Source of the DNA: Patescibacteria group bacterium
GTDB lineage: Bacteria > Patescibacteriota > Microgenomatia > UBA8517
Length of the DNA: 64,000 nt
Direction of reading: 5' to 3'
NCBI GenBank assembly: GCA_026416845.1
Contig: JAOAEL010000004.1
Location: 11,271-75,270 of the forward strand
Position 1 is the stretch's first letter. Each line of letters begins with the position of its first letter. The notes beneath the pieces were generated by a model, which worked only from the letters and a program-made list of their open reading frames with translations, was not told the DNA's origin and made no database searches. Below are positions 1 to 64,000 of the stretch, piece after piece. Made by a program: the position numbers and the translations under genes.

Positions 1-71
1 AAAAGTAAGTATAATTTGGTATTATTTTTTGTTTTGAAGTTAAGTTTTTTTAACTAACATTAGAAAATTTT

Positions 72-185
72 ATGAAAGTTCAATCGTCTGTCAAACCAAG
101 ATGCAAGGATTGCAAGTTAGTTCGTCGAAAAGGTGTTTTGTATGTGATTTGCAAAAATTCTAGACATAAGCAAAAACAAGGTTAA
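72..185 (+). CDS. rpmJ: 50S ribosomal protein L36
   Basis: Hand-translated short ORF not in the ORF track (37 aa): [37 protein letters not shown]. Classic L36 C-x2-C...C-x4-H zinc ribbon, immediately upstream of rpsM as in the canonical operon. Confidence 0.9.
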
Positions 186-220
186 AATTTTAAATGAATT
201 TTATTAATATTAATTAATTT

Positions 221-628
221 ATGGCTAGGTTGGCAGGAGTAGAATTGCAAGATAATTGGAAAATAGGTTATGCTCTAACCAGAATTAAGGGCATAGGTTG
301 GTATTTGTCAAAAAAGATTATTTCTGAATTAAAAATTAATCCTTTGTTAAAAGTAAGTGCTTTAAACGCAGATGATTTGGCAAAAATTTCTTCTGCCTTA
401 GAGAAATATCCTATTGAAGGAGAACTAGTTAGAAAAGTAAAAGCTGATATAAACAGATTGCAGGTTATAGGTTCTTATAGAGGTTCAAGACATAGCAAAT
501 TATTACCTGTAAGAGGACAAAGAACAAGAAGAAACGCTAGAACTAAAAGAGGCAAGAGAAAAACGGTTGGTGCGTTTAAGAAAGAAATGTTGGCAAAAAT
601 GGCAGCAAATAAAGATGCAAAAAAATAA
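221..628 (+). CDS. rpsM: 30S ribosomal protein S13
   Basis: N-terminus MARLAGVELQ... and basic C-terminal tail typical of S13; operon position rpmJ-rpsM-rpsK-rpsD. Confidence 0.95.
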   Translation: MARLAGVELQDNWKIGYALTRIKGIGWYLSKKIISELKINPLLKVSALNADDLAKISSALEKYPIEGELVRKVKADINRLQVIGSYRGSRHSKLLPVRGQRTRRNARTKRGKRKTVGAFKKEMLAKMAANKDAKK

Positions 629-637
629 GATAATTGT

Positions 638-1024
638 GTGTCTATGAGTAAAATTAAAAAAAATATTAATCGACAATTAAAAAAAGGTAAAGTTTATGTT
701 ACATCGTCTTTTAATAACACTATAGTTAGTATAACTGATATGGATGGCAATGTTTTAGCTTGGAGTTCCTGTGGAAATGCTGGTTTTAAAGGAACTAGAA
801 AATCTACTCCTTTTGCTGCGACTACGGCTGTAGACAAAGTTCTTAAGAAGGCTAAGGAAGAAAATGGGCTATCAGAAGTAAGTGTTTATTTGAAAGGGCC
901 GGGCGCTGGTCGTGATGCTGCCTTAAGATCTATAAGGGCGGCAGGCATTTCGATTTCTATGATTGCCGATGTCACACCTGTGCCGCATAATGGACCAAGA
1001 CCAAAGAAAAAGAAAAGAGGATAA
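638..1024 (+). CDS. rpsK: 30S ribosomal protein S11
   Basis: Conserved S11 core GFKGTRKSTPFAA...; position after rpsM. Confidence 0.95.
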   Translation: MSMSKIKKNINRQLKKGKVYVTSSFNNTIVSITDMDGNVLAWSSCGNAGFKGTRKSTPFAATTAVDKVLKKAKEENGLSEVSVYLKGPGAGRDAALRSIRAAGISISMIADVTPVPHNGPRPKKKKRG

Positions 1025-1032
1025 AATTTATT

Positions 1033-1641
1033 ATGGCAAGGTATATAGGACCTAAAGATAAGCTTTCAAGAAGAGAAGGTTTTGATTTGTTCAGTGTTGG
1101 CTCGAAGCTAAATCGGCTAAATGTTCCTCCCGGCATGCATGGACGTAAAGGTTTTCAGATTAGTTCACAATACGGTAAACAATTAAGAGAAAAACAAAAA
1201 GTTAAAAGGATTTATGGGGTATTGGAAAAACAATTTAGAAGGTATGTAGCTGAGGCTTTAAAACAGAAAGGCAATACTGGAGAAGCTCTTTTATCATTTT
1301 TAGAAAGACGTTTAGATAATGTAGTTTATAGGCTTGGTTTTGTCCCCTCTAGGCCAGCTGCAAGGCAGCTTGTATCTCATAGACATGTTTTGGTAAATGG
1401 TAAAAAAGTGAATATTCCTTCTTATAGAGTTTCAGAAGGCGAGACTATTACTTTAACCAAAAAAGGCCTTGAAATACCTGTTGTAAAGCAAATTTTGAAT
1501 TCTAGTGATTTTGTAAAAATTAAGTGTCCGTCATGGGTTGTTAGAGAGGGTGTATTTGGGAAAATAGTTTCAAATCCTAAACGTGAAGACATTCCAGAAT
1601 TTATAAGAGAACAAGATATTGTCGAGTTTTATTCAAGGTAA
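1033..1641 (+). CDS. rpsD: 30S ribosomal protein S4
   Basis: MARYIGPK.KLSRREG N-terminus and S4 RNA-binding domain (RQLVSHRHVLVNGKKVNIPSY). Confidence 0.95.
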   Translation: MARYIGPKDKLSRREGFDLFSVGSKLNRLNVPPGMHGRKGFQISSQYGKQLREKQKVKRIYGVLEKQFRRYVAEALKQKGNTGEALLSFLERRLDNVVYRLGFVPSRPAARQLVSHRHVLVNGKKVNIPSYRVSEGETITLTKKGLEIPVVKQILNSSDFVKIKCPSWVVREGVFGKIVSNPKREDIPEFIREQDIVEFYSR

Positions 1642-1756
1642 GTTTTTGTCGAAGTTTTTTTGTTTTTTTTTGAATATTTATTTAATAATTTGGCCAGTTG
1701 ATTTTTTGTTAATTTGTTATTTAATAACAATTGTTATTATAAGGAGGTGAAAGTTT

Positions 1757-2683
1757 ATGGAACAACCTTTTTTTGATATTAAGGAAGAGGATTCAAAAAT
1801 TGATTATGCACGGTTGATTATTAGTCCTCTTCCTAATGGGTTTGGTCATACTTTGGGGAACTCTTTGCGCCGTGTTCTTTTAACTAGTTTGCAAGGAGCT
1901 GCAATTGTTAGTGTAAGAATAGCAGGGGTAAAACATCAGTTTTCTACTTTGAAAGGTATGAGTGAAGATATAGTAGATTTTGTTTTAAATCTTAAAAAGG
2001 TTAGAGTTGCTTATACTGGTGAAAAGCTAGCTACTGGTACTATTGAAATTGTGGCTGATAAATATATGGAAGTTAAGGCATCTGATATTAAAGTTGATTC
2101 AAGTGTGAAAATTGTAAATCCAGATTTTGTGATTGCAAGATTAAATGAAGGTGCGAAATTAGAGGCAAAAATTGAAATTTCTACAGGTTATGGATATTCG
2201 GATGCTTCAGATCGTGCAACTGGAGAAATCGGTTTGATTCCTCTTGATGCTAGTTTTTCTCCTGTGGTGAGAGTTAATTATAGGGTTGAAGAGACTCGCG
2301 TAGGAAGAATTACCAATTATGATAGACTTGTTATGGAGATTTGGACCAATGGGACTATTTCTCCACGTGAAGCTCTGATTAGTGCTGCTAATCAGTTAAT
2401 GTCTTTTTTTAGACAAATAGTAAGTCCAGAATTGCAAACAAAAGATCATGCAATTCAACCAGAAAAAGAAAATTTTGGGCCAACAGCAAAATTATCTGTT
2501 GAAGAAATTGGTCTTCCTACAAGAGTTGCTAATGCTCTTATAAAAAATGGTTATGAGACGGTTGAAGATTTGATAAAAGCAAAGAGATCTGATTTGGCAA
2601 AGGTAAGAAATCTTGGTGAAAAATCAGTTAAGATTATTGAAGCGGCTCTTGCTGAAAGAAACCTTGGGATTTTAGACAAATAG
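1757..2683 (+). CDS. rpoA: DNA-directed RNA polymerase subunit alpha
   Basis: N-terminal alpha dimerisation domain (LGNSLRRVLL..) and C-terminal alpha-CTD (HhH-like, LPTRVANALIKNGYETVEDL); canonical position after rpsD. Confidence 0.93.
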   Translation: MEQPFFDIKEEDSKIDYARLIISPLPNGFGHTLGNSLRRVLLTSLQGAAIVSVRIAGVKHQFSTLKGMSEDIVDFVLNLKKVRVAYTGEKLATGTIEIVADKYMEVKASDIKVDSSVKIVNPDFVIARLNEGAKLEAKIEISTGYGYSDASDRATGEIGLIPLDASFSPVVRVNYRVEETRVGRITNYDRLVMEIWTNGTISPREALISAANQLMSFFRQIVSPELQTKDHAIQPEKENFGPTAKLSVEEIGLPTRVANALIKNGYETVEDLIKAKRSDLAKVRNLGEKSVKIIEAALAERNLGILDK

Positions 2684-2736
2684 TTTAATTCGTCGCAAGG
2701 TTAGGTTTTATAGTTTTTGCCTGCCCGTTTTGTTTT

Positions 2737-2768
2737 CTTGTTGTTTTACAACAAGATTATTTTTATTG
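2737..2768 (+). terminator. Rho-independent terminator downstream of rpoA
   Basis: Perfect 7-bp hairpin CTTGTTG-TTTTA-CAACAAG (2737-2755) followed by a T-rich tract. Confidence 0.6.
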
Positions 2769-2831
2769 GCTTATTATACTTAGCTTACGTACTAGCAAGT
2801 AAGTAAAAAATATAATAATTAAATAGTTTAT

Positions 2832-3326
2832 TTGAATATGAAAAAGAAAGTTTTTGGCAGAAAGCTTTCTCGAGATTATGGTTCACGCAAGGCTTTGTTT
2901 AGAGCTTTGACACGTTCTTTTGTGTTGAATGGTTCTATCATTACAACCAAAGCAAAAGCAAAAGCCATTAGCGCAAGCGTGGAGAAGTTGGTAACGGCAA
3001 TCAAAAAAGGTTCTTTGGCGCATATAAGACGTGTAAGCGCAAAGCTTGCCAATGATCGCAAGGTGTTAACTAAACTGATCAAAGAAGTTGCTCCTGCTTT
3101 CTCTAGTATAAAAGGTGGATATACTAAATTGATTTCTTTACCGACAAGACGTGGGGATAATGCCGAGATGGCTAAGATTGTTTGGACCAAAGAGATTGGC
3201 AATTTGGCATTGACTATTGCAAATCAAGGCAAACGAAAAGTTTCAAAAAACAACACTGGTCAGGATGGTACTCAAAAAAATCAGAGATTGACTAAAGGAA
3301 CAAAAAAGCAAGAAGGTAAAAAATAA
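2832..3326 (+). CDS. rplQ: 50S ribosomal protein L17 (with Lys-rich C-terminal extension)
   Basis: L17 signature region GRKLSRDYGSRKALFRALTRSFVLNGSIITTKAKAK; follows rpoA as in most bacteria. C-terminal about 40 aa are a K/Q/T-rich low-complexity tail. Confidence 0.9.
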   Translation: MNMKKKVFGRKLSRDYGSRKALFRALTRSFVLNGSIITTKAKAKAISASVEKLVTAIKKGSLAHIRRVSAKLANDRKVLTKLIKEVAPAFSSIKGGYTKLISLPTRRGDNAEMAKIVWTKEIGNLALTIANQGKRKVSKNNTGQDGTQKNQRLTKGTKKQEGKK

Positions 3327-3335
3327 ATTTTAGAT

Positions 3336-3776
3336 ATGAAAACATATCAACCTAAGCAAAAAGAGATAAACAGAAAGTGGCATTTAGTTGACGCGAAAGA
3401 TGCTGTGCTTGGCAGGTTGGCAACTGATATTGCCAAAAAATTAATGGGCAAACATAAGGTTAATTATGCTCCACACATAGATAATGGCGATTATGTTGTA
3501 GTTATAAATGCTAGTTTGGTAAAGGTAACAGGCGACAAAGAGAACCAAAAGGTGTATCATAAGCACTCAGGCTATCCAGGGGGGTATCGCGAGATTGCAT
3601 TTTCTAAGTGGAAAAAGGAATCTCCGGAAAAGATTATTCGGCATGCAGTTTTGGGAATGTTGCCAGAAAACAAGTTAAAGAAAAAGCGAATTGCAAGGCT
3701 AAAGGTTTTTGCAAACGATAAGCACAAGTATGAATCTCAATTTAGAAGTCAAGGGGCGAGTGCCAATTCTATTTGA
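3336..3776 (+). CDS. rplM: 50S ribosomal protein L13
   Basis: MKTY.PK..EI.RKWHLVDA..AVLGRLAT N-terminus is diagnostic of L13. Confidence 0.95.
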   Translation: MKTYQPKQKEINRKWHLVDAKDAVLGRLATDIAKKLMGKHKVNYAPHIDNGDYVVVINASLVKVTGDKENQKVYHKHSGYPGGYREIAFSKWKKESPEKIIRHAVLGMLPENKLKKKRIARLKVFANDKHKYESQFRSQGASANSI

Positions 3777-3801
3777 AAGTTAGAATTTTTTTTGATGAGT
3801 T

Positions 3802-4218
3802 ATGTCAAAAAAAGAAACAAAAACAAACAAAAACTACATTTTTGCAGTTGGTAGGCGCAAAGAATCTGTAGCGCGTGTAAGATTGTTTCACGGCAAAGGC
3901 GAAAATACTGTAAATGGCATGCCGTTTGCCAAATATTTTCCTGGTTCTGTAAACGAATATTTATTTTCATTGCCATTTAAGATTGTTGATGTTTGGGATA
4001 AATATTATGTTACTGTAAAAGTTTCCGGTGGGGGCAAAAAAGGACAAATTGGGGCTGTGGCTCATGGTATTGCAAGGGCTTTGCTTAAATCAAAAGAAGA
4101 ATTTAAAAAGGCTCTGCGTGACGCAGGCCTTTTGACTCGCGACGCAAGAGTGAAAGAACGTAGAAAAGTTGGCACTGGTGGTAAAGCAAGAAGAAAGAAA
4201 CAAAGTCCGAAGAGGTAA
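3802..4218 (+). CDS. rpsI: 30S ribosomal protein S9
   Basis: S9 core GGGKKGQIGAVAHGIARAL and C-terminal RDARVKERRKVGTGGKARRKKQ..KR; rplM-rpsI pair. Confidence 0.95.
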   Translation: MSKKETKTNKNYIFAVGRRKESVARVRLFHGKGENTVNGMPFAKYFPGSVNEYLFSLPFKIVDVWDKYYVTVKVSGGGKKGQIGAVAHGIARALLKSKEEFKKALRDAGLLTRDARVKERRKVGTGGKARRKKQSPKR

Positions 4219-4226
4219 TTTTTTAA

Positions 4227-4817
4227 ATGAAAGGTTTGTATCTTGGTCGTTTCCAGCCATTTCATATAGGACATCTTCGAGTTGCCAATAATCTTTTAAG
4301 CCTTTTCCCTAACATCAAAATCAAAATAGGTGTTGCTGATTGGAGAGGAAAGCCTAATCGAAACCTTTTTTTAACTGGAGATGAATCTAAGAGAATAGCA
4401 GAGGCTGCTCTGGCAGATTTAGAAATGGATATGCAAGTTGTTACTGTGCCAATCATTCCTGGTGATTCTCTGGAAAAAACAATTGCTGATTTTGTAAAAA
4501 AAGAAAACATCGAAGCTGTTTTTTCTGGTTCTAGTAACACTTTGGAAGCGTGTAATAATTTGATTGGGCAGGGACTACATTTGATACTTTGTCGTATTAT
4601 TGATAATGAAGGGGAAAGTATCCGAGGTACTAATTTAAGAGAAATGATATTGCAAGGTTCTCAAGAATGGAGGAAATACATGACTAGCAGTTCTGCAGAG
4701 ATTTTAGATTCATATAATCCTAGACAAAGATTATCTGATTTATCGGATGGGCAGAAAAGACCTTGGATTAGTGATGTTGAGGCGCCAGGCAATCATTTTG
4801 GCAGTGAAAGAAAGTGA
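4227..4817 (+). CDS. Nicotinamide-nucleotide adenylyltransferase, archaeal NadM-type cytidylyltransferase fold
   Basis: N-terminal GRFQPFHIGH is the (H/T)xGH nucleotidyltransferase motif in the exact context seen in archaeal NMNATs (GRFQPxHxGH); size about 190 aa. Confidence 0.75.
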   Translation: MKGLYLGRFQPFHIGHLRVANNLLSLFPNIKIKIGVADWRGKPNRNLFLTGDESKRIAEAALADLEMDMQVVTVPIIPGDSLEKTIADFVKKENIEAVFSGSSNTLEACNNLIGQGLHLILCRIIDNEGESIRGTNLREMILQGSQEWRKYMTSSSAEILDSYNPRQRLSDLSDGQKRPWISDVEAPGNHFGSERK

Positions 4818-5340
4818 AAAAATATAAGAGAATTGCAACTGTTCGGACATCTCTTATTTTTTTGTTTTTGATCATTTCTAATATTTCCTGTAGTGTAAAT
4901 GCTGACTTTTTTAAAATTTCAATTTCTTCCTCAAAATATTTTTGATTTATTTTTAGATTTTTCCCTATAAATCCATATGTTGTCCCTACTAAATAAGCGG
5001 GTAGTATTTTGAATGGTCCTAAAGGTATTAATTCTTTGGGTTCAAAACCAATTTCCTCTATCAATTCTCTTTTTGCAGTTTGTTTTAACAATTCTTCTCT
5101 TTCTACTTTCCCTCCTGGTAGGACATATTCATAAGTGTTAGATGCAGTACAGAATTTTTTAATTAAAATTATTTTATTGTCACTTGTGATAGGAATTATC
5201 ATTACACTTTTTGTTACTCCGTTTAAAGAAACAGTTTCCCAAGTTTGCTTTTTTTTGTTAATTTTTACATCAACTTCCCATAGCGTAAAAAGCTTGCTTT
5301 GGAATTTTTGTTTTTTGGATATTATTTTTTTGCTTATCAT
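4768..5340 (-). CDS. Nudix hydrolase
   Basis: Canonical Nudix box GGKVEREELLKQTAKRELIEEIGF (Gx5Ex7REUxEExGU). The C-terminal about 35 aa look like read-through of terminator/overlap sequence (YFFTFFHCQNDCLAPQHH). Confidence 0.8.
   Translation of the reverse strand: MISKKIISKKQKFQSKLFTLWEVDVKINKKKQTWETVSLNGVTKSVMIIPITSDNKIILIKKFCTASNTYEYVLPGGKVEREELLKQTAKRELIEEIGFEPKELIPLGPFKILPAYLVGTTYGFIGKNLKINQKYFEEEIEILKKSAFTLQEILEMIKNKKIRDVRTVAILLYFFTFFHCQNDCLAPQHH
4824..4870 (+). terminator. Hairpin plus T-tract (terminator-like) 3' of NMNAT, lying inside the C-terminal coding tail of the convergent Nudix ORF
   Basis: ATAAGAGA...(18-nt loop)...TCTCTTAT (4824-4857) followed by TTTTTTTGTTTTTG; A-run upstream makes it potentially bidirectional. 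Confidence 0.4.
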
Positions 5341-6368
5341 TGTTTTATCAATTTGATTTTTCTCAATTCTTGGACATTTTTTGCGCCAACTCCAAACATT
5401 GCAACTTTCAATTCATACGCAAGTCTTTCAATTAATTTTTCTACCTCTTCTTGTGATACCAATGCCGCTTTTGCAAAAGGTTGCGCGATTCCTACCAGAT
5501 CGCTTCCTAATGCTATTGCTTTTGCGATTTGAATGCCGTTTCTAATGCCCCCACTGCCTAAAATTGTGATTTTATCTGTAAATTCTTTGCGCAATTTATT
5601 GGCTATTGTGATTGAATCTGTCGTTGGTATTCCCCATTCACCAAAGAGTTTTCCCAGATTTTCAAAACCTTCCCTGCGCATTCCTTCTATCACTGCCCAG
5701 TTTGTTCCTCCCCATCTTGCGGTGTCAAAGATTCTAACCCCTACCTTATAAAGTCTTTTTATTACATTTTTCGAGAGGCCAAAACCCACTTCTTTGGCTA
5801 TTACAGGTGTTGATAGCTTTGGTATTAATTTTTTGAGTTTTGGTAGTAGGTCTTTGAAATTTCTATCGCCTTCAGGTTGAATTACTTCTTGGATTAGGTT
5901 TATATGAACTGCAAGCGCGTCCGCGTTAATCATATTTATGATTTCTTGGAATTCTTTTTCAGAAAAACCGTAGTTTAGTTGTACAAGTCCCACATTTGCT
6001 ATAAGTGGTATATCAGGTGCGTCATCTCTTACCATGAACAGATCTTTTAGTTTGGGGTTTTCAATTGCTATTCTTTGACTGCCTACTCCCATTGCAATAC
6101 CATATTTTTGAGCGGCGTGAGCTAAGTTGCGGTTTATCCGTTTACCTTCAGCCATGCCTCCTGTCATGCATGAAACAAAAAAAAGATAATTCACTTTTTT
6201 GCCCAAGAATGTCGTAGAAAGGTCAATTTCATCAAAATTAATTTCAGGGAGAGCATTATGAATAAATTGGTATTTATCAAATCCAGCCGAACCTATTTGC
6301 GAACTTTCATTTAGAGCGATTTTCAAATGATCTTTCTTTCTTTGTTTTATATTTTTTGTGTTATTCAT
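5337..6368 (-). CDS. fni: Isopentenyl-diphosphate delta-isomerase, type 2 (FMN-dependent)
   Basis: N-terminal RKKDHLKIAL, TIM-barrel FMN-binding region ILGSGGIRNGIQIAKAIALGSDLVGIAQPF; length about 340 aa typical of IDI-2. Confidence 0.8.
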   Translation of the reverse strand: MNNTKNIKQRKKDHLKIALNESSQIGSAGFDKYQFIHNALPEINFDEIDLSTTFLGKKVNYLFFVSCMTGGMAEGKRINRNLAHAAQKYGIAMGVGSQRIAIENPKLKDLFMVRDDAPDIPLIANVGLVQLNYGFSEKEFQEIINMINADALAVHINLIQEVIQPEGDRNFKDLLPKLKKLIPKLSTPVIAKEVGFGLSKNVIKRLYKVGVRIFDTARWGGTNWAVIEGMRREGFENLGKLFGEWGIPTTDSITIANKLRKEFTDKITILGSGGIRNGIQIAKAIALGSDLVGIAQPFAKAALVSQEEVEKLIERLAYELKVAMFGVGAKNVQELRKIKLIKQ

Positions 6369-6421
6369 TGTTTTTTGTCGTTTTTTCTAAAAATTTATGT
6401 TGCTGTTGCATTAACTTTTGA

Positions 6422-8329
6422 TCACTCTATAACTTGCAAGTCCCAGAATTTACGATACAAACCGTTTTTTATTTTTAACAATTCTTCGTGCTTTCCTTCT
6501 TCTACAATTCGTCCATCGTCAAGCATATAGATATAGTCAGCCTTTCTGGCATTTGTGATTCTATGAGTTATGAACAAGATGCCTGATTTTTCTTTAAGTT
6601 TTCTTAATTGATTAAATATTTTTGCTTCATGTTCAACATCCAGCTGATTTGTTCCCTCGTCAAATATTATAAATGGTCTTTGTTGTAAAAAAATTCGTGC
6701 TAAAACTATTAGTTGTTGCTCTCCGCCGGAAAGAGAATAGTTTTCTCCAATAATCGTATCGAGTTTATCGGGGAGTTTGCGAATTGTGTCCGCAATTCCC
6801 ACTGTTTCAAGCGCTTGCCATTGCTTTTTATCAGATATGTTTTTTTCATTTGATCCAACTGTAAGATTTTCGCGAATTGAGTGCCGCCACAAGAAAAATG
6901 GTTCTTGTTGAATGATTGAGAAAAGACTTAGAAGTGTTTCAATTGAAATATCTCGTATATTTATGTCATCAATACAAATTTCTCCTGAATCTGCTTCTAG
7001 TCCGTGCAATAAAAGATGGGTTATTGTGGTTTTCCCTGATCCATTTCTTCCAAGCAAAGCCACTATTTTCCCTTTTTCAATTTTTAAAGACACGCTTGAT
7101 AATACTTGTCTTTTTTCTTCTCTCTTTTTTAAAGCTTCTTCCCAGTCTTTTATTTCCCATTTATAGTTGCCAATTGAGAATTTATTTAAAACATCTTTTG
7201 TCTTTTGAATCATTTTTGCAATGTATAATCGTTCTTCTTCCCCTAAATCGGGATAAGTGAAACTAACTTTTTTTAATTCTATTTTATTTACTTGAAGCAG
7301 GGTTCTTTTTGGGTTTTTGTTAACTATAATCCGAGAATTAAGCATGAGCACAAAATTAATTCTGTCAAATTGCATGTCTATATCGTGCCAATCGCGCAAA
7401 CTTTGCATTATATTTAAAAAGATACTTGCGATTTGCATAGCATAAGCTGTTATTAGAGTGTATGTGCCGATGCTGATTGTTCCTTGCAAGACTTGAATTC
7501 CAATTATTATGCTTACAATTACTGTTAAAGCATTTTTGGTCAATAAAATATAGGATTGAAACATGAATCTGGAAATTGCCTGGTTTTGATCTAACTCATA
7601 AGCTTGCTTGTTTTTTTCTTTATATTGATCTAAATATTTTTTTGTTACTCCAAGAATTTTTAACTGAGGAAAGTCATATCTAAGCAAAGACTCTATTTTC
7701 CATTTTTCGTCTCTAGTTATTTCTTGTTTGATCGCAAAAAGAACTTCGTGTTTATTGGCAACATTTGCTATTAGAGCTTGTGCAGACCCAAAAATCAGAC
7801 AAAATATAAGTATTTTGTAATCAATTAAACCAATAATTGGGATAATTGTTGCGATACTTGCGATGTCGTATACGCGATCGGTGAAAAAATAAACGCAGTC
7901 GCGTCCAAAATTTGTTGCCGACAGTGTTACGTTTGTTACAATCCTGTCGTTTTTTTTGTTGGCGAAAAATCCCCAATCCAACTCGTTTAACTTATTCCAT
8001 ATGTTTTCGCTTATGTAGTTGGCAAATTTATAAGATGCTTTATGCCATAGTTTCTCGTTTGTTTTTTCAAACACAAAACGTCTTATTGTTTCAAGAAAAA
8101 ATGGGATTATAAGAAGAACAAAAAGTATTGTCGGGCTTTTATTTGATGATTCAAAAAAGTCAGTTGTGTTTTGTAGGTAATCTAATTGAAGTTTAACAAG
8201 GTAAGGAATAGCCGCGCCAATTACTGAAATTGCTGTTTGGATAAGGAATATGGAAATGATTAAAAATCTGAATTTTAAGAATATTTTTTTAATTAGGTCG
8301 TATTTGTTTTTAATTTGGAACTTATCCAT
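6422..8329 (-). CDS. ABC transporter, fused permease/ATP-binding exporter
   Basis: N-terminal 6-TM domain; Walker A GRNGSGKTT, ABC signature LSGGEQQ, Walker B IIFDEGTNQLD. Confidence 0.85.
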   Translation of the reverse strand: MDKFQIKNKYDLIKKIFLKFRFLIISIFLIQTAISVIGAAIPYLVKLQLDYLQNTTDFFESSNKSPTILFVLLIIPFFLETIRRFVFEKTNEKLWHKASYKFANYISENIWNKLNELDWGFFANKKNDRIVTNVTLSATNFGRDCVYFFTDRVYDIASIATIIPIIGLIDYKILIFCLIFGSAQALIANVANKHEVLFAIKQEITRDEKWKIESLLRYDFPQLKILGVTKKYLDQYKEKNKQAYELDQNQAISRFMFQSYILLTKNALTVIVSIIIGIQVLQGTISIGTYTLITAYAMQIASIFLNIMQSLRDWHDIDMQFDRINFVLMLNSRIIVNKNPKRTLLQVNKIELKKVSFTYPDLGEEERLYIAKMIQKTKDVLNKFSIGNYKWEIKDWEEALKKREEKRQVLSSVSLKIEKGKIVALLGRNGSGKTTITHLLLHGLEADSGEICIDDINIRDISIETLLSLFSIIQQEPFFLWRHSIRENLTVGSNEKNISDKKQWQALETVGIADTIRKLPDKLDTIIGENYSLSGGEQQLIVLARIFLQQRPFIIFDEGTNQLDVEHEAKIFNQLRKLKEKSGILFITHRITNARKADYIYMLDDGRIVEEGKHEELLKIKNGLYRKFWDLQVIE

Positions 8330-8335
8330 TTTTTA

Positions 8336-9478
8336 TCACATTTCCCTCTCTATCATATACTGTGCTATGCCATCTAGATAATTGATGCCTTCTTCTTCCC
8401 ACCTTTTATTGCGCATTGATGAAATTGCTTCTTGAGCTTTTTTGGCCCATTTAATGGATAATCTTTTGCAGTATTCCAAAGATCCTGTGTTAATTACAAT
8501 GTTCCTTGCTTCTTGTGCTTCAGTATCACTTAAGTTTCTTTTTCCCCACAAAAGTGAAAGTTTTTGTTTTTGGTGTGTGTTGGATAATTCCAAAGCCTTT
8601 GTGATCAAAAGTGTCATTTTCCCCTGTCTAAGGTCTGAATGGGCAGGTTTGCCTGTTTTCTCAGGATTTCCAAAAAGTCCCAAAATATCATCTTGCAATT
8701 GAAAGGCAATTCCGCCGGGGATTGCATAGTCGGATAATATTTTCAGATCTTGTTCTTTTGCTCCTGCCAAGATTGCTCCGATATGCAAAGGGTTTTCATA
8801 TGTATAAACCGCAGTTTTGGCTTTGTACATGTCTAAAATTTCTTTTTCTGACGCTTGTGCTTTATTTTCCAAAGTAATGTCGTAAGCTTGTCCAAAGGCT
8901 GTGTTTGCTATTCCTCTGAAAAGCTTGTTGAGAGCTTTTAATTTTTTTTCTGAAGAAAATTGGCTTTTGCCAAGTATTTCATATCCCAGACAAAGTGCGA
9001 TATCGCCTGCATTTATTGCCATGCTATTTCCGTAGTGAGCAGGGTCTCCTTTGTAATTGTTTCCCTTATGATATTCTTCGTAGAATTTATGGGTTGTTGC
9101 TCGCCCTCTCCTTATCTCGTCTTGATCCATGAAGTCATCGTGTATTAAAAGAGCGGTTTGTATTAGTTCTATGGACATGGCGGCGTTTATGATTGCCTTA
9201 TCGTTTTTGCCATGGAGCATTTTGTAAGCGTAGTAAATAAAGGAACTTCTAAGTCTTTTGGCAGGACGCAAATTATGTTCTTTTATGTGTTTGAAAATGT
9301 GTTTTCTAATGTTTATTTGTTGTTTGCTGGCTTTTTGTTGAGAAGTATTGTTTAATTCTTTGTCAAAATATTCTTGCAGATGCTTATTTATTTTGTTCAC
9401 AAAGTTCTCTAAATTATTTTTTGCATCAGTTGCTTTCTTGCTTTTTGTGATAGTTACAATTTGTCCTATTGTGCTCAT
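8336..9478 (-). CDS. trans-Polyprenyl diphosphate synthase (IspA/GGPPS family)
   Basis: First Asp-rich motif LIHDDFMDQDEIRRGRAT and second Asp-rich motif FQLQDDILG. Confidence 0.85.
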   Translation of the reverse strand: MSTIGQIVTITKSKKATDAKNNLENFVNKINKHLQEYFDKELNNTSQQKASKQQINIRKHIFKHIKEHNLRPAKRLRSSFIYYAYKMLHGKNDKAIINAAMSIELIQTALLIHDDFMDQDEIRRGRATTHKFYEEYHKGNNYKGDPAHYGNSMAINAGDIALCLGYEILGKSQFSSEKKLKALNKLFRGIANTAFGQAYDITLENKAQASEKEILDMYKAKTAVYTYENPLHIGAILAGAKEQDLKILSDYAIPGGIAFQLQDDILGLFGNPEKTGKPAHSDLRQGKMTLLITKALELSNTHQKQKLSLLWGKRNLSDTEAQEARNIVINTGSLEYCKRLSIKWAKKAQEAISSMRNKRWEEEGINYLDGIAQYMIEREM

Positions 9479-9548
9479 TTTTGTTTGTTTGACGTGGCAA
9501 GCTATGATTATACATTATTTGTATTAACTACTATGATATAATTTTTTT

Positions 9549-10829
9549 ATGCTTAGGAGTCAAAATATTTATCTTCCAAAAGGCACTATTGTACCAAATC
9601 ATATAGCTATAGTAATGGATGGGAATGGCCGTTGGGCCCGTTCTAGAGGATTGACTCCAACTAAAGGTCATGAAGCTGGCGCAAAAGCTATTTTCGAGAT
9701 TATAAAAGCCTCTCGTGATTTTGGAGTTCACACGCTTACTTTGTGGGGATTTTCAACTGAGAATTGGAAAAGACCTCCAAAAGAAGTTGCCAAAATTTTG
9801 TCTATTGTTTTGTTTTATTTAAATAAAGAAAAAGAAACTTTTAAGAAAGAAGGCGTGAGGCTTGTGCATTTGGGCAGAAAAGAAAAACTTCCCTTTGAGC
9901 TTAGAAACACAATTACTAAGATAGAAAAGGAAACTAAAAATCACACTAATTACATTCTTAATCTTGCAATTGATTATGGGGGGAGAGACGAGATAATTAG
10001 AGCGGTTCAAAAAATGATTAAAGATGGTATTTCACCTCAAGAAGTAACAGAAGAAAAGTTTGCTTCGTATTTGGACACAGCTGATCAGCCATATCCGTAT
10101 CCTGATTTGTTTATTCGAACTTCTGGGGAGCAAAGAACGAGTGGTTTTCTGCCTTGGCAAATGACTTATACGGAGTTTTATTTTGAGGAAGATCATTTGC
10201 CTGATATGACTGTTGAGAAACTGAAAGCCGCTATTCTTGACTTTAGCAGACGCAGAAGACGTTTTGGCGCGAAAGATAAGGTTGTGCATTTTACTTTTAA
10301 ACCCGAAGTTACTGCCAAGCTGGAGCTTGCGTGGTGGAGACTTGCCAACATTCCTGAAGGCAAAGGCTTTACGCAGTATGCAATTGAACATGTTAAAGAA
10401 CAATTTGGTATTTCTGGTTCTTTGGCAAAGCAAGCCGCGGTTTTGATGACAGAAGCTGTTTTGGAAGGCAAAAAAAGCAAATGGCAAAAAGCCAAGTCTA
10501 GACTTGTTGCGTTTTACAAATTATTAAAAAGTGAATTGAAGCTGGCATTTGAACCATCTCTTGCGGCTTCTTTGGAAGTTAAGTTCTGGCAGGAAACGAA
10601 TGGAAAAGAATCCGCTTCGGAAGTTCATAGCATAGAAAATACGGCAAGTCAGCTTTATGCGGAAGTGTACAGGATTTCGCTTCTTCAAGCTGCGAAACTT
10701 GCCCGTTTGAGAGTTCTGGCGGCGATAGAAATGAATTTGGCAGTAAAAGGTATGGGAGATTATCATTGGGCTAAAGCTGAAGATTATTTGGCAAAATTTT
10801 ATACGGAGTTAAAACGAAGAGTCGCTTAA
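9549..10829 (+). CDS. uppS: Undecaprenyl-diphosphate synthase (cis-prenyltransferase) with about 190-aa C-terminal extension of unknown function
   Basis: N-terminal HIAIVMDGNGRWA and downstream cis-IPTase core (about 230 aa); residues about 240-426 have no recognisable motif (helical, K/A/E-rich). Confidence 0.8.
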   Translation: MLRSQNIYLPKGTIVPNHIAIVMDGNGRWARSRGLTPTKGHEAGAKAIFEIIKASRDFGVHTLTLWGFSTENWKRPPKEVAKILSIVLFYLNKEKETFKKEGVRLVHLGRKEKLPFELRNTITKIEKETKNHTNYILNLAIDYGGRDEIIRAVQKMIKDGISPQEVTEEKFASYLDTADQPYPYPDLFIRTSGEQRTSGFLPWQMTYTEFYFEEDHLPDMTVEKLKAAILDFSRRRRRFGAKDKVVHFTFKPEVTAKLELAWWRLANIPEGKGFTQYAIEHVKEQFGISGSLAKQAAVLMTEAVLEGKKSKWQKAKSRLVAFYKLLKSELKLAFEPSLAASLEVKFWQETNGKESASEVHSIENTASQLYAEVYRISLLQAAKLARLRVLAAIEMNLAVKGMGDYHWAKAEDYLAKFYTELKRRVA

Positions 10830-10880
10830 AGCTTGTTAGTTTCCAAAAGGTTCTAAATTAGATATTCCAAAAACAGGTTT

Positions 10881-12689
10881 TTAAATCAAACTTAAATCTG
10901 TGGCTAATTTTTCCGTTTCAGTTAACAGTTCTGCGATTTCTTTTATTCCTTTTTCCCAGAATTCTTTTTTAGTTATGTCTATTTGAAGTTTTGCAAATAT
11001 ATTCTTTGGTGAATCGCTTTTGCCCGCGCTTAAGAATTCTTTTACTTTTTCTATAAATTTTTTATTTTGTTTTACTGAGGCTTGCAAAGACTTGCTTATC
11101 AAAAGGCCACTGGCGTATGAATACACATAGAAAAAATATCTGAAATGATGCACATAAATCCACCAATTCTCAGATCCGGGATCTTGCGACACAGCTTTTC
11201 CCATGTAACTTACCATGTGTTTTTGAAACATTTGACCAATTTCTTCTTTGGACAAATATCCTTTTTGGCGGAAAATATCATGCAGTTCAAGTTCGAAATT
11301 ATAAAATGCGATTTGTCTGAAAATTGTTGAGACATAATCATTAAGTTTTGCCATCATTAGCGATAGTCTGGTTTTTTGATCGGCATCTTGTATTAATTCT
11401 TGGAAAACGAAATCTTCAAAGAATGTGCTTGCCACTTCTGCGGTGGATGTAGGTGTTCCAAAGTTAATCTCGTTCTGCCTTTTTCGTATAAGTTCATTGT
11501 TGATCCCATGACCCAGCTCATGTGCCAATGTTGTTACATTATCAAACTCTCCCGTATGGTTAAGAAGTATGTATGTTGGAGTTGAGAGTGTTTGTGTTGT
11601 TGCAAAAGCTCCGTTTGCCTTGCCCTTTTTTGGGAATACGTCTATCTGACCATTTTCTTCAAAGTTAACAAAAATTTCCAAGAATTCTTTGTCAAGATTT
11701 TCTAAGACTTTTTTTACCAATCTTGACGCCTTCTCATAATCATACTTTTTGTTTACTTTGCCAAGCAGAATTGGGACATTTCTTTCATGATACGCAAGTT
11801 TGTCAACGCCCATTAGTTTGGCTTTTAGTAAGTAATACTTTTGAGATATGTCAAAATTTTTCGAGACTGTTTCAACCAGAGTTTTAACCACATCTGAATC
11901 TATATCGTCTGCCAAATGTCGTGCTTCGTCTGGTTTTTTGAATCCTCTTAATTCGTCGGTGATTTTTTTATATTGCAAAACTGAGTTTAGTTCATTTTCG
12001 GCAACTTCGGCATGTTTGGCTAAAATTTCATTAAATGCTTTTGCCGCGCTATTTCGCACTGATTTTTTCGAGCTGTTCATTAGGTTTAGTATTTCAGCAA
12101 AGCTTCTTGGTTTTAGTTTTTCAGATTCATCTTTTAGATTCTTTTCCTCTTTTGCCAAAAAGGAAGATAGCATTCTCGTCCAGTTATTGTAAGCAAGCGG
12201 AGAAAGGGTGTTTAGGATTTTTTCTTCAGGTTCAGTTAATAAATAATTTGCGCTTTCAAATAATTTTTCCAAGAAGTGTTTGTATGGCGTAAGAAATTTG
12301 CTTTTTAAGAATTTGCTTTGAGATTTTTTATCAACTTTTGAGATTCTGTGTGTAAAAAACTGCATCTGATTTTCAATCTTTATGGCAAATTCAGTCGCTT
12401 TGTTTACTTCCGCTTTTATTTGTGGGTTTTCTTGATCAAGAGACTGCCATAGATGATAGTAAAACATTTCTTTTGTGTTTGCGCCGTAGTTGGTAAGCCA
12501 GTTGGCATATTCGTCAAGCGCTTGTTTTAAGATTTCAGGTTTTTTCAGGTAGTCTTTGTTGTCTTGCCACTTTTGGACGAATTCTTTTGTTTTTTCTTCG
12601 ACAATGGTTCTTGTTTTTGATATTTCTTTCTTATCTTTGAATAGCAGTGTTAAGTTCCAGGAAGTTTTCATACAGAAAGATTTTATCAT
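10881..12689 (-). CDS. pepF: Oligoendopeptidase F (M3B family metallopeptidase)
   Basis: HExxH zinc motif in LAHELGHGIN; length about 600 aa and overall M3B architecture. Confidence 0.8.
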   Translation of the reverse strand: MIKSFCMKTSWNLTLLFKDKKEISKTRTIVEEKTKEFVQKWQDNKDYLKKPEILKQALDEYANWLTNYGANTKEMFYYHLWQSLDQENPQIKAEVNKATEFAIKIENQMQFFTHRISKVDKKSQSKFLKSKFLTPYKHFLEKLFESANYLLTEPEEKILNTLSPLAYNNWTRMLSSFLAKEEKNLKDESEKLKPRSFAEILNLMNSSKKSVRNSAAKAFNEILAKHAEVAENELNSVLQYKKITDELRGFKKPDEARHLADDIDSDVVKTLVETVSKNFDISQKYYLLKAKLMGVDKLAYHERNVPILLGKVNKKYDYEKASRLVKKVLENLDKEFLEIFVNFEENGQIDVFPKKGKANGAFATTQTLSTPTYILLNHTGEFDNVTTLAHELGHGINNELIRKRQNEINFGTPTSTAEVASTFFEDFVFQELIQDADQKTRLSLMMAKLNDYVSTIFRQIAFYNFELELHDIFRQKGYLSKEEIGQMFQKHMVSYMGKAVSQDPGSENWWIYVHHFRYFFYVYSYASGLLISKSLQASVKQNKKFIEKVKEFLSAGKSDSPKNIFAKLQIDITKKEFWEKGIKEIAELLTETEKLATDLSLI

Positions 12690-12770
12690 ATCAATAATTT
12701 AGAAAATTTTTAGAAATACCTTATGTGCTAGAATACAACTTGAATTAAGTCGAAGGCCTTTTTTGAAAAA

Positions 12771-12841
12771 CGGGGTATAGTTTAACGGTAGAATGGGCGC
12801 ATGGGGTGCGTCCGGCGCAGGTTCAATTCCTGCTACCCCGA
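12771..12841 (+). tRNA. tRNA (folds as tRNA-Pro, anticodon GGG by my manual fold)
   Basis: Cloverleaf by hand: acceptor CGGGGTA/TACCCCG, T-arm GCAGG-TTCAATT-CCTGC, anticodon arm GGCGC-AUGGGGU-GCGUC giving U33-GGG-G37; no encoded CCA. Identity less certain than existence. Confidence 0.7.
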
Positions 12842-12936
12842 CTTAAATCTAAAGGAATAACATTTGTTATTTTTTACTTGCAAAATTTTCTTTAATCTTT
12901 AATTTGTTTAGATTTAAAATCATTTTTTTACTTGCT

Positions 12937-13578
12937 TTATTGTCTACATTTTGCCCAAAGCCCTACTGAGCCTGCTTTGGCTTTTTCTTGAGCATTTTTT
13001 AGTAGTGTCTGATATTTAACATCAGGAGGATATGTGATTGCGTATGCATAACCTTCAAGTACTAAATATTCATTCACAAACAAATCATTCACATAAACAT
13101 ATCTTAGTAATCTGCCGTATTTGTCTTTTTCGGAAACATCTTTTTCTAAAAATATTTCTTTGCCTTCTACCAATTCTTTGTTTTTCTTAAACGCTTCTTG
13201 ACCAAAACACTCAACACCTTTCCTTGCATCTTTTGTTTCCGGGGTGTTAATGCCTATGTATCGCACTATTTGTCTATTTTCCAGCTCAATTGTATCTCCG
13301 TCTATAACTTTTTTTACTTTTGCTTTTTCTTTGTTTTCTTTTGAATTTTGGTGGGTATTAGTTATTGGTGTGTTTGTTTGATTGTTTGCGTTTTCATTTG
13401 CTTGCGTTTTGTTTTGTTTTTCTATCTCCGAATTTGAATTTTGAAGATTTTGGCTTTCTTTATTGGTTTCTTGGAGTTGCGTAAACAAAGTTTCAATTAT
13501 GATTGCCAAAATTAGTAGTATCAAAACCGGCAAGGTGATTTTTTTTGATTTTAGTATCTGAAGAATCGTTTTTTGCAT
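12937..13578 (-). CDS. Secreted/membrane-anchored thermonuclease (SNase-like)
   Basis: N-terminal TM/signal (LPVLILLILAIII), Asn/Gln/Thr-rich linker, then SNase core KVIDGDTIEL...RYIGINTPE...GRLLRYVYV. Confidence 0.8.
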   Translation of the reverse strand: MQKTILQILKSKKITLPVLILLILAIIIETLFTQLQETNKESQNLQNSNSEIEKQNKTQANENANNQTNTPITNTHQNSKENKEKAKVKKVIDGDTIELENRQIVRYIGINTPETKDARKGVECFGQEAFKKNKELVEGKEIFLEKDVSEKDKYGRLLRYVYVNDLFVNEYLVLEGYAYAITYPPDVKYQTLLKNAQEKAKAGSVGLWAKCRQ

Positions 13579-13800
13579 GCTTTTTTAGATCTAAATTTTA
13601 AACATAATATACGCTTTGGTTTTTCAATAAAAGGTTGGTTGTGCATTTAGGGTATATACTCCTAATCTACTATTATTGAAAATTGAAAACAAACTTATTA
13701 TGAAGTACAATTTTGAGATTGCATGTGTGTTGACGGCAATGCAAATTGCTTTTAGAATAAGAAAACAAGCTATTATTACAAGTGTAAAAATTTCAAAGTA

Positions 13801-14049
13801 ATGTTGCAAAAATCTAGGCTTTTTTTGTCCGTGTCTGTAGTTGCTAATTTGATTTTGTTAGTAGTTTGCTTTGTTTTAGTTTATTGGCTTATTCAGCACA
13901 GACACCACGAAAGTTTGATTATAGATAACAATCAGGCAATAGTAGAGGTTGTGCAAGCCTTTGATTCAAGCGAAGTGGTTGGAGATCAAGTTGAAATTGG
14001 ACCGTGGGGTCCTCCGGTTGAAGAAATGAAAAAACACAGAAAGTGGTAA
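13801..14049 (+). CDS. Small membrane protein (hypothetical)
   Basis: 82-aa ORF with one strong TM helix, ending 5 nt before the large secreted protein gene; no homology recognisable. Confidence 0.3.
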   Translation: MLQKSRLFLSVSVVANLILLVVCFVLVYWLIQHRHHESLIIDNNQAIVEVVQAFDSSEVVGDQVEIGPWGPPVEEMKKHRKW

Positions 14050-14053
14050 TTTT

Positions 14054-15736
14054 ATGAGATCTTTTAAGTTGTTATTTTTTCTTTGTATATTTTGCTTGGT
14101 TTTTTTGTTTGCTTCTTCAACGTTTGCGCAAGTTTCAATTCCTACATATTTTCTAAAGAGTGGTAAAAATAATGTTATATGTGGACAAGGGCCAATGCGT
14201 CTTAGGTGGCTTGATTCTGCGCGTAAAACCTTGCAAATAACTTGTCCGGAAGGTATTGCACTTTCTCCTACTTTGACCTCTACAAGCACACCCGTGCCTA
14301 CTAGTTCTCACGCTGGGCATGAAGGTGTGACTACAGGAACACCTACGCGATCGCAAGTTTCTCCTACGCAAACGCCGCGTCCCACCTCAACACCCACAAT
14401 GGTACCTGAAAACGGTAGTCATAATGGAAATGGTTTTGGACGTGGCACCGGCAATTATGGTCAAGAAGTGGGAATCAATCTAGATAGACTAAATCAGCTC
14501 AAAGCAGAAGCGACTGCTGGCAGGTATGCGCGCCTTTGCACGAATGCGGAACATGACAGAACCAAGTGGCATTCTTTGGTAAATCCTGAAGCAAATTGCC
14601 ATTATGATCATCACCATGGTGATGATCCTTGGTATGTTGCAGATATTTTTGGTCCTCCTGGAGCTTGGTTTGGACATTCGGGCTGGTCCATATCTTTCCC
14701 TTGGCAAACATTTAGGGCTACAAGTGCTTATGAATCAAGTGATGTACATGTAGCCAGAAAAGAAATGGAAAATGATTTAAAGCACGAAGGTTATATTTGG
14801 ATAGTGAGGCGAAATCTGCCTTGTCAAGGTGGCAAAAATTGTGTTACAGATTACAGATTGCAAGTTCATGCAATGATGGGCGCAGGTGATTTTCCTGTTA
14901 GGTATCATTCTTTTTCAGTAGAGATGAGAGTTTGTGTTGACAAATCAAGGCCTGAAACTTGTGGAATAGCAAGAAAAGGTGGTTGGGCAGATCATGGCAG
15001 ACTATTTACTACTCCCGTAAATAATAATGGTGGTGCTATTGCCAATTGCGGTAATTCTCCAACTGATATTCATATACCTGTTCCTGCTGATAATTTATTC
15101 TTTAGGCTAGAAACAGAAGAGGAAAAGCCATGGGATGAGATTAGGTGTCATCCTCAGTTGAACTTGTCGGGAGTTAGAAGAAGAGAGGATGCTATTAATC
15201 CACTTTCTCCACTTCTTGATCCTCGACTTGAACTTGCGCATTGGTGGGCTAAATCAGGTGGCCCAACAGAATTGAGATTTCAGGTTTTATCTTATGATCC
15301 TGTAAGCAACATAAATCCTCGTAACCCTGGTCAGTGGTTACTATTTTGTGATCCAAACGCTCCTGCGTGTGATTTTAGCGCTTCGAAGTTTTCTGCTATC
15401 TTGGGGTATATTCAGCTATTTCGTTCTCGGTGGAGCTCTAGCGTCGGAGGCATAGACTTGAATTTAGACCCTGATGGTAATGGTATTTTGGATATAAACT
15501 ACTATACTGATAGGTGGGGATTGCCTGTGGCGGGATGCACAAAAGCAAGTCTTGATTGTATTCCTGTACAGCTAAGTGGTATTAGGCTTAATGGTATATT
15601 TATTGAAGGGGAAGGAGGCTATGCGCAAACAGACCATCCAATAGATGGCGGGAGACCTGCCAACCATGACATATCCCCTGCTGGCAAACAATGGGTTACT
15701 TGGTTTTATAGGCACGCGGGCTTGATGCATTATTAG
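14054..15736 (+). CDS. Large secreted Cys-rich protein, unknown function
   Basis: Signal peptide (LLFFLCIFCLVFLFASSTFAQ), Thr/Ser/Pro-rich linker, many Cys, His-rich motif HYDHHHGDDPWY; locally higher GC than neighbours. Confidence 0.7.
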   Translation: MRSFKLLFFLCIFCLVFLFASSTFAQVSIPTYFLKSGKNNVICGQGPMRLRWLDSARKTLQITCPEGIALSPTLTSTSTPVPTSSHAGHEGVTTGTPTRSQVSPTQTPRPTSTPTMVPENGSHNGNGFGRGTGNYGQEVGINLDRLNQLKAEATAGRYARLCTNAEHDRTKWHSLVNPEANCHYDHHHGDDPWYVADIFGPPGAWFGHSGWSISFPWQTFRATSAYESSDVHVARKEMENDLKHEGYIWIVRRNLPCQGGKNCVTDYRLQVHAMMGAGDFPVRYHSFSVEMRVCVDKSRPETCGIARKGGWADHGRLFTTPVNNNGGAIANCGNSPTDIHIPVPADNLFFRLETEEEKPWDEIRCHPQLNLSGVRRREDAINPLSPLLDPRLELAHWWAKSGGPTELRFQVLSYDPVSNINPRNPGQWLLFCDPNAPACDFSASKFSAILGYIQLFRSRWSSSVGGIDLNLDPDGNGILDINYYTDRWGLPVAGCTKASLDCIPVQLSGIRLNGIFIEGEGGYAQTDHPIDGGRPANHDISPAGKQWVTWFYRHAGLMHY

Positions 15737-15990
15737 TTTGTTTCTGTTGTTAGTTTTTAACTTCTTTCTAGATTCATCATTTAGGTTTTGTATATTAGGG
15801 GTTGTTTTTGTTCTGGATTTTTATTAGTACCAAATAAAATATAGGTTTTATTTTCTTAACTGCCACTTTATTTTTACTTGCAAAATCTAAATATTACGTG
15901 CTTTGATTAGGCAACCAAACGGTTTAAAATACATGTTAATGTTTCTGGATAGGTAAAGTTGTTTTAGAAAACACGCGATTTTTTCTTTTC

Positions 15991-18432
15991 ATGACAAACA
16001 AGGTAAAAAGCAAAGAAGACAAATTTTACCAAGCACTGCAGGATGTTTTTATTGGGGCAAAGATAGAGGGTAAAGGTGGCTTTGTCAACCTGATGAAGAT
16101 AAAGTCAAACTACTACCGCAAAATTGAACAGCTGTTGAAATCTGACATTGAAAAAGCGTTGGAAGTCTACCCTTCTTTTAGAGACGAGCTTTTTGACAAG
16201 CTTTACTCATTCTTCAGTCGCTACTTTAGCGAAAGCGGTTCTATCTATTTCAACCAAACACCGTTTCACAACAATGTTTACGAAAAGGTTTACACAGAAG
16301 ATAAAGATGTAATCCTCTTCTGGAAGACACAGATGCTTTATTATGTCAAAACTGACAGAGTTTTCAGGAACTTGGAAGTTGAGATTGATGGATTTAAGTT
16401 TTACTTTGATGTGTCAAATCTTGAACACAAGAAGGCAAACGAAAAAAGAACGCTTATTTTTGGATTAAAAAAAGTCAGAGAGGATAAGACAATTGAAATT
16501 GCTGTTTCTTATTCTGAAAAGGGCACGAAAACAAAGACTGAAGAAATACTAAAAACTCTCAAAAAAGAAGGCATTCAGATGAACGAAGAGCAATTGGAGC
16601 GCGCCTTTAGATTTTTTGAAAGACAGAGTGAGGTTGATTTTTTTATCAACAAAAACGCAAAAAGCTTTTTGCAGGAGCAATTTAAACTCTGGAGTTACCA
16701 ATATTTCTGGGAAGGGGCGAAGGAGTGGACAGCTGACAGAGTGAACCAGTTACAGATTTTGAAAGATGTTGCGTTTAAGATAATTGATTTTATTGCTCAA
16801 TTTGAAGATGAGCTGGTGAAGATCTGGAACAAGCCCAAGTTTGTCAAAAATTCAAGCTATGTGGTTACTCTGGACAGGTTAAAGGACATACTGCTTATAA
16901 AAAGAATTCTTGAGCACAAAAATATTGCTGAGCAGATAAAGGAGTGGAAAGAGTTAGGGATAGTAGAGGAAGGTTTTCAAGTTCAAGATGTTTTTGAAAA
17001 TAGCCTTGAAGGTGAACGTTTGGCCAAGAAGTATGAGCACTTGCCAATTCACACAAAATATTTCAAAGACTTGGAACTTGAAATTTTGGGACAGTTTGAA
17101 AACCTTGATCAGTCACTTGATGGATGGCTTATCAAGAGCGAAAACTATCAGGCGCTAAACACAATCCTTCCGAAATTCAAAGAGAAAGTACAGACCATCT
17201 ACATTGATCCACCGTTTAATTTGGACTCATCGGACCAGTTTATATATCGCACAAACTACAAAGATGCCAACTGGGCAACACTGCTTGAAAACCGACTACG
17301 TATTGCGCGAGAGTGGTTAAATGAAAAGGGAAGCATTTTTGTGAGATGTGATTATAATGGTAATTGGATTGTACGGTGTCTTATGGACAATCTGTTTGGA
17401 AAAGAGAATTTTAGAAATGAGATAATTTTGAAAAGAGCAGGCGTTCCCCAACCAGAACAATACAACCTTAGGTTTAATCCTTACACAGAAACGCTATTTT
17501 TATTTAGCACTTCAGAACTATTTAGATTAAAACAAATTAGAATTCCTAGGAAGCAATTAAATCAGATACCAATGCACATGCCCAAAGAAAACAAAAATAG
17601 AGTTTCTGTAATCATAAATGGTGAAGAATTTTTCGCTCCAAAAGGTAGACACTTCCCATCTCAAGATTATGTAAATCAGTTATTAGCAGAGGGCAGAATA
17701 AAGATAATCGAGAAAGAATATATAGATGTTAGAGGTATAAAAAGGCATAAGATTCCCTATTTTTTACCCAAGGGTTTTGATTTAATCGACACTAATTGGA
17801 CTGAGATTGCGGGATATTCCTCAACTCATGGTTTTTCGACTGAGAATTCTGAAATTCTTCTTAAGCGTGTTATAGAATCTGCTTCTAATGGAGGCAATTT
17901 AATCCTTGACTTCTTCCTCGGCTCAGGCACAACTACAGCAGTAGCTCACAAACTTGGCAGAAAATGGATTGGTGTTGAGATGGGAGAGCATTTTTGGACA
18001 GTGGTTTTACCAAGAATGAAAAGAGTTTTGGCCTATGACAAATCAGGCATTTCGAAAGAAGTCAAAGAATATCAAGGCGGCGGATTCTTCAAATACTACG
18101 AGCTTGAGCAATATGAGGAAGCATTAGCAAATTGTAAATATGAAGATGGAGATTTGTTTACCGCCCCGGGCAGAAGCCCGTATCAGGAATATGTTTTCTT
18201 GAAAGATGAAAAAATTCTGAAAGCTTTGGAGATTGATTATGAGAATGGCAAGGTGAAAGTAAATTTGGATGAACTTTACCCCAACATTGATATTGCCGAG
18301 ACTCTGTCTAACTTAACCGGCAAGTGGATTAAAAAAATCAGCGACGGTGAGGTGGAATTTGAAGACGGGACAAGAATAAATACCAAAGATTTGGATTACA
18401 AACTCATTAAGCCGTTAATTTGGTGGGAATAA
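15991..18432 (+). CDS. Type-III-like DNA adenine-N6 methyltransferase (Mod) with about 390-aa N-terminal extension
   Basis: Beta-class MTase motif order: motif IV IYIDPPFN (about aa 405), then motif I FFLGSGTT (about aa 640); adjacent Res-like gene. Confidence 0.75.
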   Translation: MTNKVKSKEDKFYQALQDVFIGAKIEGKGGFVNLMKIKSNYYRKIEQLLKSDIEKALEVYPSFRDELFDKLYSFFSRYFSESGSIYFNQTPFHNNVYEKVYTEDKDVILFWKTQMLYYVKTDRVFRNLEVEIDGFKFYFDVSNLEHKKANEKRTLIFGLKKVREDKTIEIAVSYSEKGTKTKTEEILKTLKKEGIQMNEEQLERAFRFFERQSEVDFFINKNAKSFLQEQFKLWSYQYFWEGAKEWTADRVNQLQILKDVAFKIIDFIAQFEDELVKIWNKPKFVKNSSYVVTLDRLKDILLIKRILEHKNIAEQIKEWKELGIVEEGFQVQDVFENSLEGERLAKKYEHLPIHTKYFKDLELEILGQFENLDQSLDGWLIKSENYQALNTILPKFKEKVQTIYIDPPFNLDSSDQFIYRTNYKDANWATLLENRLRIAREWLNEKGSIFVRCDYNGNWIVRCLMDNLFGKENFRNEIILKRAGVPQPEQYNLRFNPYTETLFLFSTSELFRLKQIRIPRKQLNQIPMHMPKENKNRVSVIINGEEFFAPKGRHFPSQDYVNQLLAEGRIKIIEKEYIDVRGIKRHKIPYFLPKGFDLIDTNWTEIAGYSSTHGFSTENSEILLKRVIESASNGGNLILDFFLGSGTTTAVAHKLGRKWIGVEMGEHFWTVVLPRMKRVLAYDKSGISKEVKEYQGGGFFKYYELEQYEEALANCKYEDGDLFTAPGRSPYQEYVFLKDEKILKALEIDYENGKVKVNLDELYPNIDIAETLSNLTGKWIKKISDGEVEFEDGTRINTKDLDYKLIKPLIWWE

Positions 18433-18436
18433 CCTT

Positions 18437-19354
18437 ATGCTTTATAAAGTTTTTATAGACGACAGCGGAAAAAAAGAATATAAAAATCCTTATTCCAAAG
18501 ATTTTATTGCTCACCCTCCACCTTTTGAAAAATACGAAGAATTTTGGCGCGATAATTATTTCGTTTTGTGCGGTGTGCGGATTAAGCAAGAAGATCTAAA
18601 AATAATAAATTCTGAAATTAATCAATTAAAAAAGGAGTACTTTGGGACACATAGGGTTGAAATCAAGTCTGACTGGTTGCGTAACCCTCACAAAAGAAAA
18701 AGACGTTATTTAATCCCCTTTAAGATTTCACCTGAGAGGCTAAACGAGTTTGGGGAAAAATTTATAGACTTAATTGGGCTATACAAGGAGCAATTGAAAA
18801 TTTTAGCTGTTGTATTTGATAAAAGGTTTTACGGAGACAACAAGCGTCAGAAAGCCGAAGGTAAACCACTTTTAAAAACAGCACAGGTTTTATTTGAACG
18901 CGTGCAATATTCTGCTGGGTACAACATTGTTATTTTCGACCAAATGGAATCTTCTTTGAAATTGTCTAAAGGAGATCATGACAAAATTTTAAACGTATTT
19001 CAAAAAAATTGTGGAATGGAAAAAATCTTCGTAGATAAATATGACAAAATTATTGACATAAAATTTATGAGATCATGTGATGAAAATTTTTTACAGGTGG
19101 CTGACATTTGTGCATATAATGTTTTTCATCAATTTGTAAAATTTGGTAGAGATTGGACGGGAAAAACTAAATCCAAGGAAGGGAAAGCAACCATGAACTT
19201 TTACCCGTATTTTGACAGAATCAGATGTAATTTTCTTTACGCTCCTTCAAATATGCAAGTTAGAGGTATTGGCCTTACTTGTATTCCAGATATTGATAAA
19301 ATTAACTGGGATTTGTTAGAAGGATGTTTTGATGACAAAAAAACTTCGCATTGA
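18437..19354 (+). CDS. DUF3800-like protein (hypothetical), inserted between mod and res
   Basis: N-terminal VFIDDSGKK resembles the hallmark hydrophobic-x-IDESG start of DUF3800 proteins; 4-nt spacing from mod stop implies co-transcription. Confidence 0.5.
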   Translation: MLYKVFIDDSGKKEYKNPYSKDFIAHPPPFEKYEEFWRDNYFVLCGVRIKQEDLKIINSEINQLKKEYFGTHRVEIKSDWLRNPHKRKRRYLIPFKISPERLNEFGEKFIDLIGLYKEQLKILAVVFDKRFYGDNKRQKAEGKPLLKTAQVLFERVQYSAGYNIVIFDQMESSLKLSKGDHDKILNVFQKNCGMEKIFVDKYDKIIDIKFMRSCDENFLQVADICAYNVFHQFVKFGRDWTGKTKSKEGKATMNFYPYFDRIRCNFLYAPSNMQVRGIGLTCIPDIDKINWDLLEGCFDDKKTSH

Positions 19355-19367
19355 GCGAAGTTTTTTT
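19342..19367 (+). terminator. Strong rho-independent terminator overlapping the DUF3800 stop codon
   Basis: AACTTCGC-ATTGA-GCGAAGTT perfect 8-bp stem followed by TTTTTTT; TGA stop sits in the loop. Confidence 0.7.
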
Positions 19368-19490
19368 GAGGTCAGTTTCCTTGCGGATATTCCCATCGTC
19401 GAGAGGGGAACTAAGCCTTGCGACTAACCGACCACATTGAGTTTAGCAAAAAGCCATAGTTAAATCAACCGAGTAAAGGAAATACAAAAT

Positions 19491-22457
19491 ATGTCTAAAT
19501 TATACTTGCAAGAAATTGTCAAAGATATCCCTTTTGAAAACCTGCCTGCAAAATGGCAGAGGTTTGATCTAATTCGGTTTTCAAAAGATAAAACACTTTT
19601 TGATTTTCAAAAAAGGGGATTGCAAAACGCGCTTAAAGCTTTGTGGCTTTATTTCAAGGACAAAAATGAGAATAAAAAATTGTTGTTTGAACACTATAAA
19701 CTTAACGGGCTCGATGAGAATTTCGATTATGACTTAAAGAAAAAACAAGACAGCAAAACTGGCAGATATCTTTTGGAGCACGAGAAAGACTATCCGGTAG
19801 TTGAGAATAAGATTTCGTTTGCCTGTTTTATTAATCGAATGAGTTTTTGGATGGCAACAGGCAGTGGTAAGACGTTGGTTATTGTCAAATTAATTGAGTT
19901 TTTAGGAAAGCTTACTGAGAACAAAGAACTGCCTTCGGGAGACATACTGTTTTTGGCACATCGTGAAGATCTTATTGATCAATTCAAAAAGCATGTCGAA
20001 GAGTTTAATAGTTTGAATTTTGATGTAAGTATAAACCTTAAAAATTTAAAGGATTACGAAACGGTAAAGCGGGAGAACACTTTGCCTGTTTCCAACAGTA
20101 TTACTGTTTTTTATTATCGTTCTGATTTAATTTCTGACGAGCACAAAGAAAAAATTGTTAATTTTAGAAATTACGACAATAACGGCAGGTGGTATATCCT
20201 TTTAGACGAAGCCCATAAAGGTGACAAAGAAGATAGCAAGCGGCAGATTTTGTACTCCATACTTTCAAGAAACGGATTTTTGTTTAATTTTTCCGCTACC
20301 TTTACTGATCCAAGAGATTTTGCAACCTGTGTGTTTAATTTTAATCTTTCAAAATTTGTTGAGGAAGGGTATGGCAAGCATGTTTATGTGTCATCTGATG
20401 CTATCAAGGCGTTTCAGAAACAAGGTGATTTTTTGTCTGATGAAAAACAGAAAATCGTATTAAAAACTCTTCTGCTCTTGACTTATCTTAATAAGTGTTT
20501 TGAAGAAATCAGGAAATTAGATGATTCGTTATACCACAAGCCGCTTCTTTTGACATTGGTCAATTCTGTGGATGTAAAACAATCTGATTTGGAATTATTT
20601 TTTAGAGAATTGGAAAAGATTGCAGAGGGAGAAACTGAACCGAATTTATTGCAGAATGCAAAGAAAGAACTTTTTCAGGAGTTTGAAAAGCATGGCCAAT
20701 TTATGTTCGAGGATTTCAAAGTTTTTATAGATGCCAATCTTAGGTCCGCGTTGGATTACAACGATATTTTGAAATATGTTTTTAATGCGGATAAGCCCGG
20801 GAAGATTGAAGTTTTGGAAATTCCCGGAAACAAGCAAGAGTTGATTTTCAGATTGATGACTTCTAATAAACCATTTGCGCTGATAAAAATTGGCGATATT
20901 TCAGGCTGGCTAAAAGACAAACTCGAAGGCTATGAGATAAATGAAAGTTTTGAAAATGAAAGTTATTTTAAGAGACTAAACAGCGACGATTCCGATATAA
21001 ATATTTTAATGGGCTCGCGGTCTTTCTATGAGGGTTGGGATTCCAACAGACCAAACATTATTTTGTTTGTGAATATTGGTGTTGGAAGGAACGCAAAGAA
21101 ATTTGTTCTTCAGTCGATCGGGCGGGGTGTAAGAATCGAGCCCCGTAAAAATAAACGAAGACGAATACAACACCTGCTTAATGCAAAGGATATTGAACAA
21201 GAGTTGTTTGAGAAAGTAAGACACTTGGTTTTACCGATTGAAAGCTTGTTTGTCTTTGGGACAAATGCTGAAAATCTGAAGGAAATAATTGCAACATTAG
21301 AAGCAGAGAAACAAGATAAAAGTTTAGGCGATGCATTCATTGTAAACCCGGAAGCGCAAAAACATACTCTTTTGGTGCCGGTTTATAAAACTACCGAGAG
21401 AATTCTTGCTGACGAAGAAAACTTGCAGAGGTACCCCATCAGCCAGGGAGATTTTGATACAACCTTGCGGTTCTATAGATTTTTAGGCGACAGAATCGCT
21501 TTAGTTAAATATGATTGCACCGTTGCGGTTTTGAAGAAAGCAAAAGAGAGTTTTGAGAGAAAAGATCGATACTATGATTGTAGTAAAAAAGATTCGCTTT
21601 TTGAGCCGGAGCTACTCCTTGGTAGGATTTTTGACTATCTAGGCGTTAAAAGCAGGGAAATTGACGGGTTTAAGGAGTTAGAAGATGAAATCGTGCATTT
21701 CAGAAAGATTAGGTTTATAGACGGCGAAAAGTACGAGGAAATCAAAAGAAAGATAGAGGAAGTTAGGCGTTACCCCGAAAGAGAGAGGGAGTTAAAGGAA
21801 CAATACGGTAATATCTCAAGAGAAGAATATGACAGACAAATGATTTTGTTTAAGGAGGCAAGAAGTTTTGAAATGAAAGGACAAAGAATCAGAATAAAGT
21901 ATTTGGGTAAACACTACTATCTTCCGGTGATAGTTTCAGAAACAGAAAAGATCGATTATCTCAATCATATTATCAATGTAGAAAGCGAGGTAAGATTTCT
22001 GGAGGAATTAGAAGAATATACCCGAGACATTGATAATGAAGGAGGCAATAATATCTTCAAGAAGTTTGACTGGTGGATGTTTTCAAAACTTGATCAGACC
22101 TTAGACGAGATCTTTATTCCCTATTACAATCCAAAAACTAACAGCATTGCCAATTTTAAGCCGGATTTTGTGTTTTGGGCGCAGAAGGGTAATTGCTATT
22201 TCATAATATTTGTTGATCCAAAAGGCACAGAGCATGCGGACGCTTATAGGAAGATCGATGGTTATATAAGGATATTTGGAGGTGAAAAGCAAAATCAGGA
22301 AGAAAGTAGTTTTTGTTATGGGAATTTGAACATAAAAACAAAATTGCTGTTTAGATCTACACAAGGGGTTGCTAGTGTGTTAGAAAATTATCGAGAGTAT
22401 TGGTTTGACAGCCTTAATGATTTTGTTGACAAGGTTAATTTTTTTGTAAATAGCTAG
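19491..22457 (+). CDS. Type-III-like restriction enzyme Res subunit (SF2 helicase plus C-terminal nuclease)
   Basis: Helicase motif I WMATGSGKTLV, motif II ILLDEAHKGD (DEAH), about 990 aa. C-terminal FIIFVDPKGTEH is a possible PD-(D/E)xK core. Confidence 0.75.
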   Translation: MSKLYLQEIVKDIPFENLPAKWQRFDLIRFSKDKTLFDFQKRGLQNALKALWLYFKDKNENKKLLFEHYKLNGLDENFDYDLKKKQDSKTGRYLLEHEKDYPVVENKISFACFINRMSFWMATGSGKTLVIVKLIEFLGKLTENKELPSGDILFLAHREDLIDQFKKHVEEFNSLNFDVSINLKNLKDYETVKRENTLPVSNSITVFYYRSDLISDEHKEKIVNFRNYDNNGRWYILLDEAHKGDKEDSKRQILYSILSRNGFLFNFSATFTDPRDFATCVFNFNLSKFVEEGYGKHVYVSSDAIKAFQKQGDFLSDEKQKIVLKTLLLLTYLNKCFEEIRKLDDSLYHKPLLLTLVNSVDVKQSDLELFFRELEKIAEGETEPNLLQNAKKELFQEFEKHGQFMFEDFKVFIDANLRSALDYNDILKYVFNADKPGKIEVLEIPGNKQELIFRLMTSNKPFALIKIGDISGWLKDKLEGYEINESFENESYFKRLNSDDSDINILMGSRSFYEGWDSNRPNIILFVNIGVGRNAKKFVLQSIGRGVRIEPRKNKRRRIQHLLNAKDIEQELFEKVRHLVLPIESLFVFGTNAENLKEIIATLEAEKQDKSLGDAFIVNPEAQKHTLLVPVYKTTERILADEENLQRYPISQGDFDTTLRFYRFLGDRIALVKYDCTVAVLKKAKESFERKDRYYDCSKKDSLFEPELLLGRIFDYLGVKSREIDGFKELEDEIVHFRKIRFIDGEKYEEIKRKIEEVRRYPERERELKEQYGNISREEYDRQMILFKEARSFEMKGQRIRIKYLGKHYYLPVIVSETEKIDYLNHIINVESEVRFLEELEEYTRDIDNEGGNNIFKKFDWWMFSKLDQTLDEIFIPYYNPKTNSIANFKPDFVFWAQKGNCYFIIFVDPKGTEHADAYRKIDGYIRIFGGEKQNQEESSFCYGNLNIKTKLLFRSTQGVASVLENYREYWFDSLNDFVDKVNFFVNS

Positions 22458-22541
22458 ATACTTCCAATATCAGGATTTTTATGTGATTTTTGAGTAAATT
22501 TGAGTTTGCCAAAAGGTGATTTTTCGGGTGTGACAAGCAAA

Positions 22542-23060
22542 TTAAGATGTTTGGGATGTGCTATGTTTTTTGTGTGATTTTGTTGCAAGTTTTGGATAGT
22601 TGCAGTTGTGTCTATTGTCTTCCAAAAACGGCACTTTGACTCGCCATTCGTATTTTGACCTTTCCTCAAACTTTTTTATCTCGCTAGCGTAATGTTTTTG
22701 AAATACTTGCCTTGTTACATTGTTAACCTTGCAAAAGTGAGAGATTAGTTTTTCTTGGGATAATTTGCTTTTTTGGGCAATCACTCCGGCAAAGCCCATG
22801 TGCTTGACTATATGGCAAAGGGTGCAAAGAGGCACTATGTCTTTTAGGATTTGCAGTTTCTCTTTGTCGTCATATTGCCAAACCTCGTGAGCATGGAGCT
22901 TTTTTGATTTTTGTTTGCAGATAGCGCATTGTCCTTTGCTTTTTGCAAAAACCGCTTTTTTTACTTCTTCCCAGAGCTTTGGTTTTATAATCTTTCTTAG
23001 GTTATTGCCCCACGCGGAGGCAGGTACCATTTCTATTGCGAGTGTGAGCTTTTTAGTCAT
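22542..23060 (-). CDS. HNH-like zinc-finger nuclease family protein (hypothetical)
   Basis: C-x2-C...LHAHEV...C-x2-CH arrangement (CAICKQ...HAHEVW...CTLCH) typical of HNH/His-Me finger proteins; convergent on res. Confidence 0.45.
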   Translation of the reverse strand: MTKKLTLAIEMVPASAWGNNLRKIIKPKLWEEVKKAVFAKSKGQCAICKQKSKKLHAHEVWQYDDKEKLQILKDIVPLCTLCHIVKHMGFAGVIAQKSKLSQEKLISHFCKVNNVTRQVFQKHYASEIKKFEERSKYEWRVKVPFLEDNRHNCNYPKLATKSHKKHSTSQTS

Positions 23061-23493
23061 TTTTCAAAAAAAGCATTTTTGATATATAAATTGCCCCAAA
23101 TATTGCTATCACACTTAAACACTGCCAAAAAACTTGGTAAAGAAAATACACGGATTCGTTTTTGAGTATTTTATACCCTATCATTTTTGCGGCTGGGTTT
23201 CTGTGTGTGGCGCTAAACTGCTCGTTTAGCCAGTATATTGTCTCCCCTATTCCTCTTATTGCCCAAAAAAGGCAGACAAAAAGCCAGAAATAAAGCGAAT
23301 CTTTTTGAAACAAACAAAACAAAGACACAATTAGCCAAAAAATAGAAATAACAATTCCATCTCCCCATACAAAAATTCCAAAAGGATAAAGCAGTTTGGT
23401 TGGGTAAAAGGCATTGCCCTTCTTTGATTGAAATATTGAATAAATCAATATCAAAAGACAGAAAGCAGATAAAATTGGCAAGAAGAAATTCAT
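23053..23493 (-). CDS. Small integral membrane protein (hypothetical)
   Basis: 146 aa, 4 predicted TM helices, Trp/Phe-rich; overlaps upstream gene by 8 nt. Confidence 0.5.
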   Translation of the reverse strand: MNFFLPILSAFCLLILIYSIFQSKKGNAFYPTKLLYPFGIFVWGDGIVISIFWLIVSLFCLFQKDSLYFWLFVCLFWAIRGIGETIYWLNEQFSATHRNPAAKMIGYKILKNESVYFLYQVFWQCLSVIAIFGAIYISKMLFLKND

Positions 23494-23543
23494 TTGTGCT
23501 TATTGTACTTTTAATTTATGTGTGTTAAAAGTTTTCTTAAGAA

Positions 23544-24650
23544 ATGACAAAATCAAAGAAAAACCAAATAGAAGTTCCTACCCAACAAACAGATTTGTCC
23601 GCAAAATTGCAAGCCATCAAAATTGCCATGGAGCAAATAGAAAAACAATATGGCAAAGGCGCGATAATGCGACTTGGAGACAGGGCGGATGAGAAGTATA
23701 AAATTGAAGTTATCCCAACAGGGGCTATAACTCTTGATTTGGCTCTAGGAGTTGGCGGTTTTCCAAGAGGAAGGATAATAGAAATCTATGGACCGGAAGC
23801 TTCAGGCAAAACCACTCTAGCTCTTTCTGTTATTGCTGAAGCTCAAAAACGTGGAGGACAAGCGGCTTTTGTAGATGCGGAGCACGCTTTGGATCCGGAG
23901 CGCGCCGAAGTTCTTGGCGTGAATCTTGACGATCTTTTGCTTTCTCAGCCCGATACCGGCGAGCAAGCTTTAGAGATCACGGAAACTTTGGTTCGTTCAG
24001 GCGCGTTGGATGTGATAGTTGTTGATTCTGTTGCCGCTTTGGTGCCAAGAGCGGAGTTGGAAGGAGAGATGGGCGATGCTGTTGTGGGACTTCAGGCAAG
24101 GCTCATGAGTCAAGCTTTGAGAAAATTAACAGGAGTTATTAACAAATCAAAAACAATTTTGATATTTACCAATCAATTAAGACAGAAAATAGGTGTTTTG
24201 TTTGGAAATCCAGAAACAACTCCGGGAGGATTGGCGCTTAAATTTTATGCTTCTGTTCGCATTGATGTCAGAAAAATTGAAGTTTTGAAAAACGGCGAAG
24301 ATGTTATTGGTTCCCGTCATAGAGCAAGAATCGTGAAAAACAAAGTCGCTCCGCCTCTTCGCGTTGCTGAGTTTGATATCATGAATGGCACTGAGGGTAT
24401 TTCTAAATTAGGGTGTCTTTTAGATGCGGCCTTGACATTTAATGTTCTTGAGAAAAAGGGTTCATTTTTTAGTTACGAAGGCAAAGTTTTGGGTCAGGGT
24501 AGAGAAGGAACCAAGATGGCGCTTAGAGAAGATAAAAAATTAGTTGACGATATAGAAAGGAAAGTTTGGGACGCGGCCAGAAGTAGCGGATCAATGCCCA
24601 AAGAGATAGGAGAAGTGGCTACTGACGATCAAGAATTAGAAGAAAGATAA
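23544..24650 (+). CDS. recA: Recombinase RecA
   Basis: Walker [14 protein letters not shown]1/L2 loop regions, overall RecA length and conservation. Confidence 0.97.
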
Positions 24651-24657
24651 TATCTTC

Positions 24658-25287
24658 ATGCCTTTAGTGGTTTCAATTGTTCCACAAAATGCTAAGAATT
24701 TGTTTTGCGTTTATTTGGATAACGGTTTTAGATTAGACATTGACGTTTATTCTTTTTCCAAATTGAATCTAAAAGTTGGTCAGAATTTAAGCGATTCAGA
24801 TGTTTTAAAGATTCTTGAATTAATTGAATTTCAGAAAACTTTGGATAGGCTCATAAATTTTGCGACCATACGACCGCGAAGCATTAAGGAAATTTCTCTC
24901 TGGCTTGATCGCAAAAAAGTGCCCGAAAAAATTCGTTCAGAACTTTTTGATAAATTAAAATCCCTTAAGCTTGTTGATGATTTCAAGTTTGCTTGTTGGT
25001 GGGTTAAGCAAAGAAACTCGTTTAATCCTAAGCCGATAAATGTTTTAAAATTCGAACTTCTACAAAAAGGCGTAGATAAAAAAGTTATACAAAAAGTTTT
25101 GGCAAAAACTACTGTAAACGAAAGAGAAAATGCGATTAATATCTTAGCTAGAAAAATAAATAAATTTAGCAAATATTCCGGGATGGCGAAGTTTAACAAG
25201 ATGGTAACTTATTTGTTGAGGAAAGGATATTCGCTTGAAAATGCGAGACATGCGGCAAATCATGTGAATAAACAAGTGTTGACCTAA
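24658..25287 (+). CDS. recX: RecX-like regulatory protein
   Basis: Immediately downstream of recA; helical-repeat protein with RecX-like C-terminal LLRKGYSLENA. Confidence 0.6.
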   Translation: MPLVVSIVPQNAKNLFCVYLDNGFRLDIDVYSFSKLNLKVGQNLSDSDVLKILELIEFQKTLDRLINFATIRPRSIKEISLWLDRKKVPEKIRSELFDKLKSLKLVDDFKFACWWVKQRNSFNPKPINVLKFELLQKGVDKKVIQKVLAKTTVNERENAINILARKINKFSKYSGMAKFNKMVTYLLRKGYSLENARHAANHVNKQVLT

Positions 25288-25392
25288 ATTGCTTTTGTGC
25301 CTAAAATACAAGCTTAGGAGAGTAATGATATGAAAGTTTCGCTTTTGGTTATCTCCTCAACTGAAACCGTCTAAACTTTATTAAGTTACTCT

Positions 25393-26691
25393 TTGGTTTT
25401 GCTTTTTTATTTTTTATGTTTTATGACAAATAAGAGTATTTCAAAAATTGATGCTGAGGAGCTTAAACTTTTGATAGAAGATCTTCGTGCTGATCGTGAA
25501 CAGCTCGAAAAAGAAAAAAAGCTTTTGAAACAAAAAAAAGAAGAATTGATTGAAAAGCTAAGTAGTGTTTCTAAATTGTCTCAGGATGAAGCAAAAAAGC
25601 TTCTTTTAAATGAGCTTCAAGATGAACTGAAAGAAGAAATTGCCAAAAGAGTTCGCAATGCGGAAGAAAAGATAAGACTTGAAGCGAAAGAGAGAGCCAA
25701 AGAAATATTGGTTGATGCCATGAAACAAGGCGCAACGAAATATACGGCTGAATACACAGTTTCAACAGTCAGGGTGCCAAATGAGGAAGTTAAGGGTCGA
25801 ATAATTGGAAAAGAGGGCAGAAACATCAGAGCTTTTGAAAAAGAAACAGGAGTTGAGCTTGAGATAGACGAAACAAACGAAATCAGACTTTCTTCATTTG
25901 ATTCTATCAGACGTGAAATTGCAAGGCGTTCTTTGGAAGAGCTTATAAAAGACACTAGAATTCAACCCTCGCGAATAGAAGAAGTTGTGCGTCAGACTAA
26001 ATTCCAGATGGAAGACATTTTAATAGAGGAAGGCAAGAAAATTGCTGAAGAGTGCGGAGTTTATAATTTGCCTCTTGATATAATTAAGCTTGTAGGCAGG
26101 TATAAATTTAGAACTTCATACGGGCAAAATTTGGCGCTTCACACAATTGAGGAAACAAGAATTGGTGTTGCAATAGCCCAAGAAATTGAGGCAGATGTTG
26201 AGGTTGTCAGGCTTGGATGTTTGTTACATGACATAGGTAAGGTTGTAACAGATGAGGAGGGAACTCATGTGGAAGTTGGCGTTTCGGTTTTGAAAAAGTA
26301 TGGCTTCCCAAAAGCTGTCGTAAACGCGGTTGCTGAGCATCATGAAGATAAGCCATTTTCGTCAATAGAATCGGTGATAGTTTGGATTGCGGATGCTATT
26401 TCAGGTTCCAGACCGGGAGCAAGATATGAACCTCATGAGGCATATGTCCAAAGAATGGATAAAATTGAAGAGATTGCCAATAGCTTTTCAGGAGTTGACA
26501 AAGCCTTTGCTTTTCAGGCTGGTAGAGAGGTGCGAGTTATTGTTAAACCAAATGAGGTGGATGATGATTCTTTGACAATTCTTGCCCGCAACATAGCCAA
26601 AAAATTGGAAAATGAAACTCAATATGCTGGACAAATAAAAGTTACGGTAATTCGGGAAGTTAAGGTCTCCGAATTTACGAAAGCCAAGTAA
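25393..26691 (+). CDS. rny: Ribonuclease Y
   Basis: Short N-terminal TM, coiled-coil, KH domain (GRIIGKEGRNIRAFE), HD domain (LLHDIGK). Confidence 0.88.
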   Translation: MVLLFYFLCFMTNKSISKIDAEELKLLIEDLRADREQLEKEKKLLKQKKEELIEKLSSVSKLSQDEAKKLLLNELQDELKEEIAKRVRNAEEKIRLEAKERAKEILVDAMKQGATKYTAEYTVSTVRVPNEEVKGRIIGKEGRNIRAFEKETGVELEIDETNEIRLSSFDSIRREIARRSLEELIKDTRIQPSRIEEVVRQTKFQMEDILIEEGKKIAEECGVYNLPLDIIKLVGRYKFRTSYGQNLALHTIEETRIGVAIAQEIEADVEVVRLGCLLHDIGKVVTDEEGTHVEVGVSVLKKYGFPKAVVNAVAEHHEDKPFSSIESVIVWIADAISGSRPGARYEPHEAYVQRMDKIEEIANSFSGVDKAFAFQAGREVRVIVKPNEVDDDSLTILARNIAKKLENETQYAGQIKVTVIREVKVSEFTKAK

Positions 26692-26736
26692 TTTTCTTGA
26701 CTTTTAGTAATGTTTGTTTTATTCTAAGCCAATAAA

Positions 26737-27012
26737 ATGACAAAAAAGGAAATAATTAATCTTGTAGCAAGAAAAGCTCATTTGACAAAAAAAGCCGCAA
26801 ATGAGGCAGTAGAAGTTTTTCTAAATGAGATAGGCAGGGTTTTAGCAAAAGGAGAGAAAGTGGTTCTTTCAGGTTTTGGAACTTTTAGAGTTATTTCAAT
26901 GAAAGGAAAAACGGTAAAAATTCCAAAGACCGATAAAATGGTTACAATCAAGGCACACAGAGCTCCTAAGTTTACTGCAGGCAAAAGATTAAAAAAGCAA
27001 GTTGCAAGGTAG
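26737..27012 (+). CDS. hup: DNA-binding protein HU
   Basis: 91 aa; HU signature GFGTF.V and arm region RAPKFTAGK. Confidence 0.92.
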   Translation: MTKKEIINLVARKAHLTKKAANEAVEVFLNEIGRVLAKGEKVVLSGFGTFRVISMKGKTVKIPKTDKMVTIKAHRAPKFTAGKRLKKQVAR

Positions 27013-27031
27013 TAATAATTGCATATCGGTG

Positions 27032-27736
27032 ATGAAATCTTCAAAAGCAAGACAATTGCATGACAAGGCTTTGAATCTTCGTGAACAACAAAATTTTTTA
27101 CAATCTTTACAGGTTAGTATAGAAGCTCTTTGTGAGTATGCGAAAGATGAGGATACTTTAGGTTTTGCTGAACTTTTGTCTATGATGTCAAAAACTTACT
27201 TGCATATGTTTTCATTTGCAAATTATCCTCCATATTTAGAGTTGGCAAAATCAACGGCAATGGCTTGTGTTTCTATTGCAGAGAGCGCCAAGGAACCTAA
27301 AGCCGCTATGTTGCCCTATTTTAATTTAGGCGATATTGCTGATGAAGCAGGTGATTTGGATTTGGCGATACTTGCTTACAAAAAAGCTATTGATATCTTT
27401 GGGGAAGACCCACCCGCGAGGCATAATAGAAAATCTTTGTTGGCGAATTTCAAAGTTCATTTAGCATCATGCGAATATAGAAATGGTGACAAATCTGCTT
27501 TGGCTAGAGCGGAAGAAGCGTTAAATGATCTTATTAATTCTTCAGATGCTTCAGAATACGAAAAAGATGTGTGGGTTTCTGGATCTCATATACGAATTGC
27601 AAGGATACTAAAGAATGATAATCCACAAAAAGCAAAAGGGCATTTATTTAAGGCTAAAGAAATAATAGACAGGAATCCCCAGCTTGTTATACGCAAAGCT
27701 CAGTGGCAAAAACTTGCTGAACTTTTTGAATCTTAG
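27032..27736 (+). CDS. TPR-like helical repeat protein (hypothetical)
   Basis: ORF-track frame trimmed to first ATG after hup stop; helical repeats with A/L/Y periodicity (AILAYKKAIDIFG). Confidence 0.5.
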   Translation: MKSSKARQLHDKALNLREQQNFLQSLQVSIEALCEYAKDEDTLGFAELLSMMSKTYLHMFSFANYPPYLELAKSTAMACVSIAESAKEPKAAMLPYFNLGDIADEAGDLDLAILAYKKAIDIFGEDPPARHNRKSLLANFKVHLASCEYRNGDKSALARAEEALNDLINSSDASEYEKDVWVSGSHIRIARILKNDNPQKAKGHLFKAKEIIDRNPQLVIRKAQWQKLAELFES

Positions 27737-27972
27737 GTTTTTATGGTTTTGAACTTTAACTTCATATTTAGTATAAACAAGTTCAATTGAATAAAAATTT
27801 AACTTTGTTCAGAACGTAATTGCCTTTAAAGTTTGCCGCAGAGTATTCAAAAAATTTTTAAGTTTTTTTGCGATGATTTGTGAACAATAGAAGAATTACA
27901 GAAAACATTTTGAAAAGTAAAATAGTGTTGACTGAAAAGCGGAATGTTGGTTAGTTTGGAATAGAATTTAAT

Positions 27973-28956
27973 ATGTCCGATAAAAATAAACTACTTATTA
28001 TTTGCGGTCCAACTGCTACAGGAAAAACTTCTTTGGCATTGCAATTGGCTGAGCAATTTAATGGAGAAATTGTTTCAGTAGATTCAAGGCAAGTGTATGT
28101 TAGTATGGACATTGGTACTGGCAAGGATATACCTGAAGGTTTTAAGCCTCAAAATTTAAATGTAAGTGGCTATTGGCTTAAGGTTTATACAAATGGCAAA
28201 ACTAGAATTTGGGGTTACGATTTAGTCAAATGGCATGAAGAATTCAGCGTATCTGATTATGTTAATATTGCAAGCACGATAATTAAAAATATTTGTTTGC
28301 AAAGTAAACTTCCTATTTTAGTTGGCGGAACTGGATTTTATATCAAAGCTTTAATTGATGGGTTTGATACTTTGCAAGTCCCTAAGAACGAGGTCTTAAG
28401 AAAAAGTTTAGAGGGCAAAGAGGTATCAAAGTTATATGAAGTTTTAAGATGCAAGGATCCTGAAAAAGCGCTTTTTTTAAATGAATCAGATAAAAAAAAT
28501 CCAAGAAGATTAATTCGTGCCATTGAAGTTTCTGATTGGAAATTACAAAACAATCGATACAATCAATTAAGTAGTAAAACTTCTCATAAATATGACTCAC
28601 TTTTTGTAGGGCTATGTTTGCCAAAGAATAGAATTTTTGAACTTATTGAAGATAGAGTTGGCAAAAGGTTAAAAGTTGGATTTGAAAAGGAAATGGATAT
28701 GTTGGTCAAACAAGGTTTTAATTCTGGATTGCAATCAGCTTGTGCTATTGGCTATGCTCAATGGCTTAAATTCTTAAATAAAGAAATATCAAAAGAACAA
28801 GCAATAAAAGAATGGATTCGCAAAGAGCAACTCTATGCTAAAAGACAGATGACGTGGTTTAGAAAAGACAAAAGAATACATTGGTTTTATGTTGATAATT
28901 ATAGTTTTTTTGCAGAAGTGGCAGATTTAGTGATAAAGTGGCATAATAAGTCTTAA
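27973..28956 (+). CDS. miaA: tRNA dimethylallyltransferase
   Basis: P-loop ICGPTATGKTSLAL and SVDSRQVYVSMDIGTGK. Confidence 0.9.
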   Translation: MSDKNKLLIICGPTATGKTSLALQLAEQFNGEIVSVDSRQVYVSMDIGTGKDIPEGFKPQNLNVSGYWLKVYTNGKTRIWGYDLVKWHEEFSVSDYVNIASTIIKNICLQSKLPILVGGTGFYIKALIDGFDTLQVPKNEVLRKSLEGKEVSKLYEVLRCKDPEKALFLNESDKKNPRRLIRAIEVSDWKLQNNRYNQLSSKTSHKYDSLFVGLCLPKNRIFELIEDRVGKRLKVGFEKEMDMLVKQGFNSGLQSACAIGYAQWLKFLNKEISKEQAIKEWIRKEQLYAKRQMTWFRKDKRIHWFYVDNYSFFAEVADLVIKWHNKS

Positions 28957-28962
28957 GTTAAA

Positions 28963-29946
28963 ATGGCTAAAAAAATAGAAATTTCCTATAAAACAATTGT
29001 TTTTACTGTTTTATTTTTGCTTGGGTTGTGGGTTTTGTATTTAATAAAAGATATTTTACTTGCCTTTTTTGTTTCTTTGTTGATAATGGCTATACTTAAT
29101 CCACTTGTTACAAAGTTATCCAAGTACAATATTCCACGTGCTGTGTCTGTAATTCTTGTTTACTTTTTTGTTATTGGTTTGTTGGCTGTAAGTTTTATTG
29201 CCATAATACCACCTTTGATTAGTCAAACTTCAAATTTTTTAGCTAATTTGCCAATGTATATTTCCAGACTTGGAGTTTCCTATGATATTAGTGAATATGT
29301 GGTAGGTCAGTTGACTTCTGATTTGGGAGAGATTACAAGAAGGGCTGCAAGTATAACAGTATCTGTCTTTTCGAATATAATCGGCATTGTTACTGTTTTG
29401 GTTTTTGCTTTTTATCTTCTTTTAATGAGGGATAATTTAGATGAACATTTGGGTATTTTTTTTGATAGCAAAAGAAGAAAATTGATCGTGGAAACAATAG
29501 AAATTGTCGAAAGAAAAATGGGATCATGGGCAACAGGACAAATTATACTTATGTTTGCTGTGGGGTTTGCTAATTATATAGGTCTTAGTTTGCTTGGCGT
29601 TCCTTATGCGCTTCCTCTTGCAATATTTGCGGGTTTTTTGGAAATAGTTCCTTATTTGGGGCCAATATTAGCGGCTATACCTCCAATTTTAATCGGTCTT
29701 GGAATATCACCTTTTTTAGGATTCTCTGCTTTGGCTCTTGCTTTTATTATTCAACAATTAGAAAACTATGTTTTGGTTCCTAAAATTATGCAAAGCTCAA
29801 CTGGTGTTGATCCAATTGTAACTTTGGTTGCTCTTGCAATTGGTTTTCAGTTGGCTGGTATTGTTGGAGTTTTGATAGCGGTGCCTGTCGTAATAATTAT
29901 TCAGGTAATATTTTTTGAGATTTATTTGAAAAGGAAATTTGTGTAG
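28963..29946 (+). CDS. AI-2E family transporter (PerM/UPF0118 permease)
   Basis: 8-TM topology and conserved C-terminal region GLLGVPYALPLAIFAGFLEIVPYLGP typical of the family. Confidence 0.75.
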   Translation: MAKKIEISYKTIVFTVLFLLGLWVLYLIKDILLAFFVSLLIMAILNPLVTKLSKYNIPRAVSVILVYFFVIGLLAVSFIAIIPPLISQTSNFLANLPMYISRLGVSYDISEYVVGQLTSDLGEITRRAASITVSVFSNIIGIVTVLVFAFYLLLMRDNLDEHLGIFFDSKRRKLIVETIEIVERKMGSWATGQIILMFAVGFANYIGLSLLGVPYALPLAIFAGFLEIVPYLGPILAAIPPILIGLGISPFLGFSALALAFIIQQLENYVLVPKIMQSSTGVDPIVTLVALAIGFQLAGIVGVLIAVPVVIIIQVIFFEIYLKRKFV

Positions 29947-30029
29947 ATAATTTTTGGGGTAATGTTGTTTTATTGTTTTTGAAAAGGTGAATTTCCTTGA
30001 CTTTTTTGTTATACTATGCACGTAGATTT

Positions 30030-30426
30030 GGAGAGAGGACAACTACTTTGGTTTTTTAACCGAAGAGGAAAGTCCAGGCAGCAGTAGGCAGGGTGTCTTA
30101 GGGTAAAACCAAGAACGTATAATTTCTCTTTTAGTTTAATTTTGACTAGAGAGAAAAAAGCGCTAGTTAGAGCAACAGAGACTACGACTCATCTGACTTT
30201 TAATAAAGTCAGAAAGAGGGTGAAAAGGGCAATCCTCCCCGCTGCAACCTTCGAATTTGACGTTATTAGGATGCCTACCCGATTTTTGAGCAATCAAAAA
30301 ACGTCATAAAGTTTAAGGGCAATCTGTGGAAAACAGATACATAAGTACAAATTGACTTATTGTAGATAGATTGTTGTCAGTTCACCTTTTAAGGTGAATG
30401 AACAGAATCTGGCTTACTCCTCTCCA
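30030..30426 (+). ncRNA. rnpB: RNase P RNA (bacterial type)
   Basis: P4 5' strand GAGGAAAGTCCAGGC (about 30062-30076) and P4 3' strand ACAGAATCTGGCTTA (30402-30416); P1 pairing GGAGAGAGGA/TCCTCTCC at the ends; GGGTGAAAAGGGCAA-like P10-P11 region. No ORF across the region. Confidence 0.8.
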
Positions 30427-30465
30427 AATCTTAAGATGAAATTGTGATTATTTATTTAGGAAAAT

Positions 30466-30684
30466 ATGAAAGAAAGAGAAACTTTTTTAGAAAAAGGTAT
30501 ACGATATCTAAACTACGCTGATTTAGCTGTTATCGTTACTGGCCTAACAGCAGGTGTTTTGTTTGGTGTCCCCTCTGGGTATACATGGGCAGCATATGGT
30601 ATTGTATCGTATATTGCCGGTCTTATTGCTCAGAATTATTTAAGAGAAAGAAGATTGAAATCTACTTCGCTTCATTTTGCTTAG
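30466..30684 (+). CDS. Small membrane protein (hypothetical)
   Basis: 72 aa, 2 TM helices; weak. Confidence 0.35.
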   Translation: MKERETFLEKGIRYLNYADLAVIVTGLTAGVLFGVPSGYTWAAYGIVSYIAGLIAQNYLRERRLKSTSLHFA

Positions 30685-30757
30685 AACTGTTATTCGTGTT
30701 TATAATTGTGTAGTGTAGGAGCTTAGTTTATCTAGAGTTTATATTTTAATTCTTTCT

Positions 30758-32443
30758 ATGAACCTGCCGCTAGAAACACTCAAAAAAATCATTGTAGGAT
30801 CGGGATTTGTTACAGAGCAAGCCTTTGACGATGTTGTTAAATCCGCTTTAGAAATTGGCAAAGATCCAATAGACGCTTTGGTTTTTCACGGACTTATAAA
30901 TGAAGACACAGTAGGCAGATTGATTGCCGATTATTACAAAGTAAATTACATTGTTCTTAAACGTATCAAAATAGACAAAGAAGTGTTGGATTTGATTCCA
31001 GAAAAAATGGTTAGGCTTTATAGAATAATTCCGTTTGAGAAAGAGGGATCAAAACTTAAGCTTGCCATGGAAAATCCAGAAGACTTTGAGGCTTTGGAAT
31101 TTGCCAAAAGAGTAACAGGTCTTTCCATAGAAGTTTATTACGCCAGGAAGGAAGATATGGATCGTGCTTATGGACAGTATCAAAAAGGAATTGAGGAAGA
31201 TTTCGAGAAAATAATTAAAGAAAATGTTCAGAAGACTGGAGAAATAAGCACTGATGATCTTGTTAAAGCTGCTGAAAAACTGCCTATTGTAAAAATTTTA
31301 GAAAGTATAATAAGTTATGCCATTTTTGAAAAGGCATCTGATATACATATAGAAACACAGGCAGAAGAAGTTATAGTCAGATACAGAATAGATGGGATCT
31401 TAAAAGATATTATCAAATTGCCTCGTGGTGTTGAAGCTGCTTTGGTGGCGCGTGTAAAAATTTTATCAAATTTGAAAATTGATGAACATAGAGTGCCTCA
31501 AGATGGCAGGCACAAATTCAATGCTGGCGGAAACGAGATTTCTTTGCGTATTTCGATAATTCCCGGTTTTTACGGCGAAAATGTTGTCATGAGACTTTTG
31601 ACGGAGTCGTCAAGACCACTGTCTTTGGAAGAATTGGGTTTGACAGGCAGAAATTTGGATCTTATTAAAGATAGTATCGATCGTCCGCATGGTATGATTT
31701 TGGTGACAGGTCCAACAGGTTCAGGCAAGACTACTACTTTATATTCTATTTTAAATATTCTCAACACAGTTGATGTAAAGATTTGCACAATAGAAGATCC
31801 GGTTGAATATGGAATGAATCGGGTAACACAAATCCAAGTCAACACAAAAACCGGACTTGATTTTGCATCTGGTCTTCGAGCTCTTCTGAGGCATGATCCT
31901 GACATAATAATGGTTGGAGAAATTCGCGATCAAGAGACTGCAGAGATTGCGATACATGCGGCTCTAACAGGACATTTGGTTTTATCTACCTTGCATACAA
32001 ATACCGCCGCTGGTGCAATACCTCGCTTTATTGATATGGGAGCTGAAGGTTTTTTGCTTGCTTCAACTTTAAATGTGATTGTAGCTCAGCGTTTGGTGAG
32101 AAAATTATGCTCCAATTGTGTGATGAACTATAACCCGCCAACTGACCTTGTAAAGAAATTATCTAAAGAATTGAATATAGATTTGACAGCGCAGAAATTT
32201 TACAAGGGTAAAGGTTGCAGTTTGTGTGGAGGCAAAGGTTATGTTGGCAGAATTGGAATTTATGAAGTTCTGCCTGTGACAGAAAAAGTGAGGACTTTGA
32301 TTGCAAAAAAGTCAACTTCAGATGAGATACAGAAAGAAGCCGTAAGAGAAGGAATGATTACAATGTTGCAAGACGGTATAGACAAGGTGGCTGCTGGATT
32401 AACTTCTTTAGAGGAGGTTCTTCGTGTTGTGCGTGAAAATTAA
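30758..32443 (+). CDS. pilB: Type IV pilus assembly ATPase PilB (GspE family)
   Basis: Walker A GPTGSGKTTTL, Asp box, His box; C-terminal tetracysteine (CSNC...CSLCGGKG). Confidence 0.92.
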   Translation: MNLPLETLKKIIVGSGFVTEQAFDDVVKSALEIGKDPIDALVFHGLINEDTVGRLIADYYKVNYIVLKRIKIDKEVLDLIPEKMVRLYRIIPFEKEGSKLKLAMENPEDFEALEFAKRVTGLSIEVYYARKEDMDRAYGQYQKGIEEDFEKIIKENVQKTGEISTDDLVKAAEKLPIVKILESIISYAIFEKASDIHIETQAEEVIVRYRIDGILKDIIKLPRGVEAALVARVKILSNLKIDEHRVPQDGRHKFNAGGNEISLRISIIPGFYGENVVMRLLTESSRPLSLEELGLTGRNLDLIKDSIDRPHGMILVTGPTGSGKTTTLYSILNILNTVDVKICTIEDPVEYGMNRVTQIQVNTKTGLDFASGLRALLRHDPDIIMVGEIRDQETAEIAIHAALTGHLVLSTLHTNTAAGAIPRFIDMGAEGFLLASTLNVIVAQRLVRKLCSNCVMNYNPPTDLVKKLSKELNIDLTAQKFYKGKGCSLCGGKGYVGRIGIYEVLPVTEKVRTLIAKKSTSDEIQKEAVREGMITMLQDGIDKVAAGLTSLEEVLRVVREN

Positions 32444-32449
32444 ATTAAT

Positions 32450-33655
32450 ATGCTATTTACCTATAAAGCCAAAGATAAAAGTGGGAGAATAGTTGAAGAT
32501 GTTATTCAAGCTACAGACAAAAAGGAAGTGCTTGCTTTTTTAATTGCAGAACGTCTTTCACCGCTTTCTGTAAAAACGCTAATTCAGAAAAAAGAACTTT
32601 TTGCCAAGGGCATATCAATTTCTGAAAAGGCGGCTTTTTGCAGATTTATGGCAACAATGTTAAGGGCTGGCTTGCCTCTTCCTGAGGCGATTGATATTTT
32701 AAGGCAAGAAGCGCAAAGCAAAACAATGAAGCAAGTGCTTTTTGATGTTTCATTTAACATAAGAAAAGGTAGCACATTGTTTTCTGTGATGTCTAAATAT
32801 AAAACTGAATTTGACGCGGTTTTTTTGACCATGATAAAAGCTGGGGAAGAATCAGGTACGTTAGAGCAATCTTTTGATTATTTGGCAAAACAACTTTTGG
32901 CTTCTTATGAATTATCTCAGAAAGTGAAAAGCTCAATGATGTATCCAAGCGTTATTATTTTGGCGATGATTGCTAGCGCAATCATAATGGTTGCTTTTGT
33001 TTTGCCTCAGATGTCTAAGGTTTTTTTAACTTTAAATGTTGAATTACCGGCAGTTACCAAATTTGTTCTTAATACTGGCAAAACAATTGGAGAAAATTTG
33101 ACTGTAACTTTAAGTCTATTCTTTTTTGCAATGTTTGTTGTGATAATGCTTTTTGTAATTCGCAAAACAAGGGCATTTTTGGTTTCATACATTGTCAAAT
33201 TGCCAGTAATAAGCAAAGTTATGGATCAACTTGACACTGCCAGATTTGCAAGAACTTTGTCCACGCTTCTTAGAAGCGGAGTTCCAATAATGGTTGCTTT
33301 GGATGTTTCTTCGGATGTTCTTAAACAACCGCATCTAAAAAAACAAGCGAAAGAATTTAGCATAGGTGTTGCAAAGGGCAAGTCCCTTGCAGAGATTTTG
33401 GTTGCCCAAAAAAGATCTTTTCCTGAAACAATGATTCAAACAATAAGAGCAGGTGAAAAAACAGGTAGTTTGGAGGTGGTGCTTGATGAGCTGGCAAGTT
33501 TTTATGAATTAGAAGTGGATTATAGCTTAAAAAGAGCAACTGCCTTAATCGAACCAATTTTAATGCTTTTAATTGGACTTGCTGTTGGCGCTATGGTTAT
33601 ACTTATGATTACTCCGATATATAGTATTGTTGGTGGTTTGGAAGGGGGTTTCTGA
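32450..33655 (+). CDS. pilC: Type IV pilus platform protein PilC (GspF family)
   Basis: Two GspF repeats, 3 TM segments, about 400 aa; directly downstream of pilB. Confidence 0.9.
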   Translation: MLFTYKAKDKSGRIVEDVIQATDKKEVLAFLIAERLSPLSVKTLIQKKELFAKGISISEKAAFCRFMATMLRAGLPLPEAIDILRQEAQSKTMKQVLFDVSFNIRKGSTLFSVMSKYKTEFDAVFLTMIKAGEESGTLEQSFDYLAKQLLASYELSQKVKSSMMYPSVIILAMIASAIIMVAFVLPQMSKVFLTLNVELPAVTKFVLNTGKTIGENLTVTLSLFFFAMFVVIMLFVIRKTRAFLVSYIVKLPVISKVMDQLDTARFARTLSTLLRSGVPIMVALDVSSDVLKQPHLKKQAKEFSIGVAKGKSLAEILVAQKRSFPETMIQTIRAGEKTGSLEVVLDELASFYELEVDYSLKRATALIEPILMLLIGLAVGAMVILMITPIYSIVGGLEGGF

Positions 33656-33658
33656 GAA

Positions 33659-33979
33659 ATGCAAGGTAGAATTTTTTTGCTTTTGGCAATTTTGGTTTTA
33701 TCATCCATTTTGTTTATCCACATTTTGTCAAAAAATTCAAACAGCTTGCGCATTGATGAAGAAATTGTTCCCAACTTTGAGCAAAGCGCGCAGGAAGATT
33801 TTGGAGACGAGGTTTCTTTGGATAAATACTTTAACTTTGATAGTAATGATAACCAAGAAAGTGTTAATCAAAAAATTACTCCAAGCATTTCAAAAAGTAA
33901 AGAAAGATTATGCTTGCTTGACGGACAGATTGTCAAGGAAGGCACAGTTAATGCAAATACAATATGTGTTGGTCAATAA
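33659..33979 (+). CDS. Small membrane-anchored protein in pilus operon (hypothetical)
   Basis: 106 aa with N-terminal TM helix, starts 4 nt after pilC stop. Confidence 0.45.
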   Translation: MQGRIFLLLAILVLSSILFIHILSKNSNSLRIDEEIVPNFEQSAQEDFGDEVSLDKYFNFDSNDNQESVNQKITPSISKSKERLCLLDGQIVKEGTVNANTICVGQ

Positions 33980-33988
33980 ATAGATAAG

Positions 33989-35371
33989 CTATCTTTCTTC
34001 CCAAGATATAAATCTATACTCTCCAGTTGTTGGAAAATAAGGAGGTGGAAAATATAACAAATTTGGGTCATAAGTTACTGTTCTTGTCCTGAATCCTGAT
34101 ACAGGAGGATTGCCAAAATTCCAGTAGCTTTTGTTGTAAGAAATTATTGATCCAAAAATTGTTAAACTGTTTTTTAGAGCTTGCTGTGTACCCCCACAAG
34201 ACGATAAATAACCATGTCTTATGATTTTCCCTCTTTGGGACATAAAAGCCCCGTCTATTCGAAAATTGTCGGGTAAATCTCTTACAAAATAAATGTCATT
34301 TTGCGCAATTAAACCGAAACTATTTGTTTTGTCGTATGTTTCGTATACTATGTTGTTTCTAATCCATATGTTCATTGCATTAGAATCAATGGGGAATCTG
34401 GCGGCAACAACTGTTACTCTTCCATCAATTGTTCCTTCTACCCATAAATGATCTTCTGCAAAAACTATTGGTCTTTGATCGACATTGTATGTGCCGATTA
34501 GTGTTTCAGATGTAATTCTCTGATGTAAATTTTGACAGCCTTCTTCAGCGCTATAACCGGTATAGTAATTAGTTCCTGTTACTCTATACACTCTGAAAGT
34601 GCCATCAGCATTAAAAATCAAGTGGTATCCACGCGATCCAGATGGCGCTAGGTAAAGTCCGTTATTTTGGGCTTGAGTTCTCATGTTGGTAAAATCAAAT
34701 GAAATTGCATTAAAATCAATCGCTGGAACGGGGTATTGCCATAAGCCAGAATCTCCTCCGGATCCCCACACTCCGGGTCTGGTTTGAGGTGGCGAGCATC
34801 CGGTTTCTGACCCGCATGTGTATCTGTCTCTTGCGCTTGTGACAAGTGACAAATTTGTCCCGTCCATTCTTATGCCGTTATTAGAGTGAACAGGACCGTT
34901 TACTGTTATATTCGTTCCGTACCAACTGCTTGCATTTGACAAAAAAGAATAATTTGCAAAAGATGGTTGTCCATATTGAGCTATTATCGTTCTTCTTACG
35001 TTAGGATGTGTTTTTGTCCAACCGGTTGATCGTATTGTGACAACAGACGATCCTGCGGATGGAGTGGTTATGTCAAGTTCAAAACTGCCAATTGAGTTTC
35101 CCTGCGGGTCAAAATATTCGTGTGTGTAAGTTCCATCTTTGCCAGTGCCGTCTTGGTAGTCGTCAGGATCATGTGCCAAGTGCCATTTATAGTAGTTAAT
35201 TCCCGCTTCCGCGATATAAAGCGCTTGTTCCGAGGAGACTTGGCGGTTTGAATAATCAAACTGTAGAGAGAATACAAAAAGGATTGAGTAGATTACAGTC
35301 AAAAACGCTGCAACTATAATAAGCAAAGCAGGTGTAATTGTGCCTTTGGGCTTTAATCTTTCTTTTAGCAT
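33989..35371 (-). CDS. Membrane-anchored large pilus-associated protein (PilX/PilY-like, hypothetical)
   Basis: N-terminal TM (ALLIIVAAFLTVIYSILFV) then about 420 aa extracytoplasmic Gly/Asn/Thr/Tyr-rich domain; operonic with pilin-like genes. Confidence 0.55.
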   Translation of the reverse strand: MLKERLKPKGTITPALLIIVAAFLTVIYSILFVFSLQFDYSNRQVSSEQALYIAEAGINYYKWHLAHDPDDYQDGTGKDGTYTHEYFDPQGNSIGSFELDITTPSAGSSVVTIRSTGWTKTHPNVRRTIIAQYGQPSFANYSFLSNASSWYGTNITVNGPVHSNNGIRMDGTNLSLVTSARDRYTCGSETGCSPPQTRPGVWGSGGDSGLWQYPVPAIDFNAISFDFTNMRTQAQNNGLYLAPSGSRGYHLIFNADGTFRVYRVTGTNYYTGYSAEEGCQNLHQRITSETLIGTYNVDQRPIVFAEDHLWVEGTIDGRVTVVAARFPIDSNAMNIWIRNNIVYETYDKTNSFGLIAQNDIYFVRDLPDNFRIDGAFMSQRGKIIRHGYLSSCGGTQQALKNSLTIFGSIISYNKSYWNFGNPPVSGFRTRTVTYDPNLLYFPPPYFPTTGEYRFISWEER

Positions 35372-35377
35372 ATTATT

Positions 35378-35986
35378 TTACAAGTTTTCTTTTAGAGATC
35401 TTATTTGTATATAAGTTTCCAAAATGTAATTTCTATTATTATTTTCTTTTGGATTTATTTCCAAATAAAGTCTCATTAATTTAGTGTCTGAAAGTCTTGT
35501 GGGAGTATTTAATGGGTTATTTGTGGTATCTTGTGGCCAGTTTTCATTGTAGTAATAAAAAATTGGAGTTGTGCCATTTCTTACATTTTCAGCAACAACT
35601 TTTATTTTTTCATTTTGTCTTGGGTAATTTACCGGAAAGCCAGTTGGTTCAATTACTCCTTTGATTAAAGAGTTACCCGAGAGGGTGTATCTTATTCTGT
35701 CAACTCTGCCATCATAATTGTAATCCGAATAAAATATTAGTTCACTATCTGCGGCTCTCTCAAGGGCGTATGCTCCATTTTCTGCTGTTTTAGCGTTTCT
35801 TAATTCTCGCGCCATTGTGGAAATGTTTGAATTTGCTTCATCTACGCTGAGATAGTTTCTCCATACTTCCACTTGATTTTGACTTATGATGTATTGCAAT
35901 CCCAAAATTGCAAGACCAAGCACAACAGTGATTGAAGCAACTATCAATACTTCGACTAAAGTAAATCCTTTGTTTTTTGTTTTCAT
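35378..35986 (-). CDS. Prepilin-type minor pilin/pseudopilin
   Basis: N-terminal KGFTLVEVLIVASITVV matches the class III signal peptide and N-methylation motif (G|FTLxE). Confidence 0.8.
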   Translation of the reverse strand: MKTKNKGFTLVEVLIVASITVVLGLAILGLQYIISQNQVEVWRNYLSVDEANSNISTMARELRNAKTAENGAYALERAADSELIFYSDYNYDGRVDRIRYTLSGNSLIKGVIEPTGFPVNYPRQNEKIKVVAENVRNGTTPIFYYYNENWPQDTTNNPLNTPTRLSDTKLMRLYLEINPKENNNRNYILETYIQIRSLKENL

Positions 35987-37329
35987 TGTGAAAGTATTAC
36001 ATCGTAGATAGTTTGTCCTGATACGGGTATTGTTGTGTTCACCTCTAAAAATCCTGAAGCGCTGGCATAGAGATAGTAGTTTGCATTTGACAATGAATCA
36101 AAAAAGACTTGTCCATAATCAGGATCTGTGTTTTGTCCTGATAGAATTGTTTGATTAAATGAACCATTGTCGCGAAGTGTAGCTGAGACCGAGGCAATTG
36201 GGACATTTGATGAGTTGGTAAATCTAATTAGTAAGCTATTAGGTGTTCTACTTGATAAAGCCAACCTTAAATTCGTATTTGCATTTGGGATTATTGTGAT
36301 TGGGGTAAATGGATTTGTTCCTGAAAAGGTATAATTGGAATTTGCAGGAAGGCTAATTGAATAATTATCCCACTCAAGATTATTGATTACTAAATTACCT
36401 TCTGAATTAGTAGCAAAAGAATTAGAATACTTATAAACCGGATTATCATTTGTATCTGTGCCTATAATTTTTGTTCCTCTGATGTTAAGAGTTATATTTC
36501 CAAGAGGAGAAAAATTGCTTTCGCGGTTATTAGTGGTATTGATTGTTAATGTGCTTGTTCTATCTATAGTAAAACTTGCTTCTGTTAATTGTCCTTCCAA
36601 AACAGTTTGGTGCGGCTTAGTTGGATTTGCCACTTCAGATGTGCTGTATGTTCTGTCAACGCTAAATCCGTTTTTAGTAGCTGTAATTTGGTAACACGAA
36701 GTGCAAGCCGGCGCTCCGGGCAAGATTATTCTTCCATTTGCCGCAGTTTGAAGAGTTAGATTTACAGGCGGGTTTGTGTTTGGCGCTCTTATTTGCACTT
36801 CAGCTTGAGGCACAGGATTTCCATTTGCATTAAATACCAGAATTGACAAAGTCCCACCACCTACAGTAGTTTCGACCCCGCGTGGAGCTATATCGGTAAC
36901 AAACACAACTGGATTTTTTCTTGATTTTGCTATTCCTTCCCACGATACTGCCACTCTAACTCTTTTGTAATCGGTAGGAAGCAAATCATTTGGTGCGGTA
37001 TTGTCAAATTCATCATCTACATACACGACATCAGTAGAAACAGTATAAGTAAGTCCATTTCTTCTTATTGTTTCTTCTTGTTCCAAAGGTCCGTTTGGTA
37101 TACCACCTATAGTGCCTATGTTTTCATAAGGCAAATTTTTGATTATTTCAATTTTTTCTTGTGCAAGATGCCTTGCTGTTATGCGCGCTCTGTTAAAACT
37201 AGTTAACAAATAGGAGCCTTTTATCAATGAAAAAACTGCGTTTGCCAAGAGCAAAAATATTACAATGCCAATGATTGTCGCAAGAAGTGTTTGTCCGTTA
37301 ATTAATTTTTTTCTGGCATGCACAATCAT
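35983..37329 (-). CDS. Pilin-like membrane protein (PilV/PilW-like, degenerate prepilin motif)
   Basis: NGQTLLATIIGIVIFLLL resembles a prepilin N-terminus but lacks Glu5; about 400 aa Thr/Asn-rich beta-rich ectodomain. Confidence 0.5.
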   Translation of the reverse strand: MIVHARKKLINGQTLLATIIGIVIFLLLANAVFSLIKGSYLLTSFNRARITARHLAQEKIEIIKNLPYENIGTIGGIPNGPLEQEETIRRNGLTYTVSTDVVYVDDEFDNTAPNDLLPTDYKRVRVAVSWEGIAKSRKNPVVFVTDIAPRGVETTVGGGTLSILVFNANGNPVPQAEVQIRAPNTNPPVNLTLQTAANGRIILPGAPACTSCYQITATKNGFSVDRTYSTSEVANPTKPHQTVLEGQLTEASFTIDRTSTLTINTTNNRESNFSPLGNITLNIRGTKIIGTDTNDNPVYKYSNSFATNSEGNLVINNLEWDNYSISLPANSNYTFSGTNPFTPITIIPNANTNLRLALSSRTPNSLLIRFTNSSNVPIASVSATLRDNGSFNQTILSGQNTDPDYGQVFFDSLSNANYYLYASASGFLEVNTTIPVSGQTIYDVILSQ

Positions 37330-37375
37330 TGCAATTCAAGTATAGCATTGACATAATGAATAAAGCTGCTTTGTC

Positions 37376-38806
37376 ATGTTTAGAAAATCTTTTATTTCAA
37401 TTTTTTTTCACAAAAATAAGCTCTATGTCGTGCAGTTATCTTCTGACAAAAAGAAAATAAAAAAGCACATATCAATTCCGATTGATAATAAAATAATAGT
37501 TGATGACAGAGTAAAAGACACTTCACTTCTCTCAAAAGTAATTGCCGATGTTTGGGAGAAGATGAAATTTAAAGAAAAATTTGTGGCGATTGTGATACCA
37601 GAATATTGCGCTTTTACAAAATTGATAAAAGTTCCCAAGATGCCAAACTCTGAACTCCATGAAGCAGTGTTATTGCAGAGCCAGGAATTTTTACCAAGTG
37701 AGAAAGAAAGATTTATTTTGGATTGGAAGATTGTGGATGATTTTCAAGATGAATACGAAGTTTTGGTCGTTGTGGTGAAGGAAAGTTTGCTTTTTGGGTA
37801 CATAAGAGCTGTTGAGAAAGCAGGTCTTTTCCCTCTTTTAGTTGAGATACCTTCTCTATCTTTGTCCCGATTGATAGGATATGACGAATCGGTAATTATG
37901 GTTTATGTCTTGGATCAAAGCGTAATCATTATTTTTTCTAAAAAAGGCAAAGTTATTGCAAGTTCGGTTTTATCCACTTTTGATTTTGAGGAAATATTTG
38001 TTACAGTGAAACGGATTTTAAATCATTACAAAGATGTACAAGTAGATTCAATTAAGGTTAGTGGGGATTTAAATGGAAATGCTGAATTTGTACTGGAAAG
38101 TTTGAGCAAGATTTGCCCCAACACTTCTTATGTAGACTTAAGTTTTGGTGGTTTTACACGTGATGAAGCGCAAGATTATTTGATACCTTTATCTATGCAG
38201 ACTGCCAAGCCTTCAGATCCTTTGGATGTTTACACTATTAACCTTTTGCCAGAAGAATTAGTTGTAAAATACAAAAACAAAGGATTGCGTTTGCGATTGT
38301 GGGGTTTATTGTTGTCTATCACTTTTTTTATTTGGATTTGTTTGTTTAGTGCACTTGGAGTTTATCTTTACCTAAACAAATTGCTGGTAAATTTTGAAAA
38401 ACTTGCTATCAAAAGTGACATAACAAAAGAGCAAGAATCTGCCTTAAAAAACTCTCAAGAGATTATTTCTGTTACAACAAAAGTTTTAAATATAAAAAAT
38501 GCGACTAGCTCGCCTATTGAGTTGCTTTCTATTATTGAAAAAGCCAGCCCAAAAGGTGTTGCAGTAAGAGAATACAAATTAAACTTTGACAAAGGGCAAG
38601 TCAACATAAAAGGCATTGCGCCTAATCGATTGTCTTTAATTGAATTTAAACAAAACTTGGGTAAAAGTGAAAACGTACAGAATGTTCAGGTGCCAATTTC
38701 ATCTTTTGAAGTTGATGCTAATTTAGAGTTTGACATTAGTTTTAGTTATATAACTAATGCCACAAAAATAGAACACAAAAATGACAAACAAAGACAACCA
38801 AAGTAA
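37376..38806 (+). CDS. pilM: Type IV pilus assembly PilM-PilN fusion protein
   Basis: About 300-aa actin-like cytoplasmic domain, then TM helix (LWGLLLSITFFIWICLFSALGVYLYL) and about 150-aa periplasmic PilN-like domain. Confidence 0.65.
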   Translation: MFRKSFISIFFHKNKLYVVQLSSDKKKIKKHISIPIDNKIIVDDRVKDTSLLSKVIADVWEKMKFKEKFVAIVIPEYCAFTKLIKVPKMPNSELHEAVLLQSQEFLPSEKERFILDWKIVDDFQDEYEVLVVVVKESLLFGYIRAVEKAGLFPLLVEIPSLSLSRLIGYDESVIMVYVLDQSVIIIFSKKGKVIASSVLSTFDFEEIFVTVKRILNHYKDVQVDSIKVSGDLNGNAEFVLESLSKICPNTSYVDLSFGGFTRDEAQDYLIPLSMQTAKPSDPLDVYTINLLPEELVVKYKNKGLRLRLWGLLLSITFFIWICLFSALGVYLYLNKLLVNFEKLAIKSDITKEQESALKNSQEIISVTTKVLNIKNATSSPIELLSIIEKASPKGVAVREYKLNFDKGQVNIKGIAPNRLSLIEFKQNLGKSENVQNVQVPISSFEVDANLEFDISFSYITNATKIEHKNDKQRQPK

Positions 38807-39515
38807 CAAAAGATATATGCACAATATTAAAGAATTGCCTGATGAGAAAGAAGATGTTTTTGTTGTCGAATCCGGTGAAAAATTAGATTTGGGCACTCAT
38901 GATTTTGATTTAGTAGATAAGCATTTGTCTACTCTTGATGATGATCAAGATAATGCTGGATTTTCTAACCAATCTAAAGAAAAAATAGTTTCTCTTAGGG
39001 AGGGCGTTTTAATAGTAATCAATGTAATCTCAATAACTTTTTTGGTGTTTTTGTTGTTTAGACTTCCTTATGAAGCGAAGAAAGTTCATAATTTACAAGT
39101 TGAAATCCAAAAAAATCAAAGCATTCAAAATACTGATGTTGCAGGTATAGAGTTGGCAAAAGAAAAAGCTGATAAATTAAAGAGTTTGTTTTTAAATGAT
39201 GAGGGCATTGTGCAATTTGTAAGCGCGATTGAGTCTCTAAAACAAAAAAATCAGTCTTTTGTAAAAGTGGAATTTCCTTCGCAAGAAGTTACAAAAGACA
39301 AAACTGGCAACATGACCATTCCTGTAATAATAGAATTATCTGGTAGTTGGTTAGAGGTTGGTAGAGGTTTTTCGGAAATTGAAGCGCTTCCATACCTTTT
39401 TAGGGCAGTTTCAATAGATATCAGGCCAAACAAGGTTGATCAAAATAAATTTGATGTCAAGTATGGGGGAGTTTTGTATGTTAGCGAGCAAACACCAAAG
39501 ACCAAAAATAGATAA
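38781..39515 (+). CDS. PilO-like bitopic pilus assembly protein (hypothetical)
   Basis: Acidic N-terminus, single TM (VLIVINVISITFLVFLLF), coiled-coil then periplasmic domain; follows pilM-N. Confidence 0.5.
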   Translation: MTNKDNQSNKRYMHNIKELPDEKEDVFVVESGEKLDLGTHDFDLVDKHLSTLDDDQDNAGFSNQSKEKIVSLREGVLIVINVISITFLVFLLFRLPYEAKKVHNLQVEIQKNQSIQNTDVAGIELAKEKADKLKSLFLNDEGIVQFVSAIESLKQKNQSFVKVEFPSQEVTKDKTGNMTIPVIIELSGSWLEVGRGFSEIEALPYLFRAVSIDIRPNKVDQNKFDVKYGGVLYVSEQTPKTKNR

Positions 39516-39723
39516 ATTTACTTTTGCAATAATTGCCACTTTTTGTGTATTGGCGATGATTGTTTTGTGGACATTTCAGACTATCTTCTCTAGTATCATA
39601 ATCTCTCAAGAGATTACAGGTTTGGACACAGAATCAGAATTAAAGGTAAATCGTTTAAATGTTGACGAAGCTTATGAATTTGTTTTTAAAAAAGAGAAGA
39701 AGAGTTTATTTATTCAAGAATGA
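39436..39723 (+). CDS. Small membrane protein (possible PilP-like; start uncertain)
   Basis: ORF overlaps preceding gene by 80 nt; true start probably internal (hydrophobic FAIIATFCVLAMIVLW). Confidence 0.3.
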   Translation: MIKINLMSSMGEFCMLASKHQRPKIDKFTFAIIATFCVLAMIVLWTFQTIFSSIIISQEITGLDTESELKVNRLNVDEAYEFVFKKEKKSLFIQE

Positions 39724-39753
39724 TAAATTTTAGATAAAGCGTAATATATATGT

Positions 39754-40215
39754 ATGAAAACTTTTTTGACAAAGGGACTTACTTTGATAGAGCTTTTGTT
39801 GGTTGTGGCAATAATAGGTATTTTATCATCTACCTTGATAGTTGCTGTAAATCCCGCAAGACAGCTTGCCAAAGCAAGAGACGCTCAACGCGAAGCGGAT
39901 CTTATTGCAATACTTAGCGCGATTTATCAGTATGCTTCTGAACATAGTGGTGATTTGCCTGACACAGATGGCAATCCTAATGCAAGCAATTTCCCAACAA
40001 CATTAAGATGCATAGGGACAAATGCAACATGTTTTGACTTGGCGCGTGCTGGCGATGGCGAAGATACAATTGTTCCTGACTATATGGCAGAAATACCTGT
40101 TGATCCTCAAACAGGTTCTACTGCAAACACTGGATATTTAATAATGGTAGACGTAAATGGCCGTTTAATTGCATCTGCCAGTGGAGAGACAAAAACTATT
40201 AGAATCACAAGGTAG
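39754..40215 (+). CDS. pilA: Type IV major pilin (PilA-like prepilin)
   Basis: Classic N-terminus MKTFLTKGLTLIELLLVVAIIGILSS (G|LTLIE...) and about 120-aa globular domain with Cys pair. Confidence 0.88.
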   Translation: MKTFLTKGLTLIELLLVVAIIGILSSTLIVAVNPARQLAKARDAQREADLIAILSAIYQYASEHSGDLPDTDGNPNASNFPTTLRCIGTNATCFDLARAGDGEDTIVPDYMAEIPVDPQTGSTANTGYLIMVDVNGRLIASASGETKTIRITR

Positions 40216-40745
40216 AATTTTTTTGTTTTACCTTTTTGAATTTGATTGCAAAGATTGGATAAAGTTTTTTGACCTCAAGATAACTAAAGTTTGTTTTTAT
40301 ACCTACGACATCTTTTGTTTAATTTATATGTATATGGTAACTAAGGTTTTTAGTTATGAACCTATACTTTATTATTGAAATTATTGAAAAATTTTTTGTA
40401 ATGTCTTATCCAAAAGCTTTAAATTTATATTATATATTATTATATTATTTCTCTTGTATTTATTTTAAATAATAAATGTTTTGCTATTTTTAAGTAAGAG
40501 TTTGCGATTATAGAATTTAGAATTATAGTATTTTGATTTAACAAGCTTAATTTGCCTTTTTATAAAAAAAAGGTATAATACACTTTTGAAAAAACTCTCC
40601 CGTTTGATTTAATTATTTTTTTTCCTGCCAAAGTTTGCTTTTTTAATATTTGTTTGTATTTTTTTGGTTAGTTTTAGTATCTTTTTTAATTTAAGCTTGA
40701 TTTTTCTCCCGTAATTTTAGTTTAGTTTTTTTAAATCTAAAATAC
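40216..40745. promoter_or_regulatory. 530-bp AT-rich non-coding spacer with low-complexity (TATTA)n runs and candidate sigma70 -10 elements
   Basis: No ORF over 70 aa with sensible composition; contains TTATAAAAAAAAGGTATAAT (extended -10 like) and several A/T homopolymer tracts. Confidence 0.4.
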
Positions 40746-42722
40746 ATGGCTAAATTAGAAAGAAGTTTTTATATCGGTGAACAACCAAAAATTTTGGCTT
40801 TAGTGGAAGGTAGTATGGCTGATCTTTTAAAGGCACAGCTAAATGATTATCAAATTGATTCTTATAATAGACAAATTTTAGATTCTTTAATTTCTGGTAT
40901 ATCAACCGATGCTATATTACCTTCTAAAGCTGGTAAATTTCGTGACCCAAAAGATTTGGCCAATTATGCTTTGTCTGGTTTGCCTGGAATTAGCGAGGGT
41001 GTTGTGAATGGGAAATTTAAAGTTCTTGTAGTTGGTGGTGGTTTTGGTTGCGGTTCAGCAAGAGAACATGCTCCAAGGGCACTAAAAGGAGCAGGTATAG
41101 AATTGATAATTGTGGTTGGAGGCAAAGCTGAGAAAATTTTTAAGGAGAATTGCTTGTATTGTGGTGGACCAAAAATATTGGAATTGCCTAATGATATTGA
41201 TAAGTTGCAGTCTGTTATTGGCAAATTGAATTGTGAAGGTGAGTTTGTTTGGGCATGTGATGACATAAGTGATATCGAATTGGAAATTGTTAATGCTGGA
41301 GGTTTGCTTGAATATACAAAAAGAAGATTGGAAGGTCGGTCTAATGTTCCTTTCATATTTCATCCTTCAGTTAGTTCTAGGCATCCTATGACCGCAGTTG
41401 AAAAATTATTACACAAAAAGTTTAAAAATATTCATCCGCTTACGTCTTATGTTATGCCAGGAGATGTTGGGATTGTAGATTTAGATTTACGTTTTTCTTA
41501 TGAATTTATGACAGAAATGATTATTGAAATGCTTGTAAATACTTTTGGTAGTGATGTTAAAAATATGATCAAAGACCCTGATTCTATATTACTTTTTGAA
41601 GATCATTTGGTTTGGTTGCCGGAAAAATTTCGATCATTAATTCAATCTCAAAGAAAAATTTCTAATGATTTTAATTTGAAACTTTTTGCTCAATCTGATA
41701 ATTTGCCTGGGGCTTTAGGAATTTGCCATACACTTATTGTGGAAAATGCAATGGTTTTGCCTGGTCAAACTGTTATTGGGACTGATTCGCATACTTGTAG
41801 CGCCGGTGTTTTAGGTGCATTTGCATTTGGATCTGGCGCAACTGCGGTTGCATCTTCTTTTGTTTCTAAAGAGGCAATAGTTAGAGTTCCAGAAACCGTA
41901 AAGGTTGAATTTTCAGGGAATCTTAAACCAGGTGTTTTTGCTAAGGATGTTATGCTTTTTTTATTAAGTCAACCTTTAATAAAAAATGGAGGTGCTATTG
42001 ATAAGATTTTGGAATTTGTAGGCACAGGAATTCAAGATTGGAGTGTTGATGAGCTGTTTGTTTTAACGAATATGTCAATAGAGTGTGGGGCTCTTGGAAT
42101 AATACCTCAACCGGTGGAAAGTGTTGTTTCGCATTTGCAAAATGTTACTCGTATGAGTCGAAATGAAATAATGAATATGTATATGCCTAGTGATCCAGAT
42201 GCTAATTATGCTAATGTTTTGCATATAAATTTATCTGAATTGCAACCTATGGTAGCAACTCCAGGACATCCAACAAATGGAACTCTTTTGTCAAATTTGT
42301 TAGGGACAAAAATTACTCGAGCTTTTGTAGGTTCGTGTACTGGTGGCAAAATAACAGATTTACGGGAAGTGGCCAAAGTTCTAAAAGGTCGTAAAGTTTC
42401 TGTTCCTTTAGTTGTTCAGGTTTCTTCTATGAAGGTATATGAGTTAGCTATTCAAGAAGGTATAGTTGATATTATCGAAAGTGCTGGTTGTAAGTTGTTG
42501 TTACCCGGTTGTGGAGCATGTATTGGAATGGGTCCCGGCAGAGTGGAAGATAAATTTGATGTAATTATTTCAAGTACAAATAGAAATTTTCCTGGGAGAA
42601 TGGGTAGAGCCAGTATAAACGGCCAAGAAGTAGATGGTGGAGATATTTATTTGTCAAACCCAAGTGTTGTTGCAGCTAGTGCTATCAAAGGTTATATATG
42701 TTCAGTTAATGAATTAGACTAG
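40746..42722 (+). CDS. Aconitase-family hydro-lyase, fused small(LeuD-like)-large(LeuC-like) subunit, permuted order
   Basis: N-terminal swivel domain GGGFGCGSAREHAP (LeuD GxxFGCGSSREHA); C-terminal catalytic domain with GTDSHT, Cys ligand region SCTGG and STNRNFPGRMG. Confidence 0.8.
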   Translation: MAKLERSFYIGEQPKILALVEGSMADLLKAQLNDYQIDSYNRQILDSLISGISTDAILPSKAGKFRDPKDLANYALSGLPGISEGVVNGKFKVLVVGGGFGCGSAREHAPRALKGAGIELIIVVGGKAEKIFKENCLYCGGPKILELPNDIDKLQSVIGKLNCEGEFVWACDDISDIELEIVNAGGLLEYTKRRLEGRSNVPFIFHPSVSSRHPMTAVEKLLHKKFKNIHPLTSYVMPGDVGIVDLDLRFSYEFMTEMIIEMLVNTFGSDVKNMIKDPDSILLFEDHLVWLPEKFRSLIQSQRKISNDFNLKLFAQSDNLPGALGICHTLIVENAMVLPGQTVIGTDSHTCSAGVLGAFAFGSGATAVASSFVSKEAIVRVPETVKVEFSGNLKPGVFAKDVMLFLLSQPLIKNGGAIDKILEFVGTGIQDWSVDELFVLTNMSIECGALGIIPQPVESVVSHLQNVTRMSRNEIMNMYMPSDPDANYANVLHINLSELQPMVATPGHPTNGTLLSNLLGTKITRAFVGSCTGGKITDLREVAKVLKGRKVSVPLVVQVSSMKVYELAIQEGIVDIIESAGCKLLLPGCGACIGMGPGRVEDKFDVIISSTNRNFPGRMGRASINGQEVDGGDIYLSNPSVVAASAIKGYICSVNELD

Positions 42723-43051
42723 TATTTATGCCAAGGAAGTTTTGCGTTTGGGTTGCTAAATAATTGTGCGTTTGCAAATGATATGAAAATACCACCGACA
42801 AAAAAAGATAAAAGCGACCAACCGGAAAGAAATTTTGAACATTCTGCTTGCTGGTCAGTTTCGACTAATACTAAAGAAATTCCTATATTCAAAAAAGCCC
42901 ATGCCAAGTTTAAATATGGCGATGAAACCCTTTTAAAAGGTGTCATATGTGATTGCCCAATTACTCCTTTAATAAGATGGGGTAAGCTATTAAATAAAAA
43001 CAAGCCTGCAAAAAAAGCTTTTACAATTTCTAAAACTAGAGATTGTATCAT
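42719..43051 (-). CDS. Small membrane protein (hypothetical), antisense between two + strand genes
   Basis: 110 aa with 3 clear hydrophobic helices; alternative + strand ORF 42753..43124 looks compositionally non-coding. Confidence 0.3.
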   Translation of the reverse strand: MIQSLVLEIVKAFFAGLFLFNSLPHLIKGVIGQSHMTPFKRVSSPYLNLAWAFLNIGISLVLVETDQQAECSKFLSGWSLLSFFVGGIFISFANAQLFSNPNAKLPWHKY

Positions 43052-43098
43052 TTTTTTTAAGATTTTACTTATGTACAGTTTGTATCTTTATGATTTAA

Positions 43099-43896
43099 AT
43101 GTCAATGGTCATCTGTATGCCTGAAAGATTTAAAATAAATAGACCAAATAGATCTTTACCGGGTGTTTATTTTGGTAATGAATGGTTATTGCAAGAGTCA
43201 GAAATTGATCTTGCTATTGTATCTGGGTTAGTTGTTGCTTTGAGGATTGCAGATCAACCTCCATATGGTATTTTATTTAGAGTTGATGATTATAGTTTAG
43301 TTTCCAAAGTATGGACTTTAAAAGGTAGAATTGATAAAAATGGTGTAATAGATCCAAAATATAAACCTGTGACTGCACTTAGTAATTATCAACTAGATAT
43401 GCATATTGATTGGAATCGTTTAGATAATATGAAATTTTCCAGAGGTCAAATTGATGAATTGTTAGATTTGGGTTTTCATACAATTTTACCTTTAAAATAT
43501 ACTTCTAATATTCCAAATCATTTAAGGAGCATTGGTTCTAATGGAGAAAATATTTCGACTATGAGATTTAAAAAAGGTGGGGAAATGCATGCATTGGTTG
43601 AGAAAATTGCAAATTTAGATGCAAACGCTATAGTTGGTGGGACATCTCTTAATAAAACTGGCCAAACTGTTTATATGGATTCTGCTCAAGTGCTGTCTGA
43701 TTTTGGTGGTATTGGTAGTGTGATTGATTTGTTTGTTGTTTCTGAACTTAACAACGAAGTTAGATTGGATTTTGGTGCTTTTCACCCTATGATAGAAGTT
43801 TGTTTTAGTGGGATAAAAGTTATTCGTAAAGGTATAAATTTTGAATCTTTGATAAGTTATTGTAGAGTTAATAATCTTAAAGTTTATGAAAGCTGA
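43099..43896 (+). CDS. Hypothetical protein (265 aa) between aconitase-like and LeuA-like genes
   Basis: Coding-like composition, no recognisable motif; 3' end overlaps next gene by 11 nt (operonic). Confidence 0.6.
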   Translation: MSMVICMPERFKINRPNRSLPGVYFGNEWLLQESEIDLAIVSGLVVALRIADQPPYGILFRVDDYSLVSKVWTLKGRIDKNGVIDPKYKPVTALSNYQLDMHIDWNRLDNMKFSRGQIDELLDLGFHTILPLKYTSNIPNHLRSIGSNGENISTMRFKKGGEMHALVEKIANLDANAIVGGTSLNKTGQTVYMDSAQVLSDFGGIGSVIDLFVVSELNNEVRLDFGAFHPMIEVCFSGIKVIRKGINFESLISYCRVNNLKVYES

Positions 43897-45109
43897 AAGA
43901 TTTATTTGTGTTAGAGACGAAACTTTAAGAGATGGTTCTCAGCAACCTGGAATAAATCTTAATAGTGATCAAAGGAGAAAATTGGCTTTAATTTCTGCAT
44001 TATTGTTGAAAACTCCAACTGATGAATTTAGAAATCAAATTGATTTAGGCATGCCAGAAACGAGTAATCCTATGCTTGAAACTATTCTTCAAATATCTCG
44101 AGAAATTTTGTGTATTAGTAATGTTGATATTTTTGTAACTGGAAGATCTACTCGTAAGGCAATTGATACTATGTGTGAATCTTTGCGTGAAGTTCCAGAA
44201 GAAAAGAGAATTATTGCTCCGTTTATAGGTATTTCTGAAGAGCATAGAACAAAATTGGGTTTAAGTAAAGTTGAAATTTTAGAAAAAATCGAGCGAGAAA
44301 TAAGTTACGCGATTAATTGTACTTGTAGGGTTCATTTCCCATTAGAGGGTGGTTATGACGCTTGTTTGCAAGATCTTCCTTATTTTTTGGAAGTAATTAG
44401 ATCATTGCAAGAAATTGGTGTTGAAGCAATTGTATTGTGCGATACTGTAGGTAAAGCTCTTCCATTTGGTTTAAAAAGCAAGCTGTCTTACGGAGATGTT
44501 GTTAGTGTAATCAAACAGAATTTTCCAAGTATTAAGGTTTCGGTTCATTGTCATGATGATTTTGGATTGGCTATTGCTAACACATTAGAAGGGGTGATTA
44601 AAGGTGCTGATATTGTTGATGGAACTTTTTTTGGAATTGGTGAAAGAGCGGGCAATGCTTCTCTTCAAACTTTACTTACGCTTTTAGTAACTAGAAAAGA
44701 TTTGTTAGATATTTTGATTTTTGCAGATCTGAATAATTTGTACCAAATTTCTATGCAAGTCCAAGAAATTTTAGGGATAAAAGTTGCAGATAATATTCCA
44801 GTCGTTGGGCGCAATTCTTTTTCTCATTCATCTGGTATACATCAAGATGGAATTTTGAAAGATCCAAAAGTATATCAACCATATGAACCTCGGTTTGTTG
44901 GGCGGGAAGGTCATAATTTAGTACTTGGTTATTTATCTGGTAAAAGAGGGATAGAGTTTATATTGAAAAATAATTATGGATTATCTTTATCTGAGGAGCA
45001 GTTAGAAATTGTAACCTCACGGTTTAAAGAATCTTTTAATATGCCCGGCACTCCAGAAGAAAAATTGTTGAAAATTGTTCATGATGTTTTGGTTTCTGAA
45101 CAAAAGTAG
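43886..45109 (+). CDS. 2-Isopropylmalate/citramalate/homocitrate synthase family protein (HMGL-like TIM barrel)
   Basis: N-terminal VRDETLRDGSQQPG (DTTLRDGEQ motif) and HCHDDFGLAIANTLEGVIKGADIVDGTFFGIGERAGNASL (HxH...GERxGN). Confidence 0.8.
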   Translation: MKAERFICVRDETLRDGSQQPGINLNSDQRRKLALISALLLKTPTDEFRNQIDLGMPETSNPMLETILQISREILCISNVDIFVTGRSTRKAIDTMCESLREVPEEKRIIAPFIGISEEHRTKLGLSKVEILEKIEREISYAINCTCRVHFPLEGGYDACLQDLPYFLEVIRSLQEIGVEAIVLCDTVGKALPFGLKSKLSYGDVVSVIKQNFPSIKVSVHCHDDFGLAIANTLEGVIKGADIVDGTFFGIGERAGNASLQTLLTLLVTRKDLLDILIFADLNNLYQISMQVQEILGIKVADNIPVVGRNSFSHSSGIHQDGILKDPKVYQPYEPRFVGREGHNLVLGYLSGKRGIEFILKNNYGLSLSEEQLEIVTSRFKESFNMPGTPEEKLLKIVHDVLVSEQK

Positions 45110-45167
45110 TTTTTTGTATTTGTTTTTAGATTTTTATTCAAGTAATTAGTTTTTTGCCGTTGTTTCT

Positions 45168-46511
45168 TTGATGATTAAAGTTTTTGATGCTGATACTAAA
45201 TTAAGCAAATCTGAGCTTGCAAATTCTGCTGAAGTAGCAATATCTGCTTTGTGGAAAATAGATAAAATAATATTGACTACTACTGATATAAATTTTTTAG
45301 TAGATAAAGTTGTAAATGTGATTCTTCAAGAGCTAGGCTACATTGAATTAGGCTACGAGATAATTGTACTTTCGCTTTTTAATCGAAAGACTAAAAAACT
45401 TGAGAGAGTTTCTATATCACAAACCGCAACTGCTCAAAAAGCATTGTTAAGTTCGCCTATACCTTTTGAAAAAATCACTTTTAGTATTCGAGATGTTGAA
45501 AATTTATCAATTATGGCTTTAAGAAATCGTAAAGCTTACATAACTAACGATCTTTCTGATATGCTTTATCCTGTTGTTAAAAGAGAGATTGTAAGAAATG
45601 TGCAAAAAAAACTTGGTATTTTATCTAGCATTGTATTCCCAATATATAGTAGAGATCTTCCTTTGGGTACAATTATTTTTAGTTTAAGTAAATTGGAGTC
45701 AGAGATATTAGAATTTGAGAAACAAATCTTATTAGGTTTTGTAAATGCTGTAGGAATAGCGATAGATCATGCATTTCTTTTCAAAAAATTAAGAAATGCG
45801 AATCTTAAGTTAAAATTATTGGATAAACAAAAAGATGAGTTTTTGAACATGGCGGCGCATGAACTACGCGCTCCTATGACTGCTATAAAAGGTTATATTT
45901 CCATGATTATTCAGGGAGATGCTGGTAAGATACCAGAAAAGGCAAGAAGGTACTTAGCAGATGCCAGTGCAGTAACAGATCGTTTGGTAAGACTTGTGAA
46001 TAACATGCTTAATGTATCGAGGATAGAGGAAGGCAGGCTTATTTATCAAATAGAAAAGGAAAATTTATCTGTTTTGGTGCAATCAGTTTTTAATCAGTTT
46101 AGACCTGAGGCAGAAAGAAAAGGACTTGATTATCTGCTTGATATCCCTCGTGATATAAAGGATAAGGTTGAGGTAGATCCAGATAGAATTCAGGAGGTAA
46201 TAGGTAATCTTGTAAGCAATGCCATTAAATACACTGAAAAAGGTTTTGTTAAACTTTCTTTATCTCAATCTGAACCCGCAAGAATTCGTTTTGAAGTTTC
46301 TGACTCAGGACCCGGTATATCTGAAGAAGAATTGAAAAAGCTTTTTGGCAAGTTTTATCGAGCTGAAAGTTCTGTAGGTAAAACTACAGGCACAGGACTT
46401 GGACTTTACATATCCAAGCTTTTGGTGGAAAAGTTTAGTGGAAAGATTGGAGTTAATTCTAAATTAGGAGAAGGCAGTGTTTTCTGGTTTGAACTGCCTG
46501 TTGTGAATTAG
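45168..46511 (+). CDS. Cytoplasmic sensor histidine kinase (GAF-like N-domain + HisKA + HATPase_c)
   Basis: H-box HELRAPMTAIKGY, N-box NLVSNAIKYT, G1 DSGPGI, G2 GTGLGL; no TM segments. Confidence 0.85.
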   Translation: MMIKVFDADTKLSKSELANSAEVAISALWKIDKIILTTTDINFLVDKVVNVILQELGYIELGYEIIVLSLFNRKTKKLERVSISQTATAQKALLSSPIPFEKITFSIRDVENLSIMALRNRKAYITNDLSDMLYPVVKREIVRNVQKKLGILSSIVFPIYSRDLPLGTIIFSLSKLESEILEFEKQILLGFVNAVGIAIDHAFLFKKLRNANLKLKLLDKQKDEFLNMAAHELRAPMTAIKGYISMIIQGDAGKIPEKARRYLADASAVTDRLVRLVNNMLNVSRIEEGRLIYQIEKENLSVLVQSVFNQFRPEAERKGLDYLLDIPRDIKDKVEVDPDRIQEVIGNLVSNAIKYTEKGFVKLSLSQSEPARIRFEVSDSGPGISEEELKKLFGKFYRAESSVGKTTGTGLGLYISKLLVEKFSGKIGVNSKLGEGSVFWFELPVVN

Positions 46512-47141
46512 TTAGCCTTTTGCTTTTGATACTGCAAAAATTATACCAACTAGAATTACAAGTACAATTGCGGCAACTATGCTTGCTCTTTGCATTGCGC
46601 TAAACAGCTTTTCTTTTGGATTTGATTTTTCTTTAGTAACTTGTTCTTGATTTTGCGCAGAATATGTTTCGGTATTGGTTAAATTTAGATTAACATTTGT
46701 TGGTGTTACGCTTTCTTTAATATTAGGTTCCAGAAATGATATTGGCTCTATGTCTCCTTTCATGACCATTTTCCCAGTAGGATATTTTGCTTTCGGATCA
46801 TTTTCTATGGTTACAAATAAATTTTTGAATGGTATTTTTGTTTTTACCGATATTCTTCCTAATCCTAATTCAGCTAATTTGATTGGTGGGCTTTCGTTTG
46901 TTGGTGTTGCCCACAAAATATAATACAAGATGCTGTTATCTGCTGGATACTTAAGATTTCTACAAGTAACTGAAACTAAATAATTTGAATCTTGCATTAA
47001 AATGGATGTGGAATAACACCTGTAACTGTCTGTAGTTAAGCTTCTCATTTGTATAATTCCTTCTGAAGCATAGATGCTTTTTGTTGTTATGGTCCAAAAT
47101 AGAAAAAAAATTAGAATTGAAATTGCAAAATTTTTAAACAT
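46512..47141 (-). CDS. Secreted protein with C-terminal TM anchor (hypothetical)
   Basis: N-terminal signal peptide and C-terminal hydrophobic helix (RASIVAAIVLVILVGIIFAV). Confidence 0.5.
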   Translation of the reverse strand: MFKNFAISILIFFLFWTITTKSIYASEGIIQMRSLTTDSYRCYSTSILMQDSNYLVSVTCRNLKYPADNSILYYILWATPTNESPPIKLAELGLGRISVKTKIPFKNLFVTIENDPKAKYPTGKMVMKGDIEPISFLEPNIKESVTPTNVNLNLTNTETYSAQNQEQVTKEKSNPKEKLFSAMQRASIVAAIVLVILVGIIFAVSKAKG

Positions 47142-47220
47142 GATAATCTTATTTTATTCTTAATTGTTTGATGCTTCAATAAACATATTGTTTATTCTTT
47201 GAAAATTTTATATAAATTAC

Positions 47221-47640
47221 ATGTTGGCTTTTATGGTGTCTGTAAATCAAAATCATAAAAAACCTGTCATACTTATCGTTGAAGACGATCCTGTCTTGCA
47301 AAAAATGTATACAGAAAAGTTTATTTTTGAAGGGTTTTTTGTTCTTAATGCTCGAGATGGTATTGAAGCTTTAGAAATTAGCGCAAAAAACAATTTAGAT
47401 GTTATACTTTTAGATATCATGTTGCCGAGAATGTCTGGTACGGATTTTTTAATAAAATATAGAAAAGATTATAAATACAAAAACACCCCAGTATTGGTTC
47501 TTACAAATTTAGATGACAACGAGGAAAAACAAAAATTGTTTAGTTTGGGTGTAAAATACTATTTGATTAAGGCAATGTATACTCCGGATCAGGTAGTAAA
47601 AATTATAAAAGAAATATTAAACTCACAAACTCGTTGTTAG
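47221..47640 (+). CDS. Single-domain response regulator (CheY-like receiver only)
   Basis: VILIVEDDP acidic pocket, phospho-acceptor LLDIMLP, T/K region PVLVLTN...KAM; no output domain. Confidence 0.8.
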   Translation: MLAFMVSVNQNHKKPVILIVEDDPVLQKMYTEKFIFEGFFVLNARDGIEALEISAKNNLDVILLDIMLPRMSGTDFLIKYRKDYKYKNTPVLVLTNLDDNEEKQKLFSLGVKYYLIKAMYTPDQVVKIIKEILNSQTRC

Positions 47641-49317
47641 ATTTGGATCTATTGGTTTATAAAGAAAATCAATATACTCTTTTAACATTCTAGTTGTTGA
47701 AAAATTTTTTGCGACATTAATTGATTTTCTCATTTTTTTAATCCATTCGTTGGGTATTCCACTTGTGTCTCTTTGATAATAGATTGGTGCTATTTTGTTT
47801 TCTAAAACGTCATAGAAGCTTTCAGCAATGTTTTTTTGGTCTAGAATCCAACCGAAATCTTCCCAATTTACCTCATGTGTCCAACCATCAAGAACAGTGC
47901 ATTGCAATACTCCGTTTGCAATAGCTTTCATTCCGGAAGTTCCACATGCTTCAAGGTTCCCTTGTGGTGTATTTAACCAGACATCAGAGCCAGATACTAA
48001 ATGATTTGCAAGAGATATATTGTAATTTGGTATAAAAATTGCATGTCCGTGCAATTCAGTTGAAAAAAGTTTTATTATTGACTCTATAATTGATTTTGCT
48101 TTATTGTCTCCGGTGTGTGAATTGCCGGCAAAAAGCAATTGAATTGGCATTAAAGGGTTTTTTAAAATTGATTTTATTTTTTCTAAGTTGGTAAATATGA
48201 TTTCTGGTTGTTTATAATCGGCTAGTCTTCTAGCCCAAACAATTACTAATCTTTCTGGATCATAACCAATTCCAGTTCTTTTAACTACTGTTCTTTCAAG
48301 TTCTCTTTTTTTTATCATATGCAAGTCCCATATTTGACGGTCAGTTAAATTAGATTTTCTAAAATCACTATCTTGCCATCGATTCATTTGTACACCATTT
48401 GTAATTGCTATCCAGTTGTATTCTGGCCATTTATTTTTACAGTATTCTCCGTGAATCTTACTCACAGCCGATTGTATTTTAGAAACATTGAGTGCATATT
48501 TAGTTATGCTAAATGTTTCATTGTCAATTAATCCTTCTTTTATCAAAAAATAGGTGTTTACTCCCATTGCTCTAGCAAAATGGGCTGCCCAATTTTCAAT
48601 TTCAGATACATGGTATGTCAAATTCGCTGCTGGAACTAACGTATGATTTGTGTAAACAATCTTTTCTTTAATTGTTTCCAAAGCTTCAGGGTAAGACATA
48701 TTTTGATTTTTCATTAAGTCAGATATTAATTCCCATACTATAAAGCATGGCCTACCTTCATTTATGTGATAGACTGATGGTTTAATGCCTAGTGATTTGA
48801 TTAATTTTATTCCTCCAATTCCTAACAAAATTTGTTGTCTAATTTGAGAATTTGTATCGCCTCCATAAAGTGTGTCCATGTCGGATATCCATTCTGGGGG
48901 ATTAGTATCAACATCAGAGGATAGAAAATAAAGAATTACTTTTTGCGAAAGTCTGATTTTATAAGCCTTTGCTAATACTTTGTAGTTTCCTAGTTCAATT
49001 TGGATTACAATAGGTTTTCCATCAATCATGGCAGGTCTTAAAAAAGATGAATCGTGATCGAAATCTGAATCTCGTGTTTCCATTTTTCCATCGCTGGTTA
49101 TATGTTGGATGTATTCTTTGCCCTTATAAAGTATTCCGATACCTATCATTGGAAACTCTTGGTTTGCAGCTTCATTTAAAATATCTGCTGCCAGTATTCC
49201 TAAACCTCCAGAATAAGTTGGCAGATTATTGTCTATTCCAAATTCAGCTGAAAAATATACAACTGGATTTTGATTTTCCATAATTTTTAAAAGTTGGCGA
49301 TAAAATTTTATAGTCAA
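47623..49317 (-). CDS. glgP: Alpha-glucan (glycogen/maltodextrin) phosphorylase, short GT35 form
   Basis: N-terminal YFSAEFG...LPTYSGGLGILAAD and PLP-lysine motif EACGTSGMK. Confidence 0.8.
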   Translation of the reverse strand: MTIKFYRQLLKIMENQNPVVYFSAEFGIDNNLPTYSGGLGILAADILNEAANQEFPMIGIGILYKGKEYIQHITSDGKMETRDSDFDHDSSFLRPAMIDGKPIVIQIELGNYKVLAKAYKIRLSQKVILYFLSSDVDTNPPEWISDMDTLYGGDTNSQIRQQILLGIGGIKLIKSLGIKPSVYHINEGRPCFIVWELISDLMKNQNMSYPEALETIKEKIVYTNHTLVPAANLTYHVSEIENWAAHFARAMGVNTYFLIKEGLIDNETFSITKYALNVSKIQSAVSKIHGEYCKNKWPEYNWIAITNGVQMNRWQDSDFRKSNLTDRQIWDLHMIKKRELERTVVKRTGIGYDPERLVIVWARRLADYKQPEIIFTNLEKIKSILKNPLMPIQLLFAGNSHTGDNKAKSIIESIIKLFSTELHGHAIFIPNYNISLANHLVSGSDVWLNTPQGNLEACGTSGMKAIANGVLQCTVLDGWTHEVNWEDFGWILDQKNIAESFYDVLENKIAPIYYQRDTSGIPNEWIKKMRKSINVAKNFSTTRMLKEYIDFLYKPIDPNLTTSL

Positions 49318-49434
49318 CTTATGTTTACAAATTTTCTAATCATTTTCTACTGTTTCTTTAGGTGATGTTGCAAAATTTATAATAAAAGCACATAATCATA
49401 TAAATTAATAAATTAAAAAACCAGTTAAAGCATT

Positions 49435-49695
49435 ATGAATTTTTCTCTTGAAACAATGCAAAATGCTTCTTATCAGTTTTTAAAGATTGGAGCTATTGCA
49501 GGTTTTATTGCTGCGGCTACGTTAATTATAAATATAAACTATAAAGGTTTTAACTACTTGTTCAAAGACAAAGCCACAAAATATTGGTGGGTTTTTGTTA
49601 TCGCTTGTGTCATTCCTTTTTTGGTCATTTTATACATGTTTACAATTATATTTGGAAAGTTCTCTTCAAGCGTACAAGCAAGTTTGGCTATTTAG
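49435..49695 (+). CDS. Small membrane protein (hypothetical)
   Basis: 86 aa, 2 TM helices. Confidence 0.35.
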   Translation: MNFSLETMQNASYQFLKIGAIAGFIAAATLIININYKGFNYLFKDKATKYWWVFVIACVIPFLVILYMFTIIFGKFSSSVQASLAI

Positions 49696-49730
49696 AGTAA
49701 ATCCTCTTTTAGTGTACTCTTTAATTTAGA

Positions 49731-51269
49731 ATGCTTGCTCGTGTTTTTTCTGGCACAATAGTTGGCTTGGAAGGAGTTTTGATTGAAGTTGAAGTTGATA
49801 TACCTCAATCCGGTTTCCCTTCTTTCACAATTGTTGGTTTACCTGACAAGGCAGTTGAAGAATCAAAGGAAAGAGTCAGGTCCGCTATAAAAAATACAGG
49901 CGCGGATTTTCCTCAAACGCGAATCACTGTTAATTTGGCTCCTGCCGATTTGCCTAAGGCAGGACCCGCTTATGATTTGCCAATTGCCATTGGAATACTT
50001 TTGGCGTCGGCTCAAATTAAATCTAATGAAGACACGAATGACTCTTTTTTTGTCGGGGAGCTTTCTTTGGATGGTTCTTTGCGCAAAACAAACGGAATTT
50101 TGCCGCTTACCCATCTTGCCAAGAAAAGGGGATTTAAGAAGATGTTTGTTCCTGTTGAAAACATTCGCGAAGCCGCAGTTATTGAAGGAATAGAGTTATA
50201 CGCGGTTGATACCTTATTGTCCCTTATCAGGCATTTGTTGGGAACATTGCCTATACCAAAGGCTCACACAATTGAAATCTCAAAAATCTTAAAAGAGACA
50301 AAATCAGATTTTGATTTCTCGGAAATAATTGGTCAGGAATTTGCAAAAAGAGCTATGGAAATTGCCGCCGCAGGCAATCACAATGTTTTTTTGGAAGGCG
50401 CCCCCGGGTCCGGGAAAACTATGTTGGCTCGCGCACTTCCTGGTATATTGCCTAAATTAACACAAGAAGAGGCTCTGGAGGTAAGCAAAATATACTCCAT
50501 TACAGGCAATTTGCGTATGGAAGAAGGTATTGTGACTTCAAGGCCATTTAGGAGTCCTCACCATACAACGAGCAGAATAGGACTAATTGGTGGCGGTTCG
50601 AATCTTCAGCCGGGCGAAGTTTCTCTTGCTCATAGAGGTGTATTGTTTCTGGATGAATTTCCTGAATTTCCAAGAAGTGTCATAGAAAGCCTTAGACAAC
50701 CTATGGAAGATGGTTATGTTCATATATCGCGAGCCAAAGGGAGCGTTACTTTCCCAGCTAATTTTTTGTTGGTTGCGGCCGCTAATCCTTGCCCTTGCGG
50801 TTTTTATGGTGATACCAGGAGAAAATGTGTTTGTTTGCAAGGACAAATAGTAAGATATCAAAAGAAAATTTCTGGTCCAATTTTAGATAGAATTGATTTG
50901 CATGTGAATGTGCCTGTTGTTGACACCCAAAAGCTTTTTTCCAACACAACCAAAAGGGAATCTTCCAAAAGTGTGCAAGATAGAGTGCAAAATGCGCGCA
51001 ATTTGCAAAAAGCAAGGTTTGATGGCGCTAATATTTTTGCCAATTCGGACATGAACAATAGACAAGTTAAAGAATACTGCCCGCTTTCTGATGAGTGCAA
51101 GAAGCTGATGTATGCCGCAGTTTCTGCAATGAATTTATCCACAAGATCTTTTTTTAAGATTATAAAAGTGGCGCGGACGATATGTGATTTAGAGGGACAA
51201 AAAAATATTACTCCAAGCGCTATAGCGGAAGCCATTCAGTTTAGAAACAGAGAATTTGGACAAAAATAA
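49731..51269 (+). CDS. Mg-chelatase-like AAA+ ATPase YifB/ComM
   Basis: N-terminal Lon-like domain MLARVFSGTIVGLEG, Walker A LEGAPGSGKTMLA, Walker B LFLDEFPEF; about 510 aa. Confidence 0.88.
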   Translation: MLARVFSGTIVGLEGVLIEVEVDIPQSGFPSFTIVGLPDKAVEESKERVRSAIKNTGADFPQTRITVNLAPADLPKAGPAYDLPIAIGILLASAQIKSNEDTNDSFFVGELSLDGSLRKTNGILPLTHLAKKRGFKKMFVPVENIREAAVIEGIELYAVDTLLSLIRHLLGTLPIPKAHTIEISKILKETKSDFDFSEIIGQEFAKRAMEIAAAGNHNVFLEGAPGSGKTMLARALPGILPKLTQEEALEVSKIYSITGNLRMEEGIVTSRPFRSPHHTTSRIGLIGGGSNLQPGEVSLAHRGVLFLDEFPEFPRSVIESLRQPMEDGYVHISRAKGSVTFPANFLLVAAANPCPCGFYGDTRRKCVCLQGQIVRYQKKISGPILDRIDLHVNVPVVDTQKLFSNTTKRESSKSVQDRVQNARNLQKARFDGANIFANSDMNNRQVKEYCPLSDECKKLMYAAVSAMNLSTRSFFKIIKVARTICDLEGQKNITPSAIAEAIQFRNREFGQK

Positions 51270-51271
51270 AA

Positions 51272-51454
51272 ATGTCAAAGAAAACCGCAAAATTGATTGT
51301 ATTTATAATAAACATAACAGTTTCGTTTGTTTTAGGCGGGGCTTATGCTGTGATAGGCAGACGCGATTTGGCAATTAATATATTGTTTTTGTTAGTTGGA
51401 ATTTTGTTATTAGTTTTTTTGATTAAAACTCTTTTAGACTTTTTTGAATCTTGA
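51272..51454 (+). CDS. Small membrane protein (hypothetical)
   Basis: 60 aa, two hydrophobic helices; starts 3 nt after previous stop. Confidence 0.3.
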   Translation: MSKKTAKLIVFIINITVSFVLGGAYAVIGRRDLAINILFLLVGILLLVFLIKTLLDFFES

Positions 51455-51512
51455 ACATTCAGGCTGTATCTGGTAGCTTTTTTGCGTTTGGCATTTTTAC
51501 AAACAAAAAGGT

Positions 51513-51968
51513 ATGAGATGTGTTTTGCAGGTGGTCAAAAAGGCGGTTGTGATTGAAGCTAAAACAAAACAAATTGCAGGCAGACTTTCTTCTGAAGGGG
51601 TTTTGGTTTTACTTGGCATAGGCAAAAATGATACTTACAAAGACGCTGAAATTCTTTCGAAAAAAATAATTTCTTTGAGAATTTTTATTGATGAATTTGG
51701 GAAAATGAACAAAAGTGTTTTAGACAAGCAATTTGGCGTGTTAGTAGTTTCCCAGTTTACTCTTTATGCCGATGTTAAAAAGGGCAATAGACCATCTTTT
51801 TTACAAGCCGCAAAGTCTGAGATGGCAAGAAAACTTTATAAATATTTTGTAAGCAGGATTAAGTCTTATGGCATTTTTGTGTCAACTGGTTCTTTTGGAC
51901 AGGAAATGAAAATACAAACAGAGTTGGCTGGTCCTGTGACAATTATTCTTGATTCAAAAAAGTTATAA
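51513..51968 (+). CDS. dtd: D-aminoacyl-tRNA deacylase
   Basis: SQFTLYAD motif and C-terminal NxGPVT-like (LAGPVTIIL); about 150 aa. Confidence 0.85.
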   Translation: MRCVLQVVKKAVVIEAKTKQIAGRLSSEGVLVLLGIGKNDTYKDAEILSKKIISLRIFIDEFGKMNKSVLDKQFGVLVVSQFTLYADVKKGNRPSFLQAAKSEMARKLYKYFVSRIKSYGIFVSTGSFGQEMKIQTELAGPVTIILDSKKL

Positions 51969-52500
51969 TATGGACGTAACAAATATTAAACAAATTTTTG
52001 TGACAATATTATCCGTGTTTTATATTTTTTTTAATTTTACAAATCTAAATCGGAGCGATGCTTACCTTGCTAATTATAGAGAAATTACTGATACAAATGC
52101 CAATCAAACCGAACATGCGGTTAATCAAAATGATAAAAAAAATGTTTTGTTTGAAGAAATTAATAAAAAACGAGTTTCGAATTCTGTCAATAAACTTGAA
52201 TTAAGAGATGATTTGTGCAAAATAGCAGATGTTCGTTTAAATGAACAAATAAAGAATGGAAAATTGGATGGGCATATCGGCTTTGAGAAAATTAAAACAA
52301 ACCATCCTGATTTATCTGCAATTATAGACAATTATTCATTGGTTGCTGAATTTTTGGCTTACAAAGGGCGTGTTCCAAAAGAAATTGTTATTATGTGGGA
52401 CAATTCAAATGATCACAAAAAACTTTTTAAAGATCAGAATCTAAAGTATGGTTGTGCGCTTTTTAAATATCCTTATGCTGTTGCAATTGCCGCTAATTAA
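51949..52500 (+). CDS. Membrane-anchored secreted protein, possibly CAP/SCP (YkwD-like) domain
   Basis: N-terminal TM; C-terminal region with Cys and W.NS..H motif loosely like CAP domains; weak. Confidence 0.35.
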   Translation: MIQKSYNMDVTNIKQIFVTILSVFYIFFNFTNLNRSDAYLANYREITDTNANQTEHAVNQNDKKNVLFEEINKKRVSNSVNKLELRDDLCKIADVRLNEQIKNGKLDGHIGFEKIKTNHPDLSAIIDNYSLVAEFLAYKGRVPKEIVIMWDNSNDHKKLFKDQNLKYGCALFKYPYAVAIAAN

Positions 52501-53119
52501 TAAGTGAATTTTCTTTCAAAAAAGATAGGATTTTGTTTTTAGTTTTATATTGTCTTCCAATTGATACAAAAAGTTTGTTTGTTTCGCTCCAATAGCGTTT
52601 GGGGATAAATTCGTGCAATGCTTTTTCTGTTTGAGCGGGAGTTTTTGTATTTACCCAGCCCAACATATTGGCAATTTTGTGAACGTGCGTGTCTACTGCG
52701 ATTGCGGGTTTAGCAAAAACTCTATTCAAAACCAGATTTGCTGTTTTGCTACCAACTCCTGGGAGTTGTACTAGCTTGTCTTTGGTAGAGGGAATTTTGC
52801 CTTTATGTTCGTTGATTATTTTTAAAGCTAGATTTTTTAAATTTTTAGCTTTGGTTTTATAAAATCCCACAGGATAAATAAGTCTTTCTATTTCAGAAAC
52901 ATTAAGTTTTGCCAATTCAAAGATATTATTTGCTTTTGCGAAAAGCTTTTCTGAAGCCAGGTATGTAACTTCATCTTTTGTTCTTGCCGACAAAAGGGTG
53001 GAGATGAGAGTTTTATATGGATCGTTTTTATACACTTCAAGTGGCACTAATGCGTAGTTTTTTCTGAAAATTCTATAAACACGATCTATTTTTTCTCTAG
53101 TCCATTTCATTGATTTCAA
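52493..53119 (-). CDS. nth: Endonuclease III family DNA glycosylase (HhH-GPD), no Fe-S cluster motif
   Basis: HhH motif LVQLPGVGSKTANLVL and catalytic Asp (AIAVDTHVHKIANMLGW); C-terminus lacks the 4-Cys cluster. Confidence 0.8.
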   Translation of the reverse strand: MKSMKWTREKIDRVYRIFRKNYALVPLEVYKNDPYKTLISTLLSARTKDEVTYLASEKLFAKANNIFELAKLNVSEIERLIYPVGFYKTKAKNLKNLALKIINEHKGKIPSTKDKLVQLPGVGSKTANLVLNRVFAKPAIAVDTHVHKIANMLGWVNTKTPAQTEKALHEFIPKRYWSETNKLFVSIGRQYKTKNKILSFLKENSLIN

Positions 53120-53352
53120 AAACGCTCAAGATAAAAATAGATGAAAATTTGTGAAAAAATAATGATTGCCGCGACTATTAAACTTTTTGATATATCTTTA
53201 GTAGTAGTGTTTTCAATTTTTTCTTGTCCTAATTTTGCTTTTGTGGTTTTTGCGCTTGCAAGTTTGTCAGTTGTGTTATTTGGGATCCACGATATGGTTC
53301 GATGAGCGTTTATTTTCTCTTTTCTGGTACGCCTTGCCTTTTGTAAATACAT
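53116..53352 (-). CDS. Small protein with C-terminal TM (hypothetical)
   Basis: 78 aa, overlaps nth start by 4 nt; weak. Confidence 0.3.
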   Translation of the reverse strand: MYLQKARRTRKEKINAHRTISWIPNNTTDKLASAKTTKAKLGQEKIENTTTKDISKSLIVAAIIIFSQIFIYFYLERF

Positions 53353-53671
53353 GTTTTTAGATAACCTAGTATAGCAAAATAAAATGATTTTGGTGTTATC
53401 TCGTTGGTTTTAAATTTTTGAATGTTTTAGCGTTGATTTTAAATTACTCAATCTTTAATCTGGTGTTAGTTAATTGATCATGTTCTTGCCTTTTATAGGG
53501 TTGTTTTTTGTCTAGTAATTTATTTTTTTATGTAGTGTGTTCTATGTGTGTATTTTATAAAACACGGCTTCTTGACATAAAAAATTTAGGATGCAACAAT
53601 TACTGAGTTAATTATGTACCCTTTTTAGACTTTAGATGAAACTGCTTTATGATCTTTTTATTTATTAGCTG

Positions 53672-54142
53672 ATGGGTATATTAATTTACCTAATTATAGC
53701 TCTTTTTGTATGTATAGCTGTCTTAGGATTTCTCTTGTTTAGAATGCATGCCTTTTTTAGAGTTTTGTCAAAAGATGTTAAGGGACAAAATCTTATTGAT
53801 CTTTTAGAACAAATCATAAAAAGGATTGATAAAAGCGAGTCGCGTTTATCTGAGCTAAGTAAGCAGTTGTCTTTAGTTAAATCGGATCAAAGAAAATGTT
53901 TGCAAAGGGTAGGTTATATTCGATTTAATCCATTTAATGACATGGGTGGAGATCAAAGTTTTTGTTTAACATTGCTTAATGGAGAGCTTGATGGGATAAT
54001 TATTACCAGTTTGCATTCAAGAAATATGACAAGAATTTATTTGAAACCAGTAAAAGATGGGAAAAGTAATTTTATTTTGTCGAAAGAAGAAAAAAAGTCT
54101 CTAGAGATTGCGATTGGGTTGCAACGTAATAAAAAAATGTAA
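53672..54142 (+). CDS. Membrane-anchored hypothetical protein
   Basis: N-terminal TM, coiled-coil, then about 80-aa globular region; no motif recognised. Confidence 0.45.
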   Translation: MGILIYLIIALFVCIAVLGFLLFRMHAFFRVLSKDVKGQNLIDLLEQIIKRIDKSESRLSELSKQLSLVKSDQRKCLQRVGYIRFNPFNDMGGDQSFCLTLLNGELDGIIITSLHSRNMTRIYLKPVKDGKSNFILSKEEKKSLEIAIGLQRNKKM

Positions 54143-54168
54143 TATTAAAATTAATTAAGATTTATTAT

Positions 54169-55377
54169 ATGAATTTAAAAAATCGAGTATTTTTGGTAAG
54201 TTCTTTAGCAAGTATCTATCTTTTGGTTTTTGGCATTTCTTGGATGATTTTCAATTCTTTAGAAGTTGATTCAAAGGTTTTGAATTTGGTTGAAAACTTA
54301 AATTCGAAACAAAAAATTGATTCTTCACTTCCTAAAACTGAAGAGTGTCCTTTAAATGGACAAATGTTTACTTTAACTGAAAAGCAAATTTGGGAAGAGA
54401 GACGTCCTATTGTTGCGATAATTGAAAATCATGAAGATTCAAGACCTCAATCTGGTTTAGGTAGTGCCGATATAGTTTATGAAGCTGTCGCTGAAGGAGG
54501 AATAACCAGATTTTTGGCAGTAATGTATTGTGATATTGCTTATGCTGGTGTAAAAATCGGACCGATTAGAAGTGCCAGGGTATATTTCATAAATTGGGCA
54601 GCTGAGTATGGAGATAGCCCTTTATTTGTTCATGTGGGTGGGGCAAATAATATTTGCAGAAATTGTCCAGGTGGAGTTAAACCTGTTGGTCAAATATCAA
54701 AAGAGGTAGATGCGTTTAAGATGTTAGATAAGTTAGGATGGAGAGGTGCACGAAGAAATGCTTTTGATGGTGGAACAAACGTAGGTTATCCAATCATGGT
54801 TCGTGATGTGAATCGTCTTAATCGTGAAGTGGCTTGGGAACATACTTTTGTTGGTTTTACAGACAAAATTTATGAAGAGGCTAAAGCTCGTGGTTTTAGC
54901 GCGATTGGTGAAAATGGCAAAGCATGGGATGCTAACTTTGTGATGTGGAGATTTTCAGACAATAATCCTATTCTTTATCCAAAAACTAGTAGAATATCTT
55001 TTGGGTTTTGGCAGAATAAGCCTAATTATGATGTTTTTTGGGAATACGATGCCTCGTCTAATAGTTACAAAAGATTTAATGGTGGTGTTAGGCATGTTGA
55101 TCATGAAACAGGTGAGCAAATATCCGCACAAAATTTATTGATACAATTTGTTAAAGAAAGAGGCCCAGTAGATAATGAGGGTCATATGTTTTATCAAAAT
55201 ATTGGCAAAGGAAAAGGATTGTTGTTTCAAAATGGCGATGTGATAGATATAATTTGGGAGAAAGCTAATCAATTTAGTAGGACTAGGTATTATGACAAGA
55301 TGGGGAAAGAAGTATCTTTTGTTCGGGGTAAAATATGGATAGAAGCTGTGCCCGATGGGAACAAGATAGAATATTAA
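54169..55377 (+). CDS. Secreted protein, DUF3048-like (hypothetical)
   Basis: N-terminal TM/signal, then RPIVAIIENHEDSRPQSGLGSADIVYEAVAEGGITRFLAV which resembles the conserved N-terminal block of DUF3048 lipoproteins. Confidence 0.45.
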   Translation: MNLKNRVFLVSSLASIYLLVFGISWMIFNSLEVDSKVLNLVENLNSKQKIDSSLPKTEECPLNGQMFTLTEKQIWEERRPIVAIIENHEDSRPQSGLGSADIVYEAVAEGGITRFLAVMYCDIAYAGVKIGPIRSARVYFINWAAEYGDSPLFVHVGGANNICRNCPGGVKPVGQISKEVDAFKMLDKLGWRGARRNAFDGGTNVGYPIMVRDVNRLNREVAWEHTFVGFTDKIYEEAKARGFSAIGENGKAWDANFVMWRFSDNNPILYPKTSRISFGFWQNKPNYDVFWEYDASSNSYKRFNGGVRHVDHETGEQISAQNLLIQFVKERGPVDNEGHMFYQNIGKGKGLLFQNGDVIDIIWEKANQFSRTRYYDKMGKEVSFVRGKIWIEAVPDGNKIEY

Positions 55378-56001
55378 TTGCACAAGAGATTTTTTCTTCT
55401 GCCTTCGATTACTTACATGGCCGAACTCTCGGATATTATCACATCTAAAGTAAGAGTAAAAATAATTGAACTTCTTTGGTCCAATGTCACAGAAATTTAT
55501 CATGTTCGTGAAATTGTGAGGCGTGTTGGCGAGGAAATAAATGCTGTAAGAAGAGAGCTTAAAAACTTAGAAGATGGTGGGCTTCTTAAAAAAGAGCAAA
55601 GAGGAAACAGGCTTTATTATTGGGCAAGACCAGAATATCCATTTTTTGGCGAAATTTTGGCAATAATTGCAAAAACAACCGGACTTGGTAAAGAGATTAT
55701 TGTTAATAAAAGCAAGTTAGGAAAAATTTTGTTTGTTATGTTTTCAGGCAGGTTTGTTAGAAGAAAACCTCGAAAGCATGATGATGATGTGGATATTTTA
55801 GTAGTAGGAGAGGTAGTTTTAGCAGAACTTGCTCAACTAATAAGAAAAGAAGAATCAAAACGCAGTCAGGAGATAAATTATACAGTCATGGGTCGCGATG
55901 AATTTGATTTCAGAAAAAAAAGACGCGATCCCTTTTTGCAAGGAATATTGTTAGGTAGTAGGGTAATGATTATAGGTGATGAGGAAGATTTGGTTGGTTA
56001 A
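55378..56001 (+). CDS. Winged-helix DNA-binding domain fused to minimal nucleotidyltransferase-like domain
   Basis: N-terminal wHTH (IIELLWSNVTEIYHVREIVRRVGEEINAVRRELKNLEDGGLL); C-terminal FSGRFVRRKPRKHDDDVDILVVG fits the [GS]x(9-13)DxD NTase fold motif. Confidence 0.5.
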   Translation: MHKRFFLLPSITYMAELSDIITSKVRVKIIELLWSNVTEIYHVREIVRRVGEEINAVRRELKNLEDGGLLKKEQRGNRLYYWARPEYPFFGEILAIIAKTTGLGKEIIVNKSKLGKILFVMFSGRFVRRKPRKHDDDVDILVVGEVVLAELAQLIRKEESKRSQEINYTVMGRDEFDFRKKRRDPFLQGILLGSRVMIIGDEEDLVG

Positions 56002-56010
56002 GTTTTTTTT

Positions 56011-57327
56011 ATGAGAAAAATGATTTCCAGATTAGTTGTCATTTTCTTGATTTTAGTTTTTGCAACATATATTGCTTTGCCGCAAGAATATTTTTTCAAT
56101 GTCAATGTGCCTTACTTTTCTTATCAATTTCAATTTAAAAAACCGCAATTGGATATAAATTTTTTTGGGTTTAATCTTAATGAAAGACAGAATCTCAAAC
56201 TAGGTCTTGATTTAGCAGGTGGAAGTCGTATGGTTTTTGAGGCTGATACATCAGGTATAGATCAGTCTAGAAAACAATTCGCACTTGATGGTTTAAAAAG
56301 CATAATAGAAAAAAGAGTTAATCTTTTTGGTATTTCTGAACCTGAAGTGAGATTATCCACTTTTGAAGGTAAAGATAGAATTATTGTTGAATTGCCAGGT
56401 ATAAAAGATACAAAGGAAGCAAATATCTTGATTGGTTCTACAGCTCAGCTAGTTTTTGCAGAATTAGGTTCAGAAGATAATCCTGGCTTGATCCCTACTG
56501 ATTTAACTGGAGCTGACCTTGAAAGTTCTGATGTAATATATGATCAAACAACCGGTAAGCCGGTGATTGCAATAAGTTTCACAAAGGAGGGCGAAGAAAA
56601 ATTTGCTGAAATCACTGCCAGAAATGTTGGCAAGGTTTTACCTATTTTAATTGATGGAATGCCCATATCAGCTCCTTTGGTTCAAGAGAAAATAACTGGC
56701 GGAAAGGCAGTTATAAGTGGAGACTTCAGCCTAAATGATGCAAAATCTTTGTCAATACAGCTTAACGCTGGAGCACTTCCTGTTCCTGTGACGTTAGTGG
56801 AGCAAAGAGTTGTGGGAGCCGCTCTTGGCGCTGATTCGATACAAAAAAGCATCAACGCCGGGATAATTGGTATTTGCATGGTCGCTATTTTTATGCTTTT
56901 GATTTATAAAAATTTAGGCTTTGTCGCGCTTTTTGCTTTATTTTCTTTTAGTGTAATTACGATTTGTTTGTATAAACTTGTGCCAATAGTGTTGACACTT
57001 CCGGGGATTGCCGGATTTTTGCTTTCTGTTGGCATGGCTGTTGATTCAAATATCTTGATTTTTGAAAGGTTCAAAGAAGAGAAAAGGAGAAGATTGTTGG
57101 CTGATGCTCTTGAAGTTTCTTTTGGAAAAGCTTGGGATTCTATACGTGATGCAAATATTGCGACTTTAGTGACGGCTTTTGTTTTGGCCAATCCTTTTGA
57201 TTTTTCTTTTTTGCATACATCAGGCCCTGTTAGGGGATTTGCTATCACTTTGGCTTTGGGGATTTTTGTTAGTTTGTTTACTGGTTTATTTATTAGCAGG
57301 ACTATTATGAGAGCTTTTATTCGTTAA
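56011..57327 (+). CDS. secD: Protein translocase subunit SecD
   Basis: N-terminal TM, periplasmic domain with LGLDLAGGSRMVFEAD, C-terminal 5-TM RND-like bundle. Confidence 0.9.
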   Translation: MRKMISRLVVIFLILVFATYIALPQEYFFNVNVPYFSYQFQFKKPQLDINFFGFNLNERQNLKLGLDLAGGSRMVFEADTSGIDQSRKQFALDGLKSIIEKRVNLFGISEPEVRLSTFEGKDRIIVELPGIKDTKEANILIGSTAQLVFAELGSEDNPGLIPTDLTGADLESSDVIYDQTTGKPVIAISFTKEGEEKFAEITARNVGKVLPILIDGMPISAPLVQEKITGGKAVISGDFSLNDAKSLSIQLNAGALPVPVTLVEQRVVGAALGADSIQKSINAGIIGICMVAIFMLLIYKNLGFVALFALFSFSVITICLYKLVPIVLTLPGIAGFLLSVGMAVDSNILIFERFKEEKRRRLLADALEVSFGKAWDSIRDANIATLVTAFVLANPFDFSFLHTSGPVRGFAITLALGIFVSLFTGLFISRTIMRAFIR

Positions 57328-58206
57328 ATGAATATTAATTGGTTAAGCTACTGTAAATTTTATTTGATTATTTCGCTCTTTTTTATAATTAGCGGATTGG
57401 TAGGTGTTTTCTTGTGGGGTTTGCCTTTAGGTATTGATTTTAAAGGTGGAGTGATAGCAGAGTATAAATTTGAATCTTCAGTAAAAACTGATTTTCTGAT
57501 TGTTGAACTGTCCAATAAAGGTGTTAGTGTTTCAGCAATTCAACCTGCAGATGATGGAAATTACATCTTCAAAATTGCAAGTTCTGACAACGAACTTAAG
57601 GATTCTTTGGATAAATATTTAAAAGAAATCTATCCAGATTTAAATTTTGAACAATTAAGGTTTGAATCAGTTGGTCCATCAATTGGACCGGAAATGATTC
57701 GCAAAACATTTTACGCGGTTTTGATTTCTTCAATTGCAATTTTATTATGGGTTGCATATCAATTTAGAAATTTTAGATATGGACTATCGGCAATTATTGC
57801 TATGTTGCATGACACATTTATACTTGTTTCTAGTTTTGCTTTCTTTGGTCGCTTTTGGAGTGCAACTGTTGATTTTTTGTTTGTTACTGCAGTCTTAACT
57901 ACATTGTCTTTTTCAGTGCATGATACGATAGTTGTTTTTGATAGGATAAGAGAACTTAAAGCAAAGGCAATTGGGGATATATCTGAAGTTGCTAATCTAG
58001 CAATTAATCAAACCATGGTTAGGTCTCTTAACAATTCTTTCACAATAATATTTATGCTTTTTGCTCTTATTTTATTTGGCGGATCATCTGTTTTTTGGTT
58101 TGCGATTGCTTTGTTGGTTGGGACAATTGCAGGCACTTATTCTTCGCCGTTTGTTGCTGTTCCGGTTTTGGTTTATTTGACTAAACTAAAAGAGAAAAAG
58201 TTTTAA
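57328..58206 (+). CDS. secF: Protein translocase subunit SecF
   Basis: Immediately follows secD (1-nt spacing); FKGGVIAEYKF and 6-TM arrangement. Confidence 0.88.
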   Translation: MNINWLSYCKFYLIISLFFIISGLVGVFLWGLPLGIDFKGGVIAEYKFESSVKTDFLIVELSNKGVSVSAIQPADDGNYIFKIASSDNELKDSLDKYLKEIYPDLNFEQLRFESVGPSIGPEMIRKTFYAVLISSIAILLWVAYQFRNFRYGLSAIIAMLHDTFILVSSFAFFGRFWSATVDFLFVTAVLTTLSFSVHDTIVVFDRIRELKAKAIGDISEVANLAINQTMVRSLNNSFTIIFMLFALILFGGSSVFWFAIALLVGTIAGTYSSPFVAVPVLVYLTKLKEKKF

Positions 58207-59594
58207 GCCTCAGTTTTTAAAGATTTAATGTATTGAACCAAAGCATCTCTTTCGTTTTCCAGCTCTTTATTTTCGACTTTTTTAAAGATGTCATTTAACA
58301 CTTCGCCGACTTTTTTGCCTGGAGGAATGTTTAATATCTCCATTACATCATGTCCTGTAACTTTTATATCCTTTAGACTAAAGGGTTGTTTTTGCACTTC
58401 AATTAATCTTTTTTTAAAGTTTTCCAATCTCCAAGAAGTTAGTTTTGCTCCACTTCCAAGTCTATCGCCTATTCGCAAATCAATCATGTCTGGGATTAAT
58501 TGAGGAGTTACATTTCTTATAAATCTTCTTAATGCAGAGTCTGTCTGATTTTCATTTACTGTAAATTGATGGTATCTAACTAGCCTTACCAATTTGTCTT
58601 TTTGTTCATTAGAAAATCTTAATCTTTCCGCGATTCGTCTTGCTATTATGGCTCCGACTACCTCATGGTTGTAAAAAGTTATTGTCCCGCTTGGTAAAAC
58701 TTTGAATGTTTGGGGTTTGCCTATGTCATGTATTAAAGTTGCAAATCGCACTATTGGGTCTTTATTTATCTCTGACACAAATTTAAGAGAATCAAGCGAG
58801 TGTGTCCATACATCTGATATATGGTGCCTTCCGGGAGATTTTTGTTCAACTCCATATGTTTTTGTCATCTCAGGCAAAATGTGCTCTAGCAGAAGGGTCT
58901 CTTTAAGAAGTATGATACCTTTATGTGGTTTAGGAGATGAAAATATTTTAATTAACTCGTCTCGAATTCTCTCTTTTGAGATTTTATTTATTAAATCACT
59001 ATGTTTTTTGATTGCTTCAAGTGTGTTTTCCTCGATATTAAATCCCAATTCTGAAGCTATTCTTACCGCTCTCACAAGTCTCAGAGCGTCTTCGCTAAAA
59101 CGATCGTGTGGTTCACCAACTGCTTTTATGATTTTTTCATTTAAGTCCTTTTTGCCGTCAAAGTAATCAATCAAATTAACTTCAAGAAGGTCTTTTCTTT
59201 TTTGATTATCTAAATTTACTTCTAGTGCTAATGCGTTGATTGTAAAGTCTCGCCTTTGCAAGTCTTCTTTAAGCGTTTTGCCCCATCTTACTTCATTTGG
59301 TCTTCTGTGATCTGAATAACCGCCATGTTCTGTTCGGAATGTAGTTATCTCAAAAGGTTTTAGATCTTTTGTTTCACTTGGGACACCTACAGTCCCAAAG
59401 GAGTTTGTGTAGTAGGAATTAGGTAGAAATGCTAGCATTTCTTCTGGTGTTGCGGAGGTAGTAAAATCCCAATCTGAGACTTCTTTGCCCATTAAGATAT
59501 CTCTTACAGCGCCTCCTACTATATATATGGGGTATTTATGTTTTTGGAATTCTTTGATAATTGTTACCACTTCTTTTGGAATTGCAATCAACAT
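58203..59594 (-). CDS. cca: CCA-adding enzyme / tRNA nucleotidyltransferase with HD domain
   Basis: Pol-beta NTase head GGAVRDILMGKEVSDWDF..T, RLVRAVR region, C-terminal HD (LIHDIGK). Confidence 0.88.
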   Translation of the reverse strand: MLIAIPKEVVTIIKEFQKHKYPIYIVGGAVRDILMGKEVSDWDFTTSATPEEMLAFLPNSYYTNSFGTVGVPSETKDLKPFEITTFRTEHGGYSDHRRPNEVRWGKTLKEDLQRRDFTINALALEVNLDNQKRKDLLEVNLIDYFDGKKDLNEKIIKAVGEPHDRFSEDALRLVRAVRIASELGFNIEENTLEAIKKHSDLINKISKERIRDELIKIFSSPKPHKGIILLKETLLLEHILPEMTKTYGVEQKSPGRHHISDVWTHSLDSLKFVSEINKDPIVRFATLIHDIGKPQTFKVLPSGTITFYNHEVVGAIIARRIAERLRFSNEQKDKLVRLVRYHQFTVNENQTDSALRRFIRNVTPQLIPDMIDLRIGDRLGSGAKLTSWRLENFKKRLIEVQKQPFSLKDIKVTGHDVMEILNIPPGKKVGEVLNDIFKKVENKELENERDALVQYIKSLKTEA

Positions 59595-59643
59595 ATGCTA
59601 ATTATACTTTTAGCGTTATATGTTTTAAACTGGATTAAAATTT

Positions 59644-61329
59644 TTGTTTATGAAAATAAAAAATTCTGTACCTAAAAAATGGGAGCTTTTGTATTCCGGC
59701 AAAGTTTTTGACGAAAATGAAATTATTGAAATTTTGTTAAAAAATAGAGGTTGTCAAACTGAGAAACAAAAAAATGAATTTTTAAAACCAAAACATCCGC
59801 TTGATGTTAGTCTCTTGGATGTTGGTATGGACAAAGATGCGGTTAGGGAATCAATAACCAGAATAGTAAAAGCCATAAAAAACAAAGAACATATTTTGAT
59901 ATATGGAGATTATGACGCAGATGGCGTGTGTGCAACAGCCATAATGTGGGAAAGCTTGTATAAATACACAAAAAATGTGATGCCTTATATCCCCAATCGT
60001 TTTTCTGAAGGTTATGGAATAAATGCAGACAGCATAGTTTCAATAAAAAGCCAAAACCCAAAAGTATCTTTAATTATTACTGTTGACAATGGAATTGTTG
60101 CCTGTGATGCGGTAAAAAGAGCCAAAGATTTGGGGATTGATGTAATTGTTACGGATCATCACCAAAAAGGTGAAAATTTACCTGATGCTTACTCTATAGT
60201 TCATACAGATAAAATATCGGGTGCTGGAATTTCTTGGATATTTTGTCGGGAGTTGTTGAAGAAATTGTCAAAGGAAGATGTGCCAAATGTGGCTATTTCT
60301 GCACTTGATTTATGCGCTATAGGGACGATATCTGATCAAATGCCCTTGCTTAGCACTAATAGATCTTTTGCAAAGTATGGAATTAAACAAATTAATTTGA
60401 CAAAAAGAATTGGTCTTAAGGCTCTTGTTGAAACAGCTGGATTGCAAATGGGAAAAATTGGGGTTTATGAAATTAATTTTCATATAGCTCCTCGAATAAA
60501 TGCAACTGGCAGGCTTGATTCGGCAATTGATTCTCTGAGACTTTTGTGTGTCAAGAATCAAAAAAGAGCTTGCCAATTAGCAGAATCTCTTAACAAGACC
60601 AATATAGAAAGACAAAAGATATTGGATGAAGTTTTGTCATTGGCAAGAAAAGAGGTAGAAAAGCAAGTTTGGCAGGGAGTGATAGTTGTCGCCCACGAGA
60701 CTTTCCATGAAGGAGTGATAGGGCTTGCTGCCTCCAAGATTGTTGAACAATATTATTTGCCCGCAATTGTGATTTCAAAAGGCGAATCGGTATCAAAAGC
60801 ATCAGCAAGATCAATCTCAGGCTTTAATATCATAGAGTCAATAAGGCAACACTCACAATTGATATTAAATGGAGGCGGTCACCCAATGGCGGCTGGTTTT
60901 TCCATAGAAACCGCCAAGATAGAACAATTTACCCAGCAAATATTAAAATCTTCTTCCACTACAATTACTGATGAGGTAAAAACCAGAAAGCTTAAAATTG
61001 ATTTAAGTTTAGGTCTTGATCAAATCACCACTTCCCTTTATGAGAAGTTACAACTTTTTGAACCAGTAGGTGTTGCCAATCCTAATCCGGTTTTTATGAC
61101 AGGAAGTTTAACAGTGAAAGATCTGAAAGTTGTTGGCAACGATGGCAAGCATATCAAATTGGTTTTATCAGATGCTAGTAATTTAATTAACGCGATTGGG
61201 TTTAACATGGTTGATTTTAATATTAAAATTGGCGATGTGGTTGACGTTGCGTATACAATTGAGTTAAATGCATGGAATGGTCAAGAAACTTTGGAATTAA
61301 AATTAAAGGATTTAAAAAAACATGGTTGA
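59644..61329 (+). CDS. recJ: Single-stranded-DNA-specific exonuclease RecJ
   Basis: DHH motifs ILIYGDYDADGVCATAIM, VIVTDHH, GGGHPMAAG (DHHA1). Confidence 0.9.
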   Translation: MFMKIKNSVPKKWELLYSGKVFDENEIIEILLKNRGCQTEKQKNEFLKPKHPLDVSLLDVGMDKDAVRESITRIVKAIKNKEHILIYGDYDADGVCATAIMWESLYKYTKNVMPYIPNRFSEGYGINADSIVSIKSQNPKVSLIITVDNGIVACDAVKRAKDLGIDVIVTDHHQKGENLPDAYSIVHTDKISGAGISWIFCRELLKKLSKEDVPNVAISALDLCAIGTISDQMPLLSTNRSFAKYGIKQINLTKRIGLKALVETAGLQMGKIGVYEINFHIAPRINATGRLDSAIDSLRLLCVKNQKRACQLAESLNKTNIERQKILDEVLSLARKEVEKQVWQGVIVVAHETFHEGVIGLAASKIVEQYYLPAIVISKGESVSKASARSISGFNIIESIRQHSQLILNGGGHPMAAGFSIETAKIEQFTQQILKSSSTTITDEVKTRKLKIDLSLGLDQITTSLYEKLQLFEPVGVANPNPVFMTGSLTVKDLKVVGNDGKHIKLVLSDASNLINAIGFNMVDFNIKIGDVVDVAYTIELNAWNGQETLELKLKDLKKHG

Positions 61330-62815
61330 TTTAGAAAACAAGTTTAATCAATTAAAGAACAAACTATTTGATCGGAATTTTAGCAAAGAGGATATTTTGT
61401 TGTTAGAAAAAGCTTGGGAATTTGCAAAATTGGCTCACATCGGGCAAAAAAGAGATTCCGGGGAATGGTTTTTGGCGCATCCGCTTAATACTGCTATTTA
61501 TCTTGCTGATTGGAAAATGGACATAACTTCAATTGTTTCTGGCATATTGCACGACACTATTGATTGGGGTGGGGCCAAAAGCGAGGATTTAGTACAAGAA
61601 TTTGGACACGAAATAGCAAATTTAGTGCAAAGTGTTTCTCGTGTGTCAAAGGCTAAGGTGAGGGGAAATGACAATGAGATTTTTGTCGAAAATTTACGAA
61701 AAATGATCCTTGCAATGGCTAAAGATTTGCGCGTTGTTGTCATAAGAATGGCTGAGAGACTTGATAATCTTGCCACTTTGTACGCGCTTCCCGTTGACAG
61801 GCAAGTAAGATTTGCAAAAGAAACTATAGAAATTTTTGCTCCGCTTGCTGAGAGGCTTGGAATGGGTGAGATAAAAGGGAAATTAGAGGATATGGCGTTT
61901 CCTTATTTATACAAAAGTGAATATGAAAGAGTGCTTAAAGAATCCAAGCCTTATTATTCCAATGCCGAACAGCACATCAAGAAAATTAGGCATACTCTTT
62001 TGAGAAGATTGGTAGAAAATGGCATACAAGCAGAAGTGCATGCGCGCAAAAAACATTTGTACTCTTTATGGAAAAAACTAAATAGGCCAAATATAAATTG
62101 GGATTTTGAGAAAATTCATGATATTGTGGCTCTTAGGATCTTGGTAAATACTGTTGCCGATTGCTATGCCGCTTTGGGTATTGTGCATCATACTTATAGG
62201 CCCATTCCTGATATTGGTATATCTGATTTTATTGCCCAACCAAAGCCCAATGGTTATAGATCAATACACACTAAAGTTTTAGGTCCTCAGGGCAGGTTTG
62301 TTGAGATACAAATTAGAACGTTTGAAATGCATGAGCAGGCAGAGTACGGTGCAGCTTCTCACTGGGCGTATTCTGAAGCAAAGTCTAAAGGAGCAAGCGA
62401 TGAACGTTTGGAGAAAGGTTTGATAAAAGTTGATGAGAACAAATTGCGATGGGTTAAACAATTGGCAAAGTGGCAGGAAGAAATTTCTGATTCTGAAGAA
62501 TTTCTAAAGGCTGTTAAGTTTGATGCCTTAAGTGACAGGATCTTTGTATTTTCGCCAAAAGGAGATGTCTATGATTTGCCTGTTGGCGCAACGCCTGTTG
62601 ATTTTGCATATGCTGTGCATACAGATTTGGGTGATTACATAAAAGTTGCAAAAGTTAATAACAAAATAGTTCCGCTTAATTACAAACTTTCAAACAGTGA
62701 TGTAGTTGAGATAATAAAGCACAAAAATCCAGTCAAGCCTAATAACGATTGGTTAAGTTTTGTAGTTACCACAACAGCAAGACGCCAGATTCAAAAAAGG
62801 TTAAGAGAGAAGTAA
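61322..62815 (+). CDS. RelA/SpoT-family (p)ppGpp synthetase/hydrolase (HD + synthetase + TGS, no ACT)
   Basis: HD hydrolase HPLNTAIYLADWKMD...LHDTID, synthetase DIVALRILV...YRSIHTKV, TGS C-terminus. Confidence 0.85.
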   Translation: MVDLENKFNQLKNKLFDRNFSKEDILLLEKAWEFAKLAHIGQKRDSGEWFLAHPLNTAIYLADWKMDITSIVSGILHDTIDWGGAKSEDLVQEFGHEIANLVQSVSRVSKAKVRGNDNEIFVENLRKMILAMAKDLRVVVIRMAERLDNLATLYALPVDRQVRFAKETIEIFAPLAERLGMGEIKGKLEDMAFPYLYKSEYERVLKESKPYYSNAEQHIKKIRHTLLRRLVENGIQAEVHARKKHLYSLWKKLNRPNINWDFEKIHDIVALRILVNTVADCYAALGIVHHTYRPIPDIGISDFIAQPKPNGYRSIHTKVLGPQGRFVEIQIRTFEMHEQAEYGAASHWAYSEAKSKGASDERLEKGLIKVDENKLRWVKQLAKWQEEISDSEEFLKAVKFDALSDRIFVFSPKGDVYDLPVGATPVDFAYAVHTDLGDYIKVAKVNNKIVPLNYKLSNSDVVEIIKHKNPVKPNNDWLSFVVTTTARRQIQKRLREK

Positions 62816-63046
62816 AGACATTTCTTGAAAAAATTTTATTGGGTTTCTTAGGCAAATTAAATGTTTTTTATGTTTACAGAAATTGTTTTAAATGTTAAAC
62901 TCAAACCTAAATTTTTGTTGTTTGTTTTGAGTTTGAGGTTTTCTTTATAATAATAGATATAATTTTATTTTATGCTAGTACTAACAAAAAAGTTGATCAA
63001 AAGAGCTTGTAGCAAAGTTCTAGATCTTTAAAAGTTAATTTTGATT

Positions 63047-64000
63047 ATGTTAAGAACTCTTACAAAGGATACAGTAAAAAAAATTGGTAAAAAAGTTTTA
63101 CTTAAAGGTTGGATTGCTTCAATTAGAGATCATGGAAAAGTTGTTTTTGTTGATTTAAGGGATCGAAGCGGTGTTGTTCAATGTGTTGGACAAAATTTGA
63201 ATAAGGTTTCAGTTGAAAGCGTTGTTGAGATTCTGGGTGTTGTTGTCAAGCGGCCGGAGAAGTTGATTAACAAGAATATACAAACAGGCGCTATCGAAGT
63301 GCAGATTGAAAAAATGGATGTAATAAGCCCTGCAAAAGAGCTTCCCATACCCATAGATACTGATGGATACGAGATAGATGAAATTGCTCGCAACAAATAT
63401 AGGTATCTTGATCTCAGACGTCAAAGAATGACAAACAATATTAAATTGCGATCAATAATTGCCAATTTTATGAGGCAGTGGTTTCTTAAAAGAGATTTTG
63501 TTGAAATAGAAACTCCAATACTTACAAAAACTACTCCAGAAGGGGCGAGAGATTTTTTAGTTCCATCTCGCCTTCAACCCGGGAAATTTTACGCTTTGCC
63601 GCAATCTCCTCAGCAATACAAACAGCTTTTGATGGTAGCCGGATTTGAAAGGTATTTTCAACTGGCGAGGTGTTTCAGAGATGAAGATCCCAGAAAAGAT
63701 AGAGCTTATGGAGAATTCACGCAGCTTGACATTGAGATGAGCTTTGTGACGCAGAATGATATTTTAGTTTTGATTGAAAAAATGTTTACTGATTTGATTC
63801 AAAAGATTTTTCCTGAAAAGCATATAACACAAAAACCGTGGCCAAGAATTCCTCACAAAGAAGCGATTGAAAAATATGGCAGTGACAAGCCTGATCTTAG
63901 AAAGAATAAAAATGACAAAGATGAATTGGCTTTTGCTTGGATTATTGATTTTCCTCTTTTTACAGAACAATCGGCAGATGATTTTTATTATGGTTCAGGT
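63047..64000 (+). CDS. aspS: Aspartyl-tRNA synthetase (5' partial, runs off window)
   Basis: N-terminal OB-fold anticodon-binding domain and class II motif 1/2 region FYALPQSPQQYKQLLM...FERYFQLARCFRDEDPRKDRAYGEFTQLDIEMSF; no stop before window end. Confidence 0.9.
   Translation, partial: MLRTLTKDTVKKIGKKVLLKGWIASIRDHGKVVFVDLRDRSGVVQCVGQNLNKVSVESVVEILGVVVKRPEKLINKNIQTGAIEVQIEKMDVISPAKELPIPIDTDGYEIDEIARNKYRYLDLRRQRMTNNIKLRSIIANFMRQWFLKRDFVEIETPILTKTTPEGARDFLVPSRLQPGKFYALPQSPQQYKQLLMVAGFERYFQLARCFRDEDPRKDRAYGEFTQLDIEMSFVTQNDILVLIEKMFTDLIQKIFPEKHITQKPWPRIPHKEAIEKYGSDKPDLRKNKNDKDELAFAWIIDFPLFTEQSADDFYYGSG

Follow-up and report, generated by a model that had tools for sequence, protein, structure and literature searches.

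A conserved, previously undescribed gene module is present in a small group of Patescibacteria, in which a permuted, fused hydro-lyase of the aconitase family, an HMGL-type synthase and a YrdC-like protein were found together in 9/9 loci, in six different gene arrangements; no description of this module was found in the literature searched. The window analyzed here is a 64-kb stretch from a Patescibacteria group bacterium (assembly GCA_026416845.1, contig JAOAEL010000004.1, positions 11,271-75,270, forward strand), and the nine distinct module loci are that of the window together with L001, L002, L007, L009, L090, L092, L093 and L094.

Gene organization and conservation of the module

The first-pass annotation of this DNA had described a fused LeuD-LeuC-like hydro-lyase, an unknown 265-aa protein and a LeuA/CimA-like synthase, and as a whole this observation was confirmed. 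As shown in Table 1, the three ORFs lie exactly where they had been placed, the 11-nt overlap between the 265-aa and 407-aa ORFs is real, and every motif that had been listed (GGGFGCGSAREHAP, GTDSHT, SCTGG, STNRNFPGRMG, RDETLRDGSQ, HCHDDFG and GERAGN) was found in the translations. Overlooked in that gene list was a minus-strand gene for a 110-aa protein, which sits between the hydro-lyase and 265-aa genes and overlaps the stop codon of the former with its 3' end. The unit also extends further than had been seen, as this small membrane protein, the sensor kinase and the response regulator belong to it. A leader of ~165 nt, for which no Rfam match was found, separates the hydro-lyase gene from a promoter candidate that is the best promoter-like match of the region (10/12 positions).

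Table 1. Features of the module locus (positions within the 64-kb window)
Feature	Position	Strand	Description
Sigma-70-like promoter candidate	40552..40579	+	TTGCCT-16-TATAAT; consensus match only
Permuted fused hydro-lyase	40746..42722	+	658 aa; LeuD-like swivel, then LeuC/HacA-like Fe-S catalytic domain
Swivel (LeuD-like) domain	40899..41327	+	Residues 52-194; specificity loop PSKAGKFRDP, atypical
Catalytic (LeuC/HacA-like) domain	41391..42704	+	Residues 216-653; DSHT, SCTGG, CGACIG and NRNFPGR motifs
Small membrane protein, conserved	42719..43051	-	110 aa; three hydrophobic segments (hydropathy)
YrdC/Sua5/YciO-fold protein, divergent	43099..43896	+	265 aa
LeuA/homocitrate-synthase-family acyl-CoA:2-oxoacid condensing enzyme	43886..45109	+	407 aa; HMGL-like and HCS_D2 domains
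Cytoplasmic sensor histidine kinase	45168..46511	+	GAF-like N-terminal sensor (~215 aa), then HisKA and HATPase_c (Pfam)
CheY-like response regulator, single-domain	47221..47640	+	139 aa; PF00072, E=5.6e-20

The module genes are co-inherited. When a search was seeded with the YrdC-like family alone, the loci returned all carried the hydro-lyase, and the rarity of this family (12 representatives among 1.8e9 proteins) parallels that of the Patescibacterial hydro-lyase clade. A CheY-like regulator, the small protein with three transmembrane segments and an aminotransferase are frequent companions. The gene for the 110-aa protein was found in 6/9 loci, with 60-69% identity in L001 and L002, and its product matched no Pfam, NCBIfam, PADLOC or PHROG family. 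In each of the eight module loci that reach far enough, the sensor domain of the kinase has an ortholog (31-63% identity, E 1e-29 to 1e-92), GAF hits were obtained with its relatives, and alignable counterparts of the CheY-like regulator adjoin the kinase in L007, L009, L093 and L094. Aminotransferases are encoded in 4/9 loci; that of L007 is a bona fide IlvE, whose gene precedes the hydro-lyase gene by 15 nt, and the class I/II enzymes of L001 and L090 most resemble aspartate aminotransferases. The window locus contains none. This synteny shows coupling of the genes and says nothing of the order of reactions.

The fused hydro-lyase

Domain searches using Pfam and NCBIfam placed a LeuD-type swivel before a LeuC/HacA-type catalytic domain (PF00694, E=2e-7; PF00330, E=1.4e-75), bearing out the reversed order that had been proposed, and they also upheld the family assignments of both the hydro-lyase and the synthase. 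The swivel domain matched TIGR02087 (E=1.7e-18) and, among solved structures, the IPMI small subunit (3vba, 61-64 bits) and the HACN small subunit (51 bits). For the catalytic domain, the scores were 333 bits with PRK00402 (cutoff 385) and 326 bits with hacA_fam (cutoff 385.7), and the top PDB match was HacA of M. jannaschii (4kp2, 234 bits; IPMI, 194 bits). By these profiles the protein belongs to the archaeal-type IPMI/HACN group, yet no LeuC/D or HacA/B equivalog cutoff was reached, with a shortfall of at least 2-fold. The cluster-ligating cysteines and the catalytic residues are invariant across 19 relatives. The specificity loop, when aligned to the YLVY of IPMI and the YLRT of HACN, matches neither and is variable across the clade, where the position of HACN Arg26 is occupied by Lys or Arg in ~11/17 members. 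The fused protein forms its own clade (100/100 bootstrap support), whose sister branch, from Acidobacteriota, Planctomycetota and Myxococcota, occurs on its own and has none of the module partners. The permuted fusion arose once.

Among the closest known systems are the archaeal-type LeuCD/HacAB enzymes (M. jannaschii MJ0499/MJ1277 and MJ1003/MJ1271; PDB 4kp1, 4kp2, 3vba and 2pkp), which gave the best profile and PDB matches. The Fe-S catalytic and swivel domains, the cluster ligands, the catalytic Ser, DSHT and NRNFxGR are all kept in the module enzyme. Unlike them, however, it is a single chain in the order small then large, its loop is neither YLV(Y/M) nor YLRT, it falls below all subfamily as well as equivalog cutoffs, and no dehydrogenase is adjacent. 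AcnB also has its swivel before the catalytic domain, and here the earlier remark that the resemblance is one of order only was substantiated: AcnB models gave 110-142 bits (cutoffs 782-1287) compared to 326-333 for the archaeal-type models, and the 658-aa protein lacks the extra N-terminal region of AcnB, whose models span 844-852 positions. The module enzyme shares its domain arrangement with AcnB but is no member of that family.

The synthase and the dehydrogenase question

The synthase contains HMGL-like (E=5e-39) and HCS_D2 (E=1e-16) domains, and shares with the LeuA, homocitrate and citramalate synthases (Claisen-condensing DRE-TIM metallolyases) the HMGL-like TIM barrel, the metal ligands (D16, H221 and H223, invariant in eight module synthases) and the conserved R-D-G motif. 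It differs from them in that alignment with homocitrate and isopropylmalate synthases showed E-GGY-DACL in place of the usual E-D-x-x-R motif, and in the absence of the C-terminal regulatory domain of LeuA, as the first-pass annotation had suspected and a profile search established. All equivalog tests for LeuA, CimA and NifV failed, with scores below half of each cutoff. The window-type synthase comes closest to bacterial LeuA (TIGR00973, 238 bits; canonical LeuA ORFs, 160-190 bits). There are two synthase lineages within the module, which are not each other's nearest relatives (50-117 bits between the two, compared to 160-190 bits with canonical LeuA); that a synthase is always retained although the two lineages are not nearest relatives points to selection for the partnership. 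The earlier assignment of both enzymes to the opening two reactions of a chain-elongation pathway reaches no further than homology; the equivalog cutoffs are all missed at least 2-fold, and the specificity loop matches neither IPMI nor HACN.

No LeuB/ICDH-type dehydrogenase was detected, by the PS00470 signature or by LeuB-HMM, in the 64-kb window, as had been claimed, or in 12 related module loci, nor was an Iso_dh domain present in any of the scanned window ORFs of 290-465 aa. As a positive control, 25 LeuB genes were found in ordinary leu operons, where leuB adjoins leuCD. It is therefore improbable that the module is a leucine pathway of the ordinary kind. Co-encoding of a synthase and an aconitase-type isomerase, sometimes with an aminotransferase, is known from LeuABCD, AAA-lysine and coenzyme B AksADEF; in contrast to these systems, the module loci lack the third enzyme, a beta-decarboxylating dehydrogenase, and are accompanied by a YrdC-fold enzyme, a sensor kinase and often a CheY-like regulator.

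The YrdC-like protein

The interposed 265-aa ORF had been called unknown and a possible novel partner; its partnership is strongly supported by co-occurrence with the fused hydro-lyase and synthase in all nine loci, and structure prediction provided it with a fold. YrdC-like domains made up all of the top 41 PDB matches by Foldseek (probability 1.0, TM ~0.6, identity 12-17%) of an AF2 model (pLDDT 86.5). The family profile matched 1jcu (E=1e-7) and TC-AMP synthases (~1e-6), and PF01300 was matched by 7/15 family members, the 265-aa sequence itself giving no PF01300 hit. Based on the residue roles described for TsaC/Sua5 (PMC10321239), the ATP tetrad (K75-x-R77/S183-x-N185) and the R195-equivalent (R243) are kept, and across the family the tetrad is present in 17-18/19 members and the R195-equivalent in 16/17. 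The other two residues that bind Thr in TsaC/Sua5 are missing, D52 taking the place of one and the S181 position carrying no Ser. The protein is thus a divergent YrdC/Sua5/YciO-fold protein, sharing fold, tetrad and R195-equivalent with TsaC/Sua5, YciO, HypF and TobZ/GdmN/NovN, and differing from YrdC-like domains in its extra insertions (265 aa compared to ~190-210). Identity as TsaC was rejected because no family member has Thr or Ser at the positions of T33 and S181; a SUA5 or Kae1-like domain is also lacking. Unlike tsaC (neighbours dprA/smg/aroE) and yciO (neighbour rnm) (PMC12506659), this gene has the synthase and hydro-lyase as its partners.

Proposed function and alternatives

The three enzymes look active, because the Fe-S and catalytic residues of the hydro-lyase and the ligands of the synthase are invariant and the YrdC tetrad and R195-equivalent are nearly so. 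We tentatively favour, at somewhat less than even probability, the reading that the locus is a co-inherited unit for metabolism and signalling, restricted by lineage to some of the Patescibacteria, and no piece of a standard leucine operon. The synthase would condense acetyl-CoA with a 2-oxoacid, which an aminotransferase, where present, may supply from an amino acid, to yield a 2-substituted malate. This would be dehydrated by the [4Fe-4S] hydro-lyase and rehydrated to the 3-substituted isomer, or the reaction may end at the ene-acid; both steps are suggested by intact catalytic residues and homology. NAD-dependent oxidative decarboxylation would be omitted. Judging from its context, the YrdC-fold enzyme may adenylate a carboxyl or carbamate group at the expense of ATP, either on the pathway product or on an amino acid derived from it via the aminotransferase, and the activated adenylate would be handed on to an acceptor, while the GAF-like kinase and CheY-like regulator may sense or report a pathway metabolite. 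The aminotransferases provide a link to amino acids that counts in favour of this proposal. Counting against it are the variable specificity loop, the missing aminotransferase of the window locus, and the possibility that genes for a dehydrogenase and a canonical TsaC lie in other parts of the genomes. In addition, all known YrdC-like enzymes to our knowledge adenylate carbamates (TC-AMP, carbamoyl-AMP) and not hydroxy-acid carboxylates. The precedent of YciO, in which the YrdC fold and an intact tetrad are no guarantee of such catalysis (PMC12506659), also counts against assuming activity from these features.

Unlikely, in our view, is a 2-oxoacid elongation pathway that is ordinary except for being split (for example from valine to leucine, or from citramalate to isoleucine), in which the dehydrogenase, LeuB-type or another acting on 2-hydroxyacids, is encoded elsewhere and the YrdC-like protein and kinase are neighbours that take no catalytic part in it. 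The closeness of the window-type synthase to bacterial LeuA, the IlvE of L007 and the placement of the hydro-lyase in the archaeal-type IPMI/HACN group are consistent with it; however, the LeuA, LeuC and LeuD equivalog cutoffs are each missed at least 2-fold, the loop lacks the hydrophobic YLV(Y/M) motif, LeuB is missing from all module loci, and the linkage of the YrdC-like protein and kinase sensor holds without exception across shuffled gene orders. It is quite improbable that the genes form a tricarboxylate branch, in which a Re-citrate or homocitrate synthase and an aconitase or homoaconitase lead to 2-oxoglutarate or 2-oxoadipate and, via an aminotransferase, to glutamate or 2-aminoadipate. 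This synthase family is known to include Re-citrate synthases (PMC12016533), and HacA as best structural match, the Lys/Arg at the Arg26 position and the aspartate-aminotransferase-like enzymes agree with such a branch. Against it, ICDH/HICDH occurs in none of the loci, the basic loop residue is not conserved and the swivel fits the IPMI small subunit better than that of HACN (64 vs 51 bits). Moreover, the synthase lacks the Arg of E-D-x-x-R, which in homocitrate synthases contacts the distal carboxylate.

A role mainly as a redox or iron sensor, composed of an Fe-S aconitase-type protein labile to oxygen and iron, an RNA-binding YrdC-like protein and the kinase, joined in some loci by HbpS-like proteins, by analogy with IRP1/AcnB moonlighting and the HbpS-SenS-SenR systems, has very little probability. 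In its favour, the enzymes are inherited together with the kinase and regulator, L007, L009 and L093 have HbpS-like (PF03928) genes inside or next to the module, and an RNA interaction has been proposed for YciO, a member of the YrdC family (PMC12506659). However, the window-type loci have no HbpS-like genes, the synthase and aminotransferase would have no role in such a sensor, and all catalytic residues of hydro-lyase and synthase, like the tetrad of the YrdC-like protein, are strongly conserved, which argues for catalysis.

A strictly co-inherited module in a small group of Patescibacteria

The fused hydro-lyase, the HMGL-type synthase, the YrdC-like protein and an adjacent sensor kinase are strictly co-inherited. 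Loci were gathered from the contigs of the closest hydro-lyase relatives and by an independent scan for which the YrdC-like family was the only seed; the metagenome scan, seeded with a four-sequence YrdC-like alignment, returned three loci. Nine distinct loci in six gene arrangements were obtained, namely the window and the contigs L001, L002, L007, L009, L090, L092, L093 and L094. The first three genes were present in 9/9 loci and the kinase in all eight loci that extend far enough. The first-pass annotation had suspected that the interposed 265-aa protein is a novel partner of the two enzymes, and its occurrence with both of them at every locus bears this out. The three open reading frames described there were likewise recovered at the same positions, with the last two overlapping by 11 nt and every quoted motif present in the translations.

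The N-terminal sensor of the kinase (~215 aa) is orthologous between loci (31-63% identity, E from 1e-29 to 1e-92), and its divergence runs parallel to that of the hydro-lyase. Other components were found at some of the loci: a 110-aa three-segment membrane protein on the minus strand (six loci; 60-69% identity between loci), a CheY-like single-domain regulator beside the kinase (five), an aminotransferase (four), an HbpS-like protein (three) and an MmyB-type HTH regulator (two). Aminotransferase, HbpS-like and MmyB-type genes are all missing from the window. The L007 aminotransferase is a genuine IlvE, scoring 337 bits where the cutoff is 279, and the remaining ones are generic class I/II enzymes. 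Genes of the HbpS-like type (PF03928) are found within the module or next to it and are absent from window-type loci; in L009 the gene immediately precedes the kinase, an order reminiscent of the HbpS-SenS-SenR three-component system. The module is confined to a small group of Patescibacteria, and literature searches found no publication describing it. A role in anti-phage defence or a phage origin was rejected, since PADLOC and PHROG searches gave only generic kinase and receiver domains.

Coordinates of the module genes and of neighbouring features in the window and in related loci
Feature	Locus	Coordinates	Strand	Size
Isoprenoid gene group	window	5340-10826		
Type IV pilus genes (PilM/N/O-like and pilin)	window	37376-40215		
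AT-rich leader	window	40580-40745		165 nt
Fused hydro-lyase	window	40746-42722	+	658 aa
YrdC-like protein	window	43099-43896	+	265 aa
LeuA-like synthase	window	43886-45109	+	407 aa
Sensor kinase	window	45168-46511	+	
Protein with no family match	window	46512-47141	-	209 aa
GC-rich hairpin and U-run	L001	9960-10000		
GC-rich hairpin and U-run	L002	9955-9990		
Type IV pilus genes	L002	3767-6629		
Asparagine-synthase-family gene	L002	7262-8869		
Type IV pilus genes	L094	979-3782		
Type IV pilus genes	L009	5267-7612		
HbpS-like gene	L007	13519-13920		
HbpS-like gene	L009	15235-15639		
HbpS-like gene	L093	5206-5643		

The 265-aa protein is predicted to be a YrdC-fold enzyme

The 265-aa protein had been reported as unknown, and on its own sequence this holds: the window protein gave no Pfam match at E<=0.1 (the PF01300 threshold was not reached) and no NCBIfam match. 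However, a YrdC fold was identified from the family profile and from structure prediction. The family is very small (12 representatives among 1.84 billion proteins), word-indexed homology searches with the protein returned just 2-3 relatives, and the assignment required a deep profile search and a 14-sequence alignment. A 15-sequence profile matched MTH1692 (1jcu, E=1e-7), three threonylcarbamoyl-AMP synthases (E ~1e-6), TsaN, St-Sua5, E. coli YrdC and HypF, and seven of the 15 relatives matched PF01300 on their own (best E-value 1.2e-8). AlphaFold2 gave a pLDDT of 35 from a two-sequence input and a pLDDT of 86.5 with a pTM of 0.85 from the 14-sequence alignment. Foldseek ranks 1-41 in the PDB were all YrdC-like (E down to 3e-8, probability 1.0); the matches included Sua5, TsaC2, YciO, HypF and the carbamoyltransferases TobZ, GdmN, NovN and VtdB, with RibB appearing only at E>0.1. 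According to this model, the 265-aa protein is a YrdC-fold protein.

In Pa-Sua5, K56-x-R58 and S143-x-N145 form the ATP-binding tetrad, while T33, S181 and R195 are the threonine-binding residues (PMC10321239). When 19 family members were aligned with the Pa-Sua5 domain, the tetrad of TsaC/Sua5 was found in the window protein as K75, R77, S183 and N185 and was kept in 17-18 of the 19 members. The position of T33 is never Thr in the 19 members (D52 in the window) and that of S181 is never Ser; the equivalent of R195 is kept in 16 of 17 members (R243 in the window). Retention of the tetrad together with replacement of threonine-binding residues points to a probable ATP-using, adenylate-forming enzyme that does not match TsaC in its substrate residues. 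YciO offers a precedent, being a YrdC paralog whose active site is intact but whose role differs and is as yet unknown (PMC12506659). No canonical TsaC was found in the window or the module loci, a result that is uninformative for whole genomes. With this module, a putative new functional branch of the YrdC/YciO family acquires a defined genomic setting, in a family where members other than TsaC await assigned functions.

The fused hydro-lyase belongs to the aconitase superfamily and scores below the subfamily cutoffs

Profile searches agreed with the first-pass annotation in placing the 658-aa protein in the aconitase family with the swivel domain before the catalytic one: residues 52-194 are of the LeuD-type swivel and residues 216-653 of the LeuC/HacA-type Fe-S domain. 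Both superfamily models scored above their cutoffs (PF00330, 255.5 bits against 28.7; PF00694, 31.8 against 22.8), and the residues invariant in 19 sequences comprise the cluster ligands C531, C589 and C592 as well as S104, R106, D347-S348-H349-T350, N612-R613-N614 and R618. Since the cluster ligands and catalytic residues are invariant in these relatives, the fused hydro-lyase looks like an active enzyme.

The best NCBIfam matches were archaeal-type IPMI/homoaconitase subfamilies, all under their cutoffs (PRK00402, 333 bits; hacA_fam, 326; IPMI_arch, 298), and AcnB models gave only 110-142 bits. Scores likewise fell short of the equivalog cutoffs for LeuC/LeuD (TIGR02083, 271 against 610.65; TIGR00170, 165 against 560.25; TIGR02084, 48.6 against 245.85) and HacA/HacB (NF040615, 276 against 550; NF040604, 56.7 against 230). 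At the positions aligned with the IPMI small-subunit loop YLV[Y/M], the window protein has A-G-K-F and the clade consensus is x-(G/A)-G-x-F. The YLRT loop of HACN is also lacking: the residue aligned with its Arg26 is Lys in the window, differs between clade members (R, K, Q, E, A, I, S, F) and is basic in most of them, not all. Whereas LeuC and LeuD are expected as two subunits or as a fusion with the large part first, encoded together with leuB in a leu operon, the window protein is a single chain in small-then-large order with no LeuB. Comparison with solved structures gave mixed evidence on the likely substrate: the catalytic domain scored higher with HacA, the homoaconitase of M. jannaschii (234 bits), than with IPMI (194 bits), while the swivel domain scored 64 bits with the small subunit of IPMI and 51 bits with that of HACN.

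The permuted fusions form a single clade with two branches

In a neighbour-joining tree of the catalytic domain, all permuted fusions formed one clade (100/100 bootstraps) separate from the canonical LeuC/HacA subunits. This clade has two branches, one Patescibacterial and module-associated, the other found in Acidobacteriota, Planctomycetota and Myxococcota. The second branch comprises hundreds of ~660-aa proteins (including P0020-P0120 and the fusions at loci L005, L095 and L096) with 38-40% identity. Its members carry an invariant hydrophobic loop, PGWVCFYY-DETL, where the Patescibacterial branch has the variable P(S/T)x(G/A)G(R/K/..)F, and they stand alone amid varied housekeeping genes; function is therefore not transferable between the branches. 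Proteins of this permuted order define a monophyletic, uncharacterised subfamily of the aconitase superfamily.

A scan of GTDB had been read as showing the fusion to be widespread in Thaumarchaeota, Ignavibacteria and other groups. This was rejected after ORFs and HMM matches had been analysed locally: at the 80 loci, tblastn HSPs from ordinary, separate genes for leuC and, after it, leuD had been merged, and leuA and leuB often lie alongside. A single-protein scan of GTDB genomes gave no match.

On one Myxococcota contig, the second-branch fusion lies between genes for an HMG-CoA synthase and an NAD-binding epimerase-like protein. The window also carries an isoprenoid gene group, which encodes a polyprenyl synthase, a homolog of undecaprenyl-diphosphate synthase of unusual length (426 aa) and an FMN-dependent dehydrogenase-like protein that may be a type 2 IPP isomerase. 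The mevalonate or isoprenoid link raised by these neighbours was rejected for the window module because over 30 kb separates the isoprenoid genes from it and the Myxococcota protein is of the second branch, with a different specificity loop.

The synthase is divergent and no dehydrogenase is encoded nearby

The 407-aa protein is a member of the HMGL-like Claisen-condensing family (PF00682, 134.7 bits; PF22617, 61.4 bits), with D16, H221 and H223 invariant. As had been noted from the sequence, it has no LeuA regulatory domain; its last domain is HCS_D2, which stops near residue 382. It did not reach half the cutoff of any model for LeuA (best NF002086, 250 against 532; TIGR00973, 238 against 598.7) or for homocitrate synthase, NifV and CimA (TIGR02146, 193 against 413.55; TIGR02660, 173 against 462.9; TIGR00977, 142 against 450). 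The module synthases fall into two lineages, and the window type scores 160-190 bits against canonical LeuA but only 50-117 bits against the other module lineage. Partnership with a synthase has been kept although the synthase lineage differs.

The reported lack of a nearby dehydrogenase also stood: neither the PROSITE isocitrate/isopropylmalate-dehydrogenase signature nor a LeuB HMM found a match in the window or in 12 related module loci. The HMM was built from ordinary leu operons; those of the GTDB scan were reused as a positive control, in which the signature search recovered 25 LeuB genes. Pfam scans of window ORFs of dehydrogenase-compatible size returned housekeeping functions only.

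Possible roles of the module

The analysis establishes the gene content, the domain order, the conservation of catalytic residues and the lack of a cis-encoded dehydrogenase. The most fitting description of the locus is a novel variation on the synthase-plus-isomerase theme, combined with a putative YrdC-fold ATP-dependent enzyme and a dedicated two-component system. Of a 2-oxoacid chain-elongation module, the synthase and an aconitase-type isomerase are there, as the first-pass annotation had noted, but the beta-decarboxylating dehydrogenase is absent in cis at all loci. Homology suggests that the synthase would convert acetyl-CoA and a 2-oxoacid to a 2-substituted malate, which the hydro-lyase would isomerise or dehydrate; from genomic context, the YrdC-like enzyme could adenylate the pathway product or a derived amino acid, and the kinase could sense a pathway metabolite. 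The module would join the first two reaction types of 2-oxoacid elongation with an ATP-dependent YrdC-fold enzyme in place of the dehydrogenase, a combination of which we found no description. Patescibacteria are generally regarded as nearly devoid of biosynthesis, and against this background a strictly conserved three-enzyme module with its own kinase points to a specialised product that the cells have to make themselves.

The synthase and isomerase pair may also belong to a split leucine-type pathway whose dehydrogenase is encoded elsewhere in the genome, a less probable reading that the LeuA-ward position of the window synthase favours and that the low LeuC/LeuD scores and the lack of the IPMI loop oppose, or, less probably still, to a Re-citrate or homocitrate branch, which the HacA-like catalytic domain favours and the variable residue at the HACN Arg26 position opposes. 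The synthase pocket fits neither LeuA nor homocitrate synthase. The co-inherited kinase would also suit a unit that is mainly a regulatory device, an improbable reading against which the conserved active-site residues of the enzymes speak. Returning to a self-made product, a joint reading can be formulated, which we consider improbable: the synthase and hydro-lyase, with the aminotransferase where present, would make a non-standard hydroxy or amino acid, and the YrdC-fold paralog would form an acyl- or carbamoyl-adenylate, serving either as donor for a t6A-like nucleoside modification with a non-threonine amino acid (hn6A type) or as a nucleotide-linked small molecule read by the GAF-like kinase. 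To our knowledge, there is no established source of the amino acid of hn6A. If the small-molecule fate were true, the unit would be a self-contained system making and sensing a metabolite signal.

Leader and flanking regions

Some 10-25 nt before the hydro-lyase start codon, L001 and L002 have a GC-rich hairpin with a U-run after it (e.g. CCCCCGCAACTTATTGCGGGTTTTTTT), a possible attenuator or leader. In the window, a good promoter-like site is followed by an AT-rich leader with a weak hairpin only. No Rfam match to a riboswitch or T-box was found in the leaders of the window, L001, L002 and L090, and the DNA upstream of the hydro-lyase is not conserved between loci.

The window, L002 and L094 have type IV pilus genes immediately 5' of the module, and in L009 such genes are found 2.4 kb upstream. 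These genes and the CheY-like regulator hint at a link to pilus control, though in genomes this small the arrangement may equally be due to chance. In L002, an asparagine-synthase-family gene is found upstream of the module, separated from the hydro-lyase by 1.1 kb of non-coding DNA; a tblastn search gave no counterpart of this gene in the window. A contig deposited as Candidatus Aenigmatarchaeota (L003; GCA_038996885.1, JAWAGJ010000033.1) bears the same bacterial module, with a hydro-lyase 60% identical to that of the window. L002, a longer contig with a protein identical to that of L003, runs into the same pilus genes, and L003 is probably a mis-binned Patescibacterial contig. Finally, the 209-aa protein encoded between the kinase and the regulator in the window has an N-terminal hydrophobic segment and may be an accessory component of the module in window-type loci; L002 encodes a similarly sized protein at the corresponding place.
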